This document shows, one piece after another, positions 1 through 64,000 of a stretch of DNA of 64,000 nt. The stretch spans positions 3,387 to 67,386 of the forward strand of contig CAYVLT010000001.1 of the NCBI GenBank assembly GCA_964452405.1. The letters are read 5' to 3'. The stretch is from an uncultured Ferruginibacter sp. (lineage in GTDB: Bacteria; Bacteroidota; Bacteroidia; Chitinophagales; Chitinophagaceae). The position numbers and the translations under genes are program-made. Within the stretch, counting starts at the first letter, position 1. Each line of letters opens with the position of its first letter. Below the pieces are notes generated by a model. That model was not told where the DNA came from and ran no database searches. It was given only the letters and a program-made list of their open reading frames with translations.

Positions 1-510
1 ATTGGAAAAGATGCGGCCTTTTTAAGTACCACCGGCATTGGTGTTGTTAACCTGGTCTTTACCATTGCCGGTTGGTCGCTGATTGACCGCTTTGGCAGGA
101 GAACCCTGATGTACATCGGTTCATTGGGGTATATTATTTCCCTGGCATTGATTGCTGCCGCCTTCCACAACGGTAACAGCGAATTTATTACCTACTACGT
201 GTTCATGTTCATTGCAGCACATGCAATAGGACAGGGGGCGGTGATTTGGGTGTTTATTGCAGAAATATTCCCCAATTCAGTGAGGGCAGCAGGCACGTCG
301 TTTGGTTGTTTAACCCATTGGGCATGGGCTGCTATTGTGGCCCAGACCTTTCCTTTTTTTGCAGACAATCCCAGCATTGGCGGAGCTAAAATATTCGGTT
401 TCTTTTGTGCAATGATGGTACTGCAATTATTGTTTGTATGGCGCATGATGCCCGAAACAAAGGGCATTCCACTGGAAGACATGGACAAAGCAACCGTGGT
501 GCTTCATTAA
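1..510 (+). CDS. Sugar porter family MFS transporter, C-terminal part (gene starts before the window)
   Basis: Frame 1 is open from base 1 (IGKDAAFLSTTGIGVVNLVFTIAGWSLIDRFGRRTLM). Has DRFGRR, AEIFP..VRA and PETKG..LE sugar-porter motifs. Confidence 0.9.
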   Translation: MGKDAAFLSTTGIGVVNLVFTIAGWSLIDRFGRRTLMYIGSLGYIISLALIAAAFHNGNSEFITYYVFMFIAAHAIGQGAVIWVFIAEIFPNSVRAAGTSFGCLTHWAWAAIVAQTFPFFADNPSIGGAKIFGFFCAMMVLQLLFVWRMMPETKGIPLEDMDKATVVLH

Positions 511-615
511 GGTACGATGCTGTTGAGTAATGGGATGTGGTACAAGTGAGTGACACAACGATGTTGCACTCAATACCAATGCCGGTAACAAAAACAGCGA
601 TTTAAAAAAATAGTT

Positions 616-1569
616 ATGAGCAAAATACTTTGCATCGGTGAAGCCCTGATAGATATGATCTGCACCGATAAGGGAAGAACGCTGACTGAAGGCGAAAATT
701 TTTTAAAGAAGCCAGGTGGCGCCCCAACCAATGTGGCGGCAGCAGTTGCAGCACTCGGTGGTGAGGTGGAGCTGGCGGCTAAGGTAGGCGTTGATCCTTT
801 TGGTACCTATATGGTGGAAGTAATGCAGCAATTCGGTGTGCGTACTACTTATATGTTGCGGGATGCTGACCATTTTACCACTTTTGCCTTTGTATCCCTG
901 ATGGAAAACGGCGAACGGGATTTTTATTTCAACCGGGGCGCTGATGGGCAGTTGAGTGCAGCCGATATTGAAGCCATTGATTTAAGCGATGTATCCATTA
1001 TTCATTTTGGATCTGCCACCGGTTTTTTGCCTGGGCCATTGCAGGCAGCATACAGGCTGCTGCTGCAAAAAGCACTGGAACGTAAAATTTTTGTGAGCTT
1101 TGATCCCAACTATCGTCACCTGCTTTTCCGCGACAACACCCAATCGTTTATTGATCAAAGCTGGTATTTTCTGCAGCATTGCGATTTTTTTAAACTCAGC
1201 GATGAAGAAGCGATGCTGCTAACCGGTGAAACCACCCTTGATAAGGCTGCAGCAGTATTGATGCAGAAAACCCCTTCTGTGTTCACCATTACCCTTGGTG
1301 GAGAAGGAACACTGTTGGGTATACAGCAAACCACCCAGGTGATTCCGAGCATACCGGTGAAGCCGGTGGATACAACCGGCGCCGGCGATGCATTTGTAGG
1401 GGCTGTTTTATACCAGTTAGACAAGTCGATTGCCGGTAAAAACAGTGAACTTTCAAAAGAAGACTGGGAGCAAATAGTAAGCAATGCCAATAAAGCGGGT
1501 GCCCGTACCTGTGAGTACCTCGGTGCAATGGAAGCATTCAAACATTTAAGCAACAGTATATTTGAATAA
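616..1569 (+). CDS. PfkB-family carbohydrate kinase, probably fructokinase
   Basis: GGAPTNVA, FDPNYR and DTTGAGDAFVG PfkB signatures; lies between a sugar porter and a sucrose-active GH13. Confidence 0.88.
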   Translation: MSKILCIGEALIDMICTDKGRTLTEGENFLKKPGGAPTNVAAAVAALGGEVELAAKVGVDPFGTYMVEVMQQFGVRTTYMLRDADHFTTFAFVSLMENGERDFYFNRGADGQLSAADIEAIDLSDVSIIHFGSATGFLPGPLQAAYRLLLQKALERKIFVSFDPNYRHLLFRDNTQSFIDQSWYFLQHCDFFKLSDEEAMLLTGETTLDKAAAVLMQKTPSVFTITLGGEGTLLGIQQTTQVIPSIPVKPVDTTGAGDAFVGAVLYQLDKSIAGKNSELSKEDWEQIVSNANKAGARTCEYLGAMEAFKHLSNSIFE

Positions 1570-1655
1570 TGGCAACTGCCGGTTTATCCTGCGTTGATTT
1601 TATGCAGGAACTTGTCTTGCAACAGCGGGTAGTTGTCTCAATAAATTAAATCACC

Positions 1656-3605
1656 GTGTACAATCCTAAAATACACCAGCTCATCAGCAGCAGCCTGCAG
1701 CAACACCAGGTCGACATTGCCGGGAAAGACAACCTATTCTTTACCCGCTTTGTCGCCAACACATCTTCGATACATTTTTTGTACAACGAACTCTATGGTC
1801 AGCATCCGGCTTCACAGGAAAACTTTCAGCGCCTGGTGCATACCATCACCAAAGCCTACCGGCAACGGGCAGAACAGCTTAAACAACTCGATGAAGAAAA
1901 AGAAGCAACAGGAAACTGGTTTCTCAGCAACAGCATTACCGGTATGAGCCTGTACGTAGACCGGTTCTGCGGAAGTATTTCCAACCTCGAACATAAACTG
2001 GATTATTTTAAAAAGCTTGGCGTAAACCTGTTGCACCTGATGCCGGTAATGGAAAGTCCGGAAGGTGAAAGCGATGGCGGATATGCTGTGAGCGATTTCA
2101 GGAAAGTGGATCAAAGGTTTGGTACCATTGCCGGTTTGAGGGCACTGCAGGACAGGATGAAAAAAGAAAAATTGTACCTGATGATCGATATTGTACTCAA
2201 CCATACCTCACACCATCATCAGTGGGCACAGCAAGCGAAAAGCGGCGATAAAAAATACCAGGATTATTTTTACATGTTTACCGACCGTAGCCTTCCTGAT
2301 CAGTACGATTCCACCATGCCCGAAATATTTCCTGAAAGTTCGCCCGGTAATTTCACCTGGGATGAAGCCTGCAAGAAATGGGTGATGACGGTTTTTCATC
2401 ATTACCAGTGGGATCTGAATTATACCAACCCGGAAGTGCTGGTGGAAATGATCGACAATATTTTATTTTATGCCAATCTCGGCGTGGATGTTTTACGGAT
2501 AGATGCACCGGCTTTTATCTGGAAGCAATTGGGCACCACTTGTCAAAACCTGCCTCAGGCGCATACACTGCTCCGTTTGATAAAGCAATGTGTGCAGGTG
2601 GCGGCGCCTGGCATGGCCTTGCTCGGGGAAGCCATCGTTGCACCAAAAGAGATCATGAAATATTTTGGTACCGGTATGTACACGGCGAGAGAATGTGATT
2701 TCGCCTACAATTCCACGCACATGGCCCTGCAATGGGATGCACTGGCTACCGGCGACACACAGGTGATGCTGGCCGCACAGCATGAATTGCTGCAAAAACC
2801 CTTTGGCACATCCTGGATCACCTATACCCGCTGCCACGATGATATCGGCCTGGGGTATGATGATTATATGATCCAGCATGCAGGCTACGACCCTTACCAA
2901 CACAGGCGTTTTATAAAGGATTATTATTCCGGTGTGGCAGAAGGATCGCCAGCTACAGGCGCCCTTTTCAGCGTTAACCCTAAAACACAGGATGCACGCA
3001 TCAGCGGTTCATTGGCTTCTCTTTGTGGCCTGGAAAAAGCGTTGCAGCTTAATAACCCGGAGCAGGTTGAAACCGCGATAAAAAAAATATTGCTCATGCA
3101 GGCACACAGTTTTTTCATCGGTGGTGTGCCCATGCTTTTTTATGGAGATGAACTGGGATATACCAACGATTATTCCTATTTATCCGATCCCGGAAAAAGT
3201 TACGACAATCGCTGGATGCATCGACCTGTTATTGACTGGGATAAAAATGCGAATATCGAAATTAAAGGCACCACTGAACAAAAAATATTCACGGCTACAC
3301 AGCAACTCATCTCCCTCCGGAAAAAGCTCGGGGTGGTGGCAGACTATAAAAATTTAACCTGGCTCAACCCTTTTAATATTCATGTGGCAGGTTACCTGCG
3401 TACCCTTGATGAAGCGAGGCTTTATTGTGTATTCAACTTCAGCCATCAGGCAGCTTATCTTACCTGGGCTGCTTTTAAACAACACGGGCCCGTGCCAGCA
3501 CAATTATTCGATCATTGGAAACAACAATCTCATTCAGTGGGATTCGACAATGAGCACCTGGTAATTGCCCCTTACGAATTTTGCCTGCTCGAAGTAAAGC
3601 AATAG
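1656..3605 (+). CDS. GH13 amylosucrase / sucrose hydrolase-like enzyme (GH13_4), cytoplasmic
   Basis: GTG start; DGGYAVSD, DIVLNHTS, catalytic RIDAPAF (nucleophile), LGEAIV (acid/base) and RCHDDIG motifs as in amylosucrases; no signal peptide. Confidence 0.85.
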   Translation: MYNPKIHQLISSSLQQHQVDIAGKDNLFFTRFVANTSSIHFLYNELYGQHPASQENFQRLVHTITKAYRQRAEQLKQLDEEKEATGNWFLSNSITGMSLYVDRFCGSISNLEHKLDYFKKLGVNLLHLMPVMESPEGESDGGYAVSDFRKVDQRFGTIAGLRALQDRMKKEKLYLMIDIVLNHTSHHHQWAQQAKSGDKKYQDYFYMFTDRSLPDQYDSTMPEIFPESSPGNFTWDEACKKWVMTVFHHYQWDLNYTNPEVLVEMIDNILFYANLGVDVLRIDAPAFIWKQLGTTCQNLPQAHTLLRLIKQCVQVAAPGMALLGEAIVAPKEIMKYFGTGMYTARECDFAYNSTHMALQWDALATGDTQVMLAAQHELLQKPFGTSWITYTRCHDDIGLGYDDYMIQHAGYDPYQHRRFIKDYYSGVAEGSPATGALFSVNPKTQDARISGSLASLCGLEKALQLNNPEQVETAIKKILLMQAHSFFIGGVPMLFYGDELGYTNDYSYLSDPGKSYDNRWMHRPVIDWDKNANIEIKGTTEQKIFTATQQLISLRKKLGVVADYKNLTWLNPFNIHVAGYLRTLDEARLYCVFNFSHQAAYLTWAAFKQHGPVPAQLFDHWKQQSHSVGFDNEHLVIAPYEFCLLEVKQ

Positions 3606-3871
3606 TGTTTTTTGAGCCCGGCATTTGAAGGAGGATCAGCTTCGGTGGCGTCGCACACTTGTACCAGGGCTCATCCAGCAGCAGACACGGGTATCCTTGT
3701 TCCATCCAACACCCATGCCGGAGCAGGTTTTTACACATCCGTTTTCTACAAAGGCCTGGAGCAAGCTATCAACCCGGTGCTGGTATTTGCTGAATGATGT
3801 GAGCTGGCATTCACTTCTTTTTCGTTTATCGGTAACCGTGAGCAGGTTGAATATTTTTAATCTTTGCATAA

Positions 3872-3961
3872 AATCCTGAAGCCGTACCGGGCTTTCCCTG
3901 AACCTGTATGGATTCAACCTGTTACTGGTGAGCGGAAATTTGGATGAACATTCCGGGGATT
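3872..3961. ncRNA. Candidate small structured RNA with 6S-like motifs (strand unresolved)
   Basis: Ends are complementary (AATCC 3872-76 / GGATT 3957-61); internal TGAACC-tgtat-GGATTCA hairpin; near-consensus -7 box AATCTTTG at 3859-66; terminator downstream. The 6S resemblance is by eye only. Confidence 0.3.
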
Positions 3962-3995
3962 GTAACGATTGATCGCAACGCCACCACCAATGCAT

Positions 3996-4027
3996 AAAAA
4001 AAGCGGCAGTGTTTCGCTGCCGCTTTT
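3996..4027. terminator. Intrinsic terminator, probably bidirectional (main use: end of the minus-strand PUL transcript)
   Basis: AAAAGCGGCAG (3999-4009) / CTGCCGCTTTT (4017-27), with A7 on the left and T4 on the right; 22 nt past the GH16 stop. Confidence 0.88.
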
Positions 4028-4049
4028 AGAGAAAGTAGGTATAAAGTTG

Positions 4050-5252
4050 TTATTGAAACACGCGAACGTAATCTACAAACATCCGCTGTGGGAAGGTAGT
4101 GCTGGCATCCGGCGGACCAGGCCAGTCGCCACCCACGGCCACATTCATGATAAAAAAGAAAGGATGGTTAAAAGCATAGGTGCCGCTGCTGATGGAAGCG
4201 CTGGTACCGGTAAAGTAAACATGATCATCCACTAAAAACTGGATGCTGTTCTCCACCCAGATAACGCTGAACACATGAAATTGCTGGGAAAAGTCTTCTG
4301 AAGGCAGTTCATAGCTGTTGTTGATGGTGCCGTTAGACCCATCAGCCAGTGGCCAGTGCATGGAACCGGTGACTCTTTTAGGATAAGTCCCGATCAGTTC
4401 CATGATGTCGATCTCACCACATTTGGGCCAGGGATTGGTGCCAATATCAGACCCCAGCATCCACAAAGCGGGCCACATACCTTTCGCAACAGGTAGTTTA
4501 GCCCTGATGTCGATGCGGCCATAGGTGAATGTTTTTTTGTTGTACGTGGTGATGCGTGCTGAAGTGTAGTTGTTTCCTCCCAGGTTTTCTTTCCTTGCTT
4601 CAATTACAAGGTTGCCATTGGATTGAAACACATTCTGCGGCCGGCCGGTATAATTTTCAAGTTCATGATTTCCCCAGCCACTGCCACCGGTTTCAAAATT
4701 CCAGGTATTGGCATCAACAGTTGCACCGGAAAACTCATCGCTCCAAACAAGCGTATAGCCGGGATAGGTAGTAGGCGTGGTATAGCCGCTGTTGTCTGTA
4801 GGCAGGTAGGTGCCGTCTGACGTACCGATAATCCCTTTGAATGATGCGGTACCGATGGTGCAGTTTACCGGGTCGCTGAGCTGTACCGTATAAACAAGAT
4901 CAGGTTGCCGGAGGCTGTCTCCGGTGATGGCCACATCAAAAAATGCGGAAGTTTCATTCGCAGGGATTGTGATGGTGCCGGAAGCTGCCGTGAAATCCCG
5001 CGGCGAAAGCGCCGTGCCTGCAACAAGGGTATACTTAGCCGTTATCGCACTGGTACCCGCTTTGTTGAGACTGAGATAAAACCGCATCGTGGAGGCGCTG
5101 GTTGTTCTTGCCTTGGTTACATCAGTACCGGATAACACCGGCAAAGTTGAAGAGGGTGGAGGAGTTGTACCTCCCCCACCTTTCTTACAAGACGCCAAAA
5201 CGAACATTACCAGCAAACCAAAACTGGTAATTATTTTAAAGCCTTTTTTCAT
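4050..5252 (-). CDS. GH16 endo-beta-1,3-glucanase (laminarinase-type) lipoprotein with N-terminal Calx-beta-like domain
   Basis: Lipobox VLASC; WSDEF, GWGNHELE, WPALWMLG and catalytic EIDIME; Calx-beta-like segment (YTLVAGTA..DFTAASGTITI). Confidence 0.9.
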   Translation of the reverse strand: MKKGFKIITSFGLLVMFVLASCKKGGGGTTPPPSSTLPVLSGTDVTKARTTSASTMRFYLSLNKAGTSAITAKYTLVAGTALSPRDFTAASGTITIPANETSAFFDVAITGDSLRQPDLVYTVQLSDPVNCTIGTASFKGIIGTSDGTYLPTDNSGYTTPTTYPGYTLVWSDEFSGATVDANTWNFETGGSGWGNHELENYTGRPQNVFQSNGNLVIEARKENLGGNNYTSARITTYNKKTFTYGRIDIRAKLPVAKGMWPALWMLGSDIGTNPWPKCGEIDIMELIGTYPKRVTGSMHWPLADGSNGTINNSYELPSEDFSQQFHVFSVIWVENSIQFLVDDHVYFTGTSASISSGTYAFNHPFFFIMNVAVGGDWPGPPDASTTFPQRMFVDYVRVFQ

Positions 5253-5261
5253 AAGTGTTTT

Positions 5262-6167
5262 TTAATAGGAACGCAATGTAAACGCCCACCAGCCATAGCC
5301 GAGGTCAACGCCAACTACTAAAATGTCGTACCCTGCCGGATCATGTGTCATTGCTAAGATATCATACGTAATAGAGGTGGCAGGTGCGCTGGTGTTCTCA
5401 CCACCGTTCCTCACCTTCTGTAAACCGATATGAGCTCCCAGGCCAACTACTGTCAATTGTCCCAATCCACGTACGCCGGCATTGTCGGTAAAAGTATAGG
5501 TGAAAGTACCTGAACCCCAGGGAGCCTGCGTTGCAGTGTAATTGCTGCTTGGCTGGCAGGTGCCGGTATTGTCGCCTAAATAGCCATCACCAAAAAAGTC
5601 GCCTTTGTTATCGTAAATAAAAGTTTGATCGAGATAAGTGAAAGTATATTCATCATTGAATTCACAGGATCTTCCGGTAACATCACCGGCACCACTTGAC
5701 CACCAGTTGCCGGCATCAGGAGATGCATCGCCCACTTTATAGGCGCCGGCTTCCGGGTTGAGTTTCCAGGTTTTTGACGTGCAACCTGCAATAAAACCTT
5801 TGTGATTTCTTTCGCAGGCAGTTATATCATCCTGTGCAATTACTATAGGTTTGGTTACTGAGTCAAGACCACCATTGTTAACCACGTAAAGAGTAACATT
5901 GTAAGTACCCATGTAATCGAAGCTGGTGGTGGCGGAATCTCCTTTCAGCAAGGTGCTTGCAGTACCTACTCTCCAGTAAGGGATACTGGCAGTGCTTGAT
6001 TTGTTGACCAATGTAATTACGTTGGGGTTGGTGCCGGGTACTGCGATAAAATCGGGTGTAGCCAGCGGACCCAGTGATCCTCCTTTTTCCTTTTTGCAGG
6101 AAGACAATCCCAGGCACAGGATCGAGGCGATCGCGGCCAGGCTAAAAAGTTTGAAATTATTTTTCAT
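5262..6167 (-). CDS. PKD-domain surface lipoprotein (probable surface glycan-binding protein of the PUL)
   Basis: Lipobox LSSC-KKEK; PKD-like GTYNVTLYV; position directly after susD. Confidence 0.75.
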   Translation of the reverse strand: MKNNFKLFSLAAIASILCLGLSSCKKEKGGSLGPLATPDFIAVPGTNPNVITLVNKSSTASIPYWRVGTASTLLKGDSATTSFDYMGTYNVTLYVVNNGGLDSVTKPIVIAQDDITACERNHKGFIAGCTSKTWKLNPEAGAYKVGDASPDAGNWWSSGAGDVTGRSCEFNDEYTFTYLDQTFIYDNKGDFFGDGYLGDNTGTCQPSSNYTATQAPWGSGTFTYTFTDNAGVRGLGQLTVVGLGAHIGLQKVRNGGENTSAPATSITYDILAMTHDPAGYDILVVGVDLGYGWWAFTLRSY

Positions 6168-6185
6168 AATGATTTGTTTGGTTGA

Positions 6186-7703
6186 TTAATTATATCCTGG
6201 ATTTTGAACAAGCTTGGTGTTAGTCATGTCGCTGATAGGAATCGGCAGAATTTCATTTTTGCCAGCCACAAAACCATTGGCAGATAAAGCTTCTGCAGCT
6301 TTGCCTGTGCGCACGAGGTCGAAGAATCGATGCCCTTCAGTGGCCAGTTCCAACCTTCTTTCGTTATAAATAACATCGAGTGTTACCGGGATGGAAGGCA
6401 GGCCTACACGGGCTCTTACAGCGTCAACCAAAGCCTGCGCCCTTGCTGTATTTGCGCCGCTGTGAACAAGTGCTTCTGCTTCCATCAGGTAAGTATCCGC
6501 CAGCCGGATCTCGATATAGTCCAGTTGATAATTCAATTCAGTGGTACCAAGCAGCGGGGTTTTATAGGCAATCTTGGGACCGTATTTTTCAACGAAGTAA
6601 CCGGTATTATCGGCACCCGCTTCGTAACTGCTTCCGGTTGCCTGTGTAAGGCTATCCATGTTGATGCAGGTATAGTTATACCTCGGATCGTTTTTGATCG
6701 CATTTACAAGCGACATAGTAAGCGGACAGAATCCCCAGCCAGACGCATAAATGGGTCCATTGTATCCTCTTGCACCGATCATCTGCACCATTACATTTCC
6801 TTCAAATGCACCCCATGCACCCCAGTCTTGCTGTGCTTTGTTGGTATGCACGATCTCAAAAATTGATTCTGCATTGAATTTGTTGGAAGGAACAAAGATA
6901 TCCGGGAAATTAGGCAGCAACTGGTAACCAAAGCTGCTTACACCGCCTGGTGTACCATTCACATCGGCCAACTGAGCCGCTGCTTCAGTCCATTTTTCTT
7001 CGTATAGGTACACTTTGCCGAGCAATGCTTTGGCAGCACCTTTGGTAACTCTTCCTCCTTCAGTTACCGGAACATTCAGTGGCAAGTTAGGTTCTGCAAT
7101 GGCATCGGTTAAATCGCTTTCAATTTGCGCATACACGGCCTCGGGAGTTGCCTGGGTTATGTTGTAAATATCCGAAGTAGGGATAGCTGCAGTGATCAAC
7201 GGAACGTTTTTAAACAAACGTACCAGGTCAAAATAGTAGTAAGCCCTTAAAAATTTAACCTCTGCAGTGTACCTGCCTTTAGTGGCTTCAGTAAGATCCG
7301 GAACTCCGTCCATCTTTGTCAATAGCAGGTTAGCCCTGTAAATGCCGGTATAGTTCCGGCCCCAAAGATCACCTTGTGGTCCTTGTGCGAGGTTAACGGT
7401 GAATTTATCCCAGGAAGTCCAGTTAACCTGGTCTGGCCCGGGGGCTGCACCACCAGCTGCACAATCATCTGAGGCAGTATTCAACAAACCGAGTTTGCTT
7501 GAATAGCTTGATCCTGTTTCTGAACCCAGGGGATCGTAAACGGCTACCAGCCCTTTGAAAACTTCAGCAGCATTTTTATAAAACTGCGTCTCCAGGGTGG
7601 TTTGATTTCCCGTCGGGTTCACGTCGAGAAAACTTTTTTTACATGAATTTAAAACCAGCAATGCTGTGACAGACAAAGCCAGGTATTTTATATTTTTTTT
7701 CAT
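6186..7703 (-). CDS. susD: SusD/RagB family glycan-binding lipoprotein
   Basis: Lipobox LNSC; EVKFLRAYYYFDLVRLF, IRLADTYLMEAEA, ERRLELATEGHRFFDLVR, QNPGY end. Confidence 0.95.
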   Translation of the reverse strand: MKKNIKYLALSVTALLVLNSCKKSFLDVNPTGNQTTLETQFYKNAAEVFKGLVAVYDPLGSETGSSYSSKLGLLNTASDDCAAGGAAPGPDQVNWTSWDKFTVNLAQGPQGDLWGRNYTGIYRANLLLTKMDGVPDLTEATKGRYTAEVKFLRAYYYFDLVRLFKNVPLITAAIPTSDIYNITQATPEAVYAQIESDLTDAIAEPNLPLNVPVTEGGRVTKGAAKALLGKVYLYEEKWTEAAAQLADVNGTPGGVSSFGYQLLPNFPDIFVPSNKFNAESIFEIVHTNKAQQDWGAWGAFEGNVMVQMIGARGYNGPIYASGWGFCPLTMSLVNAIKNDPRYNYTCINMDSLTQATGSSYEAGADNTGYFVEKYGPKIAYKTPLLGTTELNYQLDYIEIRLADTYLMEAEALVHSGANTARAQALVDAVRARVGLPSIPVTLDVIYNERRLELATEGHRFFDLVRTGKAAEALSANGFVAGKNEILPIPISDMTNTKLVQNPGYN

Positions 7704-7721
7704 ATCGTGAATGTTAGTGTA

Positions 7722-10700
7722 TTAAAAAGTTAGGTTAAGGCCGGCAGTAAAAGAACGTGCCTGGGGATAGAAACCACGATCAATACCGTAGCTGCCGCCA
7801 CCGATCTCTGGGTCATAACCCGTGTATTTGGTGATGGTAAGCAGGTTGTTACCACTCACGAAGATGCGTGCCCTTTGAAAACGTACTTTATTCATGATTG
7901 AAGTTGGTAAAGTGTATCCCAGTTGCAACACTTTGATCCTGAAATAATCTCCATCTTCCAGGTAAAAAGAAGAAGGATTGCTGAAGTTTCCGTTTGGATC
8001 ATCAGTTGACAAACGTGGGAAGCTGTTGGAAGTTCCGGGACCAGTCCAGCGGTTCAGGGCCTGCGTGGTGTAATTTGCAGTTGGAATATCCAGCCTGCGT
8101 AATCCATTGTAGATCTGGTTTCCTCCGGCACCCTGTCCAAAGATCACGAGGTCGAATCCATGGTAGGCAATATTGGCAGTAAAACCATAGGACCAGTCAG
8201 GCGTAGGATCGCCGATGAATTTACGGTCAGCGGTAGTGATAGCACCATCGCCGTCAATATCAGCCCAGCGGAAATCACCGGGTTGCGCATTGGGTTGAAT
8301 TAAACCGCCATTTTTGTTGCGGTAATTATTGATCTCTTCCTGAGTCTGGAAAATGCCCATTGTTTCATACCCGTAAAATGAACCGATGGCATGACCCACA
8401 GCATTGCGTGCTAACTCCAACTGGCTTGATTGCAGTTTAGGACCAACGATATAGGTTTTATCAACGCCTAAATAAGTAATGGTGTTTTTGAGGTGCGATA
8501 CATTCGCTTTCAATTCAATCTTCACGTCACTGATGGTTTTACGATATCCCAATTCGAGTTCAAAACCTGAGTTGGTCATATCAGCAACGTTGCCGATTGG
8601 TCCGCCCACACCCACATACAGGGGCACATCCACGCCCAGCAACATGCCGGTTGTTTTTTTCTTGTACCAGTCAAAAGTTACGGTGAAGTCGCGGTACACT
8701 GTTGCGTCGAAGCCGATATCGGTCTGGCTGGTCTGTTCCCATTTAAGATCAGGGTTGGCAATGGCTGCAGGGCTGTTACCAAAAGTATAGGTATCGCCAA
8801 ATGTGTAGTTTCTGCCACCATCCACACGGCTCACGTAGTTAAAGTCACCGATATTATCGTTACCGGTAACACCATAAGAACCGCGGATTTTCAGGAAGTT
8901 GATCACTTTGTTCTGTGGCCAGAAATCTTCTTTGGAAGCTACCCAGCCGATTGAACCGGATGGGAAGAAGCCATATTTATTATTGCTTCCGAAACGGCTT
9001 GAACCATCCCGCCTTACGATGCCTTGCACCAGGTATTTTTCCTGGTAGTCATACGTTAAACGTGCATAGATAGAACTTACTTTATGAGCATAAGCTTGCC
9101 CTGCCCAGCCTTTAGAAGAATCAGGCAATACATAATGGGTGGTAGAAGCTTCTGCGAAAGTATTCACAGGGAAATTATAATAACTGGTTCCCTGGCTCCT
9201 GCTGGAGTAATTGTCAACATAAGCACCGGTACCTACAAGGGCTGTTACGTGATGTGAACCAAAGCTGGTGGTATAAGAGGCTGTGTTTTCCCAGGTGTAG
9301 TTCAACGCCCGGTTGCTTTCGGTATAAAAAGAGTTGTTACCTGTATTTTTATTAACCGTGTTATAATAATAATAAGGATTAAAACTTTCACTACCCCAGA
9401 AAGCATATTTAGCACCCAGGCTGGTGCGAACTTTCAAACCTTTAATGGGTTCTACTTCGGCAAAAGTATTTCCCACCAGGTTATCAGACCATCCAAAATT
9501 GCCAAGATGGGTTTTGATATAGGCCAGTGGGTTCGACATTTCCTGCAATACAATATTGGAGATGCCATAAGGATTTCCATTTTCATCTCTTACAATACCC
9601 AGTCCCTGGTTGTTGTTGCCATTCGGCAAATAAGGATCTGCATTGGCTTCAGTTGGATCGGTGATCACCGCTTTGGTGATTGGATCGAGGTTTACCACCG
9701 AGCTTAAAATACCACCATATTCCGTATTAAGCCCACCGATTCCGATTCCTTTTATGTGCGAATAACCAAGATTGCTTCCAACAGTTAGCCAGTTGTTGAT
9801 CTTATGAGTACCGTTGAAGCGGAAATTAAGGCGTTTGTACTTGGAAATATCAGTGGCAATGATACCTTCCTGTTCAAAATATCCAAATGAGGAATAAAAA
9901 GTGGAACGGTCGCTACCCCCGCTGATGCTCAGTTCATGATCCTGGATTTTAGCGCTGTTGTTAAATATTAGTGACTGCCAATCGGTTCCTTTACCCAGGC
10001 TGGCCGGGTTGTTGAACACAAGGCCACCACCGCCTGCAAGCGACGCTTCGTTGCGAAGCGTGGCGTATTCTGTTGCATTCAAAAGATTAAGTTTATGAGC
10101 CGCTGCCTGTGTGCCATAATAGCCATTATAGCTCATAACGCTTTTTCCAGCCTTACCTTTTTTAGTGGTTACCAGTATCACTCCACTGGCAGAACGGGCT
10201 CCGTAGATTGCGGCAGAAGCTGCATCTTTTAAAACTTCGATGGATTCAATATCGCTGGGATTCAGGTAATCGATACCCCCGATATCTACCGGAACGCCAT
10301 CCACAACGTACAGCGGGTCGCTGTTACCAATGGAAGTGGTACCCCTGATGCGAAGGGTGGAGGCGGAGCCGGGCTGACCGGAACTGGCCGCAATGGTGAG
10401 GCCGGATGCACGTCCCTGCAGGAATTGCTCAACACGCCCGATGGGCTGGTTGTCGATATCCCCTGCTTTTACTTTTGAAATGGCACCGGTAACAACACTT
10501 TTCTTTTGAGTGCCATAACCCACCACCACTACTTCTTCCATGCTGGAAGTGGTTTTATTGAGTTTGGCTACTACGGCACCGTCCGTAACGCTGATTTCCT
10601 GGGTCGCATACCCAAGACTGGAAATCACTATTGTTTTTGTTGTGGCAGGAACAGTAAGACTGAACTGCCCGTTTACATCAGTAACTGTTCCCGTTTTGGA

Positions 10701-10835
10701 TCCTTTAACTACTACGGAAGCATTGGGAATTCCAATCCCCTGTTCATCTGTTACCTTACCGGTAACTGTTTTTGTTTGCGCCATTGCAATCGCCATGGAA
10801 AAGAAGGCAAAGCATAGCATGAGAATCTTCTTCAT
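7722..10835 (-). CDS. susC: SusC/RagA TonB-dependent transporter
   Basis: Start moved to MKKILM (10835), which gives a signal peptide; EVVVVGYG, IEVLKDAASAAIYGARSASGVILVTTKKG plug motif, YPQARSFTAGLNLTF end. Confidence 0.95.
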   Translation of the reverse strand: MKKILMLCFAFFSMAIAMAQTKTVTGKVTDEQGIGIPNASVVVKGSKTGTVTDVNGQFSLTVPATTKTIVISSLGYATQEISVTDGAVVAKLNKTTSSMEEVVVVGYGTQKKSVVTGAISKVKAGDIDNQPIGRVEQFLQGRASGLTIAASSGQPGSASTLRIRGTTSIGNSDPLYVVDGVPVDIGGIDYLNPSDIESIEVLKDAASAAIYGARSASGVILVTTKKGKAGKSVMSYNGYYGTQAAAHKLNLLNATEYATLRNEASLAGGGGLVFNNPASLGKGTDWQSLIFNNSAKIQDHELSISGGSDRSTFYSSFGYFEQEGIIATDISKYKRLNFRFNGTHKINNWLTVGSNLGYSHIKGIGIGGLNTEYGGILSSVVNLDPITKAVITDPTEANADPYLPNGNNNQGLGIVRDENGNPYGISNIVLQEMSNPLAYIKTHLGNFGWSDNLVGNTFAEVEPIKGLKVRTSLGAKYAFWGSESFNPYYYYNTVNKNTGNNSFYTESNRALNYTWENTASYTTSFGSHHVTALVGTGAYVDNYSSRSQGTSYYNFPVNTFAEASTTHYVLPDSSKGWAGQAYAHKVSSIYARLTYDYQEKYLVQGIVRRDGSSRFGSNNKYGFFPSGSIGWVASKEDFWPQNKVINFLKIRGSYGVTGNDNIGDFNYVSRVDGGRNYTFGDTYTFGNSPAAIANPDLKWEQTSQTDIGFDATVYRDFTVTFDWYKKKTTGMLLGVDVPLYVGVGGPIGNVADMTNSGFELELGYRKTISDVKIELKANVSHLKNTITYLGVDKTYIVGPKLQSSQLELARNAVGHAIGSFYGYETMGIFQTQEEINNYRNKNGGLIQPNAQPGDFRWADIDGDGAITTADRKFIGDPTPDWSYGFTANIAYHGFDLVIFGQGAGGNQIYNGLRRLDIPTANYTTQALNRWTGPGTSNSFPRLSTDDPNGNFSNPSSFYLEDGDYFRIKVLQLGYTLPTSIMNKVRFQRARIFVSGNNLLTITKYTGYDPEIGGGSYGIDRGFYPQARSFTAGLNLTF

Positions 10836-11089
10836 AAGCTTGATCGTTTTGTTTGCGAGTTTTGGTTGAAAAATTTGGTTTGTTAAACGGCGCCCTGAGG
10901 CAGGATCGTTGGTACAGATTTGCAAAGGCTTGCTAAAAAGATTCTTTTCCAGATGAACCTACCATGAGAAAAATGGAGAAGTACAAAATTGTAAAGGAGT
11001 CATTTTCATTGCAAGCACTGTTTTAAACCTGGGTGTAACTATCCCGGAACAGATCGATAATCATTGATGTATTACCGAAGAAGGCGGAG

Positions 11090-11097
11090 CAAATTTA
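11090..11097 (-). promoter_or_regulatory. Bacteroidetes primary-sigma -7 box for susC (TAAATTTG)
   Basis: Exact TAnnTTTG match on the minus strand; implies a leader of about 250 nt. Confidence 0.55.
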
Positions 11098-11126
11098 GAA
11101 TGCAAACGTTTGTAATTGTCCCAAAA

Positions 11127-11203
11127 TACTACATCATGGCTACTACATCAACGCTTAAATATTTGATTTTCAATAAAGTAAAATTACATCAAGCCTACAT
11201 CAA
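11127..11203. promoter_or_regulatory. Four direct repeats of TACATCA, candidate operator of the divergent PUL regulator
   Basis: TACTACATCA at 11127 and 11141; TTACATCAA at 11184; CTACATCAA at 11195; inverted copy TTGATGTA at 11064-71. Confidence 0.55.
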
Positions 11204-11243
11204 CCCATTTTTTGCATTCATTTTTTTCTGATACTTTTACAAG

Positions 11244-14123
11244 ATGAAATTTTTGGCTTTTTGTCTCTCCCTGTTTCTCACCATTGGTCCGGCATTTGGG
11301 CAAAACACGATCGGGATCCCACAAATAATAAATTATAACAATGCGAATTATAACGGGGGAACACAGAACTGGGATATCCAGCAAGACGAAAACGGGATCA
11401 TGTATTTTGCCAATAATGAAGGCCTTGTAACCTTCGATGGCAATCACTGGAAGATTTACCCCATTCCCAATAAAACCCTTATCCGGTCATTGTATGTAGC
11501 TTCAACAGATAAAATTTACGTGGGGGCGCAGGATGAATTTGGTTTTTTTTCGCCCGATAAAAACGGCAGCCTTCAATATCATTCTTTAAAAAGCCTGATT
11601 CCTAAACCCCAGAACCAGTTTGCCGATGTTTGGAACGTGGAATCGTTTGGCGAATCGGTGTTTTTTCGCACCACCGACCGGATATTTGAATTAAAGAACA
11701 ATGCGATCCAGGTGTTTCCTACCACCACGGAATGGCGTTTTTTAAAGCAGGTGGGATCAAGATTGATTGCACAGGATAAGTCGCAGGGGTTACTACAGTA
11801 CAAAAGTGGCCGCTGGTATCCCCTGAATACACAAAACGCATTTGAAGGAATTTTGGTAACCGGCGTTATACAAACCGGCCTGGATAGTTTTTTGATCAGC
11901 ACCCTCAAAAACGGGCTTTTCGTTTCCTGCAACGGCACAGTGTCTCCCAAAAAAACGGCGATCGATGAAGAATTAAAAATGTACCAGGTATATGCATTGG
12001 CGATGATCAACGAAAATGAATTTGTGCTGGGCACCACTTCAGATGGGTGCATTATCATGAATTTTAAAGGAGAAGTGGTTCAGAAAATCACGCATGAAGA
12101 GGGGCTGCAGAATAATAATGTACTTTCACTTTATCTCGACAATCACCAGAACCTCTGGGCCGGGTTGAATAACGGCATCAGTTTTACTGCTTACAATGCA
12201 GCAATTAAATATATACGTCCCGAAAAAACCAGCGACCTCGCCACCTATTCCACCAAGATCTTCAATCAAAAATTATATGTAGCCACTTCAGACGGAACCT
12301 ATTCCGTGCCGCTGACCGGGCAGAACAGCGATTTCAGTTTTTCAAAAGGTAATTTCAGCCAGATAAAAAACAGCGGTGGGCAGGTTTGGCGGCTGGATGA
12401 AGTGAATAACCAATTGCTCATGGGTTACAATGACGGCGCTTTTGTGATCCGGGATGAAGTGGCGCAGCCGATCATGCAGGGCACAGGCGCCTGGTTGTTT
12501 ATGCCTTTGTCACCGGTCTATCCTTCACGGCAGGTATTGGCCGGCACGTATATCGGGCTGGAAATGCTGAGTTTTAATGGTACCAATTTCATTGATGAAG
12601 GAAAAGTGGGCAATATCAGTGAATCGTTCAGGTTTTTGACCATCGATAATAATAATGATATCTGGACCTCTCATCCTTACCGGGGTGTGTATCGTTTTCA
12701 AAGGGCAGAGGATGGAAAAACCTTTACCTGGCAATTGTTTGGCGAAAAGGATGGATTACCTTCTTCCCTGGGCAATTATGTGTACAAAGTAAAAAACCAT
12801 ACCGTGTTCGCAACAGAAAAAGGAGTGTACGAATTTGATGCGGCGTCAAAGAGATTCTACCGGTCGCCTTTTCTGCGTCCTGTGTTTGATACCATGCAGG
12901 TGAGATACCTGACTGAAGATGCCGATGGAAATATCTGGTTTTGCAGCGAGAAAAAAATGGGCGTGGTGAGTTTCGACGAAAAGCAGCCTGCGAATTTTTC
13001 AATCACTTATTTCCCGGAACTGAATGGTCACATCCTCTCGGGATTTGAAAATGTATATCCTTATAACCGGGAAAATATTTTTATTGGCTCTGAAAAAGCC
13101 ATCATCCACCTCAATTATAAAAAGTACACCAACAGCCGTTTTCCATTGTCGGTGTTGCTTGGCCAGGTAAGGGCTTTTGATAATGCCAATACCATGGCCT
13201 TTGGCGGATACTATGTGCAGCAGGACAAAGCCGCCAATACACAACTGCCATCCAGTTACAATTCATTTCATTTTGAATACAGTTCTCCGGCATTTGGATT
13301 GCAAAACAATATCGAGTACAGCTACCAGTTAGTGGGATACGACCAGGGTTGGTCGGCATGGTCGGCAAAAACTGAAAAAGACTATACCAACCTGTCGCAT
13401 GGCAAGTATATCTTCCGGGTGAAGGCACGTGATAACCTGGGAAATGAGTCCACTATTACCTCCTGCACATTTATAGTAAAGGCAGCCTGGTATAATACCG
13501 TTACTGCTTACATCTTTTATGGCTTCCTGCTGTTGTTGCTGGTATACCTGCTGTACCGGTGGGAAAAAAGGAAATTATACCGCCAGAAGATTATGTATGA
13601 AGAGGAGGAGAAAAGGCTGCGGTACATTCACCAGTTAGAGCTTGAAAAAAATGAAAAGGAGATCATTAAACTGCAAAATGAAAAGCTGGCCAATGAAGTG
13701 CTGTTTAAAAATAAAGAGCTGGCCGATGCCACCATGCACCTGGTTGAACGAAGTGATGCACTCAACAAAGTAAGAGATGAATTACAAAAACTGTACAGGA
13801 ATACATCGAACAACCATGATGTAAAAAAAGTGATTCAGCTGCTGAACGACGTTGAAAAAAACAATGAAAACTGGGACCAGTTTGCTTCTCACTTTGACGA
13901 GGTAAACAACGACTTTTTAAAAAAGCTGAAGGCAAAGTATCCACAGCTTTCCAATACCGACCTGAAGGTATGTGCTTACCTGCAGCTGAATTTGTCCACT
14001 AAAGAAATTGCGCAGTTGCTGAATATTTCTGTAAGAGGTGCGGAGATCAGCAGGTACCGGCTCAGGAAAAAGCTGCAGCTGTCCACTGATCAAACCCTGA
14101 ATGATTTTTTAAACGGGATCTGA
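11244..14123 (+). CDS. Membrane-spanning PUL regulator: periplasmic beta-propeller + Y_Y_Y domain, TM helix, coiled coil, LuxR-type HTH
   Basis: Signal peptide; propeller repeats (EGLQNNNVLSLYLD); YSYQLVGYDQGW..DYTNLSHGKYIFRVKA; C-terminal LSTKEIAQLLNISVRGAEISRYRLRKKL; no kinase or receiver motifs seen. Confidence 0.88.
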   Translation: MKFLAFCLSLFLTIGPAFGQNTIGIPQIINYNNANYNGGTQNWDIQQDENGIMYFANNEGLVTFDGNHWKIYPIPNKTLIRSLYVASTDKIYVGAQDEFGFFSPDKNGSLQYHSLKSLIPKPQNQFADVWNVESFGESVFFRTTDRIFELKNNAIQVFPTTTEWRFLKQVGSRLIAQDKSQGLLQYKSGRWYPLNTQNAFEGILVTGVIQTGLDSFLISTLKNGLFVSCNGTVSPKKTAIDEELKMYQVYALAMINENEFVLGTTSDGCIIMNFKGEVVQKITHEEGLQNNNVLSLYLDNHQNLWAGLNNGISFTAYNAAIKYIRPEKTSDLATYSTKIFNQKLYVATSDGTYSVPLTGQNSDFSFSKGNFSQIKNSGGQVWRLDEVNNQLLMGYNDGAFVIRDEVAQPIMQGTGAWLFMPLSPVYPSRQVLAGTYIGLEMLSFNGTNFIDEGKVGNISESFRFLTIDNNNDIWTSHPYRGVYRFQRAEDGKTFTWQLFGEKDGLPSSLGNYVYKVKNHTVFATEKGVYEFDAASKRFYRSPFLRPVFDTMQVRYLTEDADGNIWFCSEKKMGVVSFDEKQPANFSITYFPELNGHILSGFENVYPYNRENIFIGSEKAIIHLNYKKYTNSRFPLSVLLGQVRAFDNANTMAFGGYYVQQDKAANTQLPSSYNSFHFEYSSPAFGLQNNIEYSYQLVGYDQGWSAWSAKTEKDYTNLSHGKYIFRVKARDNLGNESTITSCTFIVKAAWYNTVTAYIFYGFLLLLLVYLLYRWEKRKLYRQKIMYEEEEKRLRYIHQLELEKNEKEIIKLQNEKLANEVLFKNKELADATMHLVERSDALNKVRDELQKLYRNTSNNHDVKKVIQLLNDVEKNNENWDQFASHFDEVNNDFLKKLKAKYPQLSNTDLKVCAYLQLNLSTKEIAQLLNISVRGAEISRYRLRKKLQLSTDQTLNDFLNGI

Positions 14124-14178
14124 GGGTTACCGGAAAGATCAAAAAAATAATTATGTAAGGCGCCGGTCTTTTCTGTGA

Positions 14179-15438
14179 GTGGCAATGAGTAACTTGCCGC
14201 TCATGTTTTTCCGAAGGAAAATAGTTTGGTTGATGATGGCCCTCACGGGCGCAGTGCTTTTGATAGAAAGTTGCCTCAACCAATCCGGCGATCTGCAGGC
14301 TGATGTGCGTGGACAGGCCTATGCCGGAGCGGCATCCTGTGCCGGTTGTCATCAACATGAGTATGAAGCCAGCCTCCGGTCAGCCCATCACAACAGTTCC
14401 CGTCCTGCTTCTCGTACAACCGTAGCCGGTAGCTTCAGTGCGCCCGGGAACGTGTTGCTTTATTCCGATTCGGTGAAAGTGGTGATGGAAGAAAAAAATG
14501 ACCGGCTTTGGCAGTCCTCTTATACCGGCGGGCATCTGTCCGAATCACACCCTTTTGATATCGTGATCGGGTCGGGCAGAAAAGCACAAACTTACCTTTA
14601 CCACGAGGACGATGAAATTCACCAGTTGCCGATCTCTTATTTTGTTCCGGCCGCCAGTTGGGCCATCAGCCCGGGTTTTCCCTCTACCTACGTGTCTTTT
14701 AAACGGAATATTCCCAGCGCCTGTTTCGGCTGCCATGCCTCAGCAGCAAATGTATCTACCGTGCAAACAGGAAGCCTGTCGCTTTCTGAGAAATATATTC
14801 CCGGCCAGCAGCTACTTGGTATCGACTGCGAAAGATGTCATGGACCTGCCATGCAACATGTGCTGTATCAAACAGAACACCCGCAGGAGAAAGCAGCCAG
14901 GTACATCACTTCAATCAGCAGCCTGAGCAGGGCCCAAAAAATGGATATGTGTGGTTTGTGTCATTCGGGTATCAGGAAAAGCCAGCAGTCGGTATTTGAC
15001 TTTAAACCCGGCGACGCCCTTGATAATTTCTATTATCCTGATTTCATGGATAAGCCTGCTGACAAAATGGATGTTCATGGTACGCAGCTGCAATTTTTAA
15101 AGGCCAGTAAATGCTATCGGCAGAGCCAGCAGCTAACCTGCAATACCTGCCACAATCCACACGAAGATCAACGAACGGATATGGCCGGGTATTCTCAAAA
15201 ATGTATGACCTGCCACAACGAGGCAAATCATAATTTTTGCCCTGAGGCGGACACCCTGGGTGCTGCTATCGTTAAAAACTGTATCGATTGCCATATGCCA
15301 ACGCAGGCTTCCAGGGTGATTACGCTCCTCACCAATGGTAAGGAGAGTCCCCGTCCGGATTACATTCGCACCCACGTGATCGCAGTGTATGGCGACGCAA
15401 CAAAAAAAATGTTACAATCTTTCAGGCAGCAGCAGTAA
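14179..15438 (+). CDS. Multiheme (7x CXXCH) cytochrome c, probable lipoprotein
   Basis: CAGCH, CFGCH, CERCH, CGLCH, CNTCH, CMTCH, CIDCH; hydrophobic N-terminus ending LIESC. Exact start uncertain. Confidence 0.88.
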   Translation: MAMSNLPLMFFRRKIVWLMMALTGAVLLIESCLNQSGDLQADVRGQAYAGAASCAGCHQHEYEASLRSAHHNSSRPASRTTVAGSFSAPGNVLLYSDSVKVVMEEKNDRLWQSSYTGGHLSESHPFDIVIGSGRKAQTYLYHEDDEIHQLPISYFVPAASWAISPGFPSTYVSFKRNIPSACFGCHASAANVSTVQTGSLSLSEKYIPGQQLLGIDCERCHGPAMQHVLYQTEHPQEKAARYITSISSLSRAQKMDMCGLCHSGIRKSQQSVFDFKPGDALDNFYYPDFMDKPADKMDVHGTQLQFLKASKCYRQSQQLTCNTCHNPHEDQRTDMAGYSQKCMTCHNEANHNFCPEADTLGAAIVKNCIDCHMPTQASRVITLLTNGKESPRPDYIRTHVIAVYGDATKKMLQSFRQQQ

Positions 15439-15470
15439 GTTTATCAGTGTTGTTGCAATTAAAAACAGGA

Positions 15471-16268
15471 ATGATGAAATCTATCTACACAACAACTGGA
15501 CTTTCATTACTGGCATTTTTTATTATGTCGGCCAGTAACCATAACAATGCAATGGTGAGCCGGTGCCCCACAAATGATTCACTACATCTTGTGTGGTCTG
15601 ATGAATTCAGCAAAGACGGTCTGCCAGACAGTTCCAGGTGGAGTTTTGAAACCGGTGCAGGCGGATGGGGAAACAATGAAGAGGAGTTTTATACCGATCG
15701 TGCCGAAAATGCATTTGTCAGGAACGGCGTGATCACGATCACCGCCCGGAAAGAAGCGTATAAGGGTAGTAGTTATACTTCAGCAAGGCTGGTGTCGAAA
15801 GGCAAATTTTCATTTACGTATGGAAAGGTTGAAATCAGGGCAAAACTGCCAACAGGGGTGGGTACCTGGCCAGCACTATGGATGCTGGGGAGCAATGTTT
15901 CAGAAGTTGGCTGGCCACAATGTGGTGAAATTGATATCATGGAACATTTGGGCAGGGATCTCAACAATATTTATGGCACACTGCATTACCCGGGCCGTTC
16001 CGGCGGAAACGCTGATGGAGGCTCGAGGAAGATCACCAATGCTACCGACGCATTTCATATTTACACCCTTGACTGGTCGGCTTCTGCAGTAACTGTTTCC
16101 GTAGATGGTGCCATGGTACATTCAGTTGCCAACAGCGCCTCCCTGCCATTTAATCATGATTTCTTTTTAATCATGAACATGGCTATGGGTGGCGGTTTTG
16201 GGGGGCCTGTTGATCCGGCCTTCAGGCAGGCTTCTATGGAAGTGGATTACATCAGGGTGTATCAGTAA
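15471..16268 (+). CDS. Single-domain GH16 beta-1,3-glucanase with signal peptide
   Basis: WSDEF, GWGNNEEE, WPALWMLG, EIDIME, MEVDYIRVYQ; start moved to MMKS (15471). Confidence 0.9.
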   Translation: MMKSIYTTTGLSLLAFFIMSASNHNNAMVSRCPTNDSLHLVWSDEFSKDGLPDSSRWSFETGAGGWGNNEEEFYTDRAENAFVRNGVITITARKEAYKGSSYTSARLVSKGKFSFTYGKVEIRAKLPTGVGTWPALWMLGSNVSEVGWPQCGEIDIMEHLGRDLNNIYGTLHYPGRSGGNADGGSRKITNATDAFHIYTLDWSASAVTVSVDGAMVHSVANSASLPFNHDFFLIMNMAMGGGFGGPVDPAFRQASMEVDYIRVYQ

Positions 16269-16384
16269 TTTTCTTACTGGGATTTTAGCTATTTTCAAGC
16301 ATCCATGTGTGTATCAGGAGTACTGGTATTAAACGGCCGCAATGTTTGCGGTCATGTTATTACAAGTCCATTACCTTTGCGCCC

Positions 16385-18280
16385 ATGCATTACGGCTCCA
16401 TCGAAAATATCAGTAAGTCATTCGGGGTAAGAACACTTTTCAGTAACATCAGCTTTCACATAGAGGAAGGCGATAAGATCGCATTGGTGGCACGAAACGG
16501 ATCAGGTAAATCAACGCTGCTGAAGATCATCGCAGGTCTTGATACGCCTGATACCGGAACGATCTGGATACGAAAGGAAGTAAAAGTGATCATGCTGCTG
16601 CAGGAAACAGCTTTTGATGAGTCTAAAAGTATCTGGGATAACATCCTGCGGCTCGACAATCCTGTGGTGAAAGTGGTGAAGGAATATGAAATGTTTTTAG
16701 AAGCAGGAACAGAAGACGTGGATCACCTCACCGGGCTGATGGGAAGACTGGATGAGCACAATGCATGGAATTTCGAAAATGAATTACAGCAGATACTGGG
16801 TAAGTTAAACCTGCATCACTTAAATGAACCAGTAAAAAACCTGAGCGGCGGCCAGCGCAAACGGGTGGCACTTGCCCAGGCGTTGATTGAAGCGCAGATT
16901 CATGAAGGCAAGTGTTTATTAATACTGGATGAGCCCACCAACCACCTGGACGTGGGTATGATTGAATGGCTGGAAGATTTTTTAGGAGCCCAAAAGATCA
17001 CCCTGTTATTGGTTACCCACGATCGTTATTTCCTGGACGCGGTATGTAACGAGATCATTGAAATAGACGAAGGAAAAGTATATGAATACCGCGGCGATTA
17101 TGATTATTTTCTCGAACAAAAAAGCCTGCGGCAGGAAGTGCAGGCCAGTGAACTGCAGAAAGACAAAAATATTTACCGTAAAGAACTGGAATGGATGCGA
17201 AAGCAACCCAAGGCCAGGACCACCAAATCAAAGTCGAGGCAGGATGCCTTTGCCCAGGTGGAAGAAAGGGTGAGCCAGAAAAAAGAAGAGCTGGAAGTAA
17301 GCCTGCAGGTAAAAATGACCCGCCTCGGTGGCAAGGTACTGGAGATGAAAAAGGTGAACAAAGCTTATGGCGACAAGGTGCTGATAAAGGGCTTTGATTA
17401 TACTTTTAAAAGAGGAGAACGCATTGGCATTGTGGGTAAGAACGGGGCCGGCAAATCCACTTTCTTAAAGATCGCCCTGCAGCAGGAACCGCCAGACAGT
17501 GGCAAGATCAATCATGGCGAAACAGTCGTATTTGGCAATTTCAACCAGGAAGGATTACAATACAAAGAAGACAAAAGAGCCATTGAATATGTGAAGGAGT
17601 TTGCAGAGTTTTTCCCCCTGGCAGATGGGTCCAAAATCAGCGCCAGTCAGTTCATGGAAAAATTCGGGTTCAGTGCCGAACAACAATACACGCCATTGAG
17701 TAAACTGAGTGGCGGTGAAAAAAGAAGACTGCACCTGTTGAGTGTGTTGTTTGTAAATCCTAATTTTTTGATACTGGATGAACCTACCAACGACCTGGAT
17801 CTTCAGACCCTAAGAACACTGGAAGAATTTTTACTCGACTATCCAGGTTGTATCCTGATCGTGAGTCACGACCGTTATTTCATGGACCGGCTCGTTGATC
17901 ACCTGTTTGCTTTTGAAGGAGATGGTATGATCCGTGATTTCCCCGGTAACTATACCCAATACAGGGAGCAATTGAAAAACAATACCCTCACCGGATCATT
18001 TATCCGGAAAAATGACGAGGAGGAAATAAAGGAAACAAAAGTTACCCCACCTAAAACCAACAGCAATCAAAAACTTTCTTTTAAAGAGAAATTTGAACTG
18101 GAAACTCTTGAAAAAGAAATGCCGGCATTGCAACTTGAAAAGGAAAATCTGGAAGCGGCTATGACCAATGGAACTACCGGTTATGATGAGTTGCAAAAAG
18201 CGGCGGCCCGTATTGGGGAGATCATTGAATTGCTGGATGCAAAAGAAATGCGCTGGCTCGAGTTAAGCGAAAAAACCTAA
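16385..18280 (+). CDS. ABC-F family ATP-binding protein (Uup-like)
   Basis: Two ABC domains (ARNGSGKST / GKNGAGKST, LSGGQRKR / LSGGEKRR, LDEPTN), no TM segments, C-terminal coiled coil; start moved to MHYGS, just after TACCTTTG at 16372-79. Confidence 0.92.
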   Translation: MHYGSIENISKSFGVRTLFSNISFHIEEGDKIALVARNGSGKSTLLKIIAGLDTPDTGTIWIRKEVKVIMLLQETAFDESKSIWDNILRLDNPVVKVVKEYEMFLEAGTEDVDHLTGLMGRLDEHNAWNFENELQQILGKLNLHHLNEPVKNLSGGQRKRVALAQALIEAQIHEGKCLLILDEPTNHLDVGMIEWLEDFLGAQKITLLLVTHDRYFLDAVCNEIIEIDEGKVYEYRGDYDYFLEQKSLRQEVQASELQKDKNIYRKELEWMRKQPKARTTKSKSRQDAFAQVEERVSQKKEELEVSLQVKMTRLGGKVLEMKKVNKAYGDKVLIKGFDYTFKRGERIGIVGKNGAGKSTFLKIALQQEPPDSGKINHGETVVFGNFNQEGLQYKEDKRAIEYVKEFAEFFPLADGSKISASQFMEKFGFSAEQQYTPLSKLSGGEKRRLHLLSVLFVNPNFLILDEPTNDLDLQTLRTLEEFLLDYPGCILIVSHDRYFMDRLVDHLFAFEGDGMIRDFPGNYTQYREQLKNNTLTGSFIRKNDEEEIKETKVTPPKTNSNQKLSFKEKFELETLEKEMPALQLEKENLEAAMTNGTTGYDELQKAAARIGEIIELLDAKEMRWLELSEKT

Positions 18281-19437
18281 TCAGTTACAAGCGGCTGAAC
18301 TCCGTTGCCGGTTTCAACAATATAGGCCTCAGCAGTGATCTTGTATTGCTGCTGATAAGCTGCCAGTATATCCTGTATAAATTGGGAGGTGGTTTCTTTT
18401 TTCACCAGGTTTACGGTGCATCCACCAAATCCGCCCCCCATCATTCTCGCCCCGATCACACCATCATAATTAAATGTGTAAGCCGCTAAAAAATCAAGTT
18501 CATCGCAACTTACCCGGTATAGTGTACTCAGTCCTTCATGAGTGGCATTCATTAATTTTCCGAAGGCGATCAATTCATTGTTGGCGAGCAGCTGCACTGC
18601 CTGCCGGGTGCGGGCAATTTCCCCGGTTACATACAAGCAGCAATTATACACGGTTTGGCTCATGAGATTTTTACAGGCTGCCAACTTCTCCTCAATATCT
18701 TCATCCCTGAAAGAGCTTACTCCGGCATGTTGCTTTAAAATTGACAAGCCCTCCTCGCTCCATTGCCTGCGCAGGTTATATTCACCCGACACCAGCTCAT
18801 GATGCACTTTTGAATTGATGAGCACAATATAATATTCCCCTAACTGCAGCGGGTAATATTCATGTTCAACATTTTTGCAATCGAGAAAAAGCACATGATC
18901 TTTTTTGCCATTTAGATTGGCATACTGGTCCATGATGCCGCATTTCATGTTGGGATAATTGTGCTCAGCCCGCTGGCACAGCAAGGCAAGTTCTTTACGG
19001 GATAGTGCCACATTGAAAATATCATTCAGTGCAAAGGCCAGGCCGCCTTCTACCGCAGCAGATGAACTTAAACCGGAACCGATGGGAATATCGCCACTGA
19101 AAACACAGTCGAACCCACTGATATTTTTTTTAAGCAGTAAAAATTCGTTTACCACGCTCAGCACATAGTTCTTCCAACTCTCCGATTCTTTAATATCCTG
19201 CAAGGAAAGGCTGATCTTCTCCTTAAAATCAACAGCAAAAAAATTCACCTCGTTGCTGTTATTGGCGCCCACCGCATAATACACTCCTTTGTTAATGGCT
19301 GCCGGCAATACATAACCGTCATTATAGTCTACGTGTTCGCCGATTAAATTGATGCGGCCGGGAGAAAAATATAAACGGGGTGTATGTTTGTATTCAGTGT
19401 TGAATATTTCTACTACTGTTTTGGCTATCGGATTCAT
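18277..19437 (-). CDS. galK: Galactokinase
   Basis: PGRINLIGEHVDYNDG, IPIGSGLSSSAA, CGIMDQ, GARMMGGGFGG. Confidence 0.95.
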   Translation of the reverse strand: MNPIAKTVVEIFNTEYKHTPRLYFSPGRINLIGEHVDYNDGYVLPAAINKGVYYAVGANNSNEVNFFAVDFKEKISLSLQDIKESESWKNYVLSVVNEFLLLKKNISGFDCVFSGDIPIGSGLSSSAAVEGGLAFALNDIFNVALSRKELALLCQRAEHNYPNMKCGIMDQYANLNGKKDHVLFLDCKNVEHEYYPLQLGEYYIVLINSKVHHELVSGEYNLRRQWSEEGLSILKQHAGVSSFRDEDIEEKLAACKNLMSQTVYNCCLYVTGEIARTRQAVQLLANNELIAFGKLMNATHEGLSTLYRVSCDELDFLAAYTFNYDGVIGARMMGGGFGGCTVNLVKKETTSQFIQDILAAYQQQYKITAEAYIVETGNGVQPLVTD

Positions 19438-19443
19438 AAGGTA

Positions 19444-20391
19444 TCAGGTTGTTGAGATGAGGAAGGAGGTGACAAAATCTGCGCTTGCACCGGGTTGTAA
19501 AATGGTCAATTGAATGCCATTGTTAAAAGCGTCTGGTGGAGCACTTAAATTCTCAATGGCAATACTATTGCGATGAGGAGGCGTGTACAGTTGCAGGTAT
19601 GGATAGCCTTTGCCGGGCCTTACCTGCAGTTGCAACCCGTTTTCTGTGTCAGTCAAAATACAGGGGGCTCCACCAGCGGCGGCATCCAGTAAAAAGCAAT
19701 CATCAAAAAATTGATCCCCTAATATTTTTCCGTCATAATAATCTTTATAAGGCTTCATTTCGCCGGTAGGAATGATCTCCTTATCGCAAACCACCTGCAG
19801 GTCGCTTTTTAACTGCAGGTGCAATTGGTTAATGGAACTGCCCAGGTTAAAATATGGGTGCCAGCCATCATGGATCGGGATGTCTGCCGAATGCCTGTTA
19901 GTCACCTTCGTATGTATCGAAAGTTCATTATGTTCTTTCAGGGTATAAATAACCTCGCAGTCATAACTAAAAGGATAACCGTTTTCTTCCCCCCGGTATT
20001 TGTACAGCAACTGCACATGGGCAGTCCGTTCGCCCGTCGCGGTGGCGGTTACCTGGAAATGTTTGTCGTACAACAGGCCATGAATGGCGTTTTTGCCTAA
20101 TATAAATTTATCAGGCCGGTAGGTTGCGCCATTAAAGGAATAAGTGGAGTCTTTAATCCGGCAGGCAAAGGGGGAAAGCTTGCAGCTTTTAAAGCCTTTG
20201 GATGTGAGGTTTTGCTTAAAGTCAGCAAAATCAGTATAACAATCAATGATATTTTGCCGGTGGCCCTTGCGTAAGATGCTGAAAGATTCAAGAATGCCAC
20301 CATATTGAGGCCATATCGTTGCGCTGGTTTCGGTGGATAGGTCTGTCAGGGTAACCGTCCCGCTTTTTTCATCGGTGTTAACTGTGAACAT
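19444..20391 (-). CDS. galM: Aldose 1-epimerase (mutarotase) family protein
   Basis: NAIHGLL, GWHPYF, FDDCF, YLQLYTP, IAIENLS; co-oriented with galK. Confidence 0.8.
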   Translation of the reverse strand: MFTVNTDEKSGTVTLTDLSTETSATIWPQYGGILESFSILRKGHRQNIIDCYTDFADFKQNLTSKGFKSCKLSPFACRIKDSTYSFNGATYRPDKFILGKNAIHGLLYDKHFQVTATATGERTAHVQLLYKYRGEENGYPFSYDCEVIYTLKEHNELSIHTKVTNRHSADIPIHDGWHPYFNLGSSINQLHLQLKSDLQVVCDKEIIPTGEMKPYKDYYDGKILGDQFFDDCFLLDAAAGGAPCILTDTENGLQLQVRPGKGYPYLQLYTPPHRNSIAIENLSAPPDAFNNGIQLTILQPGASADFVTSFLISTT

Positions 20392-20443
20392 ACAATGGAT
20401 TTATGTGGTGCCTAAGCAAGGCTGTTGATGGAAGAACTACCCG

Positions 20444-20451
20444 CAAAAGTA
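20444..20451 (-). promoter_or_regulatory. -7 box (TACTTTTG) for galM-galK
   Basis: Exact TAnnTTTG on the minus strand, 52 nt upstream of the galM start. Confidence 0.55.
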
Positions 20452-20691
20452 CGTGGATTGGGATTTATTTTCATCGGGATGGTGCTATCGCAAGGATATT
20501 GTTAAAGGCGGGCGGGGAGGCTGTGAAACGGAATAGCATTGTATTTTTCCGTTATTTTGCACAAAATAAAAAAGCCGGGCTAAGCCATCTGGTTCAAAGC
20601 CTGGTAACCGGTTTGTATGGTTTGCCCGGCGTTATATAATCAAAAAATCAATATTGATTTTACGATAGCAAATGGAAATTTTTAAAACAAG

Positions 20692-23139
20692 ATGTTTAAT
20701 CACCAGGTCATGAGGAAAATAGTCAATGTTGTTGTCCTTCTTTACTTTATTTTCTTTCACTCATTGTCGTTGAAAAGCCAGAGTTTATTAGGATCAAAAG
20801 ATTTAGGATCAGTACAGGTTGAAAACTTAACAGACGCCGAAATTGCACAGGTAAAAGCCCAGCTCGAATATAATAATCTTACCATCGACCAGGTGCAGCC
20901 CATGCTGATGGCCAAAGGGATGAGTGCCTCTGAGTTTGCTAAACTAAAAGACCGGCTGTCTCAAACGATTGGTTCAGGCACTACGGTTCCCAATTCCAAT
21001 TCAAAAAATTCAGCCCTTAATCAGGCAGGCCGCACCCAGGACCTCGTTCAAAACAAACATGAAAAAGATACAGCCTACGCAAAAATTTTTGGATCAGAGT
21101 TATTTGATACGCCTGATCTGAATTTTGAACCCAATTTAAAAATGGCCACCCCGTTAAATTATGTGCTTGGTCCGGGCGATGAGTTGCAGGTGAATTTATA
21201 TGGGGTGCAGGAATTTAATTCCACGGCCCAGGTTTCGGAAGAAGGTAAGATCAACCTTCAGCATGTAGGCCAGATACAGGTTGCAGGAATGACCATTGAG
21301 GCAGCCACACAAAAGATCAGGGCTGCCACTTCGAAAATTTATGCATCGCTCAGGTCGGGCCAGTCGAGGTTGAGCATCAGCCTGGGGCATATCAGAACCA
21401 TCCGGGTTACCATTATCGGGGCCAAACAACCCGGTAACTATTCAGTATCCTCGCTCTCCACTGTTTTCAATGCCTTATATCTCGCCGGTGGCCCGGCGCT
21501 CTATGGCAGCTATCGCAATATCCAGTTGGTGAGGGATAATAAAACCATTCATACGGTAGACCTCTATAAATTCATGGTGAATGGAGATCAATCAGAAAAC
21601 ACCGGCTTAAAAGACAATGATGTTATCAGGATACCGGTGTACAGCAACCGTATCAGTATAGAAGGTGAGGTAAAGCGCCCGGGTATTTTTGAAGTGAAGC
21701 CGGGTGAAAGCTTTGCCGATATCCTTGCTTATGCTTCCGGCTTCAGCGATATGGCTTATACTGCCTCTGTGAACGTGGTTCAAAAAACAGAAAAGGAATA
21801 CAAGGTGAAAGACCTGCGTACACAGGAGTTCAGCACCTATCATCCCTTACCCGGCGACCACATCACAGTATCAAAAATCCTTAACCGTTTTGAAAACAGG
21901 GTGCAGGTAAAAGGTGCCGTTTTCCGCCCCAACACTTATTCTTTTGCCGAAGGCATGCGCATCAGCGACCTGCTGGCGAAGGCCGAAGGGTTACGGGAAG
22001 ATGCCTATACCCGCCGCATGATCGTGGTACGCCAGCGGCCAAATCTTACCACTGAAATATTAAATGTAGATGCGGAAAAAGTGCTGGCCGGTGATACGGC
22101 GGCTAATATTTTATTGAAGCGGGAAGACCAGGTAACTGTTTTTTCCATTCTCGAGTTTAAAGAAAAATACACCCTTACCATTAATGGAGAAATAAAAAAT
22201 CCGGGTGTGTATGATTACCATGACAGTCTTACTTTAAACGATTTGTTTTTGCAGGCAGGCGGCCTGCTCAGTTCTGCATCCAATAAGGTGGAGATTGCAA
22301 GAATGATCCGGTCAGAAAATATCAATGCCAATGACACGGCCAAAGCATCGTTGTACAATATCGAGATTGATGCCTCCAACAACGAACAGGCTAAAACCTT
22401 TTACCTGCAGCCTTTTGATGTGATCAATATCCGTAAAATGGCAGTGTATGAAAAGCCGCAGATGATCACCATCAACGGAGCCGTTCCCTATGCCGGGAAA
22501 TATGTGCTTGCCAATAAAAATGAAAAAGTGTACGACCTTATCATGCGGGCTGGCGGCCTCACTTCGGAAGCTGATGCGATGGGCGTAAAGATAAAAAGAC
22601 CTATTCTCGAAAGCCAGATCGAGGCGATAACGGAGGTTAATCTTAATCTTGAGAAAAACGACAGCAGCGAAACCAAGCTTACCAAAAAATTAAAGGAAGA
22701 TGTGAAGTATGCCGTGATACCAATTGAGTGGAATAAAATTGTACAGGACCCTTCCAACTACTCCAACATTACGCTGCTACCTGGCGATGAAATTGAAGTG
22801 GCAAAGAAAAATGAAAATGTAAAGATCACCGGGAACGTATTGTTGACTTCTGAAATTCCGTACATCAAAGGGAAAGGTTTGAATTATTATGTGAGCGCAG
22901 TGGGGGGAATGGATAATAAGGGTTGGAAGAAGAAAGCTTATATCATTTACCCCAATGGAAAGGCTGCCGTTACCAGTAACTTTTTGTTCTTTAAGTTTTT
23001 CCCTAAAGTAACACCGGGTTCCCAGATCGTGATTCCGCAGAAGCCGGTGAACAATAAAGTAACTGCCGGAGAAATCACCAGCATTGCCAGTGTGCTGGTA
23101 GGTATGGCGGGCGTCGTGATAGCGATCATCAGGAAATGA
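20692..23139 (+). CDS. wza: Polysaccharide export protein with multiple SLBB domains (Wza/KpsD-like)
   Basis: YVLGPGDEL Poly_export motif; repeated GEVKRPG / GAVFRP / GEIKNPG SLBB units; PGSQIVIP end. Start may be 20710. Confidence 0.88.
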   Translation: MFNHQVMRKIVNVVVLLYFIFFHSLSLKSQSLLGSKDLGSVQVENLTDAEIAQVKAQLEYNNLTIDQVQPMLMAKGMSASEFAKLKDRLSQTIGSGTTVPNSNSKNSALNQAGRTQDLVQNKHEKDTAYAKIFGSELFDTPDLNFEPNLKMATPLNYVLGPGDELQVNLYGVQEFNSTAQVSEEGKINLQHVGQIQVAGMTIEAATQKIRAATSKIYASLRSGQSRLSISLGHIRTIRVTIIGAKQPGNYSVSSLSTVFNALYLAGGPALYGSYRNIQLVRDNKTIHTVDLYKFMVNGDQSENTGLKDNDVIRIPVYSNRISIEGEVKRPGIFEVKPGESFADILAYASGFSDMAYTASVNVVQKTEKEYKVKDLRTQEFSTYHPLPGDHITVSKILNRFENRVQVKGAVFRPNTYSFAEGMRISDLLAKAEGLREDAYTRRMIVVRQRPNLTTEILNVDAEKVLAGDTAANILLKREDQVTVFSILEFKEKYTLTINGEIKNPGVYDYHDSLTLNDLFLQAGGLLSSASNKVEIARMIRSENINANDTAKASLYNIEIDASNNEQAKTFYLQPFDVINIRKMAVYEKPQMITINGAVPYAGKYVLANKNEKVYDLIMRAGGLTSEADAMGVKIKRPILESQIEAITEVNLNLEKNDSSETKLTKKLKEDVKYAVIPIEWNKIVQDPSNYSNITLLPGDEIEVAKKNENVKITGNVLLTSEIPYIKGKGLNYYVSAVGGMDNKGWKKKAYIIYPNGKAAVTSNFLFFKFFPKVTPGSQIVIPQKPVNNKVTAGEITSIASVLVGMAGVVIAIIRK

Positions 23140-23180
23140 GGTACATAAAATTATTGTTGACAAACACTTTTAATGAATAG

Positions 23181-24275
23181 TTGGTATCAATGGATGAAAC
23201 TTCACACGGTATGAGCGAACAGGTTCCGAATAAAAAATTCACTTTTAAAGATGCTTTTCTCAAAGGGCGTGAATGGTTCAATTACCTGCTTACCAAATGG
23301 GTGATCATCGTGATTGTTGGATTAACGGGCGGCGCCCTTGGTTTTTTTTATGCGTACATGCAAAAGCCCAGTTACAAGGCCACGCTCACTTTTGCCCTCG
23401 AAGATCAATCGCAGGATGGATTAAGCAGTGCATTGAGCCTTGCAAGCCAGTTTGGATTTGACCTTGGCGGCGGCGGTGGCGGAATGTTTGCCAGCGCCAA
23501 CCTGATGGAATTATTTAAATCGAGAACCATCATAGAACAAACCCTGTTGCTGCCGGTAAAAGTGAATAACAATACGATCTCTTACGCAGAGATGTTCATA
23601 CAGGGGCAGGACTGGAGAAAAAAATGGGAAGAAAAGCCAGCCTTGAAAGGCATACAGTTTTTACCCAATGCAGACCGCACAAATTTTACCCGGGTGCAGG
23701 ACAGTGTGATGGGCGTGATCTACGACCTGCTGCTGAAGCGTGACCTGAGCGTGATTCAAAAAGACAAAAAGATCGATATCATCACCATCGAACTGCAATC
23801 GGGCAACGAAGATTTTGCAAAAAACTTTACAGAAGCCTTGGCCACCCAGGTTTCAAGTTTCTACATCTCCACCAAAAACAAAAAGGCCCGGCAGAATATG
23901 GAGATCATACAGGGACAAACGGATTCTATCAGGGGATTGTTGAACGGGGCTATCACGGATGTAGCGGTTGCCAACGACAATACCTTTGGATTAAACCCTG
24001 CCCTGAATGTACAGCGCACTCCCGCCACCAAGCGGCAGATAGATGTTCAATACAATGCCGCCATACTCGCCGAACTGATCAAGCAAACAGAACTGGCTAA
24101 AGTGGCGTTGCGTAAAGAAACGCCGCTGATACAGGTAATCGACAGGCCGATCCTCCCTCTCAAAAAAGAAAAGCTGGGCAAACTGGTTGGCCTGGTGGTG
24201 GGTGGCATCCTGGGTGGGTTACTGATTGTTTCCCTGCTGGTGGCCAGGCGCCTTTACAAAGAGTGGATGGCTTAA
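23181..24275 (+). CDS. wzz: Wzz-like chain-length determinant / polysaccharide co-polymerase
   Basis: Two terminal TM helices, central coiled coil, PLIQVIDRPILP; no tyrosine-kinase domain. Confidence 0.82.
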   Translation: MVSMDETSHGMSEQVPNKKFTFKDAFLKGREWFNYLLTKWVIIVIVGLTGGALGFFYAYMQKPSYKATLTFALEDQSQDGLSSALSLASQFGFDLGGGGGGMFASANLMELFKSRTIIEQTLLLPVKVNNNTISYAEMFIQGQDWRKKWEEKPALKGIQFLPNADRTNFTRVQDSVMGVIYDLLLKRDLSVIQKDKKIDIITIELQSGNEDFAKNFTEALATQVSSFYISTKNKKARQNMEIIQGQTDSIRGLLNGAITDVAVANDNTFGLNPALNVQRTPATKRQIDVQYNAAILAELIKQTELAKVALRKETPLIQVIDRPILPLKKEKLGKLVGLVVGGILGGLLIVSLLVARRLYKEWMA

Positions 24276-24400
24276 ACAACCGGTTGCCGGAGATCGTTCC
24301 GTTATTTTTAGCAACAGGCCGGATGGATTATTGAACCGGCAGAACCGGTTGAAATAAAACAGCCGGAAGATTTACTAATAAGAAAAATATTTTTTAATAG

Positions 24401-25153
24401 ATGCTTACTTCAATCGCTAAAAAATTTTTAAAGAACAATGCCATGGCGGGTACAACCAATCTTTCCGCAAGGTTGACCTGGCTGGAAGCAGCCCTGAAAA
24501 AAATTCCTGCAGGCAGTCGCATACTGGACGCAGGTGCCGGCGAACTCGATCAGAAAAAATATTGCGGTCACCTGGATTATGTGTCGCAGGATTTTGCGCA
24601 ATACGATGGAAAGGGTGATGGCAAAGGGTTACAAACAAAATCATGGGATAATTCAAAGCTGGATATTGTAAGTGATATTACTGATATACCGGAGCCGGCA
24701 GCATCATTTGATGCGATCATGTGCATAGAAGTGTTTGAACATATTCCTGATCCGATAGCAGCCATCAAAGAATTTTCACGCTTGCTGCGACCCGGTGGGT
24801 ACCTGGTGATCACGGCACCATTCTGCAGCTCCACTCACTTTGCACCCTATCATTTTTACACCGGCTTCAACAGGTATTTTTACGAAAAGCACCTGGGTGA
24901 AAACGGTTTTGAAATTACAGAGCTTACAGAAAACGGCAATTTCTTTGAATTTGTGGCGCAGGAGTTACTGCGGGTACAATCCTGTGCTGAAAGGTATGCC
25001 GGCACAAAAATTTCCATGGTCGATAAAATGGCCATCATGAAATCGGTACTGATGCTGAACAAGCTGTCGAAAAAAGACAAGGGATCGAAAGAGTTTTTAA
25101 ACTACGGGTTACACGTGTTTGCAAGAAAGTTACCCATTACGCCTGGCACCTGA
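24401..25153 (+). CDS. Class I SAM-dependent methyltransferase
   Basis: ILDAGAGE motif I; FDAIMCIEVFEH; LLRPGGYLVITAP. Confidence 0.9.
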   Translation: MLTSIAKKFLKNNAMAGTTNLSARLTWLEAALKKIPAGSRILDAGAGELDQKKYCGHLDYVSQDFAQYDGKGDGKGLQTKSWDNSKLDIVSDITDIPEPAASFDAIMCIEVFEHIPDPIAAIKEFSRLLRPGGYLVITAPFCSSTHFAPYHFYTGFNRYFYEKHLGENGFEITELTENGNFFEFVAQELLRVQSCAERYAGTKISMVDKMAIMKSVLMLNKLSKKDKGSKEFLNYGLHVFARKLPITPGT

Positions 25154-25180
25154 ACCGAATAGTTTACCGAACTCCTGATC

Positions 25181-26572
25181 ATGCGAATCAATAAAACAGA
25201 TGTCATCTGGAATTATGCCGCAACAATTTTAAGAGTTGCTTCTTACGCATTTCTCCTGCCGTTTATTTTACGAACCATGTCTTCGGAAATGGTGGCGGTA
25301 TGGTCTGTTTTTATGGCCATCACAGCTTTTGCGGCCTTGCTCGACCTGGGTTTTAGTCCCTCATTCACGCGTAACGTCACTTACATATTCAGTGGTATTA
25401 AAACACTAAAAGTAAAAGGCTTTCATGCTGAAAGTGCCACCGATACCAGTGTTGATTATGGCTTGTTGAAAGGTATCATCGTTGCCATGCAATGGTTTTA
25501 TCTCCGCATGGCTGTAATACTTTTTGCGTTGCTCTCCACCATCGGTACTTTTTACATCTACACCATTTTAAAATCGTATAAGGGCGAGCAGACAGAGATT
25601 TACGTAGCATGGATTGTATTGTGTATCATCTCCACCTACAATATTTATACGCAATATCTTGATTGCCTGCTGCAGGGAAAAGGTCTCGTGAAACGGTCCA
25701 AGCAGATCGTCATTATCGGGCAATCCATTTACCTCGTGATTGCGGCTGTTTTTATCATTGCCCGTTTTGGAATACTGGCCATCGTATCAGCACAGGCGGT
25801 GTCGGTGATCGTGATCCGCTGGTTGATCCACCGTTCTTTTTTTACCGGGGAGATAAAACAAAACCTGCAGGCTGCAACACCACGATCCCGCAAAGAAGTG
25901 ATGGCGGCCATTTATCCCAACGCAGTAAAGATCGGGCTTACCTGGATCGGCGCTTTTGTGATACAACGATCTTCTATTCTCATTGGATCATTGTCGCTGC
26001 CGCTGGATGACATCGCATCTTACGGCATATCGATTCAACTGGTGTCAATGATCGCTAATTTTTCTTCTATCTACACCTTAACCTACACGCCTAAAATTGT
26101 ACAGTTGCGGGTGGCTCAAAATATGGAAGCTATAAAAGACGTGTACCTGAAAGGACAGATCATGATCCTGCTTACTTACCTGGCAGGCGGTATGGTGCTG
26201 TTGTTGTTGGGGAAATGGGGCTTGAACCTGATCGGGAGTAAAACACAGATCATGCCGCAGGTACTGATACTGGTGGCCATCATCATTTCATTTCTCGAAA
26301 GCAATCATGGAGTTGCCGCAGGCGTGCTGCTCACGAATAACGAAGTGCCGTTTTTTAAAGCCTCATTGATATCGGCAGCCGTTACCATTATTTTATTGAT
26401 CACGATGTTGTACTTTGCCCACCTCGGCTTGTGGGCGATGGTGCTTGCTCCGGGTATTGCCCAGTTGTATAATAACTGGCGCTGGCCTTACGAAATTTAC
26501 CGCCAGTTGCAGATTTCAAAACAGGATATTGTGAGAGTGATCAAACACAAAGCCGTCTTTAAAAATAGTTGA
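25181..26572 (+). CDS. wzx: Wzx-type O-unit flippase
   Basis: About 12 hydrophobic segments; LLDLGFSPSFTRNV motif near the N-terminus; position in the locus. Confidence 0.82.
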   Translation: MRINKTDVIWNYAATILRVASYAFLLPFILRTMSSEMVAVWSVFMAITAFAALLDLGFSPSFTRNVTYIFSGIKTLKVKGFHAESATDTSVDYGLLKGIIVAMQWFYLRMAVILFALLSTIGTFYIYTILKSYKGEQTEIYVAWIVLCIISTYNIYTQYLDCLLQGKGLVKRSKQIVIIGQSIYLVIAAVFIIARFGILAIVSAQAVSVIVIRWLIHRSFFTGEIKQNLQAATPRSRKEVMAAIYPNAVKIGLTWIGAFVIQRSSILIGSLSLPLDDIASYGISIQLVSMIANFSSIYTLTYTPKIVQLRVAQNMEAIKDVYLKGQIMILLTYLAGGMVLLLLGKWGLNLIGSKTQIMPQVLILVAIIISFLESNHGVAAGVLLTNNEVPFFKASLISAAVTIILLITMLYFAHLGLWAMVLAPGIAQLYNNWRWPYEIYRQLQISKQDIVRVIKHKAVFKNS

Positions 26573-26590
26573 TCAAAGAATCCAGGCAGT

Positions 26591-27853
26591 ATGGTTTACA
26601 TACCATTTGTTTATTTTACATCACTGTTGTTGTTTAATTGTTACAGGACAAAAACCTTTAACCTGGGAAGTTTTTTGTTATTCCTCTATGCCTTCTCAGC
26701 CCTGCTCTCTGTGTTTTTATACAACGTTGAGTTTTTGCAGTATAAAAACACAGAGATAAAATTATCCTCCTGTATTTTCTATTGCGTTACACTTACTATT
26801 TTTTTTCTGCCCTTTCTTTCCCGCAGCCAGGCCTCGGAACACCGGATATTGTTGCCCGATAGCAAGCTGTTCATGCTGGTGTCGATATTTTTTATCATCA
26901 TTAATTGTTTAGCCATACTGCTGTTGGTAAAAGCCATTTTATTCGTGGTGGCGCAGGACCCTAAAGACCTGCGGGAGGGAGGTTTGGCTCATTTGTATGG
27001 CATCAGCATGCCGGAATCGCTGGGCATGTGGCTGCTCGGGCACTTCTCCGATTTTTACGTGCTGCTGCTGGTATTCTTTTTTTATTCGAGAACCTATTTG
27101 AAAAACAAAGCGATCTTCGATATACTGCTGTTGGTATCTTCCATGAGTACGATTGTAAACGGATTGATGTCGGGAGGAAGAACGCAGGCCATCTACTGGA
27201 TCCTGGTTTTTATTTCCTGTTTTCTTTATTTCAAAAAAGACATGTCTAAAAAGATCAGGCGGCGGGTGCTGGTGTTTTCGGTGCTGTTATTTTCCCTGCT
27301 TCTCACCTATCTGGTGTCGGTTACCATTTTACGTTTTTCAGGTTCGTTCAGCGGAGCCACCGATTACGATGAAGCCTTCAGTTTGCTCGATTATTCCGGG
27401 CAGATTTTTTTAAACTTCAACAACTTTTTTGTCAATTTCGAACACAAAGGATACACCATTGCACGGATATTTCCATTTATGTATGATTGGCTGCACGCCG
27501 TAAATTTTGACCTGGCGGTGTATAAGCGTTCCATCCCGATGGACATAGGCGTGTTCTCCACCTTTCTTGGCGACTGGTACATCGATATCGGCATCACCGG
27601 TATTGTGATCTACACGCTTTTCTACTCAATGGTAGCCTTCCTGGTGAAACGGTATTACACGCCGGGCGCCCTTAAATTTCAACAGGTGCTGCTGTACTTT
27701 CTTATTTTTCAACTGCCACTGAACGGACTATTTTATTACAGTTTGTATAATAAAACTGCTATGATATCCGTAACAGGAACGGTCATCATTGCCATATTTT
27801 TCCGTTTTTCAGAAAAAGAGATGATCGATGTGGCACCCAAGCCCACCAGCTGA
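26591..27853 (+). CDS. wzy: Wzy-type O-antigen polymerase
   Basis: Very hydrophobic, Phe/Leu-rich; SGGRTQAI and VFSTFLGDWYIDIGITG segments typical of Wzy. Confidence 0.75.
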   Translation: MVYIPFVYFTSLLLFNCYRTKTFNLGSFLLFLYAFSALLSVFLYNVEFLQYKNTEIKLSSCIFYCVTLTIFFLPFLSRSQASEHRILLPDSKLFMLVSIFFIIINCLAILLLVKAILFVVAQDPKDLREGGLAHLYGISMPESLGMWLLGHFSDFYVLLLVFFFYSRTYLKNKAIFDILLLVSSMSTIVNGLMSGGRTQAIYWILVFISCFLYFKKDMSKKIRRRVLVFSVLLFSLLLTYLVSVTILRFSGSFSGATDYDEAFSLLDYSGQIFLNFNNFFVNFEHKGYTIARIFPFMYDWLHAVNFDLAVYKRSIPMDIGVFSTFLGDWYIDIGITGIVIYTLFYSMVAFLVKRYYTPGALKFQQVLLYFLIFQLPLNGLFYYSLYNKTAMISVTGTVIIAIFFRFSEKEMIDVAPKPTS

Positions 27854-27910
27854 CACTGATGTTAACGCCGCCTGCCGTAATATTGTGATCATTTATTAAA
27901 AGCCTGTTGC

Positions 27911-28777
27911 TTGAATAAGGAGCTTACTTCTATCATCATCGTAAATTACAATACCAGGGAACTAACCTGCGATTGCATCTGCTCCATACAGCAGCATTGT
28001 ATTCCGGGCAGCTATGAAATAATTGTTGTTGACAACCACTCCTCCGACGAAAGTGTTGATTTTTTAAAAAGCAGTTTTTCTTCCATTACAGTAATTGCCA
28101 ACGAAAAAAATGTTGGGTTTGGAAGTGCTAATAATATTGGTGCCGCCGCAGCCAGGGGCAAATATCTTTTCCTGCTTAATTCGGATACAATACTCCGGGA
28201 AGAGCTGCTGTCGAAATTCATCCGCTTTTACAAGGATCATCAACACCTGAAGCCCGGCGTAATTGGCACTTTGCTGCTATCGAACGAGGGAACGGTGGTA
28301 CATTCATTCGGTAACTATTCATACTTCCTGCGTTCGGGCCATACCGCTAAAAAAGCGGAGGATGAGGTGCTGAACCAGGTGGCGCAACAATATTATGCCC
28401 CGGTGCAGATAGTGGTGGGAGCGGATATGTTTGTGGAGAAGGCAGTGTTCGATTCTTTCGCCGGCTTTGATCCTCATATATTTTTGTATGAAGAAGAACT
28501 GGAACTGCAATACCGCATGCAACTAAAGGGATACAGCAGCATTGTGATTAACGAAAAATCCATTGTGCACCTGGAAGGACAGTCATCAGGAAATTATTTT
28601 AAAAGAAAGTGCAGCCTCCTCAGCCTCAACTATATTCTTAAAAAGCATCATCCATACTGGCTGTACCTGTTTTGCCGCATGAGAATGATCTTTTATGCGG
28701 TTGCGTTTTTTAAAAATCCCAAAACCAGCTGGAAGGAAAAAATCAATTACCTGCAATTGTCGGTGTTGATGAAATGA
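27911..28777 (+). CDS. GT2 glycosyltransferase
   Basis: TTG start; SIIIVNYNT, IIVVDNHSSD, NVGFGSANN, LLNSDT, FLYEEE. Confidence 0.88.
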   Translation: MNKELTSIIIVNYNTRELTCDCICSIQQHCIPGSYEIIVVDNHSSDESVDFLKSSFSSITVIANEKNVGFGSANNIGAAAARGKYLFLLNSDTILREELLSKFIRFYKDHQHLKPGVIGTLLLSNEGTVVHSFGNYSYFLRSGHTAKKAEDEVLNQVAQQYYAPVQIVVGADMFVEKAVFDSFAGFDPHIFLYEEELELQYRMQLKGYSSIVINEKSIVHLEGQSSGNYFKRKCSLLSLNYILKKHHPYWLYLFCRMRMIFYAVAFFKNPKTSWKEKINYLQLSVLMK

Positions 28778-28841
28778 TAATTTCAGGATTACATGGTATG
28801 TTTGCAACATTTAAAAATGCAAGCGTAAAGGGCCGTTAGAA

Positions 28842-29726
28842 ATGTTTATCACCAGCACCGTTCAGTTCATTCTTCAAAAGAGCCGCCATCTTTGTTATCT
28901 CACCTGGTCAGCCTTTTATTCCCTGCAAATTAAGCCGGCAAAGGATATTGAAATTGATGTGGTGATACCTGTTATTGAAACTGACCTCGGCATTTTACCG
29001 GGCTGTATAGAAGGCCTGCGGAAAAACGTGGCGCATCCCATAAAAAATATTTACCTGTTATCGCCGGAAAGTAAGGCCATCCGGGATTTTGCGGCCACAG
29101 CCGGTGTAATTGTGGTGAATGAAACAAGTGTACTGGGTTATGCCCCGGCAGCCATCGATCATACCATTACCCGCGGTGCATTTACCGGGCTTAACCGCAG
29201 TGGCTGGATCTTTCAGCAATTATTAAAATTGTCGGGCAAAGCCGGAACCTGCCGTTATTTCCTGGCGATCGATTCCGACCATATCCTGCTGAAGCCCCAT
29301 GTATTTCTCGATCGCAGGGAAAGAACAGTTTTTTATCAATCGGGTGAATACAATATGCCTTATTATAAAAGCATCAGGCGGCTGCTGAAATTTTACCCGG
29401 TTACCATGTTTTCGTACGTGGCACATAAAATGCTTTTTGATAAGGAGGAACTACATAAACTCCACCGCGAAATTGAACAGAAAAGTGGCACCGGCCTGGC
29501 CTGGGACCAGGTGATCATTTCAAACCTCGACAGTGATGATGTGTCCGGTTTTTCTGAATTTGAACTGTATGGAAATTTTGTGCCGGGGAGCAAAAAAATC
29601 CGGGCACCCTGGCGGGATAAAATGCTTACCAAAAAAGAACTGGCAGGAGTGGAACTGCTTCGAAAGAATTACCCGGGATATTTGAGTGTTACCTTTCCTG
29701 CGTACCTTGATAAAAATGAACAGTGA
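28842..29726 (+). CDS. DUF6492-like, GT-A-fold putative glycosyltransferase
   Basis: IDVVIPV, GWIFQQLLKL, AIDSDH (DxD), FSEFELYGNF; family recognised from memory. Confidence 0.6.
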   Translation: MFITSTVQFILQKSRHLCYLTWSAFYSLQIKPAKDIEIDVVIPVIETDLGILPGCIEGLRKNVAHPIKNIYLLSPESKAIRDFAATAGVIVVNETSVLGYAPAAIDHTITRGAFTGLNRSGWIFQQLLKLSGKAGTCRYFLAIDSDHILLKPHVFLDRRERTVFYQSGEYNMPYYKSIRRLLKFYPVTMFSYVAHKMLFDKEELHKLHREIEQKSGTGLAWDQVIISNLDSDDVSGFSEFELYGNFVPGSKKIRAPWRDKMLTKKELAGVELLRKNYPGYLSVTFPAYLDKNEQ

Positions 29727-29732
29727 TTTAAC

Positions 29733-30587
29733 ATGGTGATCGTAAAAATTTGGGGTGGATTGGGCAACCAGCTGTTTCAGTACTGCTTCGGCAGGTACCT
29801 GGCCAGTAAGATGGGCACAGAGGTTAAATACGATATACAGATCACCAACCGGCTGAACAGTTTTACCCAACGCGATCTTGCTGTTTCCTGTTTTAATATC
29901 CACCTGCAGGTGGCATCGGAAGCGGAGATCAATGCCTTTAAATATTTCAGGAGTATTCAATTGGCAAGACTTGAAAGAAAGATCGCACAACAATTTCCCT
30001 CTCTGTTGCGCCGGCACATCGTGGAGCCAAACCAACCCAGGCCTTTTGGTGCTGTTCCTTTGCGGGATGATTGTTATTACGAAGGATATTGGCAATCGTA
30101 CCGCTACCTGGAAGGTATTGAAGAGCTGGTAAGGCAGGAACTCACGTTAAAAAATGATGTGGCCAGTCCTGCACGGGCAATGTTGGAACAAATACAGGCA
30201 GGTACTTCAGTAAGCATTCATGTAAGGCGAGGGGATTATTTGCACAACAAATATTTTTATACCTGCTCCCCGGCCTATTACCAGAAAGCAATGGCTATGT
30301 TCGCCGGATCGGGCACCCGTTTTTTTATTTTTACAGATGATGAAAGCTGGTGCCGCCAGCATTTTCCCAACGAAGATTGCACGATAGTTACCGGCAACGA
30401 ACATTTTGAAGACCTGTACCTGATGAGCCAATGCCGGCATCATATTATTGCCAACAGTACCTTCAGCTGGTGGGCGGCCTGGTTAACCGACCGGACCGAA
30501 AAGCGGGTAGTGGCACCCCAAAACTGGAACCGGCGATACACCGAAGAAAAAATTGAGCTTTTGCCTCCAAAATGGATTAAGATTTGA
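29733..30587 (+). CDS. GT11 alpha-1,2-fucosyltransferase family protein
   Basis: GGLGNQLFQY, YYEGYWQS, SIHVRRGDY, IIANSTFSWWAAW. Confidence 0.92.
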   Translation: MVIVKIWGGLGNQLFQYCFGRYLASKMGTEVKYDIQITNRLNSFTQRDLAVSCFNIHLQVASEAEINAFKYFRSIQLARLERKIAQQFPSLLRRHIVEPNQPRPFGAVPLRDDCYYEGYWQSYRYLEGIEELVRQELTLKNDVASPARAMLEQIQAGTSVSIHVRRGDYLHNKYFYTCSPAYYQKAMAMFAGSGTRFFIFTDDESWCRQHFPNEDCTIVTGNEHFEDLYLMSQCRHHIIANSTFSWWAAWLTDRTEKRVVAPQNWNRRYTEEKIELLPPKWIKI

Positions 30588-30664
30588 ATACTTGAAATAT
30601 CTTTGCCGCCGCTTCAGATAGCGAACTATAGATGATGCCAACCTGCCACTCCTGCTAACCTGAA

Positions 30665-31555
30665 ATGTTCCCTTCAATGCTTACCATCGGCCTGCCATTT
30701 TACAATAGCGAACGCACCCTTGCAGATGCGGTGAGATCGGTGTTGATGCAGACCTATACTGAATGGGAACTCATTTTATCGGATGACGGTTCAACAGACG
30801 GCTCGCTCGAAATAGCCCGGGCTTTTGAAAAGATGGATCCCCGGGTAAAAGTGATCAGCGATGGTTGCAACCGTGGCCTCAGTTTTCGCCTCAACCAGCT
30901 CGCTGCCATGACCACCAGTACCTACCTTGCAAGGATGGACGCCGATGATATGATGATGCCGGAAAAGATCGAAAAGCAGATGAAAGTGCTGGTGGCCGAC
31001 CCTTCAATCGACGTTATCGACACTGTTGCCTATATCATTAATGAAAAGGAAGAGCCGGTGGGAGTGAGGGGTTCATTTGAACTGGAAACCTGGGACAAAC
31101 AAAAAGTGTTGACAAAGGGACTGCTCTTTCACCCCACTGTAATCGCTAAAACCAGCTGGTTCCTGCAAAACAGGTATGATGAACGGGATGATTTTTGCCG
31201 CTCGGAAGACCTGGAGTTGTGGTGCCGCACCTATGACAGCACCCGTTTTGCCAGGGTGTACGAACCTCTATTCATTTACCGGGAAGGAAAAGTGAACGTG
31301 AAAAATTACAACGCCAGCGCCAGGGCCACCCGAAATATCCTGCGGGTATATCATAAGGGGGTCATCAGCACCGGTGAATATTACTGGCAATTGACAAAAT
31401 CTTATTTCAAGTCGCGCCTATATAGCCTCTTTGCTTTTTTTGACATGCACAACATTTTATCTTCCACCCGAAATAGCAGACTCGGCCATACGCAAAAGCA
31501 GGCTGTCTGCCAGGTCATCCAACAGGTGAAAAGCTATCGCCAGCCTGTTCTATAG
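30665..31555 (+). CDS. GT2 glycosyltransferase (paralog A)
   Basis: IGLPFYN, LSDDGSTD, ARMDADD, SEDLELW. Confidence 0.9.
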   Translation: MFPSMLTIGLPFYNSERTLADAVRSVLMQTYTEWELILSDDGSTDGSLEIARAFEKMDPRVKVISDGCNRGLSFRLNQLAAMTTSTYLARMDADDMMMPEKIEKQMKVLVADPSIDVIDTVAYIINEKEEPVGVRGSFELETWDKQKVLTKGLLFHPTVIAKTSWFLQNRYDERDDFCRSEDLELWCRTYDSTRFARVYEPLFIYREGKVNVKNYNASARATRNILRVYHKGVISTGEYYWQLTKSYFKSRLYSLFAFFDMHNILSSTRNSRLGHTQKQAVCQVIQQVKSYRQPVL

Positions 31556-31800
31556 GGATCGCAGCCCCGGCCATTTTCACCTAATATCACCCGATCATTA
31601 CCGGCTTCCGGCATATTATTTGGCGGACACATTAAAATGTGATTAAAATCTACTGTTGCGGTTTCCCGGATACTAAATATGTCTATATTGTATATTGTTC
31701 AATAGTATTTGTTTTTAATTTAGTGTGTTAACTGCTTAAAAAATGTTGAGTTCCGCTCGTGGTGTTCAGCATACATTTTTTACATAAAAGACTGGCTATC

Positions 31801-32757
31801 ATGTATAAAAATAAACTTCCGCTTATTACAGTAGGCTTGTCGTTTTATAATAATGAGAAAACTCTTGCCAGCGCAATCAAGTCTGTATTATTACAGACCT
31901 ATTCCCATTTTGAATTTATTATCATCGACGACGGATCAACCGACCGTTCTTACGAAATAGCTCACAAATTTGCCACTGCAGATAAACGCATCCGGCTCAT
32001 CAGGGACAAAGTGAACCGTGGCCTCATCTACCGCCTCAACCAGATCATCGACCTGGCGGATGGTAAGTACATGGCGAGGATGGATTCCGATGATATGATG
32101 ATGCCCGAGAAAATTGAACGCCAGATGGAGGTACTACTCCAGAACGACCATATTGATATTATTGACACGGCGGCCTATGCCATCAACGAAAAAGATGAAC
32201 CGGTAGGGATGCGGAAACTGATCGACATCACCGACTGGGATAGAAAAAAAGTATTACAGAAAAGATTGTTCTTCCATCCTACCATCATTGCAAAAACAAG
32301 CTGGTACCGGGAAAATAAATATGATGAAAATTTTGTGCGTTCAGAAGACTTTGAACTTTGGTGCAGGTCGTTCGAAAACATGCAATATCACCGCATTTAT
32401 GAACCCCTGTTTTTATATCGTGAAGGCAATGTAAATGTCTCCAATTATATCAAGAGCAGCAGCAGCCACCGTAGAGCGGTTAAAAAGCATTATAAAGGAG
32501 TACTCACCCGCAAGGAACTGGTTTCTGAAATTGTGGAGTCTCATGTAAAATCGGGCCTTTACCGTTTATTTGGCATGTTCAAAATGCAACATTTCCTGGC
32601 TGCAAAAAGAAATGTAAAACTTGATGAAGGGCAGCGTACTGAAGTGATGAGAACCATCCGCAAAATAAAAGACTGGAAGGGAAATCCGTCAGGCGTTACC
32701 ACCACTATTGCTGCGCCGGTGGTAGAACGGCCCGCCCGCGTGGTTAAGTTATATTGA
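31801..32757 (+). CDS. GT2 glycosyltransferase (paralog B)
   Basis: VGLSFYN, IIDDGSTD, ARMDSDD, SEDFELW; start moved to ATG 31801. Confidence 0.9.
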   Translation: MYKNKLPLITVGLSFYNNEKTLASAIKSVLLQTYSHFEFIIIDDGSTDRSYEIAHKFATADKRIRLIRDKVNRGLIYRLNQIIDLADGKYMARMDSDDMMMPEKIERQMEVLLQNDHIDIIDTAAYAINEKDEPVGMRKLIDITDWDRKKVLQKRLFFHPTIIAKTSWYRENKYDENFVRSEDFELWCRSFENMQYHRIYEPLFLYREGNVNVSNYIKSSSSHRRAVKKHYKGVLTRKELVSEIVESHVKSGLYRLFGMFKMQHFLAAKRNVKLDEGQRTEVMRTIRKIKDWKGNPSGVTTTIAAPVVERPARVVKLY

Positions 32758-33604
32758 TAGCCGGGTTATTATTTTTCCGGAACGCACCATACCATACATT
32801 TTCATTCTGCCATACCTCAGCCTCCGGCTCAAAGCCGCAACGCTTACACAACAGCAGCAATTCATCTTTAGAAGGATGCCACATGTGCTTGTCTTCAAAT
32901 TTTTTGGTAAACAGGTTTAATACTTTTCTTGCCGATTCCCGGGTAAGGTTGCTGATGCTTTCAACCCTTACCGTCATACCAATGATCAGTTTTCCATTGT
33001 CTTTCAACACACGGTTTGCTTCCAATAAGGAAAGTTCCGGGTTAAAAAAATGATCGATGCAGCTACGCATGTTCACAGTATCAAATGATGAAGGAACAAA
33101 GGGTAAAAACTCTGCAAATCCCGCCACAAAATTCAGCGGAAGATGCATGGGGTAATGTTGGAATAAATTTTTTCTCCCTGCAGCTAGTTTATACACATTG
33201 ATGAATGGATCAACAGAACAAAATGCTCCAGGATCGGTCATGTATTTTCTAACGGCGCCCAGGTTACCACCCACATCCAGTACCCTTCCTTCCAACGGTA
33301 GTTTTTCGTATACCGGCGCATCTCTTTTTTGTTCTTCCGGGTAAAGCGTATCGTCGGCCTCGGCCCGGTCGAGGTATCTTACCATGGATTGTTCATAATG
33401 GTCCTGCCCTTCCTGCCAGCCGGTTTCAAACTGGTTTAGCCGGATCCTGAAATCGGGTACGGAATCTTTTATGTGATAGGCAAACCCGTTTTCTGAATAA
33501 TAGACGTTATTTTTTTTTGTCAACTTTGATTTCCCGATAGGATCTGCTAAAATATTGTCGAGCCATGCTGATTGTATTACACTGATCGCTGTGTTCTGAT
33601 TCAT
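32744..33604 (-). CDS. Class I SAM-dependent methyltransferase with Trm112-like N-terminal segment
   Basis: VLDVGGNLG, FDTVNMRSCIDH, VLKDNGKLIIG; N-terminal ILADPIGKSKL..AYHIKDSVPDF resembles Trm112-like domains. Confidence 0.78.
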   Translation of the reverse strand: MNQNTAISVIQSAWLDNILADPIGKSKLTKKNNVYYSENGFAYHIKDSVPDFRIRLNQFETGWQEGQDHYEQSMVRYLDRAEADDTLYPEEQKRDAPVYEKLPLEGRVLDVGGNLGAVRKYMTDPGAFCSVDPFINVYKLAAGRKNLFQHYPMHLPLNFVAGFAEFLPFVPSSFDTVNMRSCIDHFFNPELSLLEANRVLKDNGKLIIGMTVRVESISNLTRESARKVLNLFTKKFEDKHMWHPSKDELLLLCKRCGFEPEAEVWQNENVWYGAFRKNNNPAINIT

Positions 33605-33741
33605 AAATACTGCTTAAACTTTTGCTGTAAAACAATGAGGGGTACAAGGCTGTAAAAATAAATCCATTTACAGCAATATCAGCCTATTTTGAATTTTAAT
33701 TCCTGCTGGCATAAAATATATTTATTTTCGCAGGCTCAACC

Positions 33742-34821
33742 ATGCAAGTAAACAGAAAGGAAATTTTATTCATTGTTCAATACCCGGAAAACGAGTCTCC
33801 GGCGCAACGCTTCCGTTTTGAGCTTTACAAAAATCTTTTGCATGACAATGGTTTTCTGGTAACCACGCATTCGTTCATCAACAGTTACGGATATGCGGTA
33901 ATTTTTAAGAAGGGATTTTTTTTCAGGAAAGCCTTTTCTGTGTTAATGGGATTTGTGCGGAGTTTTATCATGTTGTTCACCGTTAATAAATACGATTACA
34001 TCCTGTTGCAATGTGGTGTGGCTCCCATTGGTCCGCCGGTGTTTGAATGGGTACTGGTAAAATGGTTGAAGAAGAAAATTATTTACGATTTCGACGGCTC
34101 CATCTGGGTGGCCCAGGTGTCAGACAGGAACAGGATCCCTTTAGCGCTCCGCAATACCAACAAAGTGCCACTCATTTGTAAATGGAGTTATAAAATAAGT
34201 TGCGGCAACGAATTCCTGTGCAGCTATGCAAAAAGATACAACGACAAAGTGATTCACAATCCCACCTGCGTGGATACTGAAAACCATCACAATATCCTGG
34301 CTGATCATAACGTGCACAAAGTAACGGTAGGCTGGACGGGAAGTTTTTCAACACTTAAGTACCTGTACATGGTGGAACCGGTGCTGAAACGTTTACAGGA
34401 GAGATATGATTTTGATATCAAGGTGATCTGCAACCAGGTGCCTGGTCTCCGGTTAAAAAATGTACACTATGTTGAATGGAATGTAGATAATGAAGTTACA
34501 GAACTCGCTACCTGCCAGGTTGGCCTGATGCCACTCACGCACGATGAATGGAGCGAGGGCAAATGTGGATTCAAACTGATTCAATACCTGGCGCTCGAAA
34601 TTCCATCGGTTGCTTCCCCGGTGGGTGTAAATAAAAAGATCATCGAAGAGGGCATTAATGGTTACCTCTGTGATACCGATGAAGAATGGTACGTGGCACT
34701 CGAAAAATTGTTGCTGGATGCCGGTTTGAGGAAAAAAATGGGCGTGGCAGGGAGAAAGAAGATCATACAGGAATACAGCCTGCAATCGAATGCTGCTAAT
34801 TTTGTACAACTGTTTACATAA
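33742..34821 (+). CDS. GT4 glycosyltransferase
   Basis: VGWTGS, GLMPL..GKCGFKLIQYLALEIPSVASPVGVN, GINGYL. Confidence 0.9.
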   Translation: MQVNRKEILFIVQYPENESPAQRFRFELYKNLLHDNGFLVTTHSFINSYGYAVIFKKGFFFRKAFSVLMGFVRSFIMLFTVNKYDYILLQCGVAPIGPPVFEWVLVKWLKKKIIYDFDGSIWVAQVSDRNRIPLALRNTNKVPLICKWSYKISCGNEFLCSYAKRYNDKVIHNPTCVDTENHHNILADHNVHKVTVGWTGSFSTLKYLYMVEPVLKRLQERYDFDIKVICNQVPGLRLKNVHYVEWNVDNEVTELATCQVGLMPLTHDEWSEGKCGFKLIQYLALEIPSVASPVGVNKKIIEEGINGYLCDTDEEWYVALEKLLLDAGLRKKMGVAGRKKIIQEYSLQSNAANFVQLFT

Positions 34822-34849
34822 AAAAGCGGGCACCGCCCGGCACCCGCTT
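34820..34849 (-). terminator. Intrinsic terminator between convergent GT4 and AIM24-family genes
   Basis: AAGCGGG (34824-30) / CCCGCTT (34843-49); the A run at 34820-25 gives a U tail on the minus strand. Confidence 0.65.
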
Positions 34850-34868
34850 CGTTAAATAACTGCAGTTG

Positions 34869-35663
34869 TTATTCCCGACCGTCCAGGAGATTGCCAATAC
34901 CTCCTAAAATACTTCCTTCCTCTTTTCGTCCTCCTATCGAAGCATATTGCTGCAATCGACCGGCAAGCCTGCTGATGGGTAATGATTGTATCCACACTTT
35001 GCCCGGCCCTCTTAAAATAGCAAAGAATAAGCCTTCACCACCAAACATCCAGTTTTTTATGCCGCGGATAAACTCAATGTCGAAATCAACGCCTGCCGTA
35101 TAGGCCACCACGCAGCCGGTATCGATTTTTAATACTTCACCAGGCATCAGTTGTTTTTCAATCACATAACCGCCGGCATGTACAAAGGCCATTCCATCGC
35201 CTTCTAATTTTTCCATAATAAAACCTTCGCCGCCAAAAATACCTGTGCCTAAGCGTCGCTGAAATTCAATGCCAATGCTCACTCCCTTTGCCGCACATAA
35301 AAAGGCGTCTTTCTGTGCAATTATTTTGCCCCCGAGTTTCGACAGGTCGAGCGGGATAATTTTTCCGGTATAGGGCGCAGCGAAACTCACATGTTTTTTT
35401 CCCTGCCCGGTATTGGTGAAGGCTGTCATAAATAAATTTTCACCCACCAATAATCTTTTACCGGCGCTGAGTAATTTGCCGAGTAAACCAGTACCCTGTT
35501 GCTGGCTGCCGTCACCGAAAATAGTTTGCATTTGTATTTCATTATCCATCATCATAAAGCCTCCGGGCTCTCCGATAACGGTTTCATTCGGGTCGAGTTC
35601 AATTTCTACGAATTGTAATTCTTCGCCGTAAATGCGATAGTCAATTTCATGGTTGCTTATCAT
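34869..35663 (-). CDS. TIGR00266 / AIM24 family protein
   Basis: YRIYGEELQFVEIELDP, GENLFMT, AQKDAFLC, FGGEGF, GPGKVWIQSLP; start moved to MISNHEID. Confidence 0.9.
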   Translation of the reverse strand: MISNHEIDYRIYGEELQFVEIELDPNETVIGEPGGFMMMDNEIQMQTIFGDGSQQQGTGLLGKLLSAGKRLLVGENLFMTAFTNTGQGKKHVSFAAPYTGKIIPLDLSKLGGKIIAQKDAFLCAAKGVSIGIEFQRRLGTGIFGGEGFIMEKLEGDGMAFVHAGGYVIEKQLMPGEVLKIDTGCVVAYTAGVDFDIEFIRGIKNWMFGGEGLFFAILRGPGKVWIQSLPISRLAGRLQQYASIGGRKEEGSILGGIGNLLDGRE

Positions 35664-35768
35664 GGTAAATGTTTTTTGTAAAAATATTGCGTTGCATTTC
35701 TGAATACTAAAAAAGCCCTGTGATTTTTTCACAAGGCTTAAAAACAATTTGTATGGCAGATAAAGCGA

Positions 35769-36452
35769 TTAATCGATCACAGCTACCGGAGGCGCCACCG
35801 TTACCTGTGTTTCCGGCGTTTTTCTAAACCTTATCTGCACCGTTTCTCCTTTGCTGGTGGTAAATTTAATATTGTATAAACCTACCGGCAACGTACCGGT
35901 TTCAACAGAGGCGAGGTTTGTACTGTTGCTTACCAAAGCATTGCTTATAAGCATCCTGCCGCGGGCATCCGCAATGGACGCTTTGTTTACACTCGTGTTA
36001 GCCGGCAGCCAGATAAATATTTTCTGGTTGATCTGTGTTTCCAGCATCTTTATTTCGGCAGTTTCACGTTGTGCATTCAAAACGGTAACGGCGCTGTACA
36101 GGTAATTGCCCTTTACGTCGATGATCTTAACCCGGTAATAGTTGAGATGCTCAAAAATATTGTCATCGGAAATGTTGAATTGTTTCGAGCTGCCTGCCAC
36201 TGCGGTTACGTATTCAAAATGTTCTCCGTCAGTACTCTTTTCCAATTCGTACCGGCGCACTTTTAATTTCCTGTTGGCTTGCCAGCTGATCTTTCCGGTA
36301 TTGTTGGTTACAACTGCCTTTACGGTAACACCGGGGGCGAGAACGGTAGTTTTATGAATAGCTGAGGCCGCTACAAAACCTGCAGCCATTTGCGCATTGC
36401 CGGCCGAAGCCGAAAGCACGATACATGTGAGAATGTAGATTACCTGTTTCAT
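35769..36452 (-). CDS. Small secreted protein: signal peptide + Ig-like domain + T9SS type-A CTD-like domain
   Basis: ISW..YELEKSTDG..F..YYRVKIIDVKG..YS followed by DARGR..LPVGLYNIK..FRK, the usual C-terminal pair of Chitinophagaceae T9SS cargo. Confidence 0.6.
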   Translation of the reverse strand: MKQVIYILTCIVLSASAGNAQMAAGFVAASAIHKTTVLAPGVTVKAVVTNNTGKISWQANRKLKVRRYELEKSTDGEHFEYVTAVAGSSKQFNISDDNIFEHLNYYRVKIIDVKGNYLYSAVTVLNAQRETAEIKMLETQINQKIFIWLPANTSVNKASIADARGRMLISNALVSNSTNLASVETGTLPVGLYNIKFTTSKGETVQIRFRKTPETQVTVAPPVAVID

Positions 36453-36786
36453 TTTTCCTGTTTCCTTTAGGGAGGTTAATAATAGTTTTTAACAGGAACA
36501 GGATTACTGGTAGTGGAAGTCCGCAAACTGCGGAGGCGCTACAGGGTAAAATGAGTAGACGTTTATTCCTTATCTAAGAAGTAAATCAACGCCTTATGGT
36601 TGCAAATTTCAGCTATTTTTTTAAATATTCAGCATCTATTTGCGCCGCCATCACTTTGTCCCTTTTTCAATACCTGTTCCGGTACTACCACTATTACCGA
36701 GAATATGCCAGTTGTTATGAAGCAGAAAATCAGCCATTTATATATCTTTTGCATCGTTTTTTGTCCGGATGGGGGAGAACTGTTCC

Positions 36787-36821
36787 AAAAAGCGGAACGG
36801 GTACTGCCATGGCAATACCCG
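36787..36821 (-). terminator. Probable terminator of the RND operon
   Basis: CGGGTACTGCC (36798-808) / GGCAATACCCG (36811-21) stem, followed on the minus strand by TTCCGCTTTTT. Confidence 0.55.
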
Positions 36822-36847
36822 CTTCACTTTATGATAACTGCCTGTTA

Positions 36848-39800
36848 TCAGAACCAACTCCGGTTCCAGGTTTCCCCGGCCGACCCGTTTCTGGCTCTTC
36901 TTCTTTTTACATCCATCCGGTGTTTGATCAACGTAATAATAATCATAGGAAGGAAAACGAATGTAAGCGGCGGAATGCCCATAAAGCTTACCCATTTTCC
37001 ACCATACATTCTTCTCATAGGTCTTCTCAATCTTTCTGCGATCAGGTACATGGCGGGTACAATCACCAACGTCATGAAAAATGCAAATGCCAATCCGAAA
37101 ATGATCGTCCAGCTCAATGGCTTCCAGAATACAGCATTGTCTCCTCCGAAGAAAATATGCGGATTCAGTTCGGAGAACAACGTAACAAAATCAATATTAA
37201 ATCCGATCGCAAGCGGTATCAGTGCCAGTATCGCTGCCAGTGCTGTTAACAGTACCGGGATGATCCTCGTTTTACCAGCCTGCACCACGGCCTCTTTTGT
37301 TTTTAAACCACGGCCACGGAGTTCATCTGCAAATTCAATCACCAATATACCATTCTTCACTACAATGCCTGCCAGGCCTACGATACCGATACCCGTCATT
37401 ACCACCGACACCTGCATTTTGGTGATCGCAAAACCTAACAATACACCGATCACACTAAATACGATCTCTGTTAAAATGATCACCGGCTTACTCACCGAGT
37501 TGAACTGGATTACCAATATCAATAAAATCAGCAACAATGCAATCACCAAAGCTTTACCAAGAAATGCTCCTGTTTCCGCCTGTTGTTTTCCTTCACCGGT
37601 TTGTTTGATGTTCACGTCGTCGGATTTCAACTTAAAGTTGGCGATCCGTTTGGCAATTTCAGCATTCACAGCGGTAGGCGTATAACCCGACAATACATTC
37701 GAACGAAGTGTGATCACCCTTTTCTGATCTTTTCTTTTCACACTACCAAGCGTACTGGTAAGATCCACTTTTACCACGCTGCTGATAGGCACTCTTTTGA
37801 TCTGCCCCCCGCTGGCAAAATCCCTGAACACAATTTCCATATTCAGCAGGTCGCTGAGACTGTTACGCTGCGTTTTTTCGTTCCTGATCTGTATTTTATA
37901 TTCGTCTTCACCTTCTTTGATTTTAGAGGCTTCTTTTCCAAACAAAGCTGTACGAAGCTGCATGCCGATCTGTGCTGTGCTCACGCCGTTTATCAAAGCC
38001 CGCTCCCTGTCAACCGTGAGGGTGATCTCAGGATTTTTCAGGTCAACATCCATTTTTAATTCTTCCACCCCCGGTACATTTACGGAGTCAAGATAATTTT
38101 TCAGGCTCACAGCTGTTTTGATCAGGTTGTCAAACTCTTCACTTGATACCTCGATATTAACCGGTGGATCAGTGGGAGGCCCTCCTTTTTCCTGGTCAAC
38201 GGAAATCTCTGCGCCTGGTATTCCTTTCAACGAGTTCCGGATCGAATCAAGATAAGGTCGTGTTGACTTACCATCCCTTTTTTCATATTCTACAAAAGAG
38301 ATCTGGATACGGCCCAGTTCGCTCCGGGTGCTGCGGTCTCCACTGGTGGGATCACTGGCACCAACAGCCACATTGGTGATCACACTTTCCACTAAAGGAT
38401 TGGTCTTATTCTTTTCTATACCCAGCACCTTATTTACCTTGGTTTCAAGTGTGTGGGTTACAGAATCAGTATAATCAACGGATGTACCTACCGGTAACTT
38501 GAGGTATACATAAATAAAATTTGGATCGCCCTGCGGGAAGAACACCACGGGTACCTGCCGCCACCCAAAGAAAATAAAGGTGAAGATGAGCAATACGATG
38601 GTTCCCAGTAACAGGTGTACCGGCCTCCAGCCTTTCAATGCCCAGCGCAGCAGGTTTTCGTAGTGGCTCATGATCCATGGCAAGGCTCTGTTCTGGAAAC
38701 TGTGTATTGCGGTATCCAGCACGTATTTATTGAAAACACCCAGCAGGGCAAACAGCAACAGCAGGTTTCCAAAAAAGTGATACACACTGCCTGGCTCCAC
38801 GATATCATCACCGGTAACAATGCCCACCACCTCGCTGTTTTTTGCCATGCCTATAACGTTCAGGAGTATCCCAACAGCTACCAGCGCCCAGAAGGTTGGT
38901 TTTTTAAAGATGGCCGATTTGGGTTCCTTGCCATGCTCTTCGTGGTTCATGAAATCAACTGCAAAAACAGGGTTCATGATGAAGGCAACGATAAGGGAGG
39001 CGGAAAGTGTAAAGATGAGCATCGTGGGCAGGTACACCATAAACTTACCGATGATGCCGGGCCAGAAAAGTAATGGCACAAAGGGAGCCAGCGTGGTTAA
39101 CGTACCGGCCAGCACCGGGTACCAAACTTCACCAGCAGCCATCACAGCACTTCGTTCAGATGAGATGGTTCCCTTGCCCTGTGTAAAAATCCGGTGTGTG
39201 TTTTCAATCACCACAATGGCATCATCCACAATAATACCAAGGCCGAACAGCAGGGCAAACAACACAATAAAGTTGAGTGTTACATGCGTACCCACAATAA
39301 GATCCGCTGCGGGTAAAAACTGGAAGGCCACAAACATACTCAATGGTACACTCAGTGCCACAAAAAATGCGTTCGTCACACCCATGAAAAACATCAGGAT
39401 GATGAGTACAAGGATGAAGCCGATCACGATTGAGTTTACCAGATCATTGAAAGAAGTACGGGTTTTTACACTTTGATCGCCGGTGATCACAACGTTCAGG
39501 TCTTTCGGAAAATGATTGGCTTGCATTTCTTTCACCACCTCTTTAATGGCATCGCTGGTTTCGATCAGGTTTTCACCAGCTCTTTTGATGATGTTGAGCG
39601 TGATCACGTTTTGCCCGTTCAGCCGGGCATAACTTTCCCTTTCTTTAACCGTGTCCTTTATCACGGCAATATCTTTGAGGTAGATGGGTGCGCCGGCAGT
39701 ATTGCGTACCAGCACCTGTTCAATATCAAAGGCTGTTTTAAACTGTCCTTTCAATTGAAGGGTACGTTTCATATTGCCTACATCGAGCAAGCCGCCGGTA

Positions 39801-40498
39801 ATGTCAACATTTTCCCTTTGCACGGCATTGGCGATATCATCAAAGGTTACATTGGCTGCCTGCATCCGGTAGTTATCTACATTTATCTGGAACTCACGCT
39901 CAGGTGCACCCACAAGATCAACCCGGTTTAGTTGCGATAGTTCTTCCAGTTTATCCTTCAGGTCATCTGCATATTTTTTTAAACGTACCAGGTCATAATC
40001 ACCGCTCACATTCACATACATAATGGGTTGTTCACTAAAACTTACTTCAAGTACAGTAGGTTCCTGGGTGAGATCGGTAGGAAGGTCTTTTTTAGCTTTG
40101 TCTACCGCATCCTTTACTTTTTGCAGGGCCACATCTGTTTTTACATCAGTTTCAAACTCCACCGTAATGGCTGAGTAATCCTGTTGTGAACTGCTCTGCA
40201 CCTTATTGATCTTGGCGCCGGTGATCGTTTTGATCTGTTTTTCTATGGGTTTGGTGATCAGGTTTTCGATGTCTTTCGGCGAGTTACCCACATTGATAGT
40301 CTGGATATAAATGGTAGGGATCACAATATCCGGAAACTGTTCTTTGGGAAGGGTTACAAACTGGTAAACACCCATGAGCGTAACCACCACCATCAACAGG
40401 TAAATGGAGGTTTTATTTTTGATCGACCAGGTGGTGGGCTTGAACTGCTTTTTTATATCATCGAACCCTTTGGCAATGCTTTGTTGTAAACTAGACAT
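36848..40498 (-). CDS. RND efflux permease (AcrB/AcrD/AcrF family)
   Basis: LPKEQFPDI, GIIVDDAIVVIEN (TM4), VVKNGILVIEF (TM10), RIIPVLLT (TM11). Confidence 0.95.
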   Translation of the reverse strand: MSSLQQSIAKGFDDIKKQFKPTTWSIKNKTSIYLLMVVVTLMGVYQFVTLPKEQFPDIVIPTIYIQTINVGNSPKDIENLITKPIEKQIKTITGAKINKVQSSSQQDYSAITVEFETDVKTDVALQKVKDAVDKAKKDLPTDLTQEPTVLEVSFSEQPIMYVNVSGDYDLVRLKKYADDLKDKLEELSQLNRVDLVGAPEREFQINVDNYRMQAANVTFDDIANAVQRENVDITGGLLDVGNMKRTLQLKGQFKTAFDIEQVLVRNTAGAPIYLKDIAVIKDTVKERESYARLNGQNVITLNIIKRAGENLIETSDAIKEVVKEMQANHFPKDLNVVITGDQSVKTRTSFNDLVNSIVIGFILVLIILMFFMGVTNAFFVALSVPLSMFVAFQFLPAADLIVGTHVTLNFIVLFALLFGLGIIVDDAIVVIENTHRIFTQGKGTISSERSAVMAAGEVWYPVLAGTLTTLAPFVPLLFWPGIIGKFMVYLPTMLIFTLSASLIVAFIMNPVFAVDFMNHEEHGKEPKSAIFKKPTFWALVAVGILLNVIGMAKNSEVVGIVTGDDIVEPGSVYHFFGNLLLLFALLGVFNKYVLDTAIHSFQNRALPWIMSHYENLLRWALKGWRPVHLLLGTIVLLIFTFIFFGWRQVPVVFFPQGDPNFIYVYLKLPVGTSVDYTDSVTHTLETKVNKVLGIEKNKTNPLVESVITNVAVGASDPTSGDRSTRSELGRIQISFVEYEKRDGKSTRPYLDSIRNSLKGIPGAEISVDQEKGGPPTDPPVNIEVSSEEFDNLIKTAVSLKNYLDSVNVPGVEELKMDVDLKNPEITLTVDRERALINGVSTAQIGMQLRTALFGKEASKIKEGEDEYKIQIRNEKTQRNSLSDLLNMEIVFRDFASGGQIKRVPISSVVKVDLTSTLGSVKRKDQKRVITLRSNVLSGYTPTAVNAEIAKRIANFKLKSDDVNIKQTGEGKQQAETGAFLGKALVIALLLILLILVIQFNSVSKPVIILTEIVFSVIGVLLGFAITKMQVSVVMTGIGIVGLAGIVVKNGILVIEFADELRGRGLKTKEAVVQAGKTRIIPVLLTALAAILALIPLAIGFNIDFVTLFSELNPHIFFGGDNAVFWKPLSWTIIFGLAFAFFMTLVIVPAMYLIAERLRRPMRRMYGGKWVSFMGIPPLTFVFLPMIIITLIKHRMDVKRRRARNGSAGETWNRSWF

Positions 40499-40577
40499 TA
40501 TACAGTTATTTTTTTGTCGGCTTTATATATTCATTTGGTAACGTATCACATAAGTTTTCACTGGTAGGCATACACGA

Positions 40578-41777
40578 TTACTGGGTGGTGATCACGAGCC
40601 CGTCATATAAACTCTGGAAGCCTTCTGTCACCAGCACATCTCCCGGTTTAAGACCGGTTTTAATTTCGAGCATATCACCGTTTAAAAAGCCGATCGTCAC
40701 AGGCCTTTTACGGGCCACCAGCTTGCCGTTTTCTGTTACAGCCACCATCACAAACTTTCCTTTTTCGTCATTTTGAATGGTAGCCACCGGCACCACCATC
40801 GCACTGCTGGCTGAATAATCTTTAATTTTCATCAGGGCTATCTGGTTGGGCTTCAGGGTTGGCTCAGTTGGTAACTTAGCTTCCACGGTAAAACCACGGC
40901 TCAGGGAATTGATAGTGGCACCTACAAAGCTTACGGTGCTGTTGATCGTTTTGCCGGCGTCGGGAACATTCACAATCACATCCGAACCCTTGTGTACATT
41001 GGTAAGGTAGTTTTCAGGAATATTACCCGTTACCTTCAATTGGGAGTTGTTTACTATTTCAATGCCCTGCGTAGAGGCAGATGCTGCGCTGAATGTTTCA
41101 CCCACTCTGATATTAACAACATTGGCAACACCACTCACTTCGCTGTACACATTCGTCATGTTGAGTTGCTCCTGCGTCACTTTCATGTTTTCTTCTGCAG
41201 TCTTTAACTGGTTTTCGAGGGTGTTCACATTGTTTTTTGCGGAGATCAGCTGTACTTCGGTACCGATATTCTGATCCCAGAGATTTTTCTGGCGTTGATA
41301 AATATTCCGGGCATAGGCCAATTGGGTCTTGAACGTTTCAAGGCCCTCCTTTGCTGCATTTACACTTTGCCTTGCCAATGCATCGTCCAGTTTCATCAGC
41401 AATTGTCCTTTGTTTACATGATCACCCTGTTTTACATAAATGGCTTTTACCACACCGCCCATTCCTCTCGGGGTAACATAACTGATATTTTCGCTTTCAA
41501 TCTTACCCTGCAATTCAATGTAATGACTGAAATCTGTGGCTTCCAGTGTTTGAACAGCCACCAGTTTTGGTTTTTGAACTGCAAGGCTGGAAGGATCCAG
41601 TTTCCCGATCTCTGTTTCGGTTTTTTGAATTTTATCTTCTAACTTTTCCTTTTCAGTTTTTAATTTTTCCAGTTCAGCTTTTTTATCATTCAGTGCCGCA
41701 TTTTTGTCTTTAGCGCTGCCACCGCAGGATGATAAAATAACCAGGGCCGCCAGGCCGGTTGCCAGGTATTGTTTCAT
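40578..41777 (-). CDS. RND periplasmic adaptor (membrane fusion protein), lipoprotein
   Basis: Lipobox LSSC; GGVVKAIYVKQGDHVNKGQLL hairpin; GLKPGDVLVTEG; start moved to MKQYLA. Confidence 0.92.
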   Translation of the reverse strand: MKQYLATGLAALVILSSCGGSAKDKNAALNDKKAELEKLKTEKEKLEDKIQKTETEIGKLDPSSLAVQKPKLVAVQTLEATDFSHYIELQGKIESENISYVTPRGMGGVVKAIYVKQGDHVNKGQLLMKLDDALARQSVNAAKEGLETFKTQLAYARNIYQRQKNLWDQNIGTEVQLISAKNNVNTLENQLKTAEENMKVTQEQLNMTNVYSEVSGVANVVNIRVGETFSAASASTQGIEIVNNSQLKVTGNIPENYLTNVHKGSDVIVNVPDAGKTINSTVSFVGATINSLSRGFTVEAKLPTEPTLKPNQIALMKIKDYSASSAMVVPVATIQNDEKGKFVMVAVTENGKLVARKRPVTIGFLNGDMLEIKTGLKPGDVLVTEGFQSLYDGLVITTQ

Positions 41778-41824
41778 GATTGTATGATTATTTGATTTAC
41801 TCATTGTGTTAGATTATTTGCTGG

Positions 41825-43180
41825 TTATAGTTTTCCGGTTGCTTTCAACAGATCCACCCTTGCAATGATGGCATCGTACAACGCACTGATATAATTTGTC
41901 TGGGCAGTTTTTAGATCGGTTTGTGCCGCATTGATCTCTGTGGCAGAGCCGGTACCGGTTTCATATTTCTTTCTTGTTTGATCGTACACTGTTTCCGCCA
42001 GTTGCATGTTTTGCTTTTGAAAATCGATGGTGGAAGTGGCATTGCTGAAATTATTTTTTGCCACCTGCACATCATTGTCAATACTGATTTCCTGGCCGGC
42101 GATGAGGTTTTCCGTTTTTTGCAGTTCAAGTTTGGCTCCGGCAATTTTTGCCCGGGTGGAAAAACCTTTGAAGATCGGGATCGTTAAGTTAACACCAATA
42201 TAAGACGTGGTGAACCAATCTCCGTTTTTATCAAAAAAATTAAAAGTGTTGCGTTGAGCCTGTTTACTGTAGTTGGCAGTAAAACTCAAAGTTGGTATCT
42301 GGCTCAACCGATAACGTTTAATATTATACGCATTTAGTTTTTTGGTTAGCTGCAGCAACTGGTAGTCTTTCCGGTCGCTATACTGGTATTGGGTGCTGGC
42401 AAGTATACCTTCTTTGATCTGGTCTTCACTGATGCTGTCGGTCAACACCAGGCTGTCTTTCAGGGGCATGCCGATCAACAGCTTTAATGCATTGTAACCG
42501 TTCTGCACCCCGTTCAGCACTTTTTCTTTGTCTGTTTGCAGGTTGGTGATCTGTACCGCCAGTTTATCAACATCCACTTTTTCAGCAAAGCCGTTCTTGT
42601 ATATCTCATTCGTGTTGTGGGCTAATAGCTGCAACCGGGCAATATTGGCATCCAGTAAGTCCAGCTGGGTTTTACTTAATACCAGTTGGTAGTAGATCTT
42701 ATAGATGTTTGCCTTCACGGTTTCCTGTGTTATTTCAGCCATTTTTTCTTTGGCGTAAATACTTGTTTTACGTGCCTGCAATCCCACAAATACCTGCCCG
42801 TCAAATAATATCTGCCGCAGGGTAAGCCCGCTGTTAACTGTATATTTCGTTCCGAATCTCACAGGGGTGAAGGTACCTGCCGGTTGCCCTACTATTTCAC
42901 CCGGCAACAGGGTGGTGGGGATATCGAGATAATCGGTAAACCCGCTGTTGGAGGTAAGTTCGGGCAGCGCAGCAGAAGTGATATCACGGTTGCTCTGCTG
43001 CTGCAGCTTTACATCCAGCAACGCATTTTTTACCTGTACCGAATTTTTATTGCCATAATCGATGGCCTGCTGCAGGGAGAAACTGTTTATCGTTTGTGCG
43101 CTTGCGCTGTGTACTGCCAGCATGGCCAGCAGAACCGGTAATAATCCGATCGATTTTTGTACGCTATTTCTTTGTGTCAT
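41825..43180 (-). CDS. tolC: TolC family outer membrane efflux protein
   Basis: SLQQAIDY, two coiled-coil OEP repeats, operon position. Confidence 0.9.
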   Translation of the reverse strand: MTQRNSVQKSIGLLPVLLAMLAVHSASAQTINSFSLQQAIDYGNKNSVQVKNALLDVKLQQQSNRDITSAALPELTSNSGFTDYLDIPTTLLPGEIVGQPAGTFTPVRFGTKYTVNSGLTLRQILFDGQVFVGLQARKTSIYAKEKMAEITQETVKANIYKIYYQLVLSKTQLDLLDANIARLQLLAHNTNEIYKNGFAEKVDVDKLAVQITNLQTDKEKVLNGVQNGYNALKLLIGMPLKDSLVLTDSISEDQIKEGILASTQYQYSDRKDYQLLQLTKKLNAYNIKRYRLSQIPTLSFTANYSKQAQRNTFNFFDKNGDWFTTSYIGVNLTIPIFKGFSTRAKIAGAKLELQKTENLIAGQEISIDNDVQVAKNNFSNATSTIDFQKQNMQLAETVYDQTRKKYETGTGSATEINAAQTDLKTAQTNYISALYDAIIARVDLLKATGKL

Positions 43181-43799
43181 TGCTATGCTTTTTTATTCGC
43201 TCTTGTTGGTATTTTACAATCATTTTATGGCCTTTAAGAGTAGCAAGGCCGAAAAGAAAATGCTCTGTCAGCGCCACTTCCACATCAATAAGCCGGTATT
43301 TATTCTTTGGAAATATTTGTTGGTTAAACGGCAACATCATGCACTCCAGCCGCGATTTTATCAGCACTTCCACTTCCATATCATCGCGGTAGAGTTCTTC
43401 CCTGATACCCCTGCTGATATTATCACTGAGTACTTTAAATAAAAAATTGTACTTGTGTTCGTGAAATACTGCGTATGCTTTCGGATGAAATTTTTCCAGG
43501 TCATTCACAATCGAAGGGTTCATATCGGCAAACATTTCCTGCATCTGCTCCATGGCCAAAAACACTTCATGTACAGCGTCTTTTGCCTGTTCCCTGTCTT
43601 TAATGCAGCCCGCCTGGTTGCCGGTGATCACATCTTTAATGACGGCTTCCACCAGTTCATCCTTATCAGTAAAATACTGGTAAATGGTTTTCTTGCTCAT
43701 GCCCAGGCCGCTGGCGATATCATCCATGCTAACGCTCCGGATGCCGTATTGCATCACCAGGTCGTGGGCCTTTAATTTTATTCTGTCTGTTATTTCCAT
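43164..43799 (-). CDS. TetR/AcrR family transcriptional regulator
   Basis: GIRSVSMDDIASGLGMSKKTIYQYFTDKDEL HTH; start moved to MEITDRIK. Confidence 0.93.
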   Translation of the reverse strand: MEITDRIKLKAHDLVMQYGIRSVSMDDIASGLGMSKKTIYQYFTDKDELVEAVIKDVITGNQAGCIKDREQAKDAVHEVFLAMEQMQEMFADMNPSIVNDLEKFHPKAYAVFHEHKYNFLFKVLSDNISRGIREELYRDDMEVEVLIKSRLECMMLPFNQQIFPKNKYRLIDVEVALTEHFLFGLATLKGHKMIVKYQQERIKKHSNDTKK

Positions 43800-43817
43800 A
43801 GCATCAAATATCGGGCA

Positions 43818-43856
43818 CAAAACTATGGAAACTATTTTCGTTACCGAAGTTTCCAT
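43818..43856 (-). promoter_or_regulatory. tetR operon promoter -7 box (TAGTTTTG) overlapped by a 9-bp inverted repeat, probable TetR operator
   Basis: ATGGAAACT (43825-33) -14 nt- AGTTTCCAT (43848-56); -7 box at 43818-25. Confidence 0.72.
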
Positions 43857-43939
43857 CAGGTTTTTTTGCCATTCATAACAATTTGTTCATTTTACGCCTG
43901 CTGTTTTTAATCTGTTACCTTTGGCCTAAAACAGTTTTT

Positions 43940-44584
43940 ATGAACACGTCATTTGACTACCGCAAGTTGTTCCGCTACTTTTTGCAGGGCATCCTGGTAT
44001 TGGCTCCAATCAGCATCACCATCTGGGCAATTGCTGCAGCCTTTAGTTTTATCGACGGTATTTTACCGAATGCGGTGCATAGCATTTTCCCTTCCATGAT
44101 GGAAGATGCAGAGGGAAATATCCGGCGCATACCGGGCGTGGGGTTTCTTATCATTATCCTCATCGTATTTTTTATCGGGTATATTTCCTCTTCGTTCATT
44201 TTCAGTAAGGTGGTGGATGTGTTTGAACAGGTGCTTGAAAAAACTCCGGGCATCAAATTCATTTATTCCACGGTAAAAGATTTTTTTGAGGCTTTTGCGG
44301 GCGAAAAGAAAAAGTTTACACAGAACGTACTGGCCAATGTAGATGACAATGATGTGTGGCGGGTGGGCTTTGTTACGCAGGAAAATATGGAGGAGTTTGG
44401 CTTGAAAGAATACGTGGCAGTGTACGTACCCATGGCCTATTCGGTGGCAGGAAATGTGTACATCATTCCAAAGTCGAGGGTACGCCCCATTACCAATATC
44501 AGTGCCACCCAAACCATGAAGTTTGCAGTAAGTGGAGGCGTGAGTAACATGGATGAGCACGGCCTTGCTGAGACAAAGAAATAG
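43940..44584 (+). CDS. DUF502 domain membrane protein
   Basis: YFLQGILVLAPISIT, PGIKFIYSTVKDF, GFVTQ, AVYVPMAYSVAG, FAVSGG; start moved to MNTSF, after TACCTTTG at 43916-23. Confidence 0.9.
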   Translation: MNTSFDYRKLFRYFLQGILVLAPISITIWAIAAAFSFIDGILPNAVHSIFPSMMEDAEGNIRRIPGVGFLIIILIVFFIGYISSSFIFSKVVDVFEQVLEKTPGIKFIYSTVKDFFEAFAGEKKKFTQNVLANVDDNDVWRVGFVTQENMEEFGLKEYVAVYVPMAYSVAGNVYIIPKSRVRPITNISATQTMKFAVSGGVSNMDEHGLAETKK

Positions 44585-44632
44585 AAGGAGCTGGTACTTT
44601 TTTTTGCCTGGATAATTTCTAAAAATAATTGT

Positions 44633-47317
44633 ATGAAACGGATCACCGGATTGTTTGTAATTTTTTTCAATTGTATTTGTTTGATGAACGCAAGTGGACA
44701 AGCTCCCCGAAATCTTTTGTGGAAAACGCCCGTCTACACCGTTTACAGCGATAGCGTGGTGCAGGGGGCCTATGTGGCAAAAGCTTTTTCTGCAAAGGAA
44801 CTGGTGTCGAATTATCAAAGTCCGGCCAACCTCTTTCAAAGCACCAAAATCGCCTTTAAATTCAGCATCAACGGAAAAGACAACGAGATGCAGCCCGGTA
44901 TGGATCATCACATGAATGTATTGGATGGCGTTACCGAAACACCACTGATCAGTATTGGCACCCGGATGAATGATACTAAAGACAGGGGCGACACCTACCT
45001 GCAACCAGATACCAAACTCAAAATAAGGGTAGATATGAATGCGGTGCTGAATGATTTTAAAACAAAGGGTTATTTCACCACCTACAAGGGAGATAAGATT
45101 TATAAAGAAGATTTTAAAGGACTGTATGTGGCCGGCAACACCCTGCCCATGATCTGGGATTTCGACAACCTCCACAACAAGGAAGGATTGGAGCTCACCG
45201 ATGCAGACGGTGATGGAATTTATGAAACCACGATCGTGTTAAATGCACGAAAAGACGAAAAGCAAACCGATGCAAGCTGGAAGTTATCAAAAGATATCTC
45301 GGCCTATCCCCAATATCATTCAGACGATGTGCTGGCAAATGCCATTTACAACCTGAGTTTGGAGGAGATGGTGAAAGCGGTGGAACCTGACAGCACGTTC
45401 CGGACCGGTAAAGAATGGGCGGGAGTTTGGACCAGGGACATCAGCTACAGCATTATTTTATCCATGGCGCACCTGCAGCCAATGGTGGCAAAGCACAGCC
45501 TGATGAAAAAGGTGAATAAGAAAAAAAAGATCATCCAGGATACAGGTACCGGTGGCGCCTATCCCTGTTCAACCGATCGCATGATCTGGGCAACGGCCGC
45601 CTGGGAAATTTATAAGGCAACCGGCGATGAAGACTGGCTGAAGCAGGCCTATGTGATCATTAAAAACTCTGTGAATGATGACATGCACAATGCCTACGAC
45701 ATGGCAACAGGCATGGTTAAAGGCGAATCGTCTTTCCTCGATTGGCGGGAACAGACCTATCCTAAATGGATGCAGCCGGCTGATATTTTTGAATCAGAAA
45801 ACCTTGGTACCAATGCTGTTCATTACAATGCCAACAAAGTACTCGCACAAATGGCCACCATTTTGCACAAACCGGCCGATGTAGCCCGTTACAATGCCAA
45901 TGCTGCCAGGATAAAAGCCGGCATCAATAAATACCTGTGGATGGTAGACAAAGGCTACTACGCTCAATACCTGTATGGCAGAAATTTTAAAACAGTTTCA
46001 CCGAGGGCGGAGGCCCTGGGTGAGGCACTCTGTGTTTTATTCGGCATCGCAGACGCCAACCGAGAATCAGTGATTGCAAAAACACCGGTAACCGATTATG
46101 GCATTTCCTGCATTTACCCGCAGATACCCGGCATTGCACCTTATCATAACAATGCAGTATGGCCATTTGTACAATCCTATTGGGCGCTCGCTTCCGCCCG
46201 TGCCGGCAACGAAAGATCTGTGATGGAGTCCATAGCATCTGTTTACCGCCCGGCAGCACTTTTTTTAACCAACAAAGAAAATTATGTGGCGGATAATGGA
46301 GACTTTGCAGGAACAGTCATCAACTCCAGCAACATGTTATGGAGTCTTTCCGGTAACCTGGCGTTGGTGCAAAAACTGTTGTTTGGTATCGAATTTCAAC
46401 CCGAAAAACTCCTGTTTCATCCCTTTGTACCGGAAGCTTTAAAAGGCAACCGTTCCCTTACAAATTTTACCTATCGCAATGCGGTACTTAATATTTACAT
46501 AGAAGGATTTGGCAATACCATCAGCAGTTTTACGGTAGATGGAAAAGCTACAGACGATCACAGTGTTGCCGCTGTATTAAAAGGAAAACATACAATCAGG
46601 ATAAAACTGGCCGATACTTTCAGCACCGGCGGCGACATCAATAAAGTTGAGAATACCGTTTCGCCCGCTACGCCGCTCACATCAATTTCAGGCGACAATA
46701 TCACCTGGCTTCCGGTACCTGGGGCATTGAAATATACAGTGTTAAAAGATGGACAGGAAATTGAAACCATCCATGAAACCACTTATCCCATCCGGTCAAA
46801 CGACTGCAACGAATACCAGGTGATTGCGGTTGATGAAAAAGGCATTGGGTCATTCGCCAGCGAACCACTTACGATCGATCACTGCGAAAACACGGTGAAA
46901 GTGGAAGTGGAAACAAGGGCAGATAAAGCTGCCCTGCCCTACAAAGGCTATTCAGGAGCGGGTTTTGTTGAGATCAGCGACAGTGTGAACAGGAGCATAA
47001 TCATACCTGTAAAAGTGGAAGAATCAGGCACCTATGCGATCAGCTTCAGGTATGCCAATGGGAACGGTCCGGTTAATACTGAAAACAAATGTGCTATCAG
47101 AACTATAAAAGCAGATGATCGTGTACTCGGCACCGTTGTGTTCCCGCAACGCGGTAAAGACGAATGGAGTAATTGGGGGTTCAGCAATGCATTGCATGCC
47201 ACTCTATCAAGAGGGCAGCACTGGATAACCATTTACTTTGATGGGGAAAATGAAAATATGAATGGGCTTATCAACCAGGCTATGCTGGATTACCTGCAGG
47301 TAGTGAAAATAAAGTAA
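44633..47317 (+). CDS. Secreted multidomain glycoside hydrolase: CBM20/48-like insert, (alpha/alpha)6 catalytic domain (MGH1/glycogen-debranching-like), C-terminal CBM6/35-like domain
   Basis: Signal peptide; YVAG..W..LTDADGDGIYETTI; WAGVWTRDISYS, GESSFLDWRE, YHNNAVWPFV; GYSGAGFVE..FRYANG..WSNWG. Confidence 0.7.
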   Translation: MKRITGLFVIFFNCICLMNASGQAPRNLLWKTPVYTVYSDSVVQGAYVAKAFSAKELVSNYQSPANLFQSTKIAFKFSINGKDNEMQPGMDHHMNVLDGVTETPLISIGTRMNDTKDRGDTYLQPDTKLKIRVDMNAVLNDFKTKGYFTTYKGDKIYKEDFKGLYVAGNTLPMIWDFDNLHNKEGLELTDADGDGIYETTIVLNARKDEKQTDASWKLSKDISAYPQYHSDDVLANAIYNLSLEEMVKAVEPDSTFRTGKEWAGVWTRDISYSIILSMAHLQPMVAKHSLMKKVNKKKKIIQDTGTGGAYPCSTDRMIWATAAWEIYKATGDEDWLKQAYVIIKNSVNDDMHNAYDMATGMVKGESSFLDWREQTYPKWMQPADIFESENLGTNAVHYNANKVLAQMATILHKPADVARYNANAARIKAGINKYLWMVDKGYYAQYLYGRNFKTVSPRAEALGEALCVLFGIADANRESVIAKTPVTDYGISCIYPQIPGIAPYHNNAVWPFVQSYWALASARAGNERSVMESIASVYRPAALFLTNKENYVADNGDFAGTVINSSNMLWSLSGNLALVQKLLFGIEFQPEKLLFHPFVPEALKGNRSLTNFTYRNAVLNIYIEGFGNTISSFTVDGKATDDHSVAAVLKGKHTIRIKLADTFSTGGDINKVENTVSPATPLTSISGDNITWLPVPGALKYTVLKDGQEIETIHETTYPIRSNDCNEYQVIAVDEKGIGSFASEPLTIDHCENTVKVEVETRADKAALPYKGYSGAGFVEISDSVNRSIIIPVKVEESGTYAISFRYANGNGPVNTENKCAIRTIKADDRVLGTVVFPQRGKDEWSNWGFSNALHATLSRGQHWITIYFDGENENMNGLINQAMLDYLQVVKIK

Positions 47318-47319
47318 GC

Positions 47320-48279
47320 TCAGGCTTTTTTCCGGGCCAGTACTTTTTCGGCTGCGGCAACAATATTTGGTGCATCCAATCCGTATTTGGTCAGAAGTTC
47401 AGCAGGCTTACCACTTTCTCCAAAAGTGTCATTTGTTCCTACATATTCAATCGGAATTGGCAGGTGTTTAGCGGCTACCTGTGCAACACTGTCGCCCAAA
47501 CCACCGATGATATTGTGTTCTTCGCAGGTTACAGCGCACCTGGTTTTACTGATGGAAGCAATGACGGCCTCCGTATCGAGCGGTTTGATGGTATGCAGGT
47601 TGATCACTTCAACGCTGATGCCTTTTTCTTCCAGGATGCGACCGGCTTCCACTGCTTTCCATACCAGGTGGCCGCAGGCAAAAATACTTACGTCTGATCC
47701 TTCAGAAAGTTGATGTGCTTTTCCTAAAACAAAATCTGCTTCTTTGGTAAAGATGGGCCAAACCGGCCTTCCGAAACGTAGATATACAGGACCGGTATGA
47801 TCTGCAATGGCTTTGGTGGCAGCCTTGGTTTGATTGTAATCTGCGGGAACCACCACGGTCATACCGGGCAGCATTTTCATCAGCCCTATATCTTCCAGGA
47901 TCTGGTGGGTGGCGCCATCCTCACCTAGGGTTAGGCCTGCATGGGAAGCACAAATTTTTACATTTTTATTGCTATAGGCGATCGACTGGCGGATCTGGTC
48001 GTACACCCTGCCGGTACTGAAGTTGGCAAAAGTGGTGGTGTAAGGTATTTTTCCGCCAATGGTTAAACCGGCTGCAACGCCCATCATATTGGCTTCTGCA
48101 ATACCACACTGTATAAAACGTTCGGGAAATTCTTTGATGAAAGCGTTCAACTTCATAGAACCGAGCAGGTCGGCAGTAAGCGCAATGATATTTTCATTGG
48201 TTCTTGCAGCTTCCAGGATGCCATCCCCAAAGCCACTGCGGGTATCCTTGTTGCCTGTTACTTCAATCGCTTTCAGCAT
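47320..48279 (-). CDS. Transketolase C-terminal (pyrimidine-binding) subunit
   Basis: GIAEANMMGVAAG, GEDGATHQ, YLRFGR, EEHNIIGGLG; start moved to MLKAIEV. Confidence 0.92.
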   Translation of the reverse strand: MLKAIEVTGNKDTRSGFGDGILEAARTNENIIALTADLLGSMKLNAFIKEFPERFIQCGIAEANMMGVAAGLTIGGKIPYTTTFANFSTGRVYDQIRQSIAYSNKNVKICASHAGLTLGEDGATHQILEDIGLMKMLPGMTVVVPADYNQTKAATKAIADHTGPVYLRFGRPVWPIFTKEADFVLGKAHQLSEGSDVSIFACGHLVWKAVEAGRILEEKGISVEVINLHTIKPLDTEAVIASISKTRCAVTCEEHNIIGGLGDSVAQVAAKHLPIPIEYVGTNDTFGESGKPAELLTKYGLDAPNIVAAAEKVLARKKA

Positions 48280-48336
48280 AAAATATAATTTTGAAAGCGC
48301 AAGATAAGGCATGATTCCTACACAGTAAAGCGCTTT

Positions 48337-49374
48337 TTACGCAGGCACTTTATTTTCTGCATCCTTTAATTTCAGTTCCCACTGCCAGGCTGTATTCATC
48401 ATGTCGTCCAGGTTGTAGGCGGGTACCCAGCCCAGCTCGTTTTTAGCTTTGTTGTTGTTGGCATAAATGGCCACCACATCACCAGAGCGGCGGGGGCCGA
48501 TGGCGTAATTTAATTTTACCCCACTAACTTTTTCAAAAGCTTTGATCACTTCTAAAACAGTGTACCCGTCACCGGTACCCAGGTTGAAGACCTCAGTTTT
48601 AAGGTTGCTTTTTTTATCAATAAGGTAGTTAAGTGCCAGTGTATGAGCGTGCGCAATGTCGCTTACATGAATATAGTCTCTCACGCAACTGCCATCTCTT
48701 GTTTCATAGTCGTCTCCAAAAACCTGCATGGCAGGCAATTTGCCAATGGCAGTTTGTGTGATGGCAGGAACGAGGTTGGCTGGCCTGCCCAGTGGTATTT
48801 CTCCCAACAGGATGGAGGGATGGGCGCCAACAGGGTTAAAGTAGCGCAGCAGGATCGCCTGCATATTGTTACTTTTAACGGTGTCTGTTACGATCACTTC
48901 ACCCATTTGCTTGGTAGCTCCATAAGGTGATTCCGCCGGTTTTTGGCCGGTTTCTTCAGTAACCGGGATGCTGTCAGGGTTTCCATATACCGTGCAGGAC
49001 GAAGAAAACACAAAATGTGGCACATTGAACTCTTCAGCACATTTTAAAATATTCACCAGGGAGCTTAAGTTGTTATCAAAATACAACAAAGGCTTTTCCA
49101 CTGATTCACCAACTGCCTTAAATGCAGCAAAATGAATGATGCCTGAAATATCATTGTTCTCACGGAACACATTCCGGGTGTCTTCGAGGTTACACAAGTC
49201 CACTAGGTAATTTTTTATTTTTTTACCGGTAATCGTTTCCGCATTTGATAAGATGGCAGTTGTACTGCGGGAGTTATTGTCGATAGAAATTACGTCGAAT
49301 CCGTTTTGTAACAGGTCAACGATGGTATGTACGCCGATATAACCACATCCGCCGGTAACAAGTATTTTTTTCAT
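48337..49374 (-). CDS. galE: UDP-glucose 4-epimerase
   Basis: LVTGGCGYIG, HFAAFKAVGES, FSSSCTVYG, PYGATK, LRYFNPVGAH, RDYIHV; start moved to MKKILVT. Confidence 0.95.
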   Translation of the reverse strand: MKKILVTGGCGYIGVHTIVDLLQNGFDVISIDNNSRSTTAILSNAETITGKKIKNYLVDLCNLEDTRNVFRENNDISGIIHFAAFKAVGESVEKPLLYFDNNLSSLVNILKCAEEFNVPHFVFSSSCTVYGNPDSIPVTEETGQKPAESPYGATKQMGEVIVTDTVKSNNMQAILLRYFNPVGAHPSILLGEIPLGRPANLVPAITQTAIGKLPAMQVFGDDYETRDGSCVRDYIHVSDIAHAHTLALNYLIDKKSNLKTEVFNLGTGDGYTVLEVIKAFEKVSGVKLNYAIGPRRSGDVVAIYANNNKAKNELGWVPAYNLDDMMNTAWQWELKLKDAENKVPA

Positions 49375-49503
49375 AACACTGTTTTTTTGAAAGATTCCTG
49401 CAGCAGTTATCTTAATATGTAAAATAAGCGTTTGTAGGGGTAGTATAAAAGTACAATCACCCAACAAAACATTGAGTGATTTTAAAACGGAGATTTAAAA
49501 TAT

Positions 49504-50919
49504 TTATTTTACGAAGAAGGAAGTAATATAATAAACGATGCCGGCCAGCAGTGCGCTCACAGGAATGGTTAAAACCCAGGCCCACAGCAGGTTTACTGTA
49601 ACGCCCCATCGAACGGCGCTCAAACGTTTTGTAGCGCCCACGCCAATGATGGATCCGGTAATGGTATGGGTGGTGCTCACCGGTATGCCCATCTGTTCGG
49701 TCATGAACAGGGTAAGGGAGCCTGAAGTTTCTGCTGCCACACCTTCCAGCGGTGTAACCTTGGTGATCTTGGTTCCCATTGTTTTAACGATCTTCCAGCC
49801 GCCGCTCATCGTACCCAGTCCCATAGCTGTATAGCAGGCCAGTGGAATCCAGTACAATTCTTTCAATACAGTACCTACATCGGTATATTGGGCAGCATTA
49901 TAGGAAACAAAAGCCGCGGCAATAATGCCCATCACTTTTTGAGCATCGTTACCACCATGCCCGATACTGAAAGCCGCTGAAGACAGTAACTGTAAGCGCT
50001 TGAACATTTTTGCAGTGCGGTAAGCGTTGGGAGATTTGATCTTTTCAGAATACACATACGCACAGATAAAAATAAAGATCATGATCATAACCCCGTATAC
50101 GATCACCGAGTTATCGGCTTTTTTAAAATTCTTGGTCAGCTTTGCCACATCTGCACCCGGGTCAACTTTTTGCCGGATCGCTTCCGCCAGTTTTTCGGCA
50201 CCGATCTTTTTATAGTCGCTTAACAGTGGCGCAGCTGCAGCAACATTGCTTAATGCCTTTTCATACGCCGCCTGGTCGGACGGACCGGATGCGGCATTCT
50301 TTTTTAGATTTTCAATATTGTAGTACTTAACAAGATTCTCCTCCAGTTTATTTTGTTCAAAATGTGCAAATAAAAACCAGGTGAAAATGGCGGCCAGTAT
50401 AATCATTCCCACCCTGGCCCACACGTTTCGCATGATCGTGACTACGGTAATGAAAATGGAGATCACCATCCCAATGATGGGGGCCAGGAAAATGAAGAGA
50501 ATAATCTCTGTGATCTTGCCAATTTCAACGATGGCGCTGATGGGCTGAAAGCCTTTTACGAGGAAAGCGTGGGTAACAGCTGCGCCGGCAAAGCCCCCGA
50601 TGAGTGTATGCGAAGAAGAGGAAGGAATGCCGTACCACCAGGTGAGCAGGTTCCAGAAGATTGCTGCAATCATACCCGCCAGGATCACCGGCAGGGTGAT
50701 GAACTCAGCATGAACCGTTTTACCAATTGTATTGGCCACGGCGTGGTCCTTGAAAATAAAGTAAGCGATAAAATTAAAGGTAGCAGCCCACACAACCGCC
50801 TGGAAAGGCGTTAGTACCTTAGTGGAAACAATAGTGGCGATTGAATTTGCAGCGTCATGAAAGCCATTGATATAATCGAAAATGAGCGACAGTACAACGA
50901 TTAAGATAAGCAGAGTCAT
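49504..50919 (-). CDS. pit: Inorganic phosphate transporter, PiT family, with central insertion
   Basis: NGFHDAANSIAT and GHGGNDAQK signatures; GIPSSSSH; PVSTTH. Confidence 0.92.
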   Translation of the reverse strand: MTLLILIVVLSLIFDYINGFHDAANSIATIVSTKVLTPFQAVVWAATFNFIAYFIFKDHAVANTIGKTVHAEFITLPVILAGMIAAIFWNLLTWWYGIPSSSSHTLIGGFAGAAVTHAFLVKGFQPISAIVEIGKITEIILFIFLAPIIGMVISIFITVVTIMRNVWARVGMIILAAIFTWFLFAHFEQNKLEENLVKYYNIENLKKNAASGPSDQAAYEKALSNVAAAAPLLSDYKKIGAEKLAEAIRQKVDPGADVAKLTKNFKKADNSVIVYGVMIMIFIFICAYVYSEKIKSPNAYRTAKMFKRLQLLSSAAFSIGHGGNDAQKVMGIIAAAFVSYNAAQYTDVGTVLKELYWIPLACYTAMGLGTMSGGWKIVKTMGTKITKVTPLEGVAAETSGSLTLFMTEQMGIPVSTTHTITGSIIGVGATKRLSAVRWGVTVNLLWAWVLTIPVSALLAGIVYYITSFFVK

Positions 50920-51001
50920 ATAAAGATTTTGAGATCAAACGCTGCTGAAGGTGGTTGCCAGATCGTGTACCAGGCCCGTTCCCTTCGCGGCGATCGGTCT
51001 G

Positions 51002-51649
51002 TTAAGCGTATTTTACGATAATCGATTCTATCACGTTGGCTGCATCCTCACATTTATCGGTTACTATTTCCATTACCTGGTATATCTCTCTTTTTTTGAT
51101 CACTTCTTTCGCATCGGGTTCGGTGGCGAACAGGCGTTCGATGCTCATGTCAAATATATCGTCGGCCTGGTTTTCCACGCTGTTAATGGCCACCAGTGCA
51201 TCCGTGATCTGGCGCATATTTTTCATGTTCCTCAATTCTGTTACAGCCTTGTGCACCTGTACACAACCGTTGGCGATGAGGTCAGCCATTTTCTGCATAC
51301 CGGTATCGTTTGGGTTCACGCGGTAAAAATTAATTTTTTTAGCAGAAGCATAAATGTAGTCGGCAATATCATCCAGGGCGCTGGCCAGGTAGTGGATATC
51401 CTCACGGTCAAAAGGAGTGATAAAGTTTTTTCCCAGCTCGGTAAAAATGTTATGGGTAAAATCATCATTCACATGCTCCATGTCCTCAATTTCCTGGATC
51501 AACTGGGCACGTTTATCAAAGTCGGGTTCATTCACCACCTCCTTCAATTTTTCTCCCATTTTCACCAACTCTTCTGATACATTTTCAAACAACTGGAAGA
51601 AGATTCTGTCTTTGGGTAAAAAAATCTTGAGTATTGAATTGAAGCCCAT
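51002..51649 (-). CDS. DUF47 (PhoU-like) phosphate transport regulator
   Basis: FITPFDREDIHYLASALDDIAD, ENQADD, DKCEDAANVIESI; start moved to MGFNSIL; co-transcribed with pit; TACTTTTG -7 box at 51665-72. Confidence 0.92.
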   Translation of the reverse strand: MGFNSILKIFLPKDRIFFQLFENVSEELVKMGEKLKEVVNEPDFDKRAQLIQEIEDMEHVNDDFTHNIFTELGKNFITPFDREDIHYLASALDDIADYIYASAKKINFYRVNPNDTGMQKMADLIANGCVQVHKAVTELRNMKNMRQITDALVAINSVENQADDIFDMSIERLFATEPDAKEVIKKREIYQVMEIVTDKCEDAANVIESIIVKYA

Positions 51650-51907
51650 AATTGAAATTTTGGGCAAAAGTAACTGGATTGCCTTGCAACGCCGGGTATT
51701 TACAATTCTTAATGATAAATTAATATGCTGCCAGGTTGTTGAATTAAACAATCATCGAGTTAACTATTAGAATTTGTCAAAAAATCTGGTGTGTTCAAAA
51801 GCAATTTTCTAAATTAAGAGCTTGATTTAATATTAAAAATACATGTTATTTAAGTTTATATGTAAATAATTTTTCTGCAATGCAACAATTTTTGTCTTTC
51901 CTTTGTC

Positions 51908-51915
51908 TACATTTG
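51908..51915 (+). promoter_or_regulatory. -7 box (TACATTTG) for the second susC
   Basis: Exact TAnnTTTG, 62 nt upstream of the ATG. Confidence 0.6.
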
Positions 51916-51977
51916 TGAAATGTATGTTAAATACATTATTTTTTATTTTTATATAATTAGCTAACCAAAATTGTTTT

Positions 51978-54900
51978 ATGAGAAAAATTGCATCACTTTT
52001 TGCAATGCTTATGCTATTTTCTGCATTGGCATTTGGTCAGGCCCGGACTATTACGGGTACCGTGATCAATGAGAAGGGAGAAGTAGTACCCGGTGTTTCC
52101 GTAAATGTTAAAGGAAAGGCAGGCGGTACAGCTGCTGACAGTAAAGGTCAGTTTACTATTACAGCCAATACTGGCGACAAGCTGATTATTACCGGTGTGA
52201 ACATCGACCCGGTAACAGTAACTGTTGGAACAGGAAATACGGTTGCTGTAAATGTGAAAACTGCTTTAGTAACCACGACGGAAGTAGTGGTAACCGCACT
52301 TGGTATCAGGAGGTCTGAGAAAAGTGTGGGATATGCAGTTTCAAAAGTTGATCCGAATGCACTCGTTCAGAAATCTGAACCAGATATGTTGAAAGGTCTG
52401 CAGGGTAAGGTACCTGGTGTAGATATCCGCACTTCTCAAGGTACGCCGGGTGCAGCTACCAGGATCCAGATCAGGGGTAACTCTTCACTCCTGCTGGAAA
52501 CACAACCGCTGATCGTGGTTGATGGAGTTCCCTACAGCAATGACCAGGTAACTACCAGCAGCCAAACTTCTGGTGGTACTGCTTATGGTAGCGGTATTGC
52601 TAACCTCGATCCAAATGACATTGAAAGTATGACCGTGTTGAAAGGTGCTGCTGCGGCTTCTTTGTATGGTTCAAGGGCATCCAGGGGCGTTGTGTTGATC
52701 ACTACTAAATCAGGTTCTGCAAAAAAAGGTGCTAAGCCACTGAACGTAAATTTCAGGAGTTCTTACTCAGTTGAAAAAATAGCCAACCTGCCCGACTATC
52801 AAAACAGCTACGGTGCAGGTGCACAGTTCAGGTATTCTAATTCGAACGGTTCCTGGGGTCCTAAATTCGGCCTCGGAAATGTATATGATGGAGGCGGTAA
52901 TGTAATCAGGACCAGCACTTCTGGTCTTGACTCAATTCCTGCCTGGGCAGAATACCTCAATGCTTACCCGGAATTGTTTTCAGCAAATGGTTATACTCCT
53001 TACAAAGCCTACCCGGATAACGTAAAAGAATTGTTCAGGAACGGTGCCGTTTATGAGAATTCAATTGCAGTGAACGGTGGTGATGCTAATAATTCTTTTG
53101 CTTTAACTGCCTCCAACTTAACCCACAACGGTTATGTTGAAAATTCAAGTTACAAAAAGAACAACATCGGCCTTGGTGGTCAGACGAAATATAAAAACCT
53201 GACCGTAGGCGCTAACTTCAGTTTTGCAAGGTCTAAGCAATTGGGTGGTTTCTTCGGTGAAAACCAGGTGAGCGGTGCTACTTCACAATTCGCCCGTTCA
53301 TTGTTCCTTGCCAGGAACTGGGATTTGAGCCTGCCTTACCAGGATGCTTTGGGTAAACCACTCATTCCTAACGGTGGTGCGCAGTTTGATAACCCACACT
53401 GGGCTGCCCTCAACAACGTAGCTACTACTATTGAAGAAAGAACAATTGCGGGTATCCGTCTTGGTTATAAAGTAAACAACTGGGTGAATGTTTCTTATAA
53501 TTTCGGCTTTAACTCTGTAGAGTTGGCAAGGGATGAAATTACCCAGGAATATTCAAGGGCTGCCAATGGATTGGGCCGGATCGTTGAAGATCACTACAAA
53601 GGACAGGAATTACAATCTACTTTGGTGATCGCTTTCAATCCCAAGATCGGTGGCGACTTCACTTTGGATGCTAAACTCGGACAGGACTACAACCAACGGA
53701 CTTCAAGAAGACAAACCAACACCGGTTTGGATTTCGTGGTTCCAAAAATTTACAACCTCGTAAACACAGCCACACAGAGCTTCGGTAATGACAATGTATT
53801 TAAAAGAAGAATCGTTGGTTTCTTTGCTGACGCGACTTTCGGCTACAAAAACTTTGCCTTCATCAATGCTTCTGTAAGGAACGACCGTACATCAACACTG
53901 CCTTATAAAAATGCCAGCTACTATTATCCTGGTGTATCTGCCTCTTTGGTGTTTACAGATGCACTTAAGATCAAGAACAACTGGTTGGATTATGGTAAGA
54001 TCAGGGTTGGTTGGGCAAAAGTGGGTAACGATGCTCCTTCCAATAACGGACAGGATGTATTTGTTATCAACCAAAACTTCCTTGGTCAGCCAAGCACCAG
54101 CCTGAACTCACAAACAATTGATCCAGATCTGACACCGGAATTTACCAAAGAACTGGAAGCCGGTATTGACCTGTATTTCTTCAAACGCAGGCTGGGCATT
54201 GATTTCACTGTATATAACAAAAAATCAACCAACCTTATTTATCCAATCTCAACTCCTGCAACTGTTGGTTACACCAGCTTCCTCACTAATATTGGTGAAA
54301 TCAGCAACAAGGGTGTTGAAATCGGTTTAACTGTAAGCCCGATCGTTACCAAAGGCTTTGTTTGGGAACTGCGTGCTTCATTTACCAAGAACAAAAACCT
54401 GGTGGTTAGCCTCGTAGATGGTTTGGAAAGAGCCCCACTCGGAGGTGGTTTTGCTGATGGTATCCAGGCTTACCTTGAACCAGGAATGCCTTACGGCTAC
54501 CTCCGCGGAAACAGGGCCGACAGAACTGCTGACGGTACATTGTTGATCAACCCGGCTACTGGTATGGTTATTGAAAGCCTTACACCTGGTATGATCGGCG
54601 ATCCAAACCCTGATTATAAATTAGGTATCACCAACACTATTTCTTACAAAGGCTTTACATTGAGCGGCCTGTTCGATATGACGAAAGGCGGTGACATTTA
54701 TTCAGTAACAGTTACTTCTTTGTTGGGTAGGGGTGTTACCAAAGCCAACGAAGACAGGGAAACAAACTGGGTGATTCCTGGCGTTTACGGAGATATCAAC
54801 ACACATGAAGTAATTAATGGTACCGATGGTAAACCAATTCAGAACCAAACACGTATTACTACTAACGACCTGTACTTTGCGCCAGGTGGTACAAGTGCAA

Positions 54901-55196
54901 CCTTTGCGATTAACGGTTCTGATGAATTCAACATCTACGATGCAACTGTTTACCGTTTGAGGGAAATAACATTAGGATACGACATTCCTAAAAAAGTATA
55001 TAATAAATGGGGATTGTCAAATGTACGTTTGAGTGTGAGCGGTCACAACCTTTGGTACCTGGCTCCAAACATTCCTAAGTACACCAACTTTGATCCTGAA
55101 GTTCAATCTTATGGTTCTTCTGCCGTTCAGGGCTTTGAGTTCTCAGCAGCTCCAACAACCAGGAGGTTCGGTATCAATCTTAATGTAACTTTTTAA
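51978..55196 (+). CDS. susC: SusC/RagA TonB-dependent transporter
   Basis: EVVVTALG, MTVLKGAAAASLYGSRASRGVVLITTKSG, PTTRRFGINLNVTF. Confidence 0.95.
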   Translation: MRKIASLFAMLMLFSALAFGQARTITGTVINEKGEVVPGVSVNVKGKAGGTAADSKGQFTITANTGDKLIITGVNIDPVTVTVGTGNTVAVNVKTALVTTTEVVVTALGIRRSEKSVGYAVSKVDPNALVQKSEPDMLKGLQGKVPGVDIRTSQGTPGAATRIQIRGNSSLLLETQPLIVVDGVPYSNDQVTTSSQTSGGTAYGSGIANLDPNDIESMTVLKGAAAASLYGSRASRGVVLITTKSGSAKKGAKPLNVNFRSSYSVEKIANLPDYQNSYGAGAQFRYSNSNGSWGPKFGLGNVYDGGGNVIRTSTSGLDSIPAWAEYLNAYPELFSANGYTPYKAYPDNVKELFRNGAVYENSIAVNGGDANNSFALTASNLTHNGYVENSSYKKNNIGLGGQTKYKNLTVGANFSFARSKQLGGFFGENQVSGATSQFARSLFLARNWDLSLPYQDALGKPLIPNGGAQFDNPHWAALNNVATTIEERTIAGIRLGYKVNNWVNVSYNFGFNSVELARDEITQEYSRAANGLGRIVEDHYKGQELQSTLVIAFNPKIGGDFTLDAKLGQDYNQRTSRRQTNTGLDFVVPKIYNLVNTATQSFGNDNVFKRRIVGFFADATFGYKNFAFINASVRNDRTSTLPYKNASYYYPGVSASLVFTDALKIKNNWLDYGKIRVGWAKVGNDAPSNNGQDVFVINQNFLGQPSTSLNSQTIDPDLTPEFTKELEAGIDLYFFKRRLGIDFTVYNKKSTNLIYPISTPATVGYTSFLTNIGEISNKGVEIGLTVSPIVTKGFVWELRASFTKNKNLVVSLVDGLERAPLGGGFADGIQAYLEPGMPYGYLRGNRADRTADGTLLINPATGMVIESLTPGMIGDPNPDYKLGITNTISYKGFTLSGLFDMTKGGDIYSVTVTSLLGRGVTKANEDRETNWVIPGVYGDINTHEVINGTDGKPIQNQTRITTNDLYFAPGGTSATFAINGSDEFNIYDATVYRLREITLGYDIPKKVYNKWGLSNVRLSVSGHNLWYLAPNIPKYTNFDPEVQSYGSSAVQGFEFSAAPTTRRFGINLNVTF

Positions 55197-55218
55197 TTAC
55201 TAACTAATTCTTTCTATT

Positions 55219-56892
55219 ATGATACGAAATAAAAAAATTCTGTTCATTTTAGCAGCTGTGCTGGTGCTTTCCGGAACAGCCTGTAAAAAATTCCTGGACG
55301 TAAACGCGAATCTGAATGATCCGCTGGCAGTTCCAACAGGGACACTGCTAACAACTGTTGAAAGAAACCTGGGAGATGAATTGTCTTATGGTGGTCTTTC
55401 ACTGCAGTTAGCTGTTTATATGCACCAGATGAGTACCAGGGAAACCGCTAACCAATATGGTGTTAGAGGAGCAACCCTTGATGGAGACTGGACTACTTTC
55501 TTCGGCCAGATCCTTCCTGATGTGGATGTGATCATCAAACAGGCAACCGCTGAAGATAATATGATCTATGCCGGTATCGCTAAAATTATCCGTGCATACA
55601 CTTACAGCCAGATCGTGGATGTTTGGGGAGATGTTCCCTACACCGAGTACAACAAGTTTAAAGAAGGTATCAAGCAACCATCTTTTGATGATGACGCTAC
55701 TATTTATCCAAAATTGCTTGCAATGCTGGATGAGGGTATCGCCGACATTCAAAATGCCGATTCAAAAAACCCTTCAAAACCTGGTGCAAACGATGTGATC
55801 TACAAAGGATCTACCGCTAACTGGATCAAGGCCGCCAACACCATCAAACTGAAATTGTACACACAGATAAGGAAAGTACAGGATGTAAGTGCAGAAGTTA
55901 CAGCATTGCTTAACAATCCTTCCTCTCTCATTAACTCAAATGCAGAAATGTTCGCCCTGCCTTATGGTCCATTGGGTGCTACTGATGACAGGAATCCGGG
56001 CTTTGGTGACTATGTTGCCACCCAGCGTTCAAATCATGTTAGTCCATGGTTTTATGAGATCCTGAAAGGATACAATCCGGATATCTTCACTGGTATCAGT
56101 GACCCAAGATTGAAATACTACATCTACAACCAGCTTACTCCTAGTGCTGCTGCACAGAGTAACACGGAGTACAGGGATGGAGCTTTTGTTTCTATCTACT
56201 TTGGCTCTACTGGTCCAAACAGGGATGGTAACCAGCAAAACTCAATTAGTTTGTTTGGTATTTATCCTGTAGGTGGACGTTACGATAATGGTGCTGGCGG
56301 AACTGCCAGTGCTTCAAGTGGAACAGGTGCTGCACCTTACAGGTTCATTACCTATGCTGACAGGTTGTTCCTTGAAGCAGAACTGATCAACACTGGTGTG
56401 ATAACCGGCGATGCAAGAACTGTTTTCAATAATGCATTGAAAGCATCTATGAGCCAGGTTGACTATGTTGTAACCAACTACGTTAAAACAAGCCAAACTG
56501 TTCCGGTGCTGGCAACGAGCACTGCTGCAACCAATTACATCACTGCTATCATGGATTTGTATGATGCTGCTTCCACCGACAGGCAGTTGGAATACATCAT
56601 GACAGAAAAATGGTTGTCTAGTGTAGGTTCTTCAGTAGATCAGTACACCGACTACCGCAGGACAGGATATCCAATTCTGTTCGATCCGGGTAACAACGCA
56701 ATGGCTCCAAGTGGATTTGTTCAACCTCCGGTTGATGGTAACCCATTTGTAACGCCTCAATTACCGGTTCCGGTGGCCAGGGGTGCTAACTTCCCGGTTT
56801 CATTACCATGGAGCCAAAATGAATTGGATTTGAACAGTAACGCTCCTACACAAAAACAAGCAGATACTTATAAAGTGTTCTGGATGCCGTAA
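55219..56892 (+). CDS. susD: SusD/RagB family lipoprotein (SusD-like_2 type)
   Basis: Lipobox GTAC; IAKIIRAYTYSQIVDVWGDVPY, IMTEKW, TDYRRTGYP, FWMP end. Confidence 0.92.
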   Translation: MIRNKKILFILAAVLVLSGTACKKFLDVNANLNDPLAVPTGTLLTTVERNLGDELSYGGLSLQLAVYMHQMSTRETANQYGVRGATLDGDWTTFFGQILPDVDVIIKQATAEDNMIYAGIAKIIRAYTYSQIVDVWGDVPYTEYNKFKEGIKQPSFDDDATIYPKLLAMLDEGIADIQNADSKNPSKPGANDVIYKGSTANWIKAANTIKLKLYTQIRKVQDVSAEVTALLNNPSSLINSNAEMFALPYGPLGATDDRNPGFGDYVATQRSNHVSPWFYEILKGYNPDIFTGISDPRLKYYIYNQLTPSAAAQSNTEYRDGAFVSIYFGSTGPNRDGNQQNSISLFGIYPVGGRYDNGAGGTASASSGTGAAPYRFITYADRLFLEAELINTGVITGDARTVFNNALKASMSQVDYVVTNYVKTSQTVPVLATSTAATNYITAIMDLYDAASTDRQLEYIMTEKWLSSVGSSVDQYTDYRRTGYPILFDPGNNAMAPSGFVQPPVDGNPFVTPQLPVPVARGANFPVSLPWSQNELDLNSNAPTQKQADTYKVFWMP

Positions 56893-56927
56893 ATAGTAAA
56901 CACAATCCATTGGAAATTAAAAAAATT

Positions 56928-57842
56928 ATGAAGATGAAAAAAAACATATTTTATTTTATTCTTGCGGTAAGTGTGTTATTTACTGCATGTAAAAAGAACG
57001 ACGGACCTATTCCGAAAAGTATCGCCCTTGACAGGCAGGATGTGCAGCCTCAGGTAACAAAAAATGCATCCGGTAGCCAGGCGATTGACGTATTGAACCT
57101 GAATAATTTCAGTGCAGTAGTAAACATAGGTACTTATACCAGTGATGTTCCTGTGAAAATGGACGTTGTGGTAAGAAAGAATAACCTTAACTCATCCACC
57201 AAAGTTGTACAGGCTGGTCTTACCACCTTCCCAACATCTGTTACCATTACGGCTGCTCAATTAGAGGCTCTGTTTGGTGTTCCGGTGGCATTAAATGATG
57301 CATACGACATCAGTGTTGATTACTACACTTCTGACAGTAAAAAATACGAGGCATACCCATTGATCCCGGGAAGCCCAAGCGTATTTGGTTATGGCTCCGG
57401 TGTTTCTTCTCAGCCAGGCGCAAGCCTTTCTGTACAGTACAAAGCGATCTGTGCTTATGATCCTGCGATTTATGAAGGAACATTTGTTTTGGATTCTGAT
57501 GACTGGGCTGATTATTATGCCGGTGACCTGTTCACCTTAACAAGGGTGGATGATACACACTTCACAATGATCGCTGAGAATCCGATTCCTGAAAATCCGG
57601 TGCCTCTGCAGGTTACTGTAAATCCAAACGATAACAGTGTTTCTGTTGCCAAGCAATCTGTAGGATCTGCATGGGGTTATGCAGGACCAGGCACTTACCC
57701 GGCTCCCTTCATGCTCACTGCCGGATCTGCTTCTTCCAGCTTTGTTTCTCCCTGCGACCAATCAGTAACTTTTAACTTCAGTTATGGTTACAGTGCAGGT
57801 ACATTCAGCGGAACTTATCCAATGGTGCTTCACAAGCAATAA
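56928..57842 (+). CDS. Uncharacterised surface lipoprotein following SusD
   Basis: Lipobox FTAC-KKND; beta-rich two-domain sequence; start at 56928 or 56934. Confidence 0.8.
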   Translation: MKMKKNIFYFILAVSVLFTACKKNDGPIPKSIALDRQDVQPQVTKNASGSQAIDVLNLNNFSAVVNIGTYTSDVPVKMDVVVRKNNLNSSTKVVQAGLTTFPTSVTITAAQLEALFGVPVALNDAYDISVDYYTSDSKKYEAYPLIPGSPSVFGYGSGVSSQPGASLSVQYKAICAYDPAIYEGTFVLDSDDWADYYAGDLFTLTRVDDTHFTMIAENPIPENPVPLQVTVNPNDNSVSVAKQSVGSAWGYAGPGTYPAPFMLTAGSASSSFVSPCDQSVTFNFSYGYSAGTFSGTYPMVLHKQ

Positions 57843-57860
57843 TTCTTTACCTGATATTTG

Positions 57861-57894
57861 AAGAGGCTGCAGTAATGCAGCCTCTTTTGTTTTA
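57861..57894 (+). terminator. Intrinsic terminator of the susCD-lipoprotein operon
   Basis: AAGAGGCTGCA / TGCAGCCTCTT 11-bp stem, 4-nt loop, then TTGTTTT. Confidence 0.9.
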
Positions 57895-57910
57895 GTGCGA
57901 TGATAGCTGG

Positions 57911-57989
57911 GTTAACATTGCCTTAATGTTGTGATAACATTTCCGTAATTCTTCATTCACATTCCCATAACATTGAAGTTATCTCTTTG
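57911..57989 (+). promoter_or_regulatory. Six-unit 11-bp-period direct-repeat array (Pho-box-like) abutting a degenerate -7 box
   Basis: TAACATT 57913, TAATGTT 57924, TAACATT 57935, TAATTCT 57946, TCACATT 57957, TAACATT 57968; TCTCTTTG at 57982-89. Confidence 0.7.
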
Positions 57990-58004
57990 CATAAAATTAA
58001 ATGC

Positions 58005-60794
58005 ATGAGATACGTCCCGTTTACTATCCTCTTTCTCTTAATTTCCTCTTTTTCATTTGCCCAAAAAACCAAGATCGAAGGAAAGGTGAGTGATGCCAAA
58101 ACAGGCAATCCACTATCAGGAGTTTCCGTATCCATCAACGGCGACAAACCCATTGCGGTGTCCAATACCGACGGTTATTTCACGCTTACCGTAGAGCCAG
58201 GTAAAAAATACAGCATTAAGCTTACCTACGTTGGATATCAGCCTAAAGAATTAGTGGATGTGGAAGCTACGGCAGGCCAGGTAACACACCTGGATATTGT
58301 AATTGATAAGGCCAGTAAAACGGAGGAGGAAGTGGTGGTTAGATCCTCTGCAAGAAAGGAAAGCCAGGCTGCCCTGATCTCTTACCAGAAAAACACCACG
58401 GTTGTGGCACAGGTGATTAGCGCAGAAGCCATCAGGAGATCGCCGGATAAAAATACGGGTGAGGTGTTGAAGCGGGTTCCAGGCGCTTCACTCCAGGAAG
58501 GTAAATATCTCGTGGTTCGTGGTTTGGCCGACCGTTATAACCAGGCAATGCTCAACGGTGTATTACTGAGCAGCACAGAGCCTGATCGTAAAACATTTAG
58601 TTTCGACATCATTCCCTCTTCGCTGATCGATAATATCATCATCAATAAAGCATTTATTCCGGAACTGCCGGGCGAATGGGCTGGTGGTTTGATACAGGTA
58701 AACACCAAGGATGTACCGGCCCGTAATTTTTTCAACGTACAGATCGGTACCGGGTTTAACACAAATACCATTGGTAAGGATTTTTACGATTACAAAGGAA
58801 GTAGTACAGATTGGCTGGGTTTTGATAATGGCGTAAGAAGTTTGCCAGCCAACTTCCCCACCAAGACAGCTTTTGCAGACCTCACGCCGTCGGAAAAGGC
58901 ACAATATGGTCAACAACTGGAAAATACCTGGAGCACCCAAAATAAAGGAGCGGGAATGACCAATACCTTTAACCAAAGCGTTGCATTCAATGGCGGATTC
59001 AATGCCAGGTTAAGTGATAACAATAAGCTTGCTGCGATTTTTTCGGTTAACTACAATCGTAGCAACAGGAGGCTGGCCTACAATAACCAGGTATACACAG
59101 TCACCAACAATATCCCCAGCCCCAGCTTTGACTATGATAATACAAAGTACAGCAAGGATGTGCTGGCAGGTGTACTGGCTAATATCACCCTTCAGTTAGG
59201 AAGCAACAGCAAGATATCTGTTAAAAACCTGCTTAATGTTAACACCACAAATTATTCAACCATCAGGAGCGGGTATAATTTTGATGCCGGTGAAAAGGTA
59301 AAGGCCACCGAACTTGCCTTTAAAGCAAATACCTTTTTTAATACACAAATAACCGGGGAGCATAACCTGAAAAACATTGCGGCTAAACTGCACTGGTTCG
59401 GCAGCTTCAATATTCTGGACCAGTACATCCCCGATCAACGCCGCCTGGAGTACATTCCTGAAAACCCTGCTGATCCCAACTCGAACTACATTGCTTCTAT
59501 CGGCGCTTCCAACTCTTCACAAAAAAGTGGCAGTCGCTATTTTGGTTTCCTGAACGATTATGTTTATACAGCGGGTGGCGATGCAAGCAAGGAATTCAAG
59601 ATCGGCAAACTCGTTCAAACCGTTAAGGGTGGATATTTCTTCCAGGTAAAGGACAGGTTATTTGATTCAAGACCTTTCTCCATTTACCTGCCTACTGATA
59701 ATAAGGCATTGTTGCGTTTGCCGGCCGACCAGATCTTTGCTGCGGAAAATTTTGGCAACGGTACCGACAATAAGTTTGCTTTCAACGAACTGTCGAGTCC
59801 CAATTACCGGTACATCGCTAATTCAATTTTAAATGCAGGCTTTTTACAATTCGATAATCAACTTACCGAACAATTAAGAATAGTGTGGGGTGTAAGGGTG
59901 GAAGATTTTGATCAGGTGCTGGGAAGTGTTAAGAAGAGTGACCCAAGACATTTGCATACCGAGGTAAGGGACTATTTGCCGGGTGTAAATATCACCTACA
60001 AAGCGAACAGTAAAACCAATATCAGGGTTTCAGGGTCTCAAACCGTTATCAGGCCTGAGTTTCGTGAGTTAAGTTCATTCTCGTTCTATGATTTTGACCT
60101 TGGTGCAAGTGTACAGGGTTTCACCGGGCTTGTACGCACAAAAGTTACCAACTTCGACGTGAGGTACGAACTGTATCCAAAGGCCGGCGAATTATTCACC
60201 TTCGGTGTATTTTATAAATATTTTGATAAGCCAATCGAAGCTTATTTTAACCCAAGCTCTGGCGGAGCCAGTATTTATAATTTCATCAATGCAAAAGAAG
60301 CAAACAGCTTCGGCGCAGAACTCGAGTTCAGGAAAAAACTTGATTTCAGTGAGGCGCTTAAAAACTTTACCCTGCAGGGAAATCTCTCTTACATCTATAA
60401 CAGGGTATCAAAAATCGGGAATGACGCTGAACGCCCGATGCAGGGTCAGAGTCCATACCTGTTGAATGCCGGCATCCAGTATGACCTGGCCAAGCCAGGA
60501 TTCAGTGCCACTTTATTATTCAACCAGATCGGCCGAAGAATCACATTTGTGGGTGGTGGTGATCAACCTGCTATCTGGGAAAACCCCCGTCCCGTACTGG
60601 ATCTCCAATTCGCTAAAAAAGTGCTGAAAAATAAAGGAGAAGTGAAGTTGAATATCTCCGACATCATCAATAAGCAGGCGATTTTCTATACCGATCTAAA
60701 CGACAATAAGAAATACGATAAAAACATTGATGCGTTTGCAATCAGGAGAAATTATGGCTCCAATGTAAGCATCAGCTTCGGTTACAATTTTTAA
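58005..60794 (+). CDS. TonB-dependent receptor with N-terminal carboxypeptidase-regulatory-like domain (non-SusC type)
   Basis: Signal peptide; ISAEAIRRSPDKNTGEVLKRVPG, VRGLADRYN plug; FRPEFREL-like, QGQSPY, SISFGYNF; start moved to MRYVPF. Confidence 0.92.
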   Translation: MRYVPFTILFLLISSFSFAQKTKIEGKVSDAKTGNPLSGVSVSINGDKPIAVSNTDGYFTLTVEPGKKYSIKLTYVGYQPKELVDVEATAGQVTHLDIVIDKASKTEEEVVVRSSARKESQAALISYQKNTTVVAQVISAEAIRRSPDKNTGEVLKRVPGASLQEGKYLVVRGLADRYNQAMLNGVLLSSTEPDRKTFSFDIIPSSLIDNIIINKAFIPELPGEWAGGLIQVNTKDVPARNFFNVQIGTGFNTNTIGKDFYDYKGSSTDWLGFDNGVRSLPANFPTKTAFADLTPSEKAQYGQQLENTWSTQNKGAGMTNTFNQSVAFNGGFNARLSDNNKLAAIFSVNYNRSNRRLAYNNQVYTVTNNIPSPSFDYDNTKYSKDVLAGVLANITLQLGSNSKISVKNLLNVNTTNYSTIRSGYNFDAGEKVKATELAFKANTFFNTQITGEHNLKNIAAKLHWFGSFNILDQYIPDQRRLEYIPENPADPNSNYIASIGASNSSQKSGSRYFGFLNDYVYTAGGDASKEFKIGKLVQTVKGGYFFQVKDRLFDSRPFSIYLPTDNKALLRLPADQIFAAENFGNGTDNKFAFNELSSPNYRYIANSILNAGFLQFDNQLTEQLRIVWGVRVEDFDQVLGSVKKSDPRHLHTEVRDYLPGVNITYKANSKTNIRVSGSQTVIRPEFRELSSFSFYDFDLGASVQGFTGLVRTKVTNFDVRYELYPKAGELFTFGVFYKYFDKPIEAYFNPSSGGASIYNFINAKEANSFGAELEFRKKLDFSEALKNFTLQGNLSYIYNRVSKIGNDAERPMQGQSPYLLNAGIQYDLAKPGFSATLLFNQIGRRITFVGGGDQPAIWENPRPVLDLQFAKKVLKNKGEVKLNISDIINKQAIFYTDLNDNKKYDKNIDAFAIRRNYGSNVSISFGYNF

Positions 60795-60835
60795 TCACCC
60801 AGTTAATAAATAAAAAACAATTTAAATCATAAGAC

Positions 60836-62248
60836 ATGAAGAAATTATTTCTTTACAGCGTATTGATCGCAGCAACCTCAATGGGATGCCGTAAAATTGA
60901 AGTTGATGGTGGCTCAACCGTTGTTACCACACCGCCCGCCGGAGAAACAGAGAATACAATATTAGAAGGAAGGATAACAGCTAACCGTACACTAAAAGCT
61001 GACTACGTATATAAACTGCGTGGCCTGGTATATGTTACCAATGGTGCAATACTTACCATTGAGCCGGGTACAAAAATCGTAGGTGAAAATGGTAAAACCG
61101 GTGGTTTGATCATCACCAGGAGTTCAAAGATTATTGCAGATGGCACTGCTGCCAAGCCGATTGTTTTTACTTCCGAAGCAGCTACCCCGCAACGTGGCGA
61201 CTGGGCCGGACTTGTGTTATTAGGCCAGGCACCCACCAATGCTTCTTTTAATGGCGTTCAGGGTGTAGGCGCTGTAGAGGGAGGAATCAATAACAGCGAC
61301 GGGCTTGGTTTGTACGGAACTCCTTCCAGCCAGGGTCAGAATCCAGCTGATAACAGCGGCATTCTCAGGTATGTGCGTATTGAATACGCAGGCTATGCGT
61401 TTTTGCCAGATAATGAGATCAACGGTTTAACCCTTGGAGGTGTTGGTTCAGGAACTGTGATCGATAATGTTCAGGTGTCTTATGCCAATGATGATTCTTT
61501 CGAATGGTTTGGCGGTACAGTAAATTGCTCACACCTCATTTCTTTCCGTACACTGGATGATGATTTTGATACAGATAATGGGTACAGCGGCAAAGTGCAA
61601 TTCGGTATTTCATTGCGTGATTCATCAGTAGCCGATATTTCAAAAAGTGAAGCTTTTGAAAGTGATAACGACGCAGCAGGAAGTTCACTATTGCCACAAA
61701 CATCTGCAGTATTTTCAAACATGACGGTAATGGGTCCAAAAGAAACACTTGCCAATACAGGTAACAGCCTGTTTGTTTGGGGAGCGCAGATCAGGAGGAA
61801 TTCCAGCCTGTCGATCTTTAACTCCATCGTTATGGGGTATCCTAATGGTTTATACATCGATGCTACCAAGGGCGTTCCAACCGACAACAATATTCCTTCT
61901 TCATTATTTGTTCAGAACACCATCATCGCGGGATGTCCAACCCCGGTATTGTACAGCATTGCCGGCAATGTGAACACGCCGCTTACTCCTAATACCACTG
62001 CTACCATCAGGGCATGGTTCGAAACGCCCGCTTACAACAACAGCATTTTCACAACCAATGCTGAAGTGGGATTAACAGCGCCATTCAATTATACCAATCC
62101 TGATTTTAACCCAACTGCATCTTCTGCTGCTACAAGTGGAGCTGCTTTTTCACATCCTAAACTTACCACAGGGTTTACTTCGGTAGCTTATAAAGGAGCT
62201 TGTGCAGTGGGTGATACCTGGTGGAAGACCTGGACAAAATTTAATTAA
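60836..62248 (+). CDS. Surface lipoprotein with predicted parallel beta-helix, partner of the TonB receptor
   Basis: Lipobox SMGC; LTIEPGT, PIVFTS, GDWAGLVLLG, LRYVRIEYAG, NGLTLGGVGSGT, DDSFEWFGG, DDDFDTD. Confidence 0.8.
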   Translation: MKKLFLYSVLIAATSMGCRKIEVDGGSTVVTTPPAGETENTILEGRITANRTLKADYVYKLRGLVYVTNGAILTIEPGTKIVGENGKTGGLIITRSSKIIADGTAAKPIVFTSEAATPQRGDWAGLVLLGQAPTNASFNGVQGVGAVEGGINNSDGLGLYGTPSSQGQNPADNSGILRYVRIEYAGYAFLPDNEINGLTLGGVGSGTVIDNVQVSYANDDSFEWFGGTVNCSHLISFRTLDDDFDTDNGYSGKVQFGISLRDSSVADISKSEAFESDNDAAGSSLLPQTSAVFSNMTVMGPKETLANTGNSLFVWGAQIRRNSSLSIFNSIVMGYPNGLYIDATKGVPTDNNIPSSLFVQNTIIAGCPTPVLYSIAGNVNTPLTPNTTATIRAWFETPAYNNSIFTTNAEVGLTAPFNYTNPDFNPTASSAATSGAAFSHPKLTTGFTSVAYKGACAVGDTWWKTWTKFN

Positions 62249-62266
62249 ATCCCTAAAACACTACGC

Positions 62267-62298
62267 AAAAAAGCAGCCTTCAAAAAGCTGCTTTTTTA
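62267..62298 (+). terminator. Intrinsic terminator
   Basis: AAAAAAGCAGC (62267-77) / GCTGCTTTTTT (62287-97). Confidence 0.85.
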
Positions 62299-62317
62299 TT
62301 TACATTACTTTTGACGA

Positions 62318-62845
62318 ATGAAAAAGCTATTGCTCCCGGTTATTTTGCTGTTCAACATTTTCTCCTGTTCTCCGGCAAATGAAAAGCAACAAACGGAGGT
62401 AAAAATTCCTTTGAGTGAAGCAGTTCAGCAAATGCTGGACTCTATGAAACAGGCAAGTGACACTGTTTATACCAAACCATACAAGCGAACCGATTTTGTT
62501 ACGGCCACCTATTATGTAAACAGGGCCAGGAATATTGTTTGCCAGGTGATGAAAGATTCGGCCGGAACCACCAGGCAGATCATTACAACGGAAAAGGGTA
62601 TCCGTACTTTCTTTGCAGGTTACTATGCCAACGGCCAGTTGCAGGCAAGGTTGGCATTGGATTCTTTTGGCCAGTACCACGGACCCGCTGAATACTATTT
62701 TGAAAATGGTAATAAACAGGCCGCGGGAAACTATAAAGATGGCCTTCACACCGGCACCTGGATAAATTATAGTGAAGATGGAAAAAAGCTTTCAACCGAT
62801 GAATATGACAACAATGGTCAAAAAACCAGGAGTGAAAATTTATAA
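62318..62845 (+). CDS. MORN-variant repeat lipoprotein (YwqK-antitoxin-like repeats)
   Basis: Lipobox FSC; YHGPAEYYFENGNKQAAGNYKDGLHTGTWINYSEDGK. Confidence 0.75.
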   Translation: MKKLLLPVILLFNIFSCSPANEKQQTEVKIPLSEAVQQMLDSMKQASDTVYTKPYKRTDFVTATYYVNRARNIVCQVMKDSAGTTRQIITTEKGIRTFFAGYYANGQLQARLALDSFGQYHGPAEYYFENGNKQAAGNYKDGLHTGTWINYSEDGKKLSTDEYDNNGQKTRSENL

Positions 62846-62854
62846 TTCTATTGA

Positions 62855-62908
62855 TAACGCTACGGTAACAACCGCTTAATGATGTGGTAATAGCCGGCCG
62901 GTATCTTG
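62855..62908 (+). promoter_or_regulatory. Four-unit 11-bp-period TAAY repeat array (second Pho-box-like site)
   Basis: TAACGCT 62855, TAACAAC 62866, TAATGAT 62877, TAATAGC 62888; TATCTTG at 62902-08. Confidence 0.5.
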
Positions 62909-63033
62909 CAGCGGAAAGTTTTTAGCGATCAATAGCAATTTAAAACAAGTTCCTTAAGCAAATAGCAATTTTTCTCATGCTTGTACCACCCGGTAATCCT
63001 GCCGGGTGGTTTGTTTTTTATACCTTTGGAATT

Positions 63034-63435
63034 ATGAGAAATATTTTGGCTGTACTGGTTTTTTTAGGGTCACTGGCTTCCTGTACACATCCTGATGCCA
63101 AACTGCTGGAGAAGATTTCAAATGCCGACAGTGTTGCTATCAATTACTTCAAAGGTGATGGAACAATGGACTCCGTATTGAAGGTGAAGATCGTAAGGGA
63201 TACCCTAACCATTGGAAAGCTGTCCTCGCTGGTTGCTGCAAAAGCCATTGATCTGAGAAATGATTGCGGGTTAGACGGTTCTATTCACTATTTTAAGAAC
63301 AATGTAGTGGTGCAGGACATCAACTTTAGAATGAATGCAGACAAATGCAACCAGTTTTCTTATAAGTTAAATGGTAAGTACGGAGCCACTGAATTGTCGG
63401 CAGCAGCTAAGCAGTTGTTGTTATCACTGCAATAA
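63034..63435 (+). CDS. Hypothetical lipoprotein
   Basis: Start moved to MRNILAV after TACCTTTG (63021-28); lipobox LASC. Confidence 0.75.
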   Translation: MRNILAVLVFLGSLASCTHPDAKLLEKISNADSVAINYFKGDGTMDSVLKVKIVRDTLTIGKLSSLVAAKAIDLRNDCGLDGSIHYFKNNVVVQDINFRMNADKCNQFSYKLNGKYGATELSAAAKQLLLSLQ

Positions 63436-63440
63436 TCATC

Positions 63441-64000
63441 TCAGGCATTCGCCATTAACATGTCTCCTTTAAAACCGGTTTGTTTTACCTGCCTGTCACG
63501 GATGGAGGGCATCGCTTTTTTGAGAACCAGGTCAATGATGTCGCTGGTTTCATTTTTGTAATCCACTTTCAGTTCCTGCGGATTGTTTAACCAGGCTTCT
63601 ACTTTGTGGATGTGTTTTTTCTTTAAACTTTTTATCACCGGCACACCTAATTCTGCAGCGCCCGCTGCGTTGCAGTGTTGCTCGTATTGTTGTTTCATTG
63701 GAATCACCAACACTTTCTTTTTCATATACAATGCCTCTGCCGGCGTTTCAAAGCCGGCGCCGCACAAGATCCCTTCGCAGCTGGTGAAACTTTCTGTAAA
63801 AGCTTCGGCATTCACCGGTTGTACCCGGCAGTTTTTTTCCTGGTATTTTTTCCGGGTGTGTTTTGAAAATACATCCCATTGAATGTGCCTGAAATTTGAG
63901 AGGAAGCCAATGATCTTTTTATCGTCGTATGCGGGCAGGTACACTGTATAATGTCCCTTGTTGCAGCATGCAGCATTTCTAATTTCGCTACGGATCACGG
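63441..64000 (-). CDS. Glycosyltransferase family protein (MJ1255/VC2487-like GT-B), C-terminal part
   Basis: VYLPAY, CGAGFETPAEALY, LVIPMKQQYEQHCNA; frame runs off the right edge. Confidence 0.82.
   Translation of the reverse strand, partial: VIRSEIRNAACCNKGHYTVYLPAYDDKKIIGFLSNFRHIQWDVFSKHTRKKYQEKNCRVQPVNAEAFTESFTSCEGILCGAGFETPAEALYMKKKVLVIPMKQQYEQHCNAAGAAELGVPVIKSLKKKHIHKVEAWLNNPQELKVDYKNETSDIIDLVLKKAMPSIRDRQVKQTGFKGDMLMANA

Follow-up and report, generated by a model that had tools for sequence, protein, structure and literature searches.

PULs are the paradigm of Bacteroidota glycan foraging and are viewed as purely hydrolytic or lytic machines for binding and import. To our knowledge, the PULs described so far have no multiheme cytochrome component, and no description of a multiheme cytochrome as part of a PUL was found in the literature that we searched. 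Here, we ask what a heptaheme c-type cytochrome might do between the regulator and a glycoside hydrolase gene of a beta-glucan PUL, which we analyzed in a stretch of 64,000 nucleotides from an uncultured Ferruginibacter sp. (the whole stretch is called the window below).

RESULTS

A beta-glucan PUL with a heptaheme cytochrome

The locus consists of a SusC-SusD-lipoprotein-GH16 operon on the reverse strand, divergent from the regulator, cytochrome, and GH16 genes on the forward strand. The operon encodes a SusC-like TonB-dependent transporter (positions 7722 to 10925, − strand; TIGR04056, 884 bits versus a cut-off of 368, with Plug and CarbopepD_reg_2 domains); a SusD-like lipoprotein (6186 to 7703, −) that falls into one cluster with SusD genes from 37 loci and whose ortholog in the related locus L087 carries SusD_RagB/SusD-like_3; a 301-amino-acid lipoprotein (5262 to 6167, −; CKKEKGG) that matched no Pfam family; and, last, a surface-type GH16 lipoprotein of 400 amino acids (4050 to 5252, −; CKKGGGG; Pfam Glyco_hydro_16, E = 4.8e-25). 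The 301-amino-acid lipoprotein is a candidate surface glycan-binding protein because its gene is placed after that for SusD, and this gene is also conserved in the relatives' loci L087, L088, and L089. On the forward strand, a transmembrane one-component regulator (11244 to 14123, +; Pfam Y_Y_Y 1.1e-13, Reg_prop 3.2e-9, GerE 2.6e-4) combines a signal peptide, Reg_prop propellers, Y_Y_Y, one transmembrane helix, a cytoplasmic coiled coil, and a LuxR/GerE helix-turn-helix. The GH16 gene behind the cytochrome is an open reading frame (ORF) of 273 amino acids (15447 to 16268, +; likely ATG at 15471; Pfam Glyco_hydro_16 3.8e-25), whose product has a signal peptide without a lipobox and, judged from these features, is a periplasmic or secreted beta-glucanase of the locus; it scores under the cut-off of the NCBIfam beta-glucanase models.

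The SusC-SusD pair, the two GH16 enzymes, the candidate surface glycan-binding lipoprotein, and the dedicated regulator are features of a canonical beta-glucan PUL. Canonical laminarin/beta-glucan PULs contain GH16, GH30, and GH3, and the relatives of the window locus add GH30, GH5 with CBM6, and GH3. A preliminary description of this DNA had placed a multiheme lipoprotein within a beta-glucan PUL, and the heme motifs, SusC/SusD, GH16, and the regulator together bear this out.

The cytochrome lipoprotein of 419 amino acids is encoded by a stop-free ORF at 14179 to 15438 (+). The ORF opens with GTG 14179, and ATG 14203 (MFFRRK...) is the likelier start because of the alignment with relatives. 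From the end of the regulator gene at 14123, the gap is 55 nt to the GTG, as had been described, and 79 nt to the likelier ATG; the distance of 32 nt given for the stretch between the cytochrome stop and the GH16 gene, on the same strand, holds with the GH16 start at ATG 15471. MFFRRK, a hydrophobic stretch, and the lipid Cys32 (14272 to 14274, +), which is 95% conserved, form a predicted export signal. Translation confirmed seven CXXCH motifs and two extra cysteines, Cys312 in SKCY (15112 to 15114, +) and Cys354 in NFCP. The motifs, all on the + strand, are CAGCH (residues 54 to 58; 14338 to 14352), CFGCH (182 to 186; 14722 to 14736), CERCH (217 to 221; 14827 to 14841), CGLCH (258 to 262; 14950 to 14964), CNTCH (321 to 325; 15139 to 15153), CMTCH (342 to 346; 15202 to 15216), and CIDCH (368 to 372; 15280 to 15294), the last followed by Met373; no CXXCK motif is found among them.

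Predicted location and maturation

The lipid Cys of the cytochrome is followed by LNQSGD, whereas that of the window's SusD is followed by KKS, that of the 301-amino-acid lipoprotein by KKE, and that of the 400-amino-acid GH16 by KKG. The LNQSGD tail had been taken to indicate a periplasm-facing protein, and the family as a whole agrees: a hydrophobic residue is found next to the lipid Cys in 109 of 127 cytochromes and in 0 of 37 SusD proteins, while all 37 SusD proteins have a Lys at positions +1 to +3. As these residues are unlike those of SusD and the glycoside hydrolases, the lipid-anchored cytochrome probably faces the periplasm.

For cytochrome c maturation, the evidence in the source genome, a 510-contig MAG, consists of a CcmF/NrfE-type ORF of at least 824 amino acids and a second PF01578 ORF of 249 amino acids, so that a maturation gene, which the preliminary description had asked to have confirmed, is present. 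The long PF01578 ORF as a fused CcsBA (System II) was ruled out, since NCBIfam assigns it to the CcmF/NrfE type.

The cytochrome has an OcwA-like fold

An alignment of 22 sequences gave an unusable AlphaFold model (pLDDT 48), whereas one of 134 sequences gave a usable model with a pLDDT of 92 and a pTM of 0.87. The sole significant PDB match of this model was OcwA (6i5b; Foldseek E = 1e-8, probability 1.00, TM scores of 0.52/0.46 over ∼470 columns), which also ranked first in a profile search (E = 1.4e-5). OcwA of Thermincola potens, which belongs to the NrfA/c554/MccA structural group, is a cell-surface terminal reductase that carries nine hemes. Its heme coordination is mixed, two of the hemes being open-site hemes, and its substrates are nitrite, hydroxylamine, iron oxides, and shuttles (PMC6703420). 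In both proteins, an N-terminal heme motif is followed by a beta-sheet domain and then by clustered CXXCH motifs, and, according to the model, the cytochrome fold is OcwA-like and combines a c554-type heme module with a beta-sheet domain and additional hemes.

The two proteins nevertheless differ in several respects. Their identity is 15 to 16%, and the cytochrome has seven hemes and OcwA nine. OcwA ends in a three-helix bundle, whereas the modeled C terminus of the cytochrome is a beta-hairpin (residues 375 to 397) and a single helix (405 to 418). OcwA is a Gram-positive cell wall protein from an extracellular electron-transfer cluster, while the cytochrome, a probably periplasmic lipoprotein encoded in a PUL, comes from a Gram-negative aerobe. 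In contrast to members of the NrfA-c554-MccA group, which have five or eight hemes with CXXCK or another special catalytic motif, all seven of its motifs are CXXCH.

Other family assignments fitted less well. Membership in Cytochrome_C554 (PF13435), which had been suggested earlier, was not upheld, the score lying under the gathering threshold (20.1 versus 20.8 bits) and the structural relative being OcwA. Cytochrome_C7 (28.6 versus 24.8) and Paired_CXXCH_1 (24.6 versus 20.6) exceeded their Pfam cut-offs over short stretches, and the DmsE/MtrA decaheme family (TIGR03508) reached 48.6 bits versus a curated cut-off of 192.2. The MtrA/DmsE and c554/c7/c3 families resemble the cytochrome at paired CXXCH motifs only, over 60 to 90 residues, and, unlike in MtrA/DmsE systems, an MtrB-like porin partner is absent. 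We dropped membership in the NCBIfam families DmsE, GSU2203, NrfH, and HmcA, with scores far under the cut-offs, and disregarded the weak similarity that Foldseek reported between the beta domain and galectins or sliding clamps (probability below 0.35).

Conserved residues suggest mixed heme coordination

The cytochrome belongs to a large, uncharacterized family of 1,832 clusters (50% identity, E ≤ 1e-30). The seven CXXCH motifs, Cys312, His70, His227, His300, His328, His399, and Met373 are invariant in 134 homologs; in the same alignment, Lys135 is conserved in 92%, Met103 in 90 to 92%, and Cys354 in 80%. This conservation far exceeds chance. Outside the motifs, there are five invariant His residues for seven hemes, and Cys312, Met373, Met103, and Lys135 are candidate ligands; Cys312 may serve as a heme ligand or a redox thiol. 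As the conserved distal His residues are fewer than the hemes, the sequences suggest mixed, OcwA-like coordination, and the second motif is a candidate non-bis-His site because it aligns with the heme-2 motif of OcwA.

Recurrence in SusC/SusD loci

The preliminary description had left co-occurrence with GH16 and SusC/SusD genes to a neighborhood survey, in which it proved recurrent: in other genomes, GH16, GH30, GH5, or GH3 genes directly adjoin the cytochrome gene in 26 of 79 loci, the cytochrome gene and PUL genes follow one another closely on one strand in 34 of 79, and PUL genes lie within 8 kb in 47 of 79, raw counts that overstate the independent associations, since loci of related species are not independent. 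Among 146 immediate neighbors assigned with Pfam were 17 GH5(+CBM6), 12 GH30, 12 TonB-receptor/SusC, and 11 FG-GAP/ASPIC proteins, followed by LamG (6), PF10091 (3), GH16 (2), and GH127 (2). The association persists under differing gene orders in Pedobacter, Mucilaginibacter, and Chitinophagaceae; the carriers are soil and sludge Bacteroidota. The family thus recurs in SusC/SusD loci of aerobic Chitinophagia and Sphingobacteriia, mostly in beta-glucan loci.

In all four relatives at 51 to 71% identity, the cytochrome stays in the same GH16 PUL. Three of them (58 to 71%) keep the layout of SusC/SusD/GH16 opposite regulator and cytochrome, and in the fourth (51%) the cytochrome lies between GH16 and GH30 within the operon. 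The regulator-cytochrome gap in the window's lineage is 55 to 110 nt, and the gene 3′ of the cytochrome varies, being GH16 in the window and GH20, on either strand, in two relatives (the P0003 contig terminates just past the cytochrome). No full-length homolog of the window regulator was found beside the cytochrome in 80 species-representative loci, so the pairing is confined to the closest lineage.

The source genome (4.9 Mb) holds two paralogs, both inside SusCD loci; SusC models match it 22 times, 11 of these above the family cut-off, leaving ∼11 to 16 SusC genes after fragments are discounted. The locus of the second paralog has the order ECF sigma/anti-sigma-SusC-SusD-LamG-cytochrome-FG-GAP/ASPIC-PF10091, and this copy belongs to a Bacteroidota clade that adjoins FG-GAP/ASPIC proteins in SusCD loci. 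The family tree has two main clades, which follow locus type.

The proposed tie to beta-glucan use stands as a frequent association and falls as an obligate one. PUL-type neighbors are absent for 31 of 80 tree members (∼40%), among them the copies of Flavobacterium and several of those in Chitinophaga and Mucilaginibacter. PUL genes are therefore dispensable for the function of the protein, whose role in PULs is accessory. No conserved redox partner (dehydrogenase, LPMO, or oxidase) lies beside the cytochrome in beta-glucan loci. A periplasmic 3-keto-glycoside or dehydrogenase partner was sought in the contexts without PUL genes and in those with SusCD only and was not found there; what these contexts show instead is a set of genes for hydroxyproline catabolism and one for a multicopper oxidase.

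Transcription signals

A consensus scan found a terminator-like hairpin followed by TTTTTCC at 14174 to 14205 (+), overlapping the likely cytochrome ATG. No Bacteroidota −7 box (TAnnTTTG) was found in the intervals among the regulator, cytochrome, and GH16 genes, and a sigma-70 promoter scan, whose consensus is inapplicable to Bacteroidota, gave background levels. A biofilm metatranscriptome, the single RNA run with the region, contains low-level, sparse contigs over the regulator gene and the 5′ portion of the cytochrome gene and is too shallow for judging co-transcription. Co-transcription of the cytochrome gene with those of the transmembrane regulator and the periplasmic GH16 is most likely; the lack of a −7 box speaks for it and the hairpin against it.

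DISCUSSION

What the cytochrome does in this setting can be read in several ways; the sugar oxidation and redox sensing put forward in the preliminary description are conjectural mechanisms. It might be a general-purpose periplasmic protein (a nitrite, hydroxylamine, NO, or peroxide reductase or a respiratory side branch) for which the PUL is a convenient place of co-expression in growth, with no glycan- or locus-specific role. The members outside PULs, with stand-alone copies at 48 to 51% identity, are consistent with this, as are the promiscuity of OcwA, the sole structural relative, toward small nitrogen oxides and the absence of a redox partner conserved in the loci. A generic detoxifier, however, needs no copy per PUL, while the paralogs appear locus specific: the two of the source genome sit in different SusCD loci although it has only ∼11 to 16 SusC genes, and the main tree clades are divided by locus type. 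We regard a general-purpose role as rather unlikely. That the gene is a hitchhiker between regulator and GH16 without a functional tie, a chance insertion as the preliminary description had allowed, we hold to be very improbable. The family is patchy (present in 8 of the 23 genomes listed for the window's own taxonomic family) and mobile between contexts, but relatives down to 58% protein identity retain the layout, the same CAZyme families recur in different gene orders in three bacterial families, and both source-genome paralogs share the SusCD setting.

A regulatory role is also conceivable, in which the cytochrome would sense periplasmic redox state, O2, NO, or a ligand, report to the Reg_prop/Y_Y_Y/LuxR regulator (elsewhere to a 7TMR-DISM or anti-sigma protein), and gate PUL expression. 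Regulator and cytochrome are a conserved unit in the window's lineage while the gene after them changes, a 7TMR-DISM gene lies two genes downstream of the cytochrome in Mucilaginibacter, and the long relatives are fusions with TPR protein-interaction domains. Seven hemes are many for sensing, though; the cytochrome is found among enzymes and away from the regulator in Pedobacter, in the P0016 locus, and in FG-GAP-type loci; and stand-alone copies have no adjoining regulator. A sensor thus seems improbable.

We favor, with a probability of roughly 0.55, a PUL-co-expressed periplasmic electron-transfer or oxidoreductase module; we infer where it is located, that its gene is co-transcribed, which way electrons flow, and what kind of substrate it has. 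In this model, bis-His hemes would form a chain from the respiratory electron pool (quinol, ACIII, or soluble cytochrome c) to one or two hemes without a conserved distal His. One of these could be the c554-like heme 2, and axial ligands could be provided by the invariant Cys312 and Met373 and by the conserved Lys135. At this site, the cytochrome would reduce or oxidize a small redox-active substrate in the periplasm during glycan feeding. The cytochrome would act as an oxidoreductase or electron outlet and have no part in the cleavage of glycosidic bonds.

With a recurrent PUL cytochrome, the turnover of polysaccharides in soil, sludge, and freshwater would gain a redox component, possibly as electron disposal, oxidative or reductive preprocessing, or redox gating. 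Recurrence covers beta-1,3/1,6-glucan loci, FG-GAP/ASPIC-PF10091 loci, and hydroxyproline-linked SusCD loci, and a role is open to direct testing, since the operon form is present in cultured strains of Pedobacter, Mucilaginibacter, and Chitinophagaceae. More tentatively, OcwA-like heptaheme cytochromes might constitute an unrecognized accessory class of SusCD-type uptake loci, with locus-specific paralogs that act redox-wise on or alongside imported glycans or glycopeptides, a theme that could reach beyond Bacteroidota. Such cytochromes might remove or reduce redox-active cross-links or modifications of cell-wall-derived glycans and glycopeptides or, alternatively, supply electrons to a periplasmic partner or drain them from it. 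Beyond Bacteroidota, the theme would run via TPR-fused and CRTAC1/FG-GAP-associated relatives in soil phyla. The cytochrome-TPR and CRTAC1 (FG-GAP, ASPIC/UnbV) modules beside TonB-dependent transporters share their cytochrome module with the protein analyzed here; the window copy, in contrast, has no TPR domain and no FG-GAP neighbor, and its partners are GH16 enzymes and the Y_Y_Y/LuxR regulator.

The cytochrome gene and its locus

The heptaheme cytochrome is encoded in an uninterrupted open reading frame (ORF) of 419 amino acids at window positions 14179 to 15438 (+), the translation of which contains the seven CXXCH motifs and two extra cysteines reported in the preliminary description. The intergenic distances given there hold if translation starts at GTG 14179, but alignment with relatives favors ATG 14203 (MFFRRKIVW...) as the likelier start. 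As described, the gene shares the plus strand with a regulator on its 5' side (959 amino acids, 11244 to 14123; signal peptide, Reg_prop propeller repeats, Y_Y_Y, a single transmembrane helix, and a LuxR/GerE helix-turn-helix at the C terminus) and a GH16 enzyme on its 3' side (273 amino acids, 15447 to 16268; signal peptide without a lipobox). Divergently from the regulator run the genes for SusC (7722 to 10925; TIGR04056, 884 bits), SusD (6186 to 7703), a 301-amino-acid lipoprotein without a Pfam match (5262 to 6167), and a 400-amino-acid GH16 lipoprotein (4050 to 5252). The boundary of this polysaccharide utilization locus (PUL) is marked by the next plus-strand gene, an unrelated ABC-F ATPase (EttA/Uup-like, 16307 to 18280) that has a separate −7 box of the Bacteroidota type (TACCTTTG, at 16372), followed by galactokinase and aldose 1-epimerase genes (18277 to 20391, −). 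Four copies of TACATCA lie in the divergent susC/regulator gap (11064 to 11203), and none upstream of the cytochrome gene.

A search between the regulator, cytochrome, and GH16 genes for the −7 box TAnnTTTG gave no exact match, which is compatible with a single transcript. A terminator-like hairpin of 12 pairs followed by TTTTTCC (14174 to 14205, +) overlaps the likely ATG; it could be an attenuator of read-through from the regulator into the cytochrome gene or a chance structure. Sparse contigs from a biofilm metatranscriptome match the regulator gene and positions 14230 to 14372 of the cytochrome gene at ≥99% identity, and the cytochrome gene is thus transcribed somewhere. For cytochrome c maturation, the genome holds a CcmF/NrfE-type heme lyase gene, encoding at least 824 amino acids and running off its contig (C327; L083:1189-3660), and a second PF01578 gene, a 249-amino-acid ORF on contig C88.

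Recurrence in polysaccharide utilization loci

In three relatives with 58 to 71% identity, the window's arrangement recurs, with (GH16/GH30)-lipoprotein-SusD-SusC opposite regulator→cytochrome. Two of the three have GH20, on either strand, in place of the downstream GH16, and in the third the contig ends just beyond the cytochrome. The regulator-cytochrome pair is thus what is conserved as a unit in the window's lineage. In a 51% relative the cytochrome gene is inside the susC operon with GH16 and GH30 on either side, and stand-alone copies occur among relatives with 48 to 51% identity.

We surveyed 80 loci, one genome per species, by calling ORFs, clustering the neighbors, and annotating the clusters. 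Recurrent same-strand orders were SusC-SusD-GH16-GH30-(GH3)-GH30-CYT-GH5-7TMR-DISM in Mucilaginibacter (CYT, cytochrome), SusC-SusD-GH30-GH5/CBM6-CYT in Pedobacter, and SusC-SusD-...-GH16/GH30-CYT in several Chitinophagaceae. A second locus type reads SusC-SusD-LamG-CYT-FG-GAP/ASPIC-UnbV-PF10091 (with GH30 or PAP2), where PF10091 is the Pfam family of GH144 beta-1,2-glucanases, and in a third the cytochrome is flanked by a SusCD pair and a set of hydroxyproline catabolic genes. Among 79 cytochrome loci, 26 have the gene directly adjacent to GH16/30/5/3 and 40 adjacent to any PUL-type gene; in 34 it is tightly packed with PUL genes in a run on one strand, and PUL-type genes lie within 8 kb in 47. 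A separate Pfam tally of 146 immediate neighbors agrees with these counts. In a maximum-likelihood tree the family divides by locus type, one clade comprising FG-GAP and SusCD-only contexts and the other beta-glucan GH contexts together with copies outside PULs (Flavobacterium, some Chitinophaga and Mucilaginibacter). Contexts cluster on the tree, yet have changed at least 21 times, so that the PUL association has been both inherited and re-made.

The window's genome, a 4.9-Mb activated-sludge metagenome-assembled genome (MAG), has two cytochrome copies. The second is in a SusCD locus on contig C7 (6500 to 26400) ordered ECF-sigma/anti-sigma-SusC-SusD-LamG-CYT-FG-GAP/ASPIC-PF10091-EEP-PF10091, with a FecR anti-sigma factor, an STN domain in SusC, a 1,121-amino-acid FG-GAP/ASPIC-UnbV protein, and an EEP-family phosphatase; further PF10091 copies lie farther along this contig. 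A SusC model gave 22 matches in the genome, 11 above the family cut-off and several being contig-end fragments. By a rough estimate, regions within 5 kb of a SusC gene make up ∼4% of the genome, so both cytochromes would be near SusC by chance with a probability of ∼0.1 to 0.2%. The genome has no GH16 genes other than the two in the window's locus. The chance insertion that the preliminary description allowed for is effectively excluded.

Family conservation, sorting, and predicted structure

A word-indexed search returned 843 relatives, from Chitinophaga, Niastella, Paraflavitalea, Terrimonas, Ginsengibacter, Flavisolibacter, and Segetibacter, annotated no more specifically than "multiheme c-type cytochrome" or as "hypothetical." When 1.84 billion cluster representatives were scanned in full with HMMER, 1,832 clusters matched at E ≤ 1e-30 and 5,560 at E ≤ 1e-10. 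Pfam and NCBIfam yielded short, weak multiheme matches and no fitting curated family. Long relatives (570 to 845 amino acids) are the cytochrome module fused to TPR repeats at its N- or C-terminal end; both these fusions and the adjacency to FG-GAP proteins were confirmed for Bacteroidota. In a sample of the phylum, 41 of 401 genomes had matches; about 19 carry the ∼400-amino-acid form, all in the window's class, and the other matches are weaker and partial (E about 1e-50 to 1e-70), inside open frames of 630 to 790 amino acids, consistent with the TPR-fused form.

Across a 134-sequence alignment, the seven CXXCH motifs, Cys312, His70/227/300/328/399, Met373, Trp161, and Tyr404 are invariant, and conservation is 95% at the lipid Cys32, 92% at Lys135, 90% at Met103, and 80% at Cys354. 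Only five additional histidines are invariant for the seven hemes, so that two hemes or more are probably ligated by Met, Cys, or Lys or have an open site. After the lipid cysteine a hydrophobic residue follows in 109 of 127 cytochromes, whereas in SusD proteins from these loci that position is never hydrophobic and Lys is always present at +1 to +3; GH16, GH30, and PF10091 lipoproteins mostly share the SusD pattern. These residues support, family-wide, the earlier suggestion that the cytochrome is sorted unlike surface lipoproteins, of which a periplasm-facing location would be the simplest reading.

The AlphaFold model built from this alignment (pLDDT 92, pTM 0.87) comprises an anchor helix, the heme 1 region, a beta-sheet domain (about residues 92 to 214) bearing heme motif 2, a helical heme-dense part, a beta-hairpin, and one terminal helix. 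Its sole significant PDB match by Foldseek was 6i5b, the Thermincola potens protein OcwA (E = 1e-8, TM 0.52/0.46), also the top match in a profile search. The window's cytochrome is therefore a distant member of the OcwA structural group, smaller and with seven hemes rather than nine, and not a cytochrome of the Mtr/DmsE or c3/c7 type. OcwA is described as a terminal reductase of the cell surface with nine hemes, in which hemes 1 to 4 superpose on cytochrome c554 and hemes 5 to 9 on NrfA, two hemes are five-coordinate, and a beta-sheet domain is shared with MccA; it reduces nitrite, hydroxylamine, iron oxides, and shuttles (PMC6703420).

Possible function

The evidence best supports an accessory redox protein that is integrated into PULs and belongs to an undescribed family resembling OcwA. 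In the proposed mechanism, bis-His hemes would form a chain between the respiratory electron pool and one or two special hemes, at which a small substrate would be turned over in the periplasm during glycan use. Locus-specific paralogs and the TPR fusions suggest specific protein partners, and stand-alone copies, together with the lack of a conserved redox neighbor, argue that the chemistry is independent of the PUL enzymes. That the protein is a generic detoxifying or respiratory cytochrome, merely coexpressed with the PUL, seems to us unlikely, and a role as sensing partner of the PUL regulator, with which it is paired in the window's lineage, is more doubtful still. Full-text literature searches on multiheme or c-type cytochromes with PUL, SusD, GH16/GH30, laminarin, or ASPIC/UnbV found no such description; by these searches, the new elements are a PUL that includes a multiheme cytochrome of its own and, within the OcwA structural group, a branch with seven hemes.

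Further observations on family members

The third-type loci L010, L012, and L013 (about 250 to 8000 of each) form one cytochrome clade and carry a complete-looking hydroxyproline set (DHDPS-family protein, aldehyde dehydrogenase, proline-racemase-family epimerase, DAO-family oxidase, DUF885, and amino-acid permease), which suggests that this SusCD locus serves the use of (glyco)peptides rich in hydroxyproline. The genome of one relative, P0009, has a second paralog ∼6 kb from the first (L086:17083-21212), adjoining a 1,227-amino-acid FG-GAP/UnbV_ASPIC protein, so that beta-glucan and FG-GAP locus types lie nearly side by side. Non-PUL Mucilaginibacter copies (L017:9259-11571 and the same position in L040, minus strand) adjoin a 771-amino-acid multicopper oxidase, a CobW-type metallochaperone, and Lgt. 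Two loci, L003 and L059, are titled as Citrobacter freundii and Bordetella parapertussis MAGs, yet their contigs carry Bacteroidota-type cytochromes, placed in the tree with Chitinophaga and with uncultured Chitinophagales/Bacteroidota MAG copies, respectively; they are probably mislabeled or contaminated bins.

Follow-up and report, generated by a model that had tools for sequence, protein, structure and literature searches.

Known Pho operators and phosphate regulons

What is known of the phosphate regulon of Bacteroidota comes chiefly from measurements of expression. When F. johnsoniae is depleted of Pi, some of its strongest induction is seen in genes that encode a TonB-dependent transporter paired with a hypothetical lipoprotein. 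The phoBR cluster contains one of these pairs together with a glycosyltransferase gene, and low Pi also induces PlcP (PMC8115612). That study measured expression, and no operator was defined (PMC8115612). [quoted passage not shown] The literature that we searched contained no definition of a Pho box for Bacteroidota.

The cyanobacterial SphR Pho box consists of three tandem 8-bp repeats PyTTAAPyPy(T/A) separated by 3-bp spacers. The PhoP boxes of B. subtilis, studied by the Hulett laboratory, reportedly have the form TT(A/T/C)ACA with a period of about 11 bp; at least four repeats are said to be needed, with dimers oligomerising along the DNA. The textbook Pho box is built of 11-nt direct-repeat units, in each of which seven bases are conserved and the other four less so; the winged-helix domains of a phosphorylated OmpR-family regulator occupy these units head to tail (PMC4415409). 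In E. coli it is situated about 10 bp upstream of the -10 box in place of a good -35 box, and serves to activate pst along with further genes of the phosphate-starvation response (PMC4415409). The PhoP operators of S. coelicolor are simple or complex and contain a variable number of 11-nt units of unequal strength (PMC4415409).

Array and promoter of the receptor gene

The window, that is, the whole analysed stretch of 64,000 nucleotides from an uncultured Ferruginibacter sp., contains six repeat units with the consensus CGTAACATT upstream of a TonB-dependent receptor gene (Table 1). The heptamers TAACATT, TAATGTT, TAACATT, TAATTCT, TCACATT and TAACATT start at 57913, 57924, 57935, 57946, 57957 and 57968, respectively, the spacing being exactly 11 bp. 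This agrees with the sequence-only reading of the region, which had listed three perfect TAACATT heptamers and three variants at this spacing. The unit scores alternate between strong and weak (12.0, 6.0, 11.5, 5.0, 6.5 and 12.5 bits). The last unit is followed after 7 nt by the -7 box and after 30 nt by the start codon of the receptor gene (58005). A palindromic reading, AACATT-N5-AATGTT, was dropped, as the orthologs carry a direct TAACAT at that position.

Compared with the housekeeping promoter of Bacteroidota (-33 TTTG, -7 TAnnTTTG), the receptor promoter matches neither element well: the -7 box reads TCTCTTTG, and the -33 position is occupied by ATTCACATTCC. With the predicted transcription start set at approximately 57994, the array spans positions from about -83 to -18, so that unit 2, counted from the promoter, covers -33 and unit 1 falls into the spacer. 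Poor -33 and -7 elements fit dependence on an activator. The weakened -7 box of the sequence-only reading is indeed there, and the activator-dependent layout proposed with it holds at the sequence level.

The SusC/SusD/310-aa operon upstream ends in an intrinsic terminator. Since this terminator closes the upstream operon, the receptor gene has a separate promoter, and the array belongs to it.

Table 1. Features of the receptor locus and its surroundings (positions in the window)
Feature	Position	Strand	Sequence or remarks
pit/DUF47 operon	49504-51751	-	no Pho-box array
Intrinsic terminator of the upstream SusC/SusD/310-aa operon	57861..57893	+	AAGAGGCTGCA-gtaa-TGCAGCCTCTT, then T-run; perfect inverted repeat, 11 nt, 100% complementary
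Six 11-bp direct-repeat units	57911..57976	+	GTTAACATTGC, CTTAATGTTGT, GATAACATTTC, CGTAATTCTTC, ATTCACATTCC, CATAACATTGA
Variant TTCAC unit (unit 2 from the promoter)	57955..57965	+	ATTCACATTCC; over the expected Bacteroidota -33 element
Weak -7 box	57982..57989	+	TCTCTTTG; Bacteroidota consensus TAnnTTTG
Predicted transcription start	57993..57996	+	from the usual -7 box position; leader about 10-12 nt
TonB-dependent receptor, 929 aa	58005..60794	+	CarboxypepD_reg, Plug, beta-barrel; not SusC/RagA type
Lipoprotein, 470 aa	60836..62248	+	PF28492; invariant Cys18; named only 'hypothetical' in all sources
MORN-repeat protein, 175 aa	62318..62845	+	possibly last gene of the receptor operon
Second, weaker four-unit array	62853..62896	+	GATAACGCT, GGTAACAAC, CTTAATGAT, GGTAATAGC; conserved in other genomes
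-7-like element after the second array	62901-62908	+	GTATCTTG
Candidate small RNA, about 100 nt	62912..63019	+	conserved block TTCCTTAAGCAAATAGCAATTTTTCTCATGCTTGT at 62950-62984
Terminator hairpin of the candidate small RNA	62986-63009	+	CCACCCGG/CCGGGTGG, then T-run (to 63019)
Small lipoprotein, 133 aa	63034..63435	+	own good -7 box TACCTTTG at 63021-63028; ortholog in G014
agt glycosyltransferase, 3' part	63441..63998	-	PF13528; convergent to the receptor locus

Genes of the locus

The receptor gives no match to TIGR04056, the SusC/RagA model, and a SusD domain is absent from its lipoprotein partner. The upstream pair at 51978-56892 does fit the definition of a SusC/SusD polysaccharide-utilisation pair; together with the 310-aa protein (51978-57842) it has neither a glycoside hydrolase partner nor a Pho-box array. 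Within the genus, the 470-aa lipoprotein is highly conserved, with identities above 80%. A sequence search of PDB with this protein gave no match, and its AlphaFold model is poor (pLDDT 44, short strands only).

The small lipoprotein gene probably starts at ATG 63034, which gives a lipoprotein signal peptide. The 152-aa open reading frame listed for this gene (62977-63435) was rejected, as its start is too early and lies inside the candidate small RNA region. Upstream of agt, past the window end, there is a plcP-like metallophosphoesterase gene; the two form a lipid-remodelling pair that continues to G000:C1:68668, and the plcP/agt promoter is lost at the contig end.

Gene order of the receptor operon clearly resembles that of the Pi-induced clusters of F. 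johnsoniae with an FI, FII or FIII lipoprotein, where a transporter not of the SusC type is likewise followed by an uncharacterised surface lipoprotein, and where the neighbours again include phoBR, a glycosyltransferase, PlcP and Pit (PMC8115612). What marks the FI-FIII class is a pectin-lyase-like beta-helix fold of the lipoprotein; the likeness of the receptor operon to these clusters is one of gene order. By analogy, the operon may be controlled in a similar way.

Distinctness of the array in the genome

Counting both strands, the 4.9-Mb assembly contains only 643 copies of the heptamer TAACATT. An exact search of the whole genome found no other copies spaced by multiples of 11 outside the receptor promoter. 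The sequence-only reading had suggested scanning the genome with a weight matrix made of the six units. Such a matrix turned out to be overfitted and produced ambiguous matches, and it was replaced by a matrix built only from orthologous promoters of other genomes, which avoids circularity. With the latter, the receptor array is singled out: its six-unit score at the 11-bp spacing is 52.5 bits, the next best genomic site scoring 18.5 bits, and at control spacings of 8-14 bp no site in the genome exceeds 19.5 bits. A chance origin of the receptor array is excluded.

The genome-wide scan for further arrays in this fragmented assembly yielded weak candidates only. A weaker array precedes a gene for an S1/P1 nuclease (PF02265) in G000:C217, around position 1028 on the minus strand. 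Another weaker array, in G000:C100 around 5365, also on the minus strand, precedes a gene that by eye resembles an alpha-oxoamine synthase (serine palmitoyltransferase-like), with an acyltransferase-like gene behind it. The two loci could be further members of the regulon.

Conservation of the array

Orthologs of the receptor were found in 46 of 61 related genomes. When 24 genus-level orthologous promoters were aligned on TTTG of the -7 box, the units occupied the same columns in all of them, and 114 units yielded the consensus c-g-T-A-A-C-A-T-T-n-n.

A second, independent set comprised 59 promoters from named genomes of Ferruginibacter, Flavisolibacter, Terrimonas and Ginsengibacter. The T of the proximal TAACAT lies exactly 18 nt before TTTG of the -7 box in 58 of these 59 Chitinophagaceae promoters. 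Four to six in-phase units are present in 56 promoters, and a seventh unit is almost never there. The octamer TCTCTTTG is identical in 31 of the 59, the canonical TA being retained in only three, and the gap between TTTG and ATG is 15-17 nt in most. Unit 2 from the promoter matches TAACAT in only 35 of the 59 promoters, compared to 56-57 matches at positions 1, 3 and 4. Its variant TTCA(C/T) is itself conserved in the orthologs, the consensus of this position being nTTcACnTTGn.

The 4-nt spacers between the units vary freely, whereas the TAACA bases and the register are fixed across about 60 species. Conserved cores, free spacers and fixed register form the signature of a protein-binding operator that is locked to the site where polymerase binds. 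The sequence-only reading had named absence of the periodicity from orthologous promoters as an observation that would speak against it; on the contrary, both periodicity and register are kept.

Arrays upstream of phosphate genes in relatives

No pst genes were found in this genome. For this reason the test of association with pst was moved to the relatives, and rests on them. A pattern scan of 41 congeners revealed arrays outside the receptor promoters as well; matches with two mismatches are partly noise, a control pattern having matched at approximately half the rate. G022 has an array and a -7 box in front of an outer-membrane protein gene, after which come PstS (PF12849) and PstC. In G029, a DUF47 gene on the minus strand is followed by an array, receptor, lipoprotein, a second array, an outer-membrane protein, pstSCAB, phoU and a third array. 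In G079, the order is receptor, lipoprotein, array, pstSCAB-phoU, phoR and phoB. PstB and PhoU of G029 score above the NCBIfam cut-offs; the kinase of G079 matches PnpS/PhoR best, below the cut-offs of these models.

The pstS gene is present in only three of the 61 genus genomes, and in two of the three the pst operon adjoins the receptor/lipoprotein operon. Most members of the genus seem to rely on Pit and the receptor system. Beyond the genus, pst operons in several other families of Bacteroidia are preceded by [G/T]TAACA units at 11 bp and then by a TTTG box. No clear array was seen within the stretch examined upstream of pst in family f73 (five loci in four genomes).

An independent test was provided by the operons of plcP (a metallophosphoesterase) and agt (PF13528), whose products act jointly in the remodelling of membrane lipids. 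In 17-18 of 30 congeners, the 200 nt upstream of these operons contain an array scoring 14 bits or more, and the same threshold was reached in only three of 120 tests with control spacings. Upstream of the plcP orthologs at loci L093-L103, the array is separated from plcP by a conserved open reading frame of some 35 aa (MKNIKYFFLKLSVRIFLPMLSAFYPALKFYKIH), observed in more than 10 genomes.

The sequence-only reading had favoured phosphate-starvation control, citing the proximity of pit and DUF47. The reason given does not stand: there is no array in the promoter of these genes, in the intergenic region 51752-51977 shared with SusC, and thus they provide context only. The proposal itself is favoured on other grounds, namely by the predicted arrays before pst and plcP/agt in the relatives. 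Arrays before unrelated genes, such as those of metal or envelope regulons, had been put forward as evidence that would count against it; the arrays outside the receptor family precede phosphate genes.

Candidate regulator

The genome encodes a candidate PhoB (G000 C157:5907-6566) with a PhoR-like kinase next to it (6614-7690). The regulator is 79.5% identical to the one encoded beside pstSCAB-phoU in G079. It is also the best match in the genome to the PhoB model, with 223 bits, which is below the cut-off of this model of proteobacterial PhoB. Full-length regulators of the OmpR family number eight in this genome.

Beside phoB and phoR lie two divergent genes, one PAP2-like and the other a second plcP-like gene (G000:C157:9356-10220), with weak arrays on both strands of the short intergenic region between them. 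The PAP2-like gene is followed by a 512-aa membrane glycosyltransferase-like gene.

Interpretation of the array

The receptor array has tandem 11-bp repeats with about seven conserved and four variable bases, as a Pho box does, and its distance to the -7 box of a weak promoter is constant. The enterobacterial core CTGTCAT is absent from it, the core being TAACAT(T). Taking together the conserved register, the arrays before pstSCAB-phoU and plcP/agt in relatives and the phoB/phoR pair encoded in the genome, the interpretation of the array as a Pho box operator, that is, a predicted PhoB site conferring control by phosphate starvation, is well supported, and we consider it very probable.

The 11-bp period of direct repeats is common to the whole OmpR/PhoB family, so the array could in principle be an operator of another member of that family, responding not to Pi but to iron or another nutrient, envelope stress or an organic-phosphorus substrate. 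Similar half-sites are conceivable for some of the eight full-length members encoded here, and TonB-dependent receptors are often under metal control. On the other hand, the arrays stand directly before pstSCAB-phoU and beside phoBR in relatives, as well as before plcP/agt, and no iron or envelope genes were seen among the array-bearing promoters examined, which makes this explanation unlikely. Still less probable is a locus-specific regulator of polysaccharide utilisation, either a hybrid two-component protein with an AraC-type domain or a SusR-like one, sensing the substrate of the receptor. The receptor locus does follow a SusC/SusD pair, and such proteins are generally known to be able to bind direct repeats. 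However, no gene of this kind lies beside the receptor gene in the window or in the relatives, the receptor does not belong to the SusC type, and many genomes carry the motif at phosphate genes that are unlinked to this locus.

Finally, the repeat might have no protein-specific role, being a product of chance or slippage or a phased DNA-bending element, given that helical phasing alone can influence promoter strength. This is difficult to reconcile with a score of 52.5 bits where nothing else in the genome exceeds 18.5-19.5 bits, or with base-specific conservation of TAACA in a fixed register in about 60 species while the spacers are free to vary, and we regard it as extremely improbable.

If the array is indeed a Pho box, its action may be envisaged as follows. 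Under phosphate limitation, PhoR would phosphorylate PhoB, the OmpR-family regulator encoded on contig C157. The winged-helix domains of PhoB would bind the six 11-bp units head to tail on one face of the DNA, probably as three cooperating dimers, each occupying one strong and one weak unit. The two proximal protomers would cover the -33 region together with the spacer, replacing the missing -33 and -7 contacts, and proximal PhoB would recruit or stabilise RNA polymerase, switching on the genes of the receptor, the lipoprotein and possibly the MORN-repeat protein. We infer PhoB as the binding protein, the arrangement of its dimers, the transcription start and low phosphate as the signal.

Second array and candidate small RNA

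Downstream of the gene for the MORN-repeat protein, the second array and its -7-like element precede an element that looks like a phosphate-controlled small RNA, judging by its sequence and position (Table 1). Of the 80 Chitinophagaceae loci examined, 16 have a 3' block TTCCTTAAGCAA..AGCAA..TTCTCATGCTT together with the hairpin after the lipoprotein gene, with the orientation unchanged. Compensatory changes among relatives are seen in the stem of the terminator. Raw matches to the small-RNA motif number 22, six of which are not the element, and nine of the 22 are preceded by an array scoring 14 bits or more. In G029 the element directly follows phoU. A search of Rfam with the region 57700-63300 gave no family match. 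Pairing of the candidate RNA with the start-codon region of the receptor gene was considered and rejected, as the complementarity of 8-9 nt is no better than that of random windows.

At loci L075, L076, L078 and L081, a three- to four-unit TAACA array lies in antisense orientation just past the small-RNA terminator and is preceded by the conserved sequence AAATGTGCATAG; these arrays have no -7 box in register. At L071 (G014:C78), three copies of a similar element stand within 1.3 kb of sequence, and none is followed by a gene.

Comparison with Pho boxes of other bacteria

The array shares with the Pho box of E. coli PhoB the tandem 11-nt units that take the place of a good upstream promoter element. 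The latter, however, has two to four units with the core CTGTCAT and a -35/-10 promoter, whereas here there are six units with the core TAACAT and the -33/-7 promoter of Bacteroidota. The hexamer of the B. subtilis PhoP box is nearly identical, and both TTAACA and TTCACA occur in the receptor array; this resemblance is a lead only, and B. subtilis belongs to another phylum, with another sigma factor and promoter architecture. The SphR Pho box has the same 11-bp period, a core containing TTAA and at least three units, but in the receptor array the core extends to TAACAT, and the regulator is orthologous to SphR at the family level only. Like the PhoP operators of S. coelicolor, the array consists of 11-nt units of unequal strength; the core in that high-GC actinobacterium, however, is GTTCACC.

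Significance

Since the mechanism is a textbook one, the advance is an extension and not a new principle: the type of switch is familiar, and the sequence of the Bacteroidota operator is the addition. Whether a Pho box of the form [G/T]TAACAT at 11 bp, placed 18 nt from TTTG of the -7 box, is shared across the class Bacteroidia appears evenly balanced, judging by the promoters compared here. If it is, the phosphate regulon of the phylum would become readable from sequence, the receptor and the lipoprotein would form the principal route of phosphate-controlled uptake for a genus in which Pst has mostly been lost, and the Chitinophagaceae regulon would include a conserved, Pho-box-driven small RNA beside the receptor operon.

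Bacteroidota play a major part in the recycling of organic phosphorus in soils, waters and the gut. Once validated, the motif with its strict register would allow phosphate-controlled genes to be predicted from genomes and metagenome bins, and a strong promoter under tight regulation would become available for work with Bacteroidota. The motif would also tie an abundant and uncharacterised pair of a receptor and a lipoprotein to phosphate scavenging.
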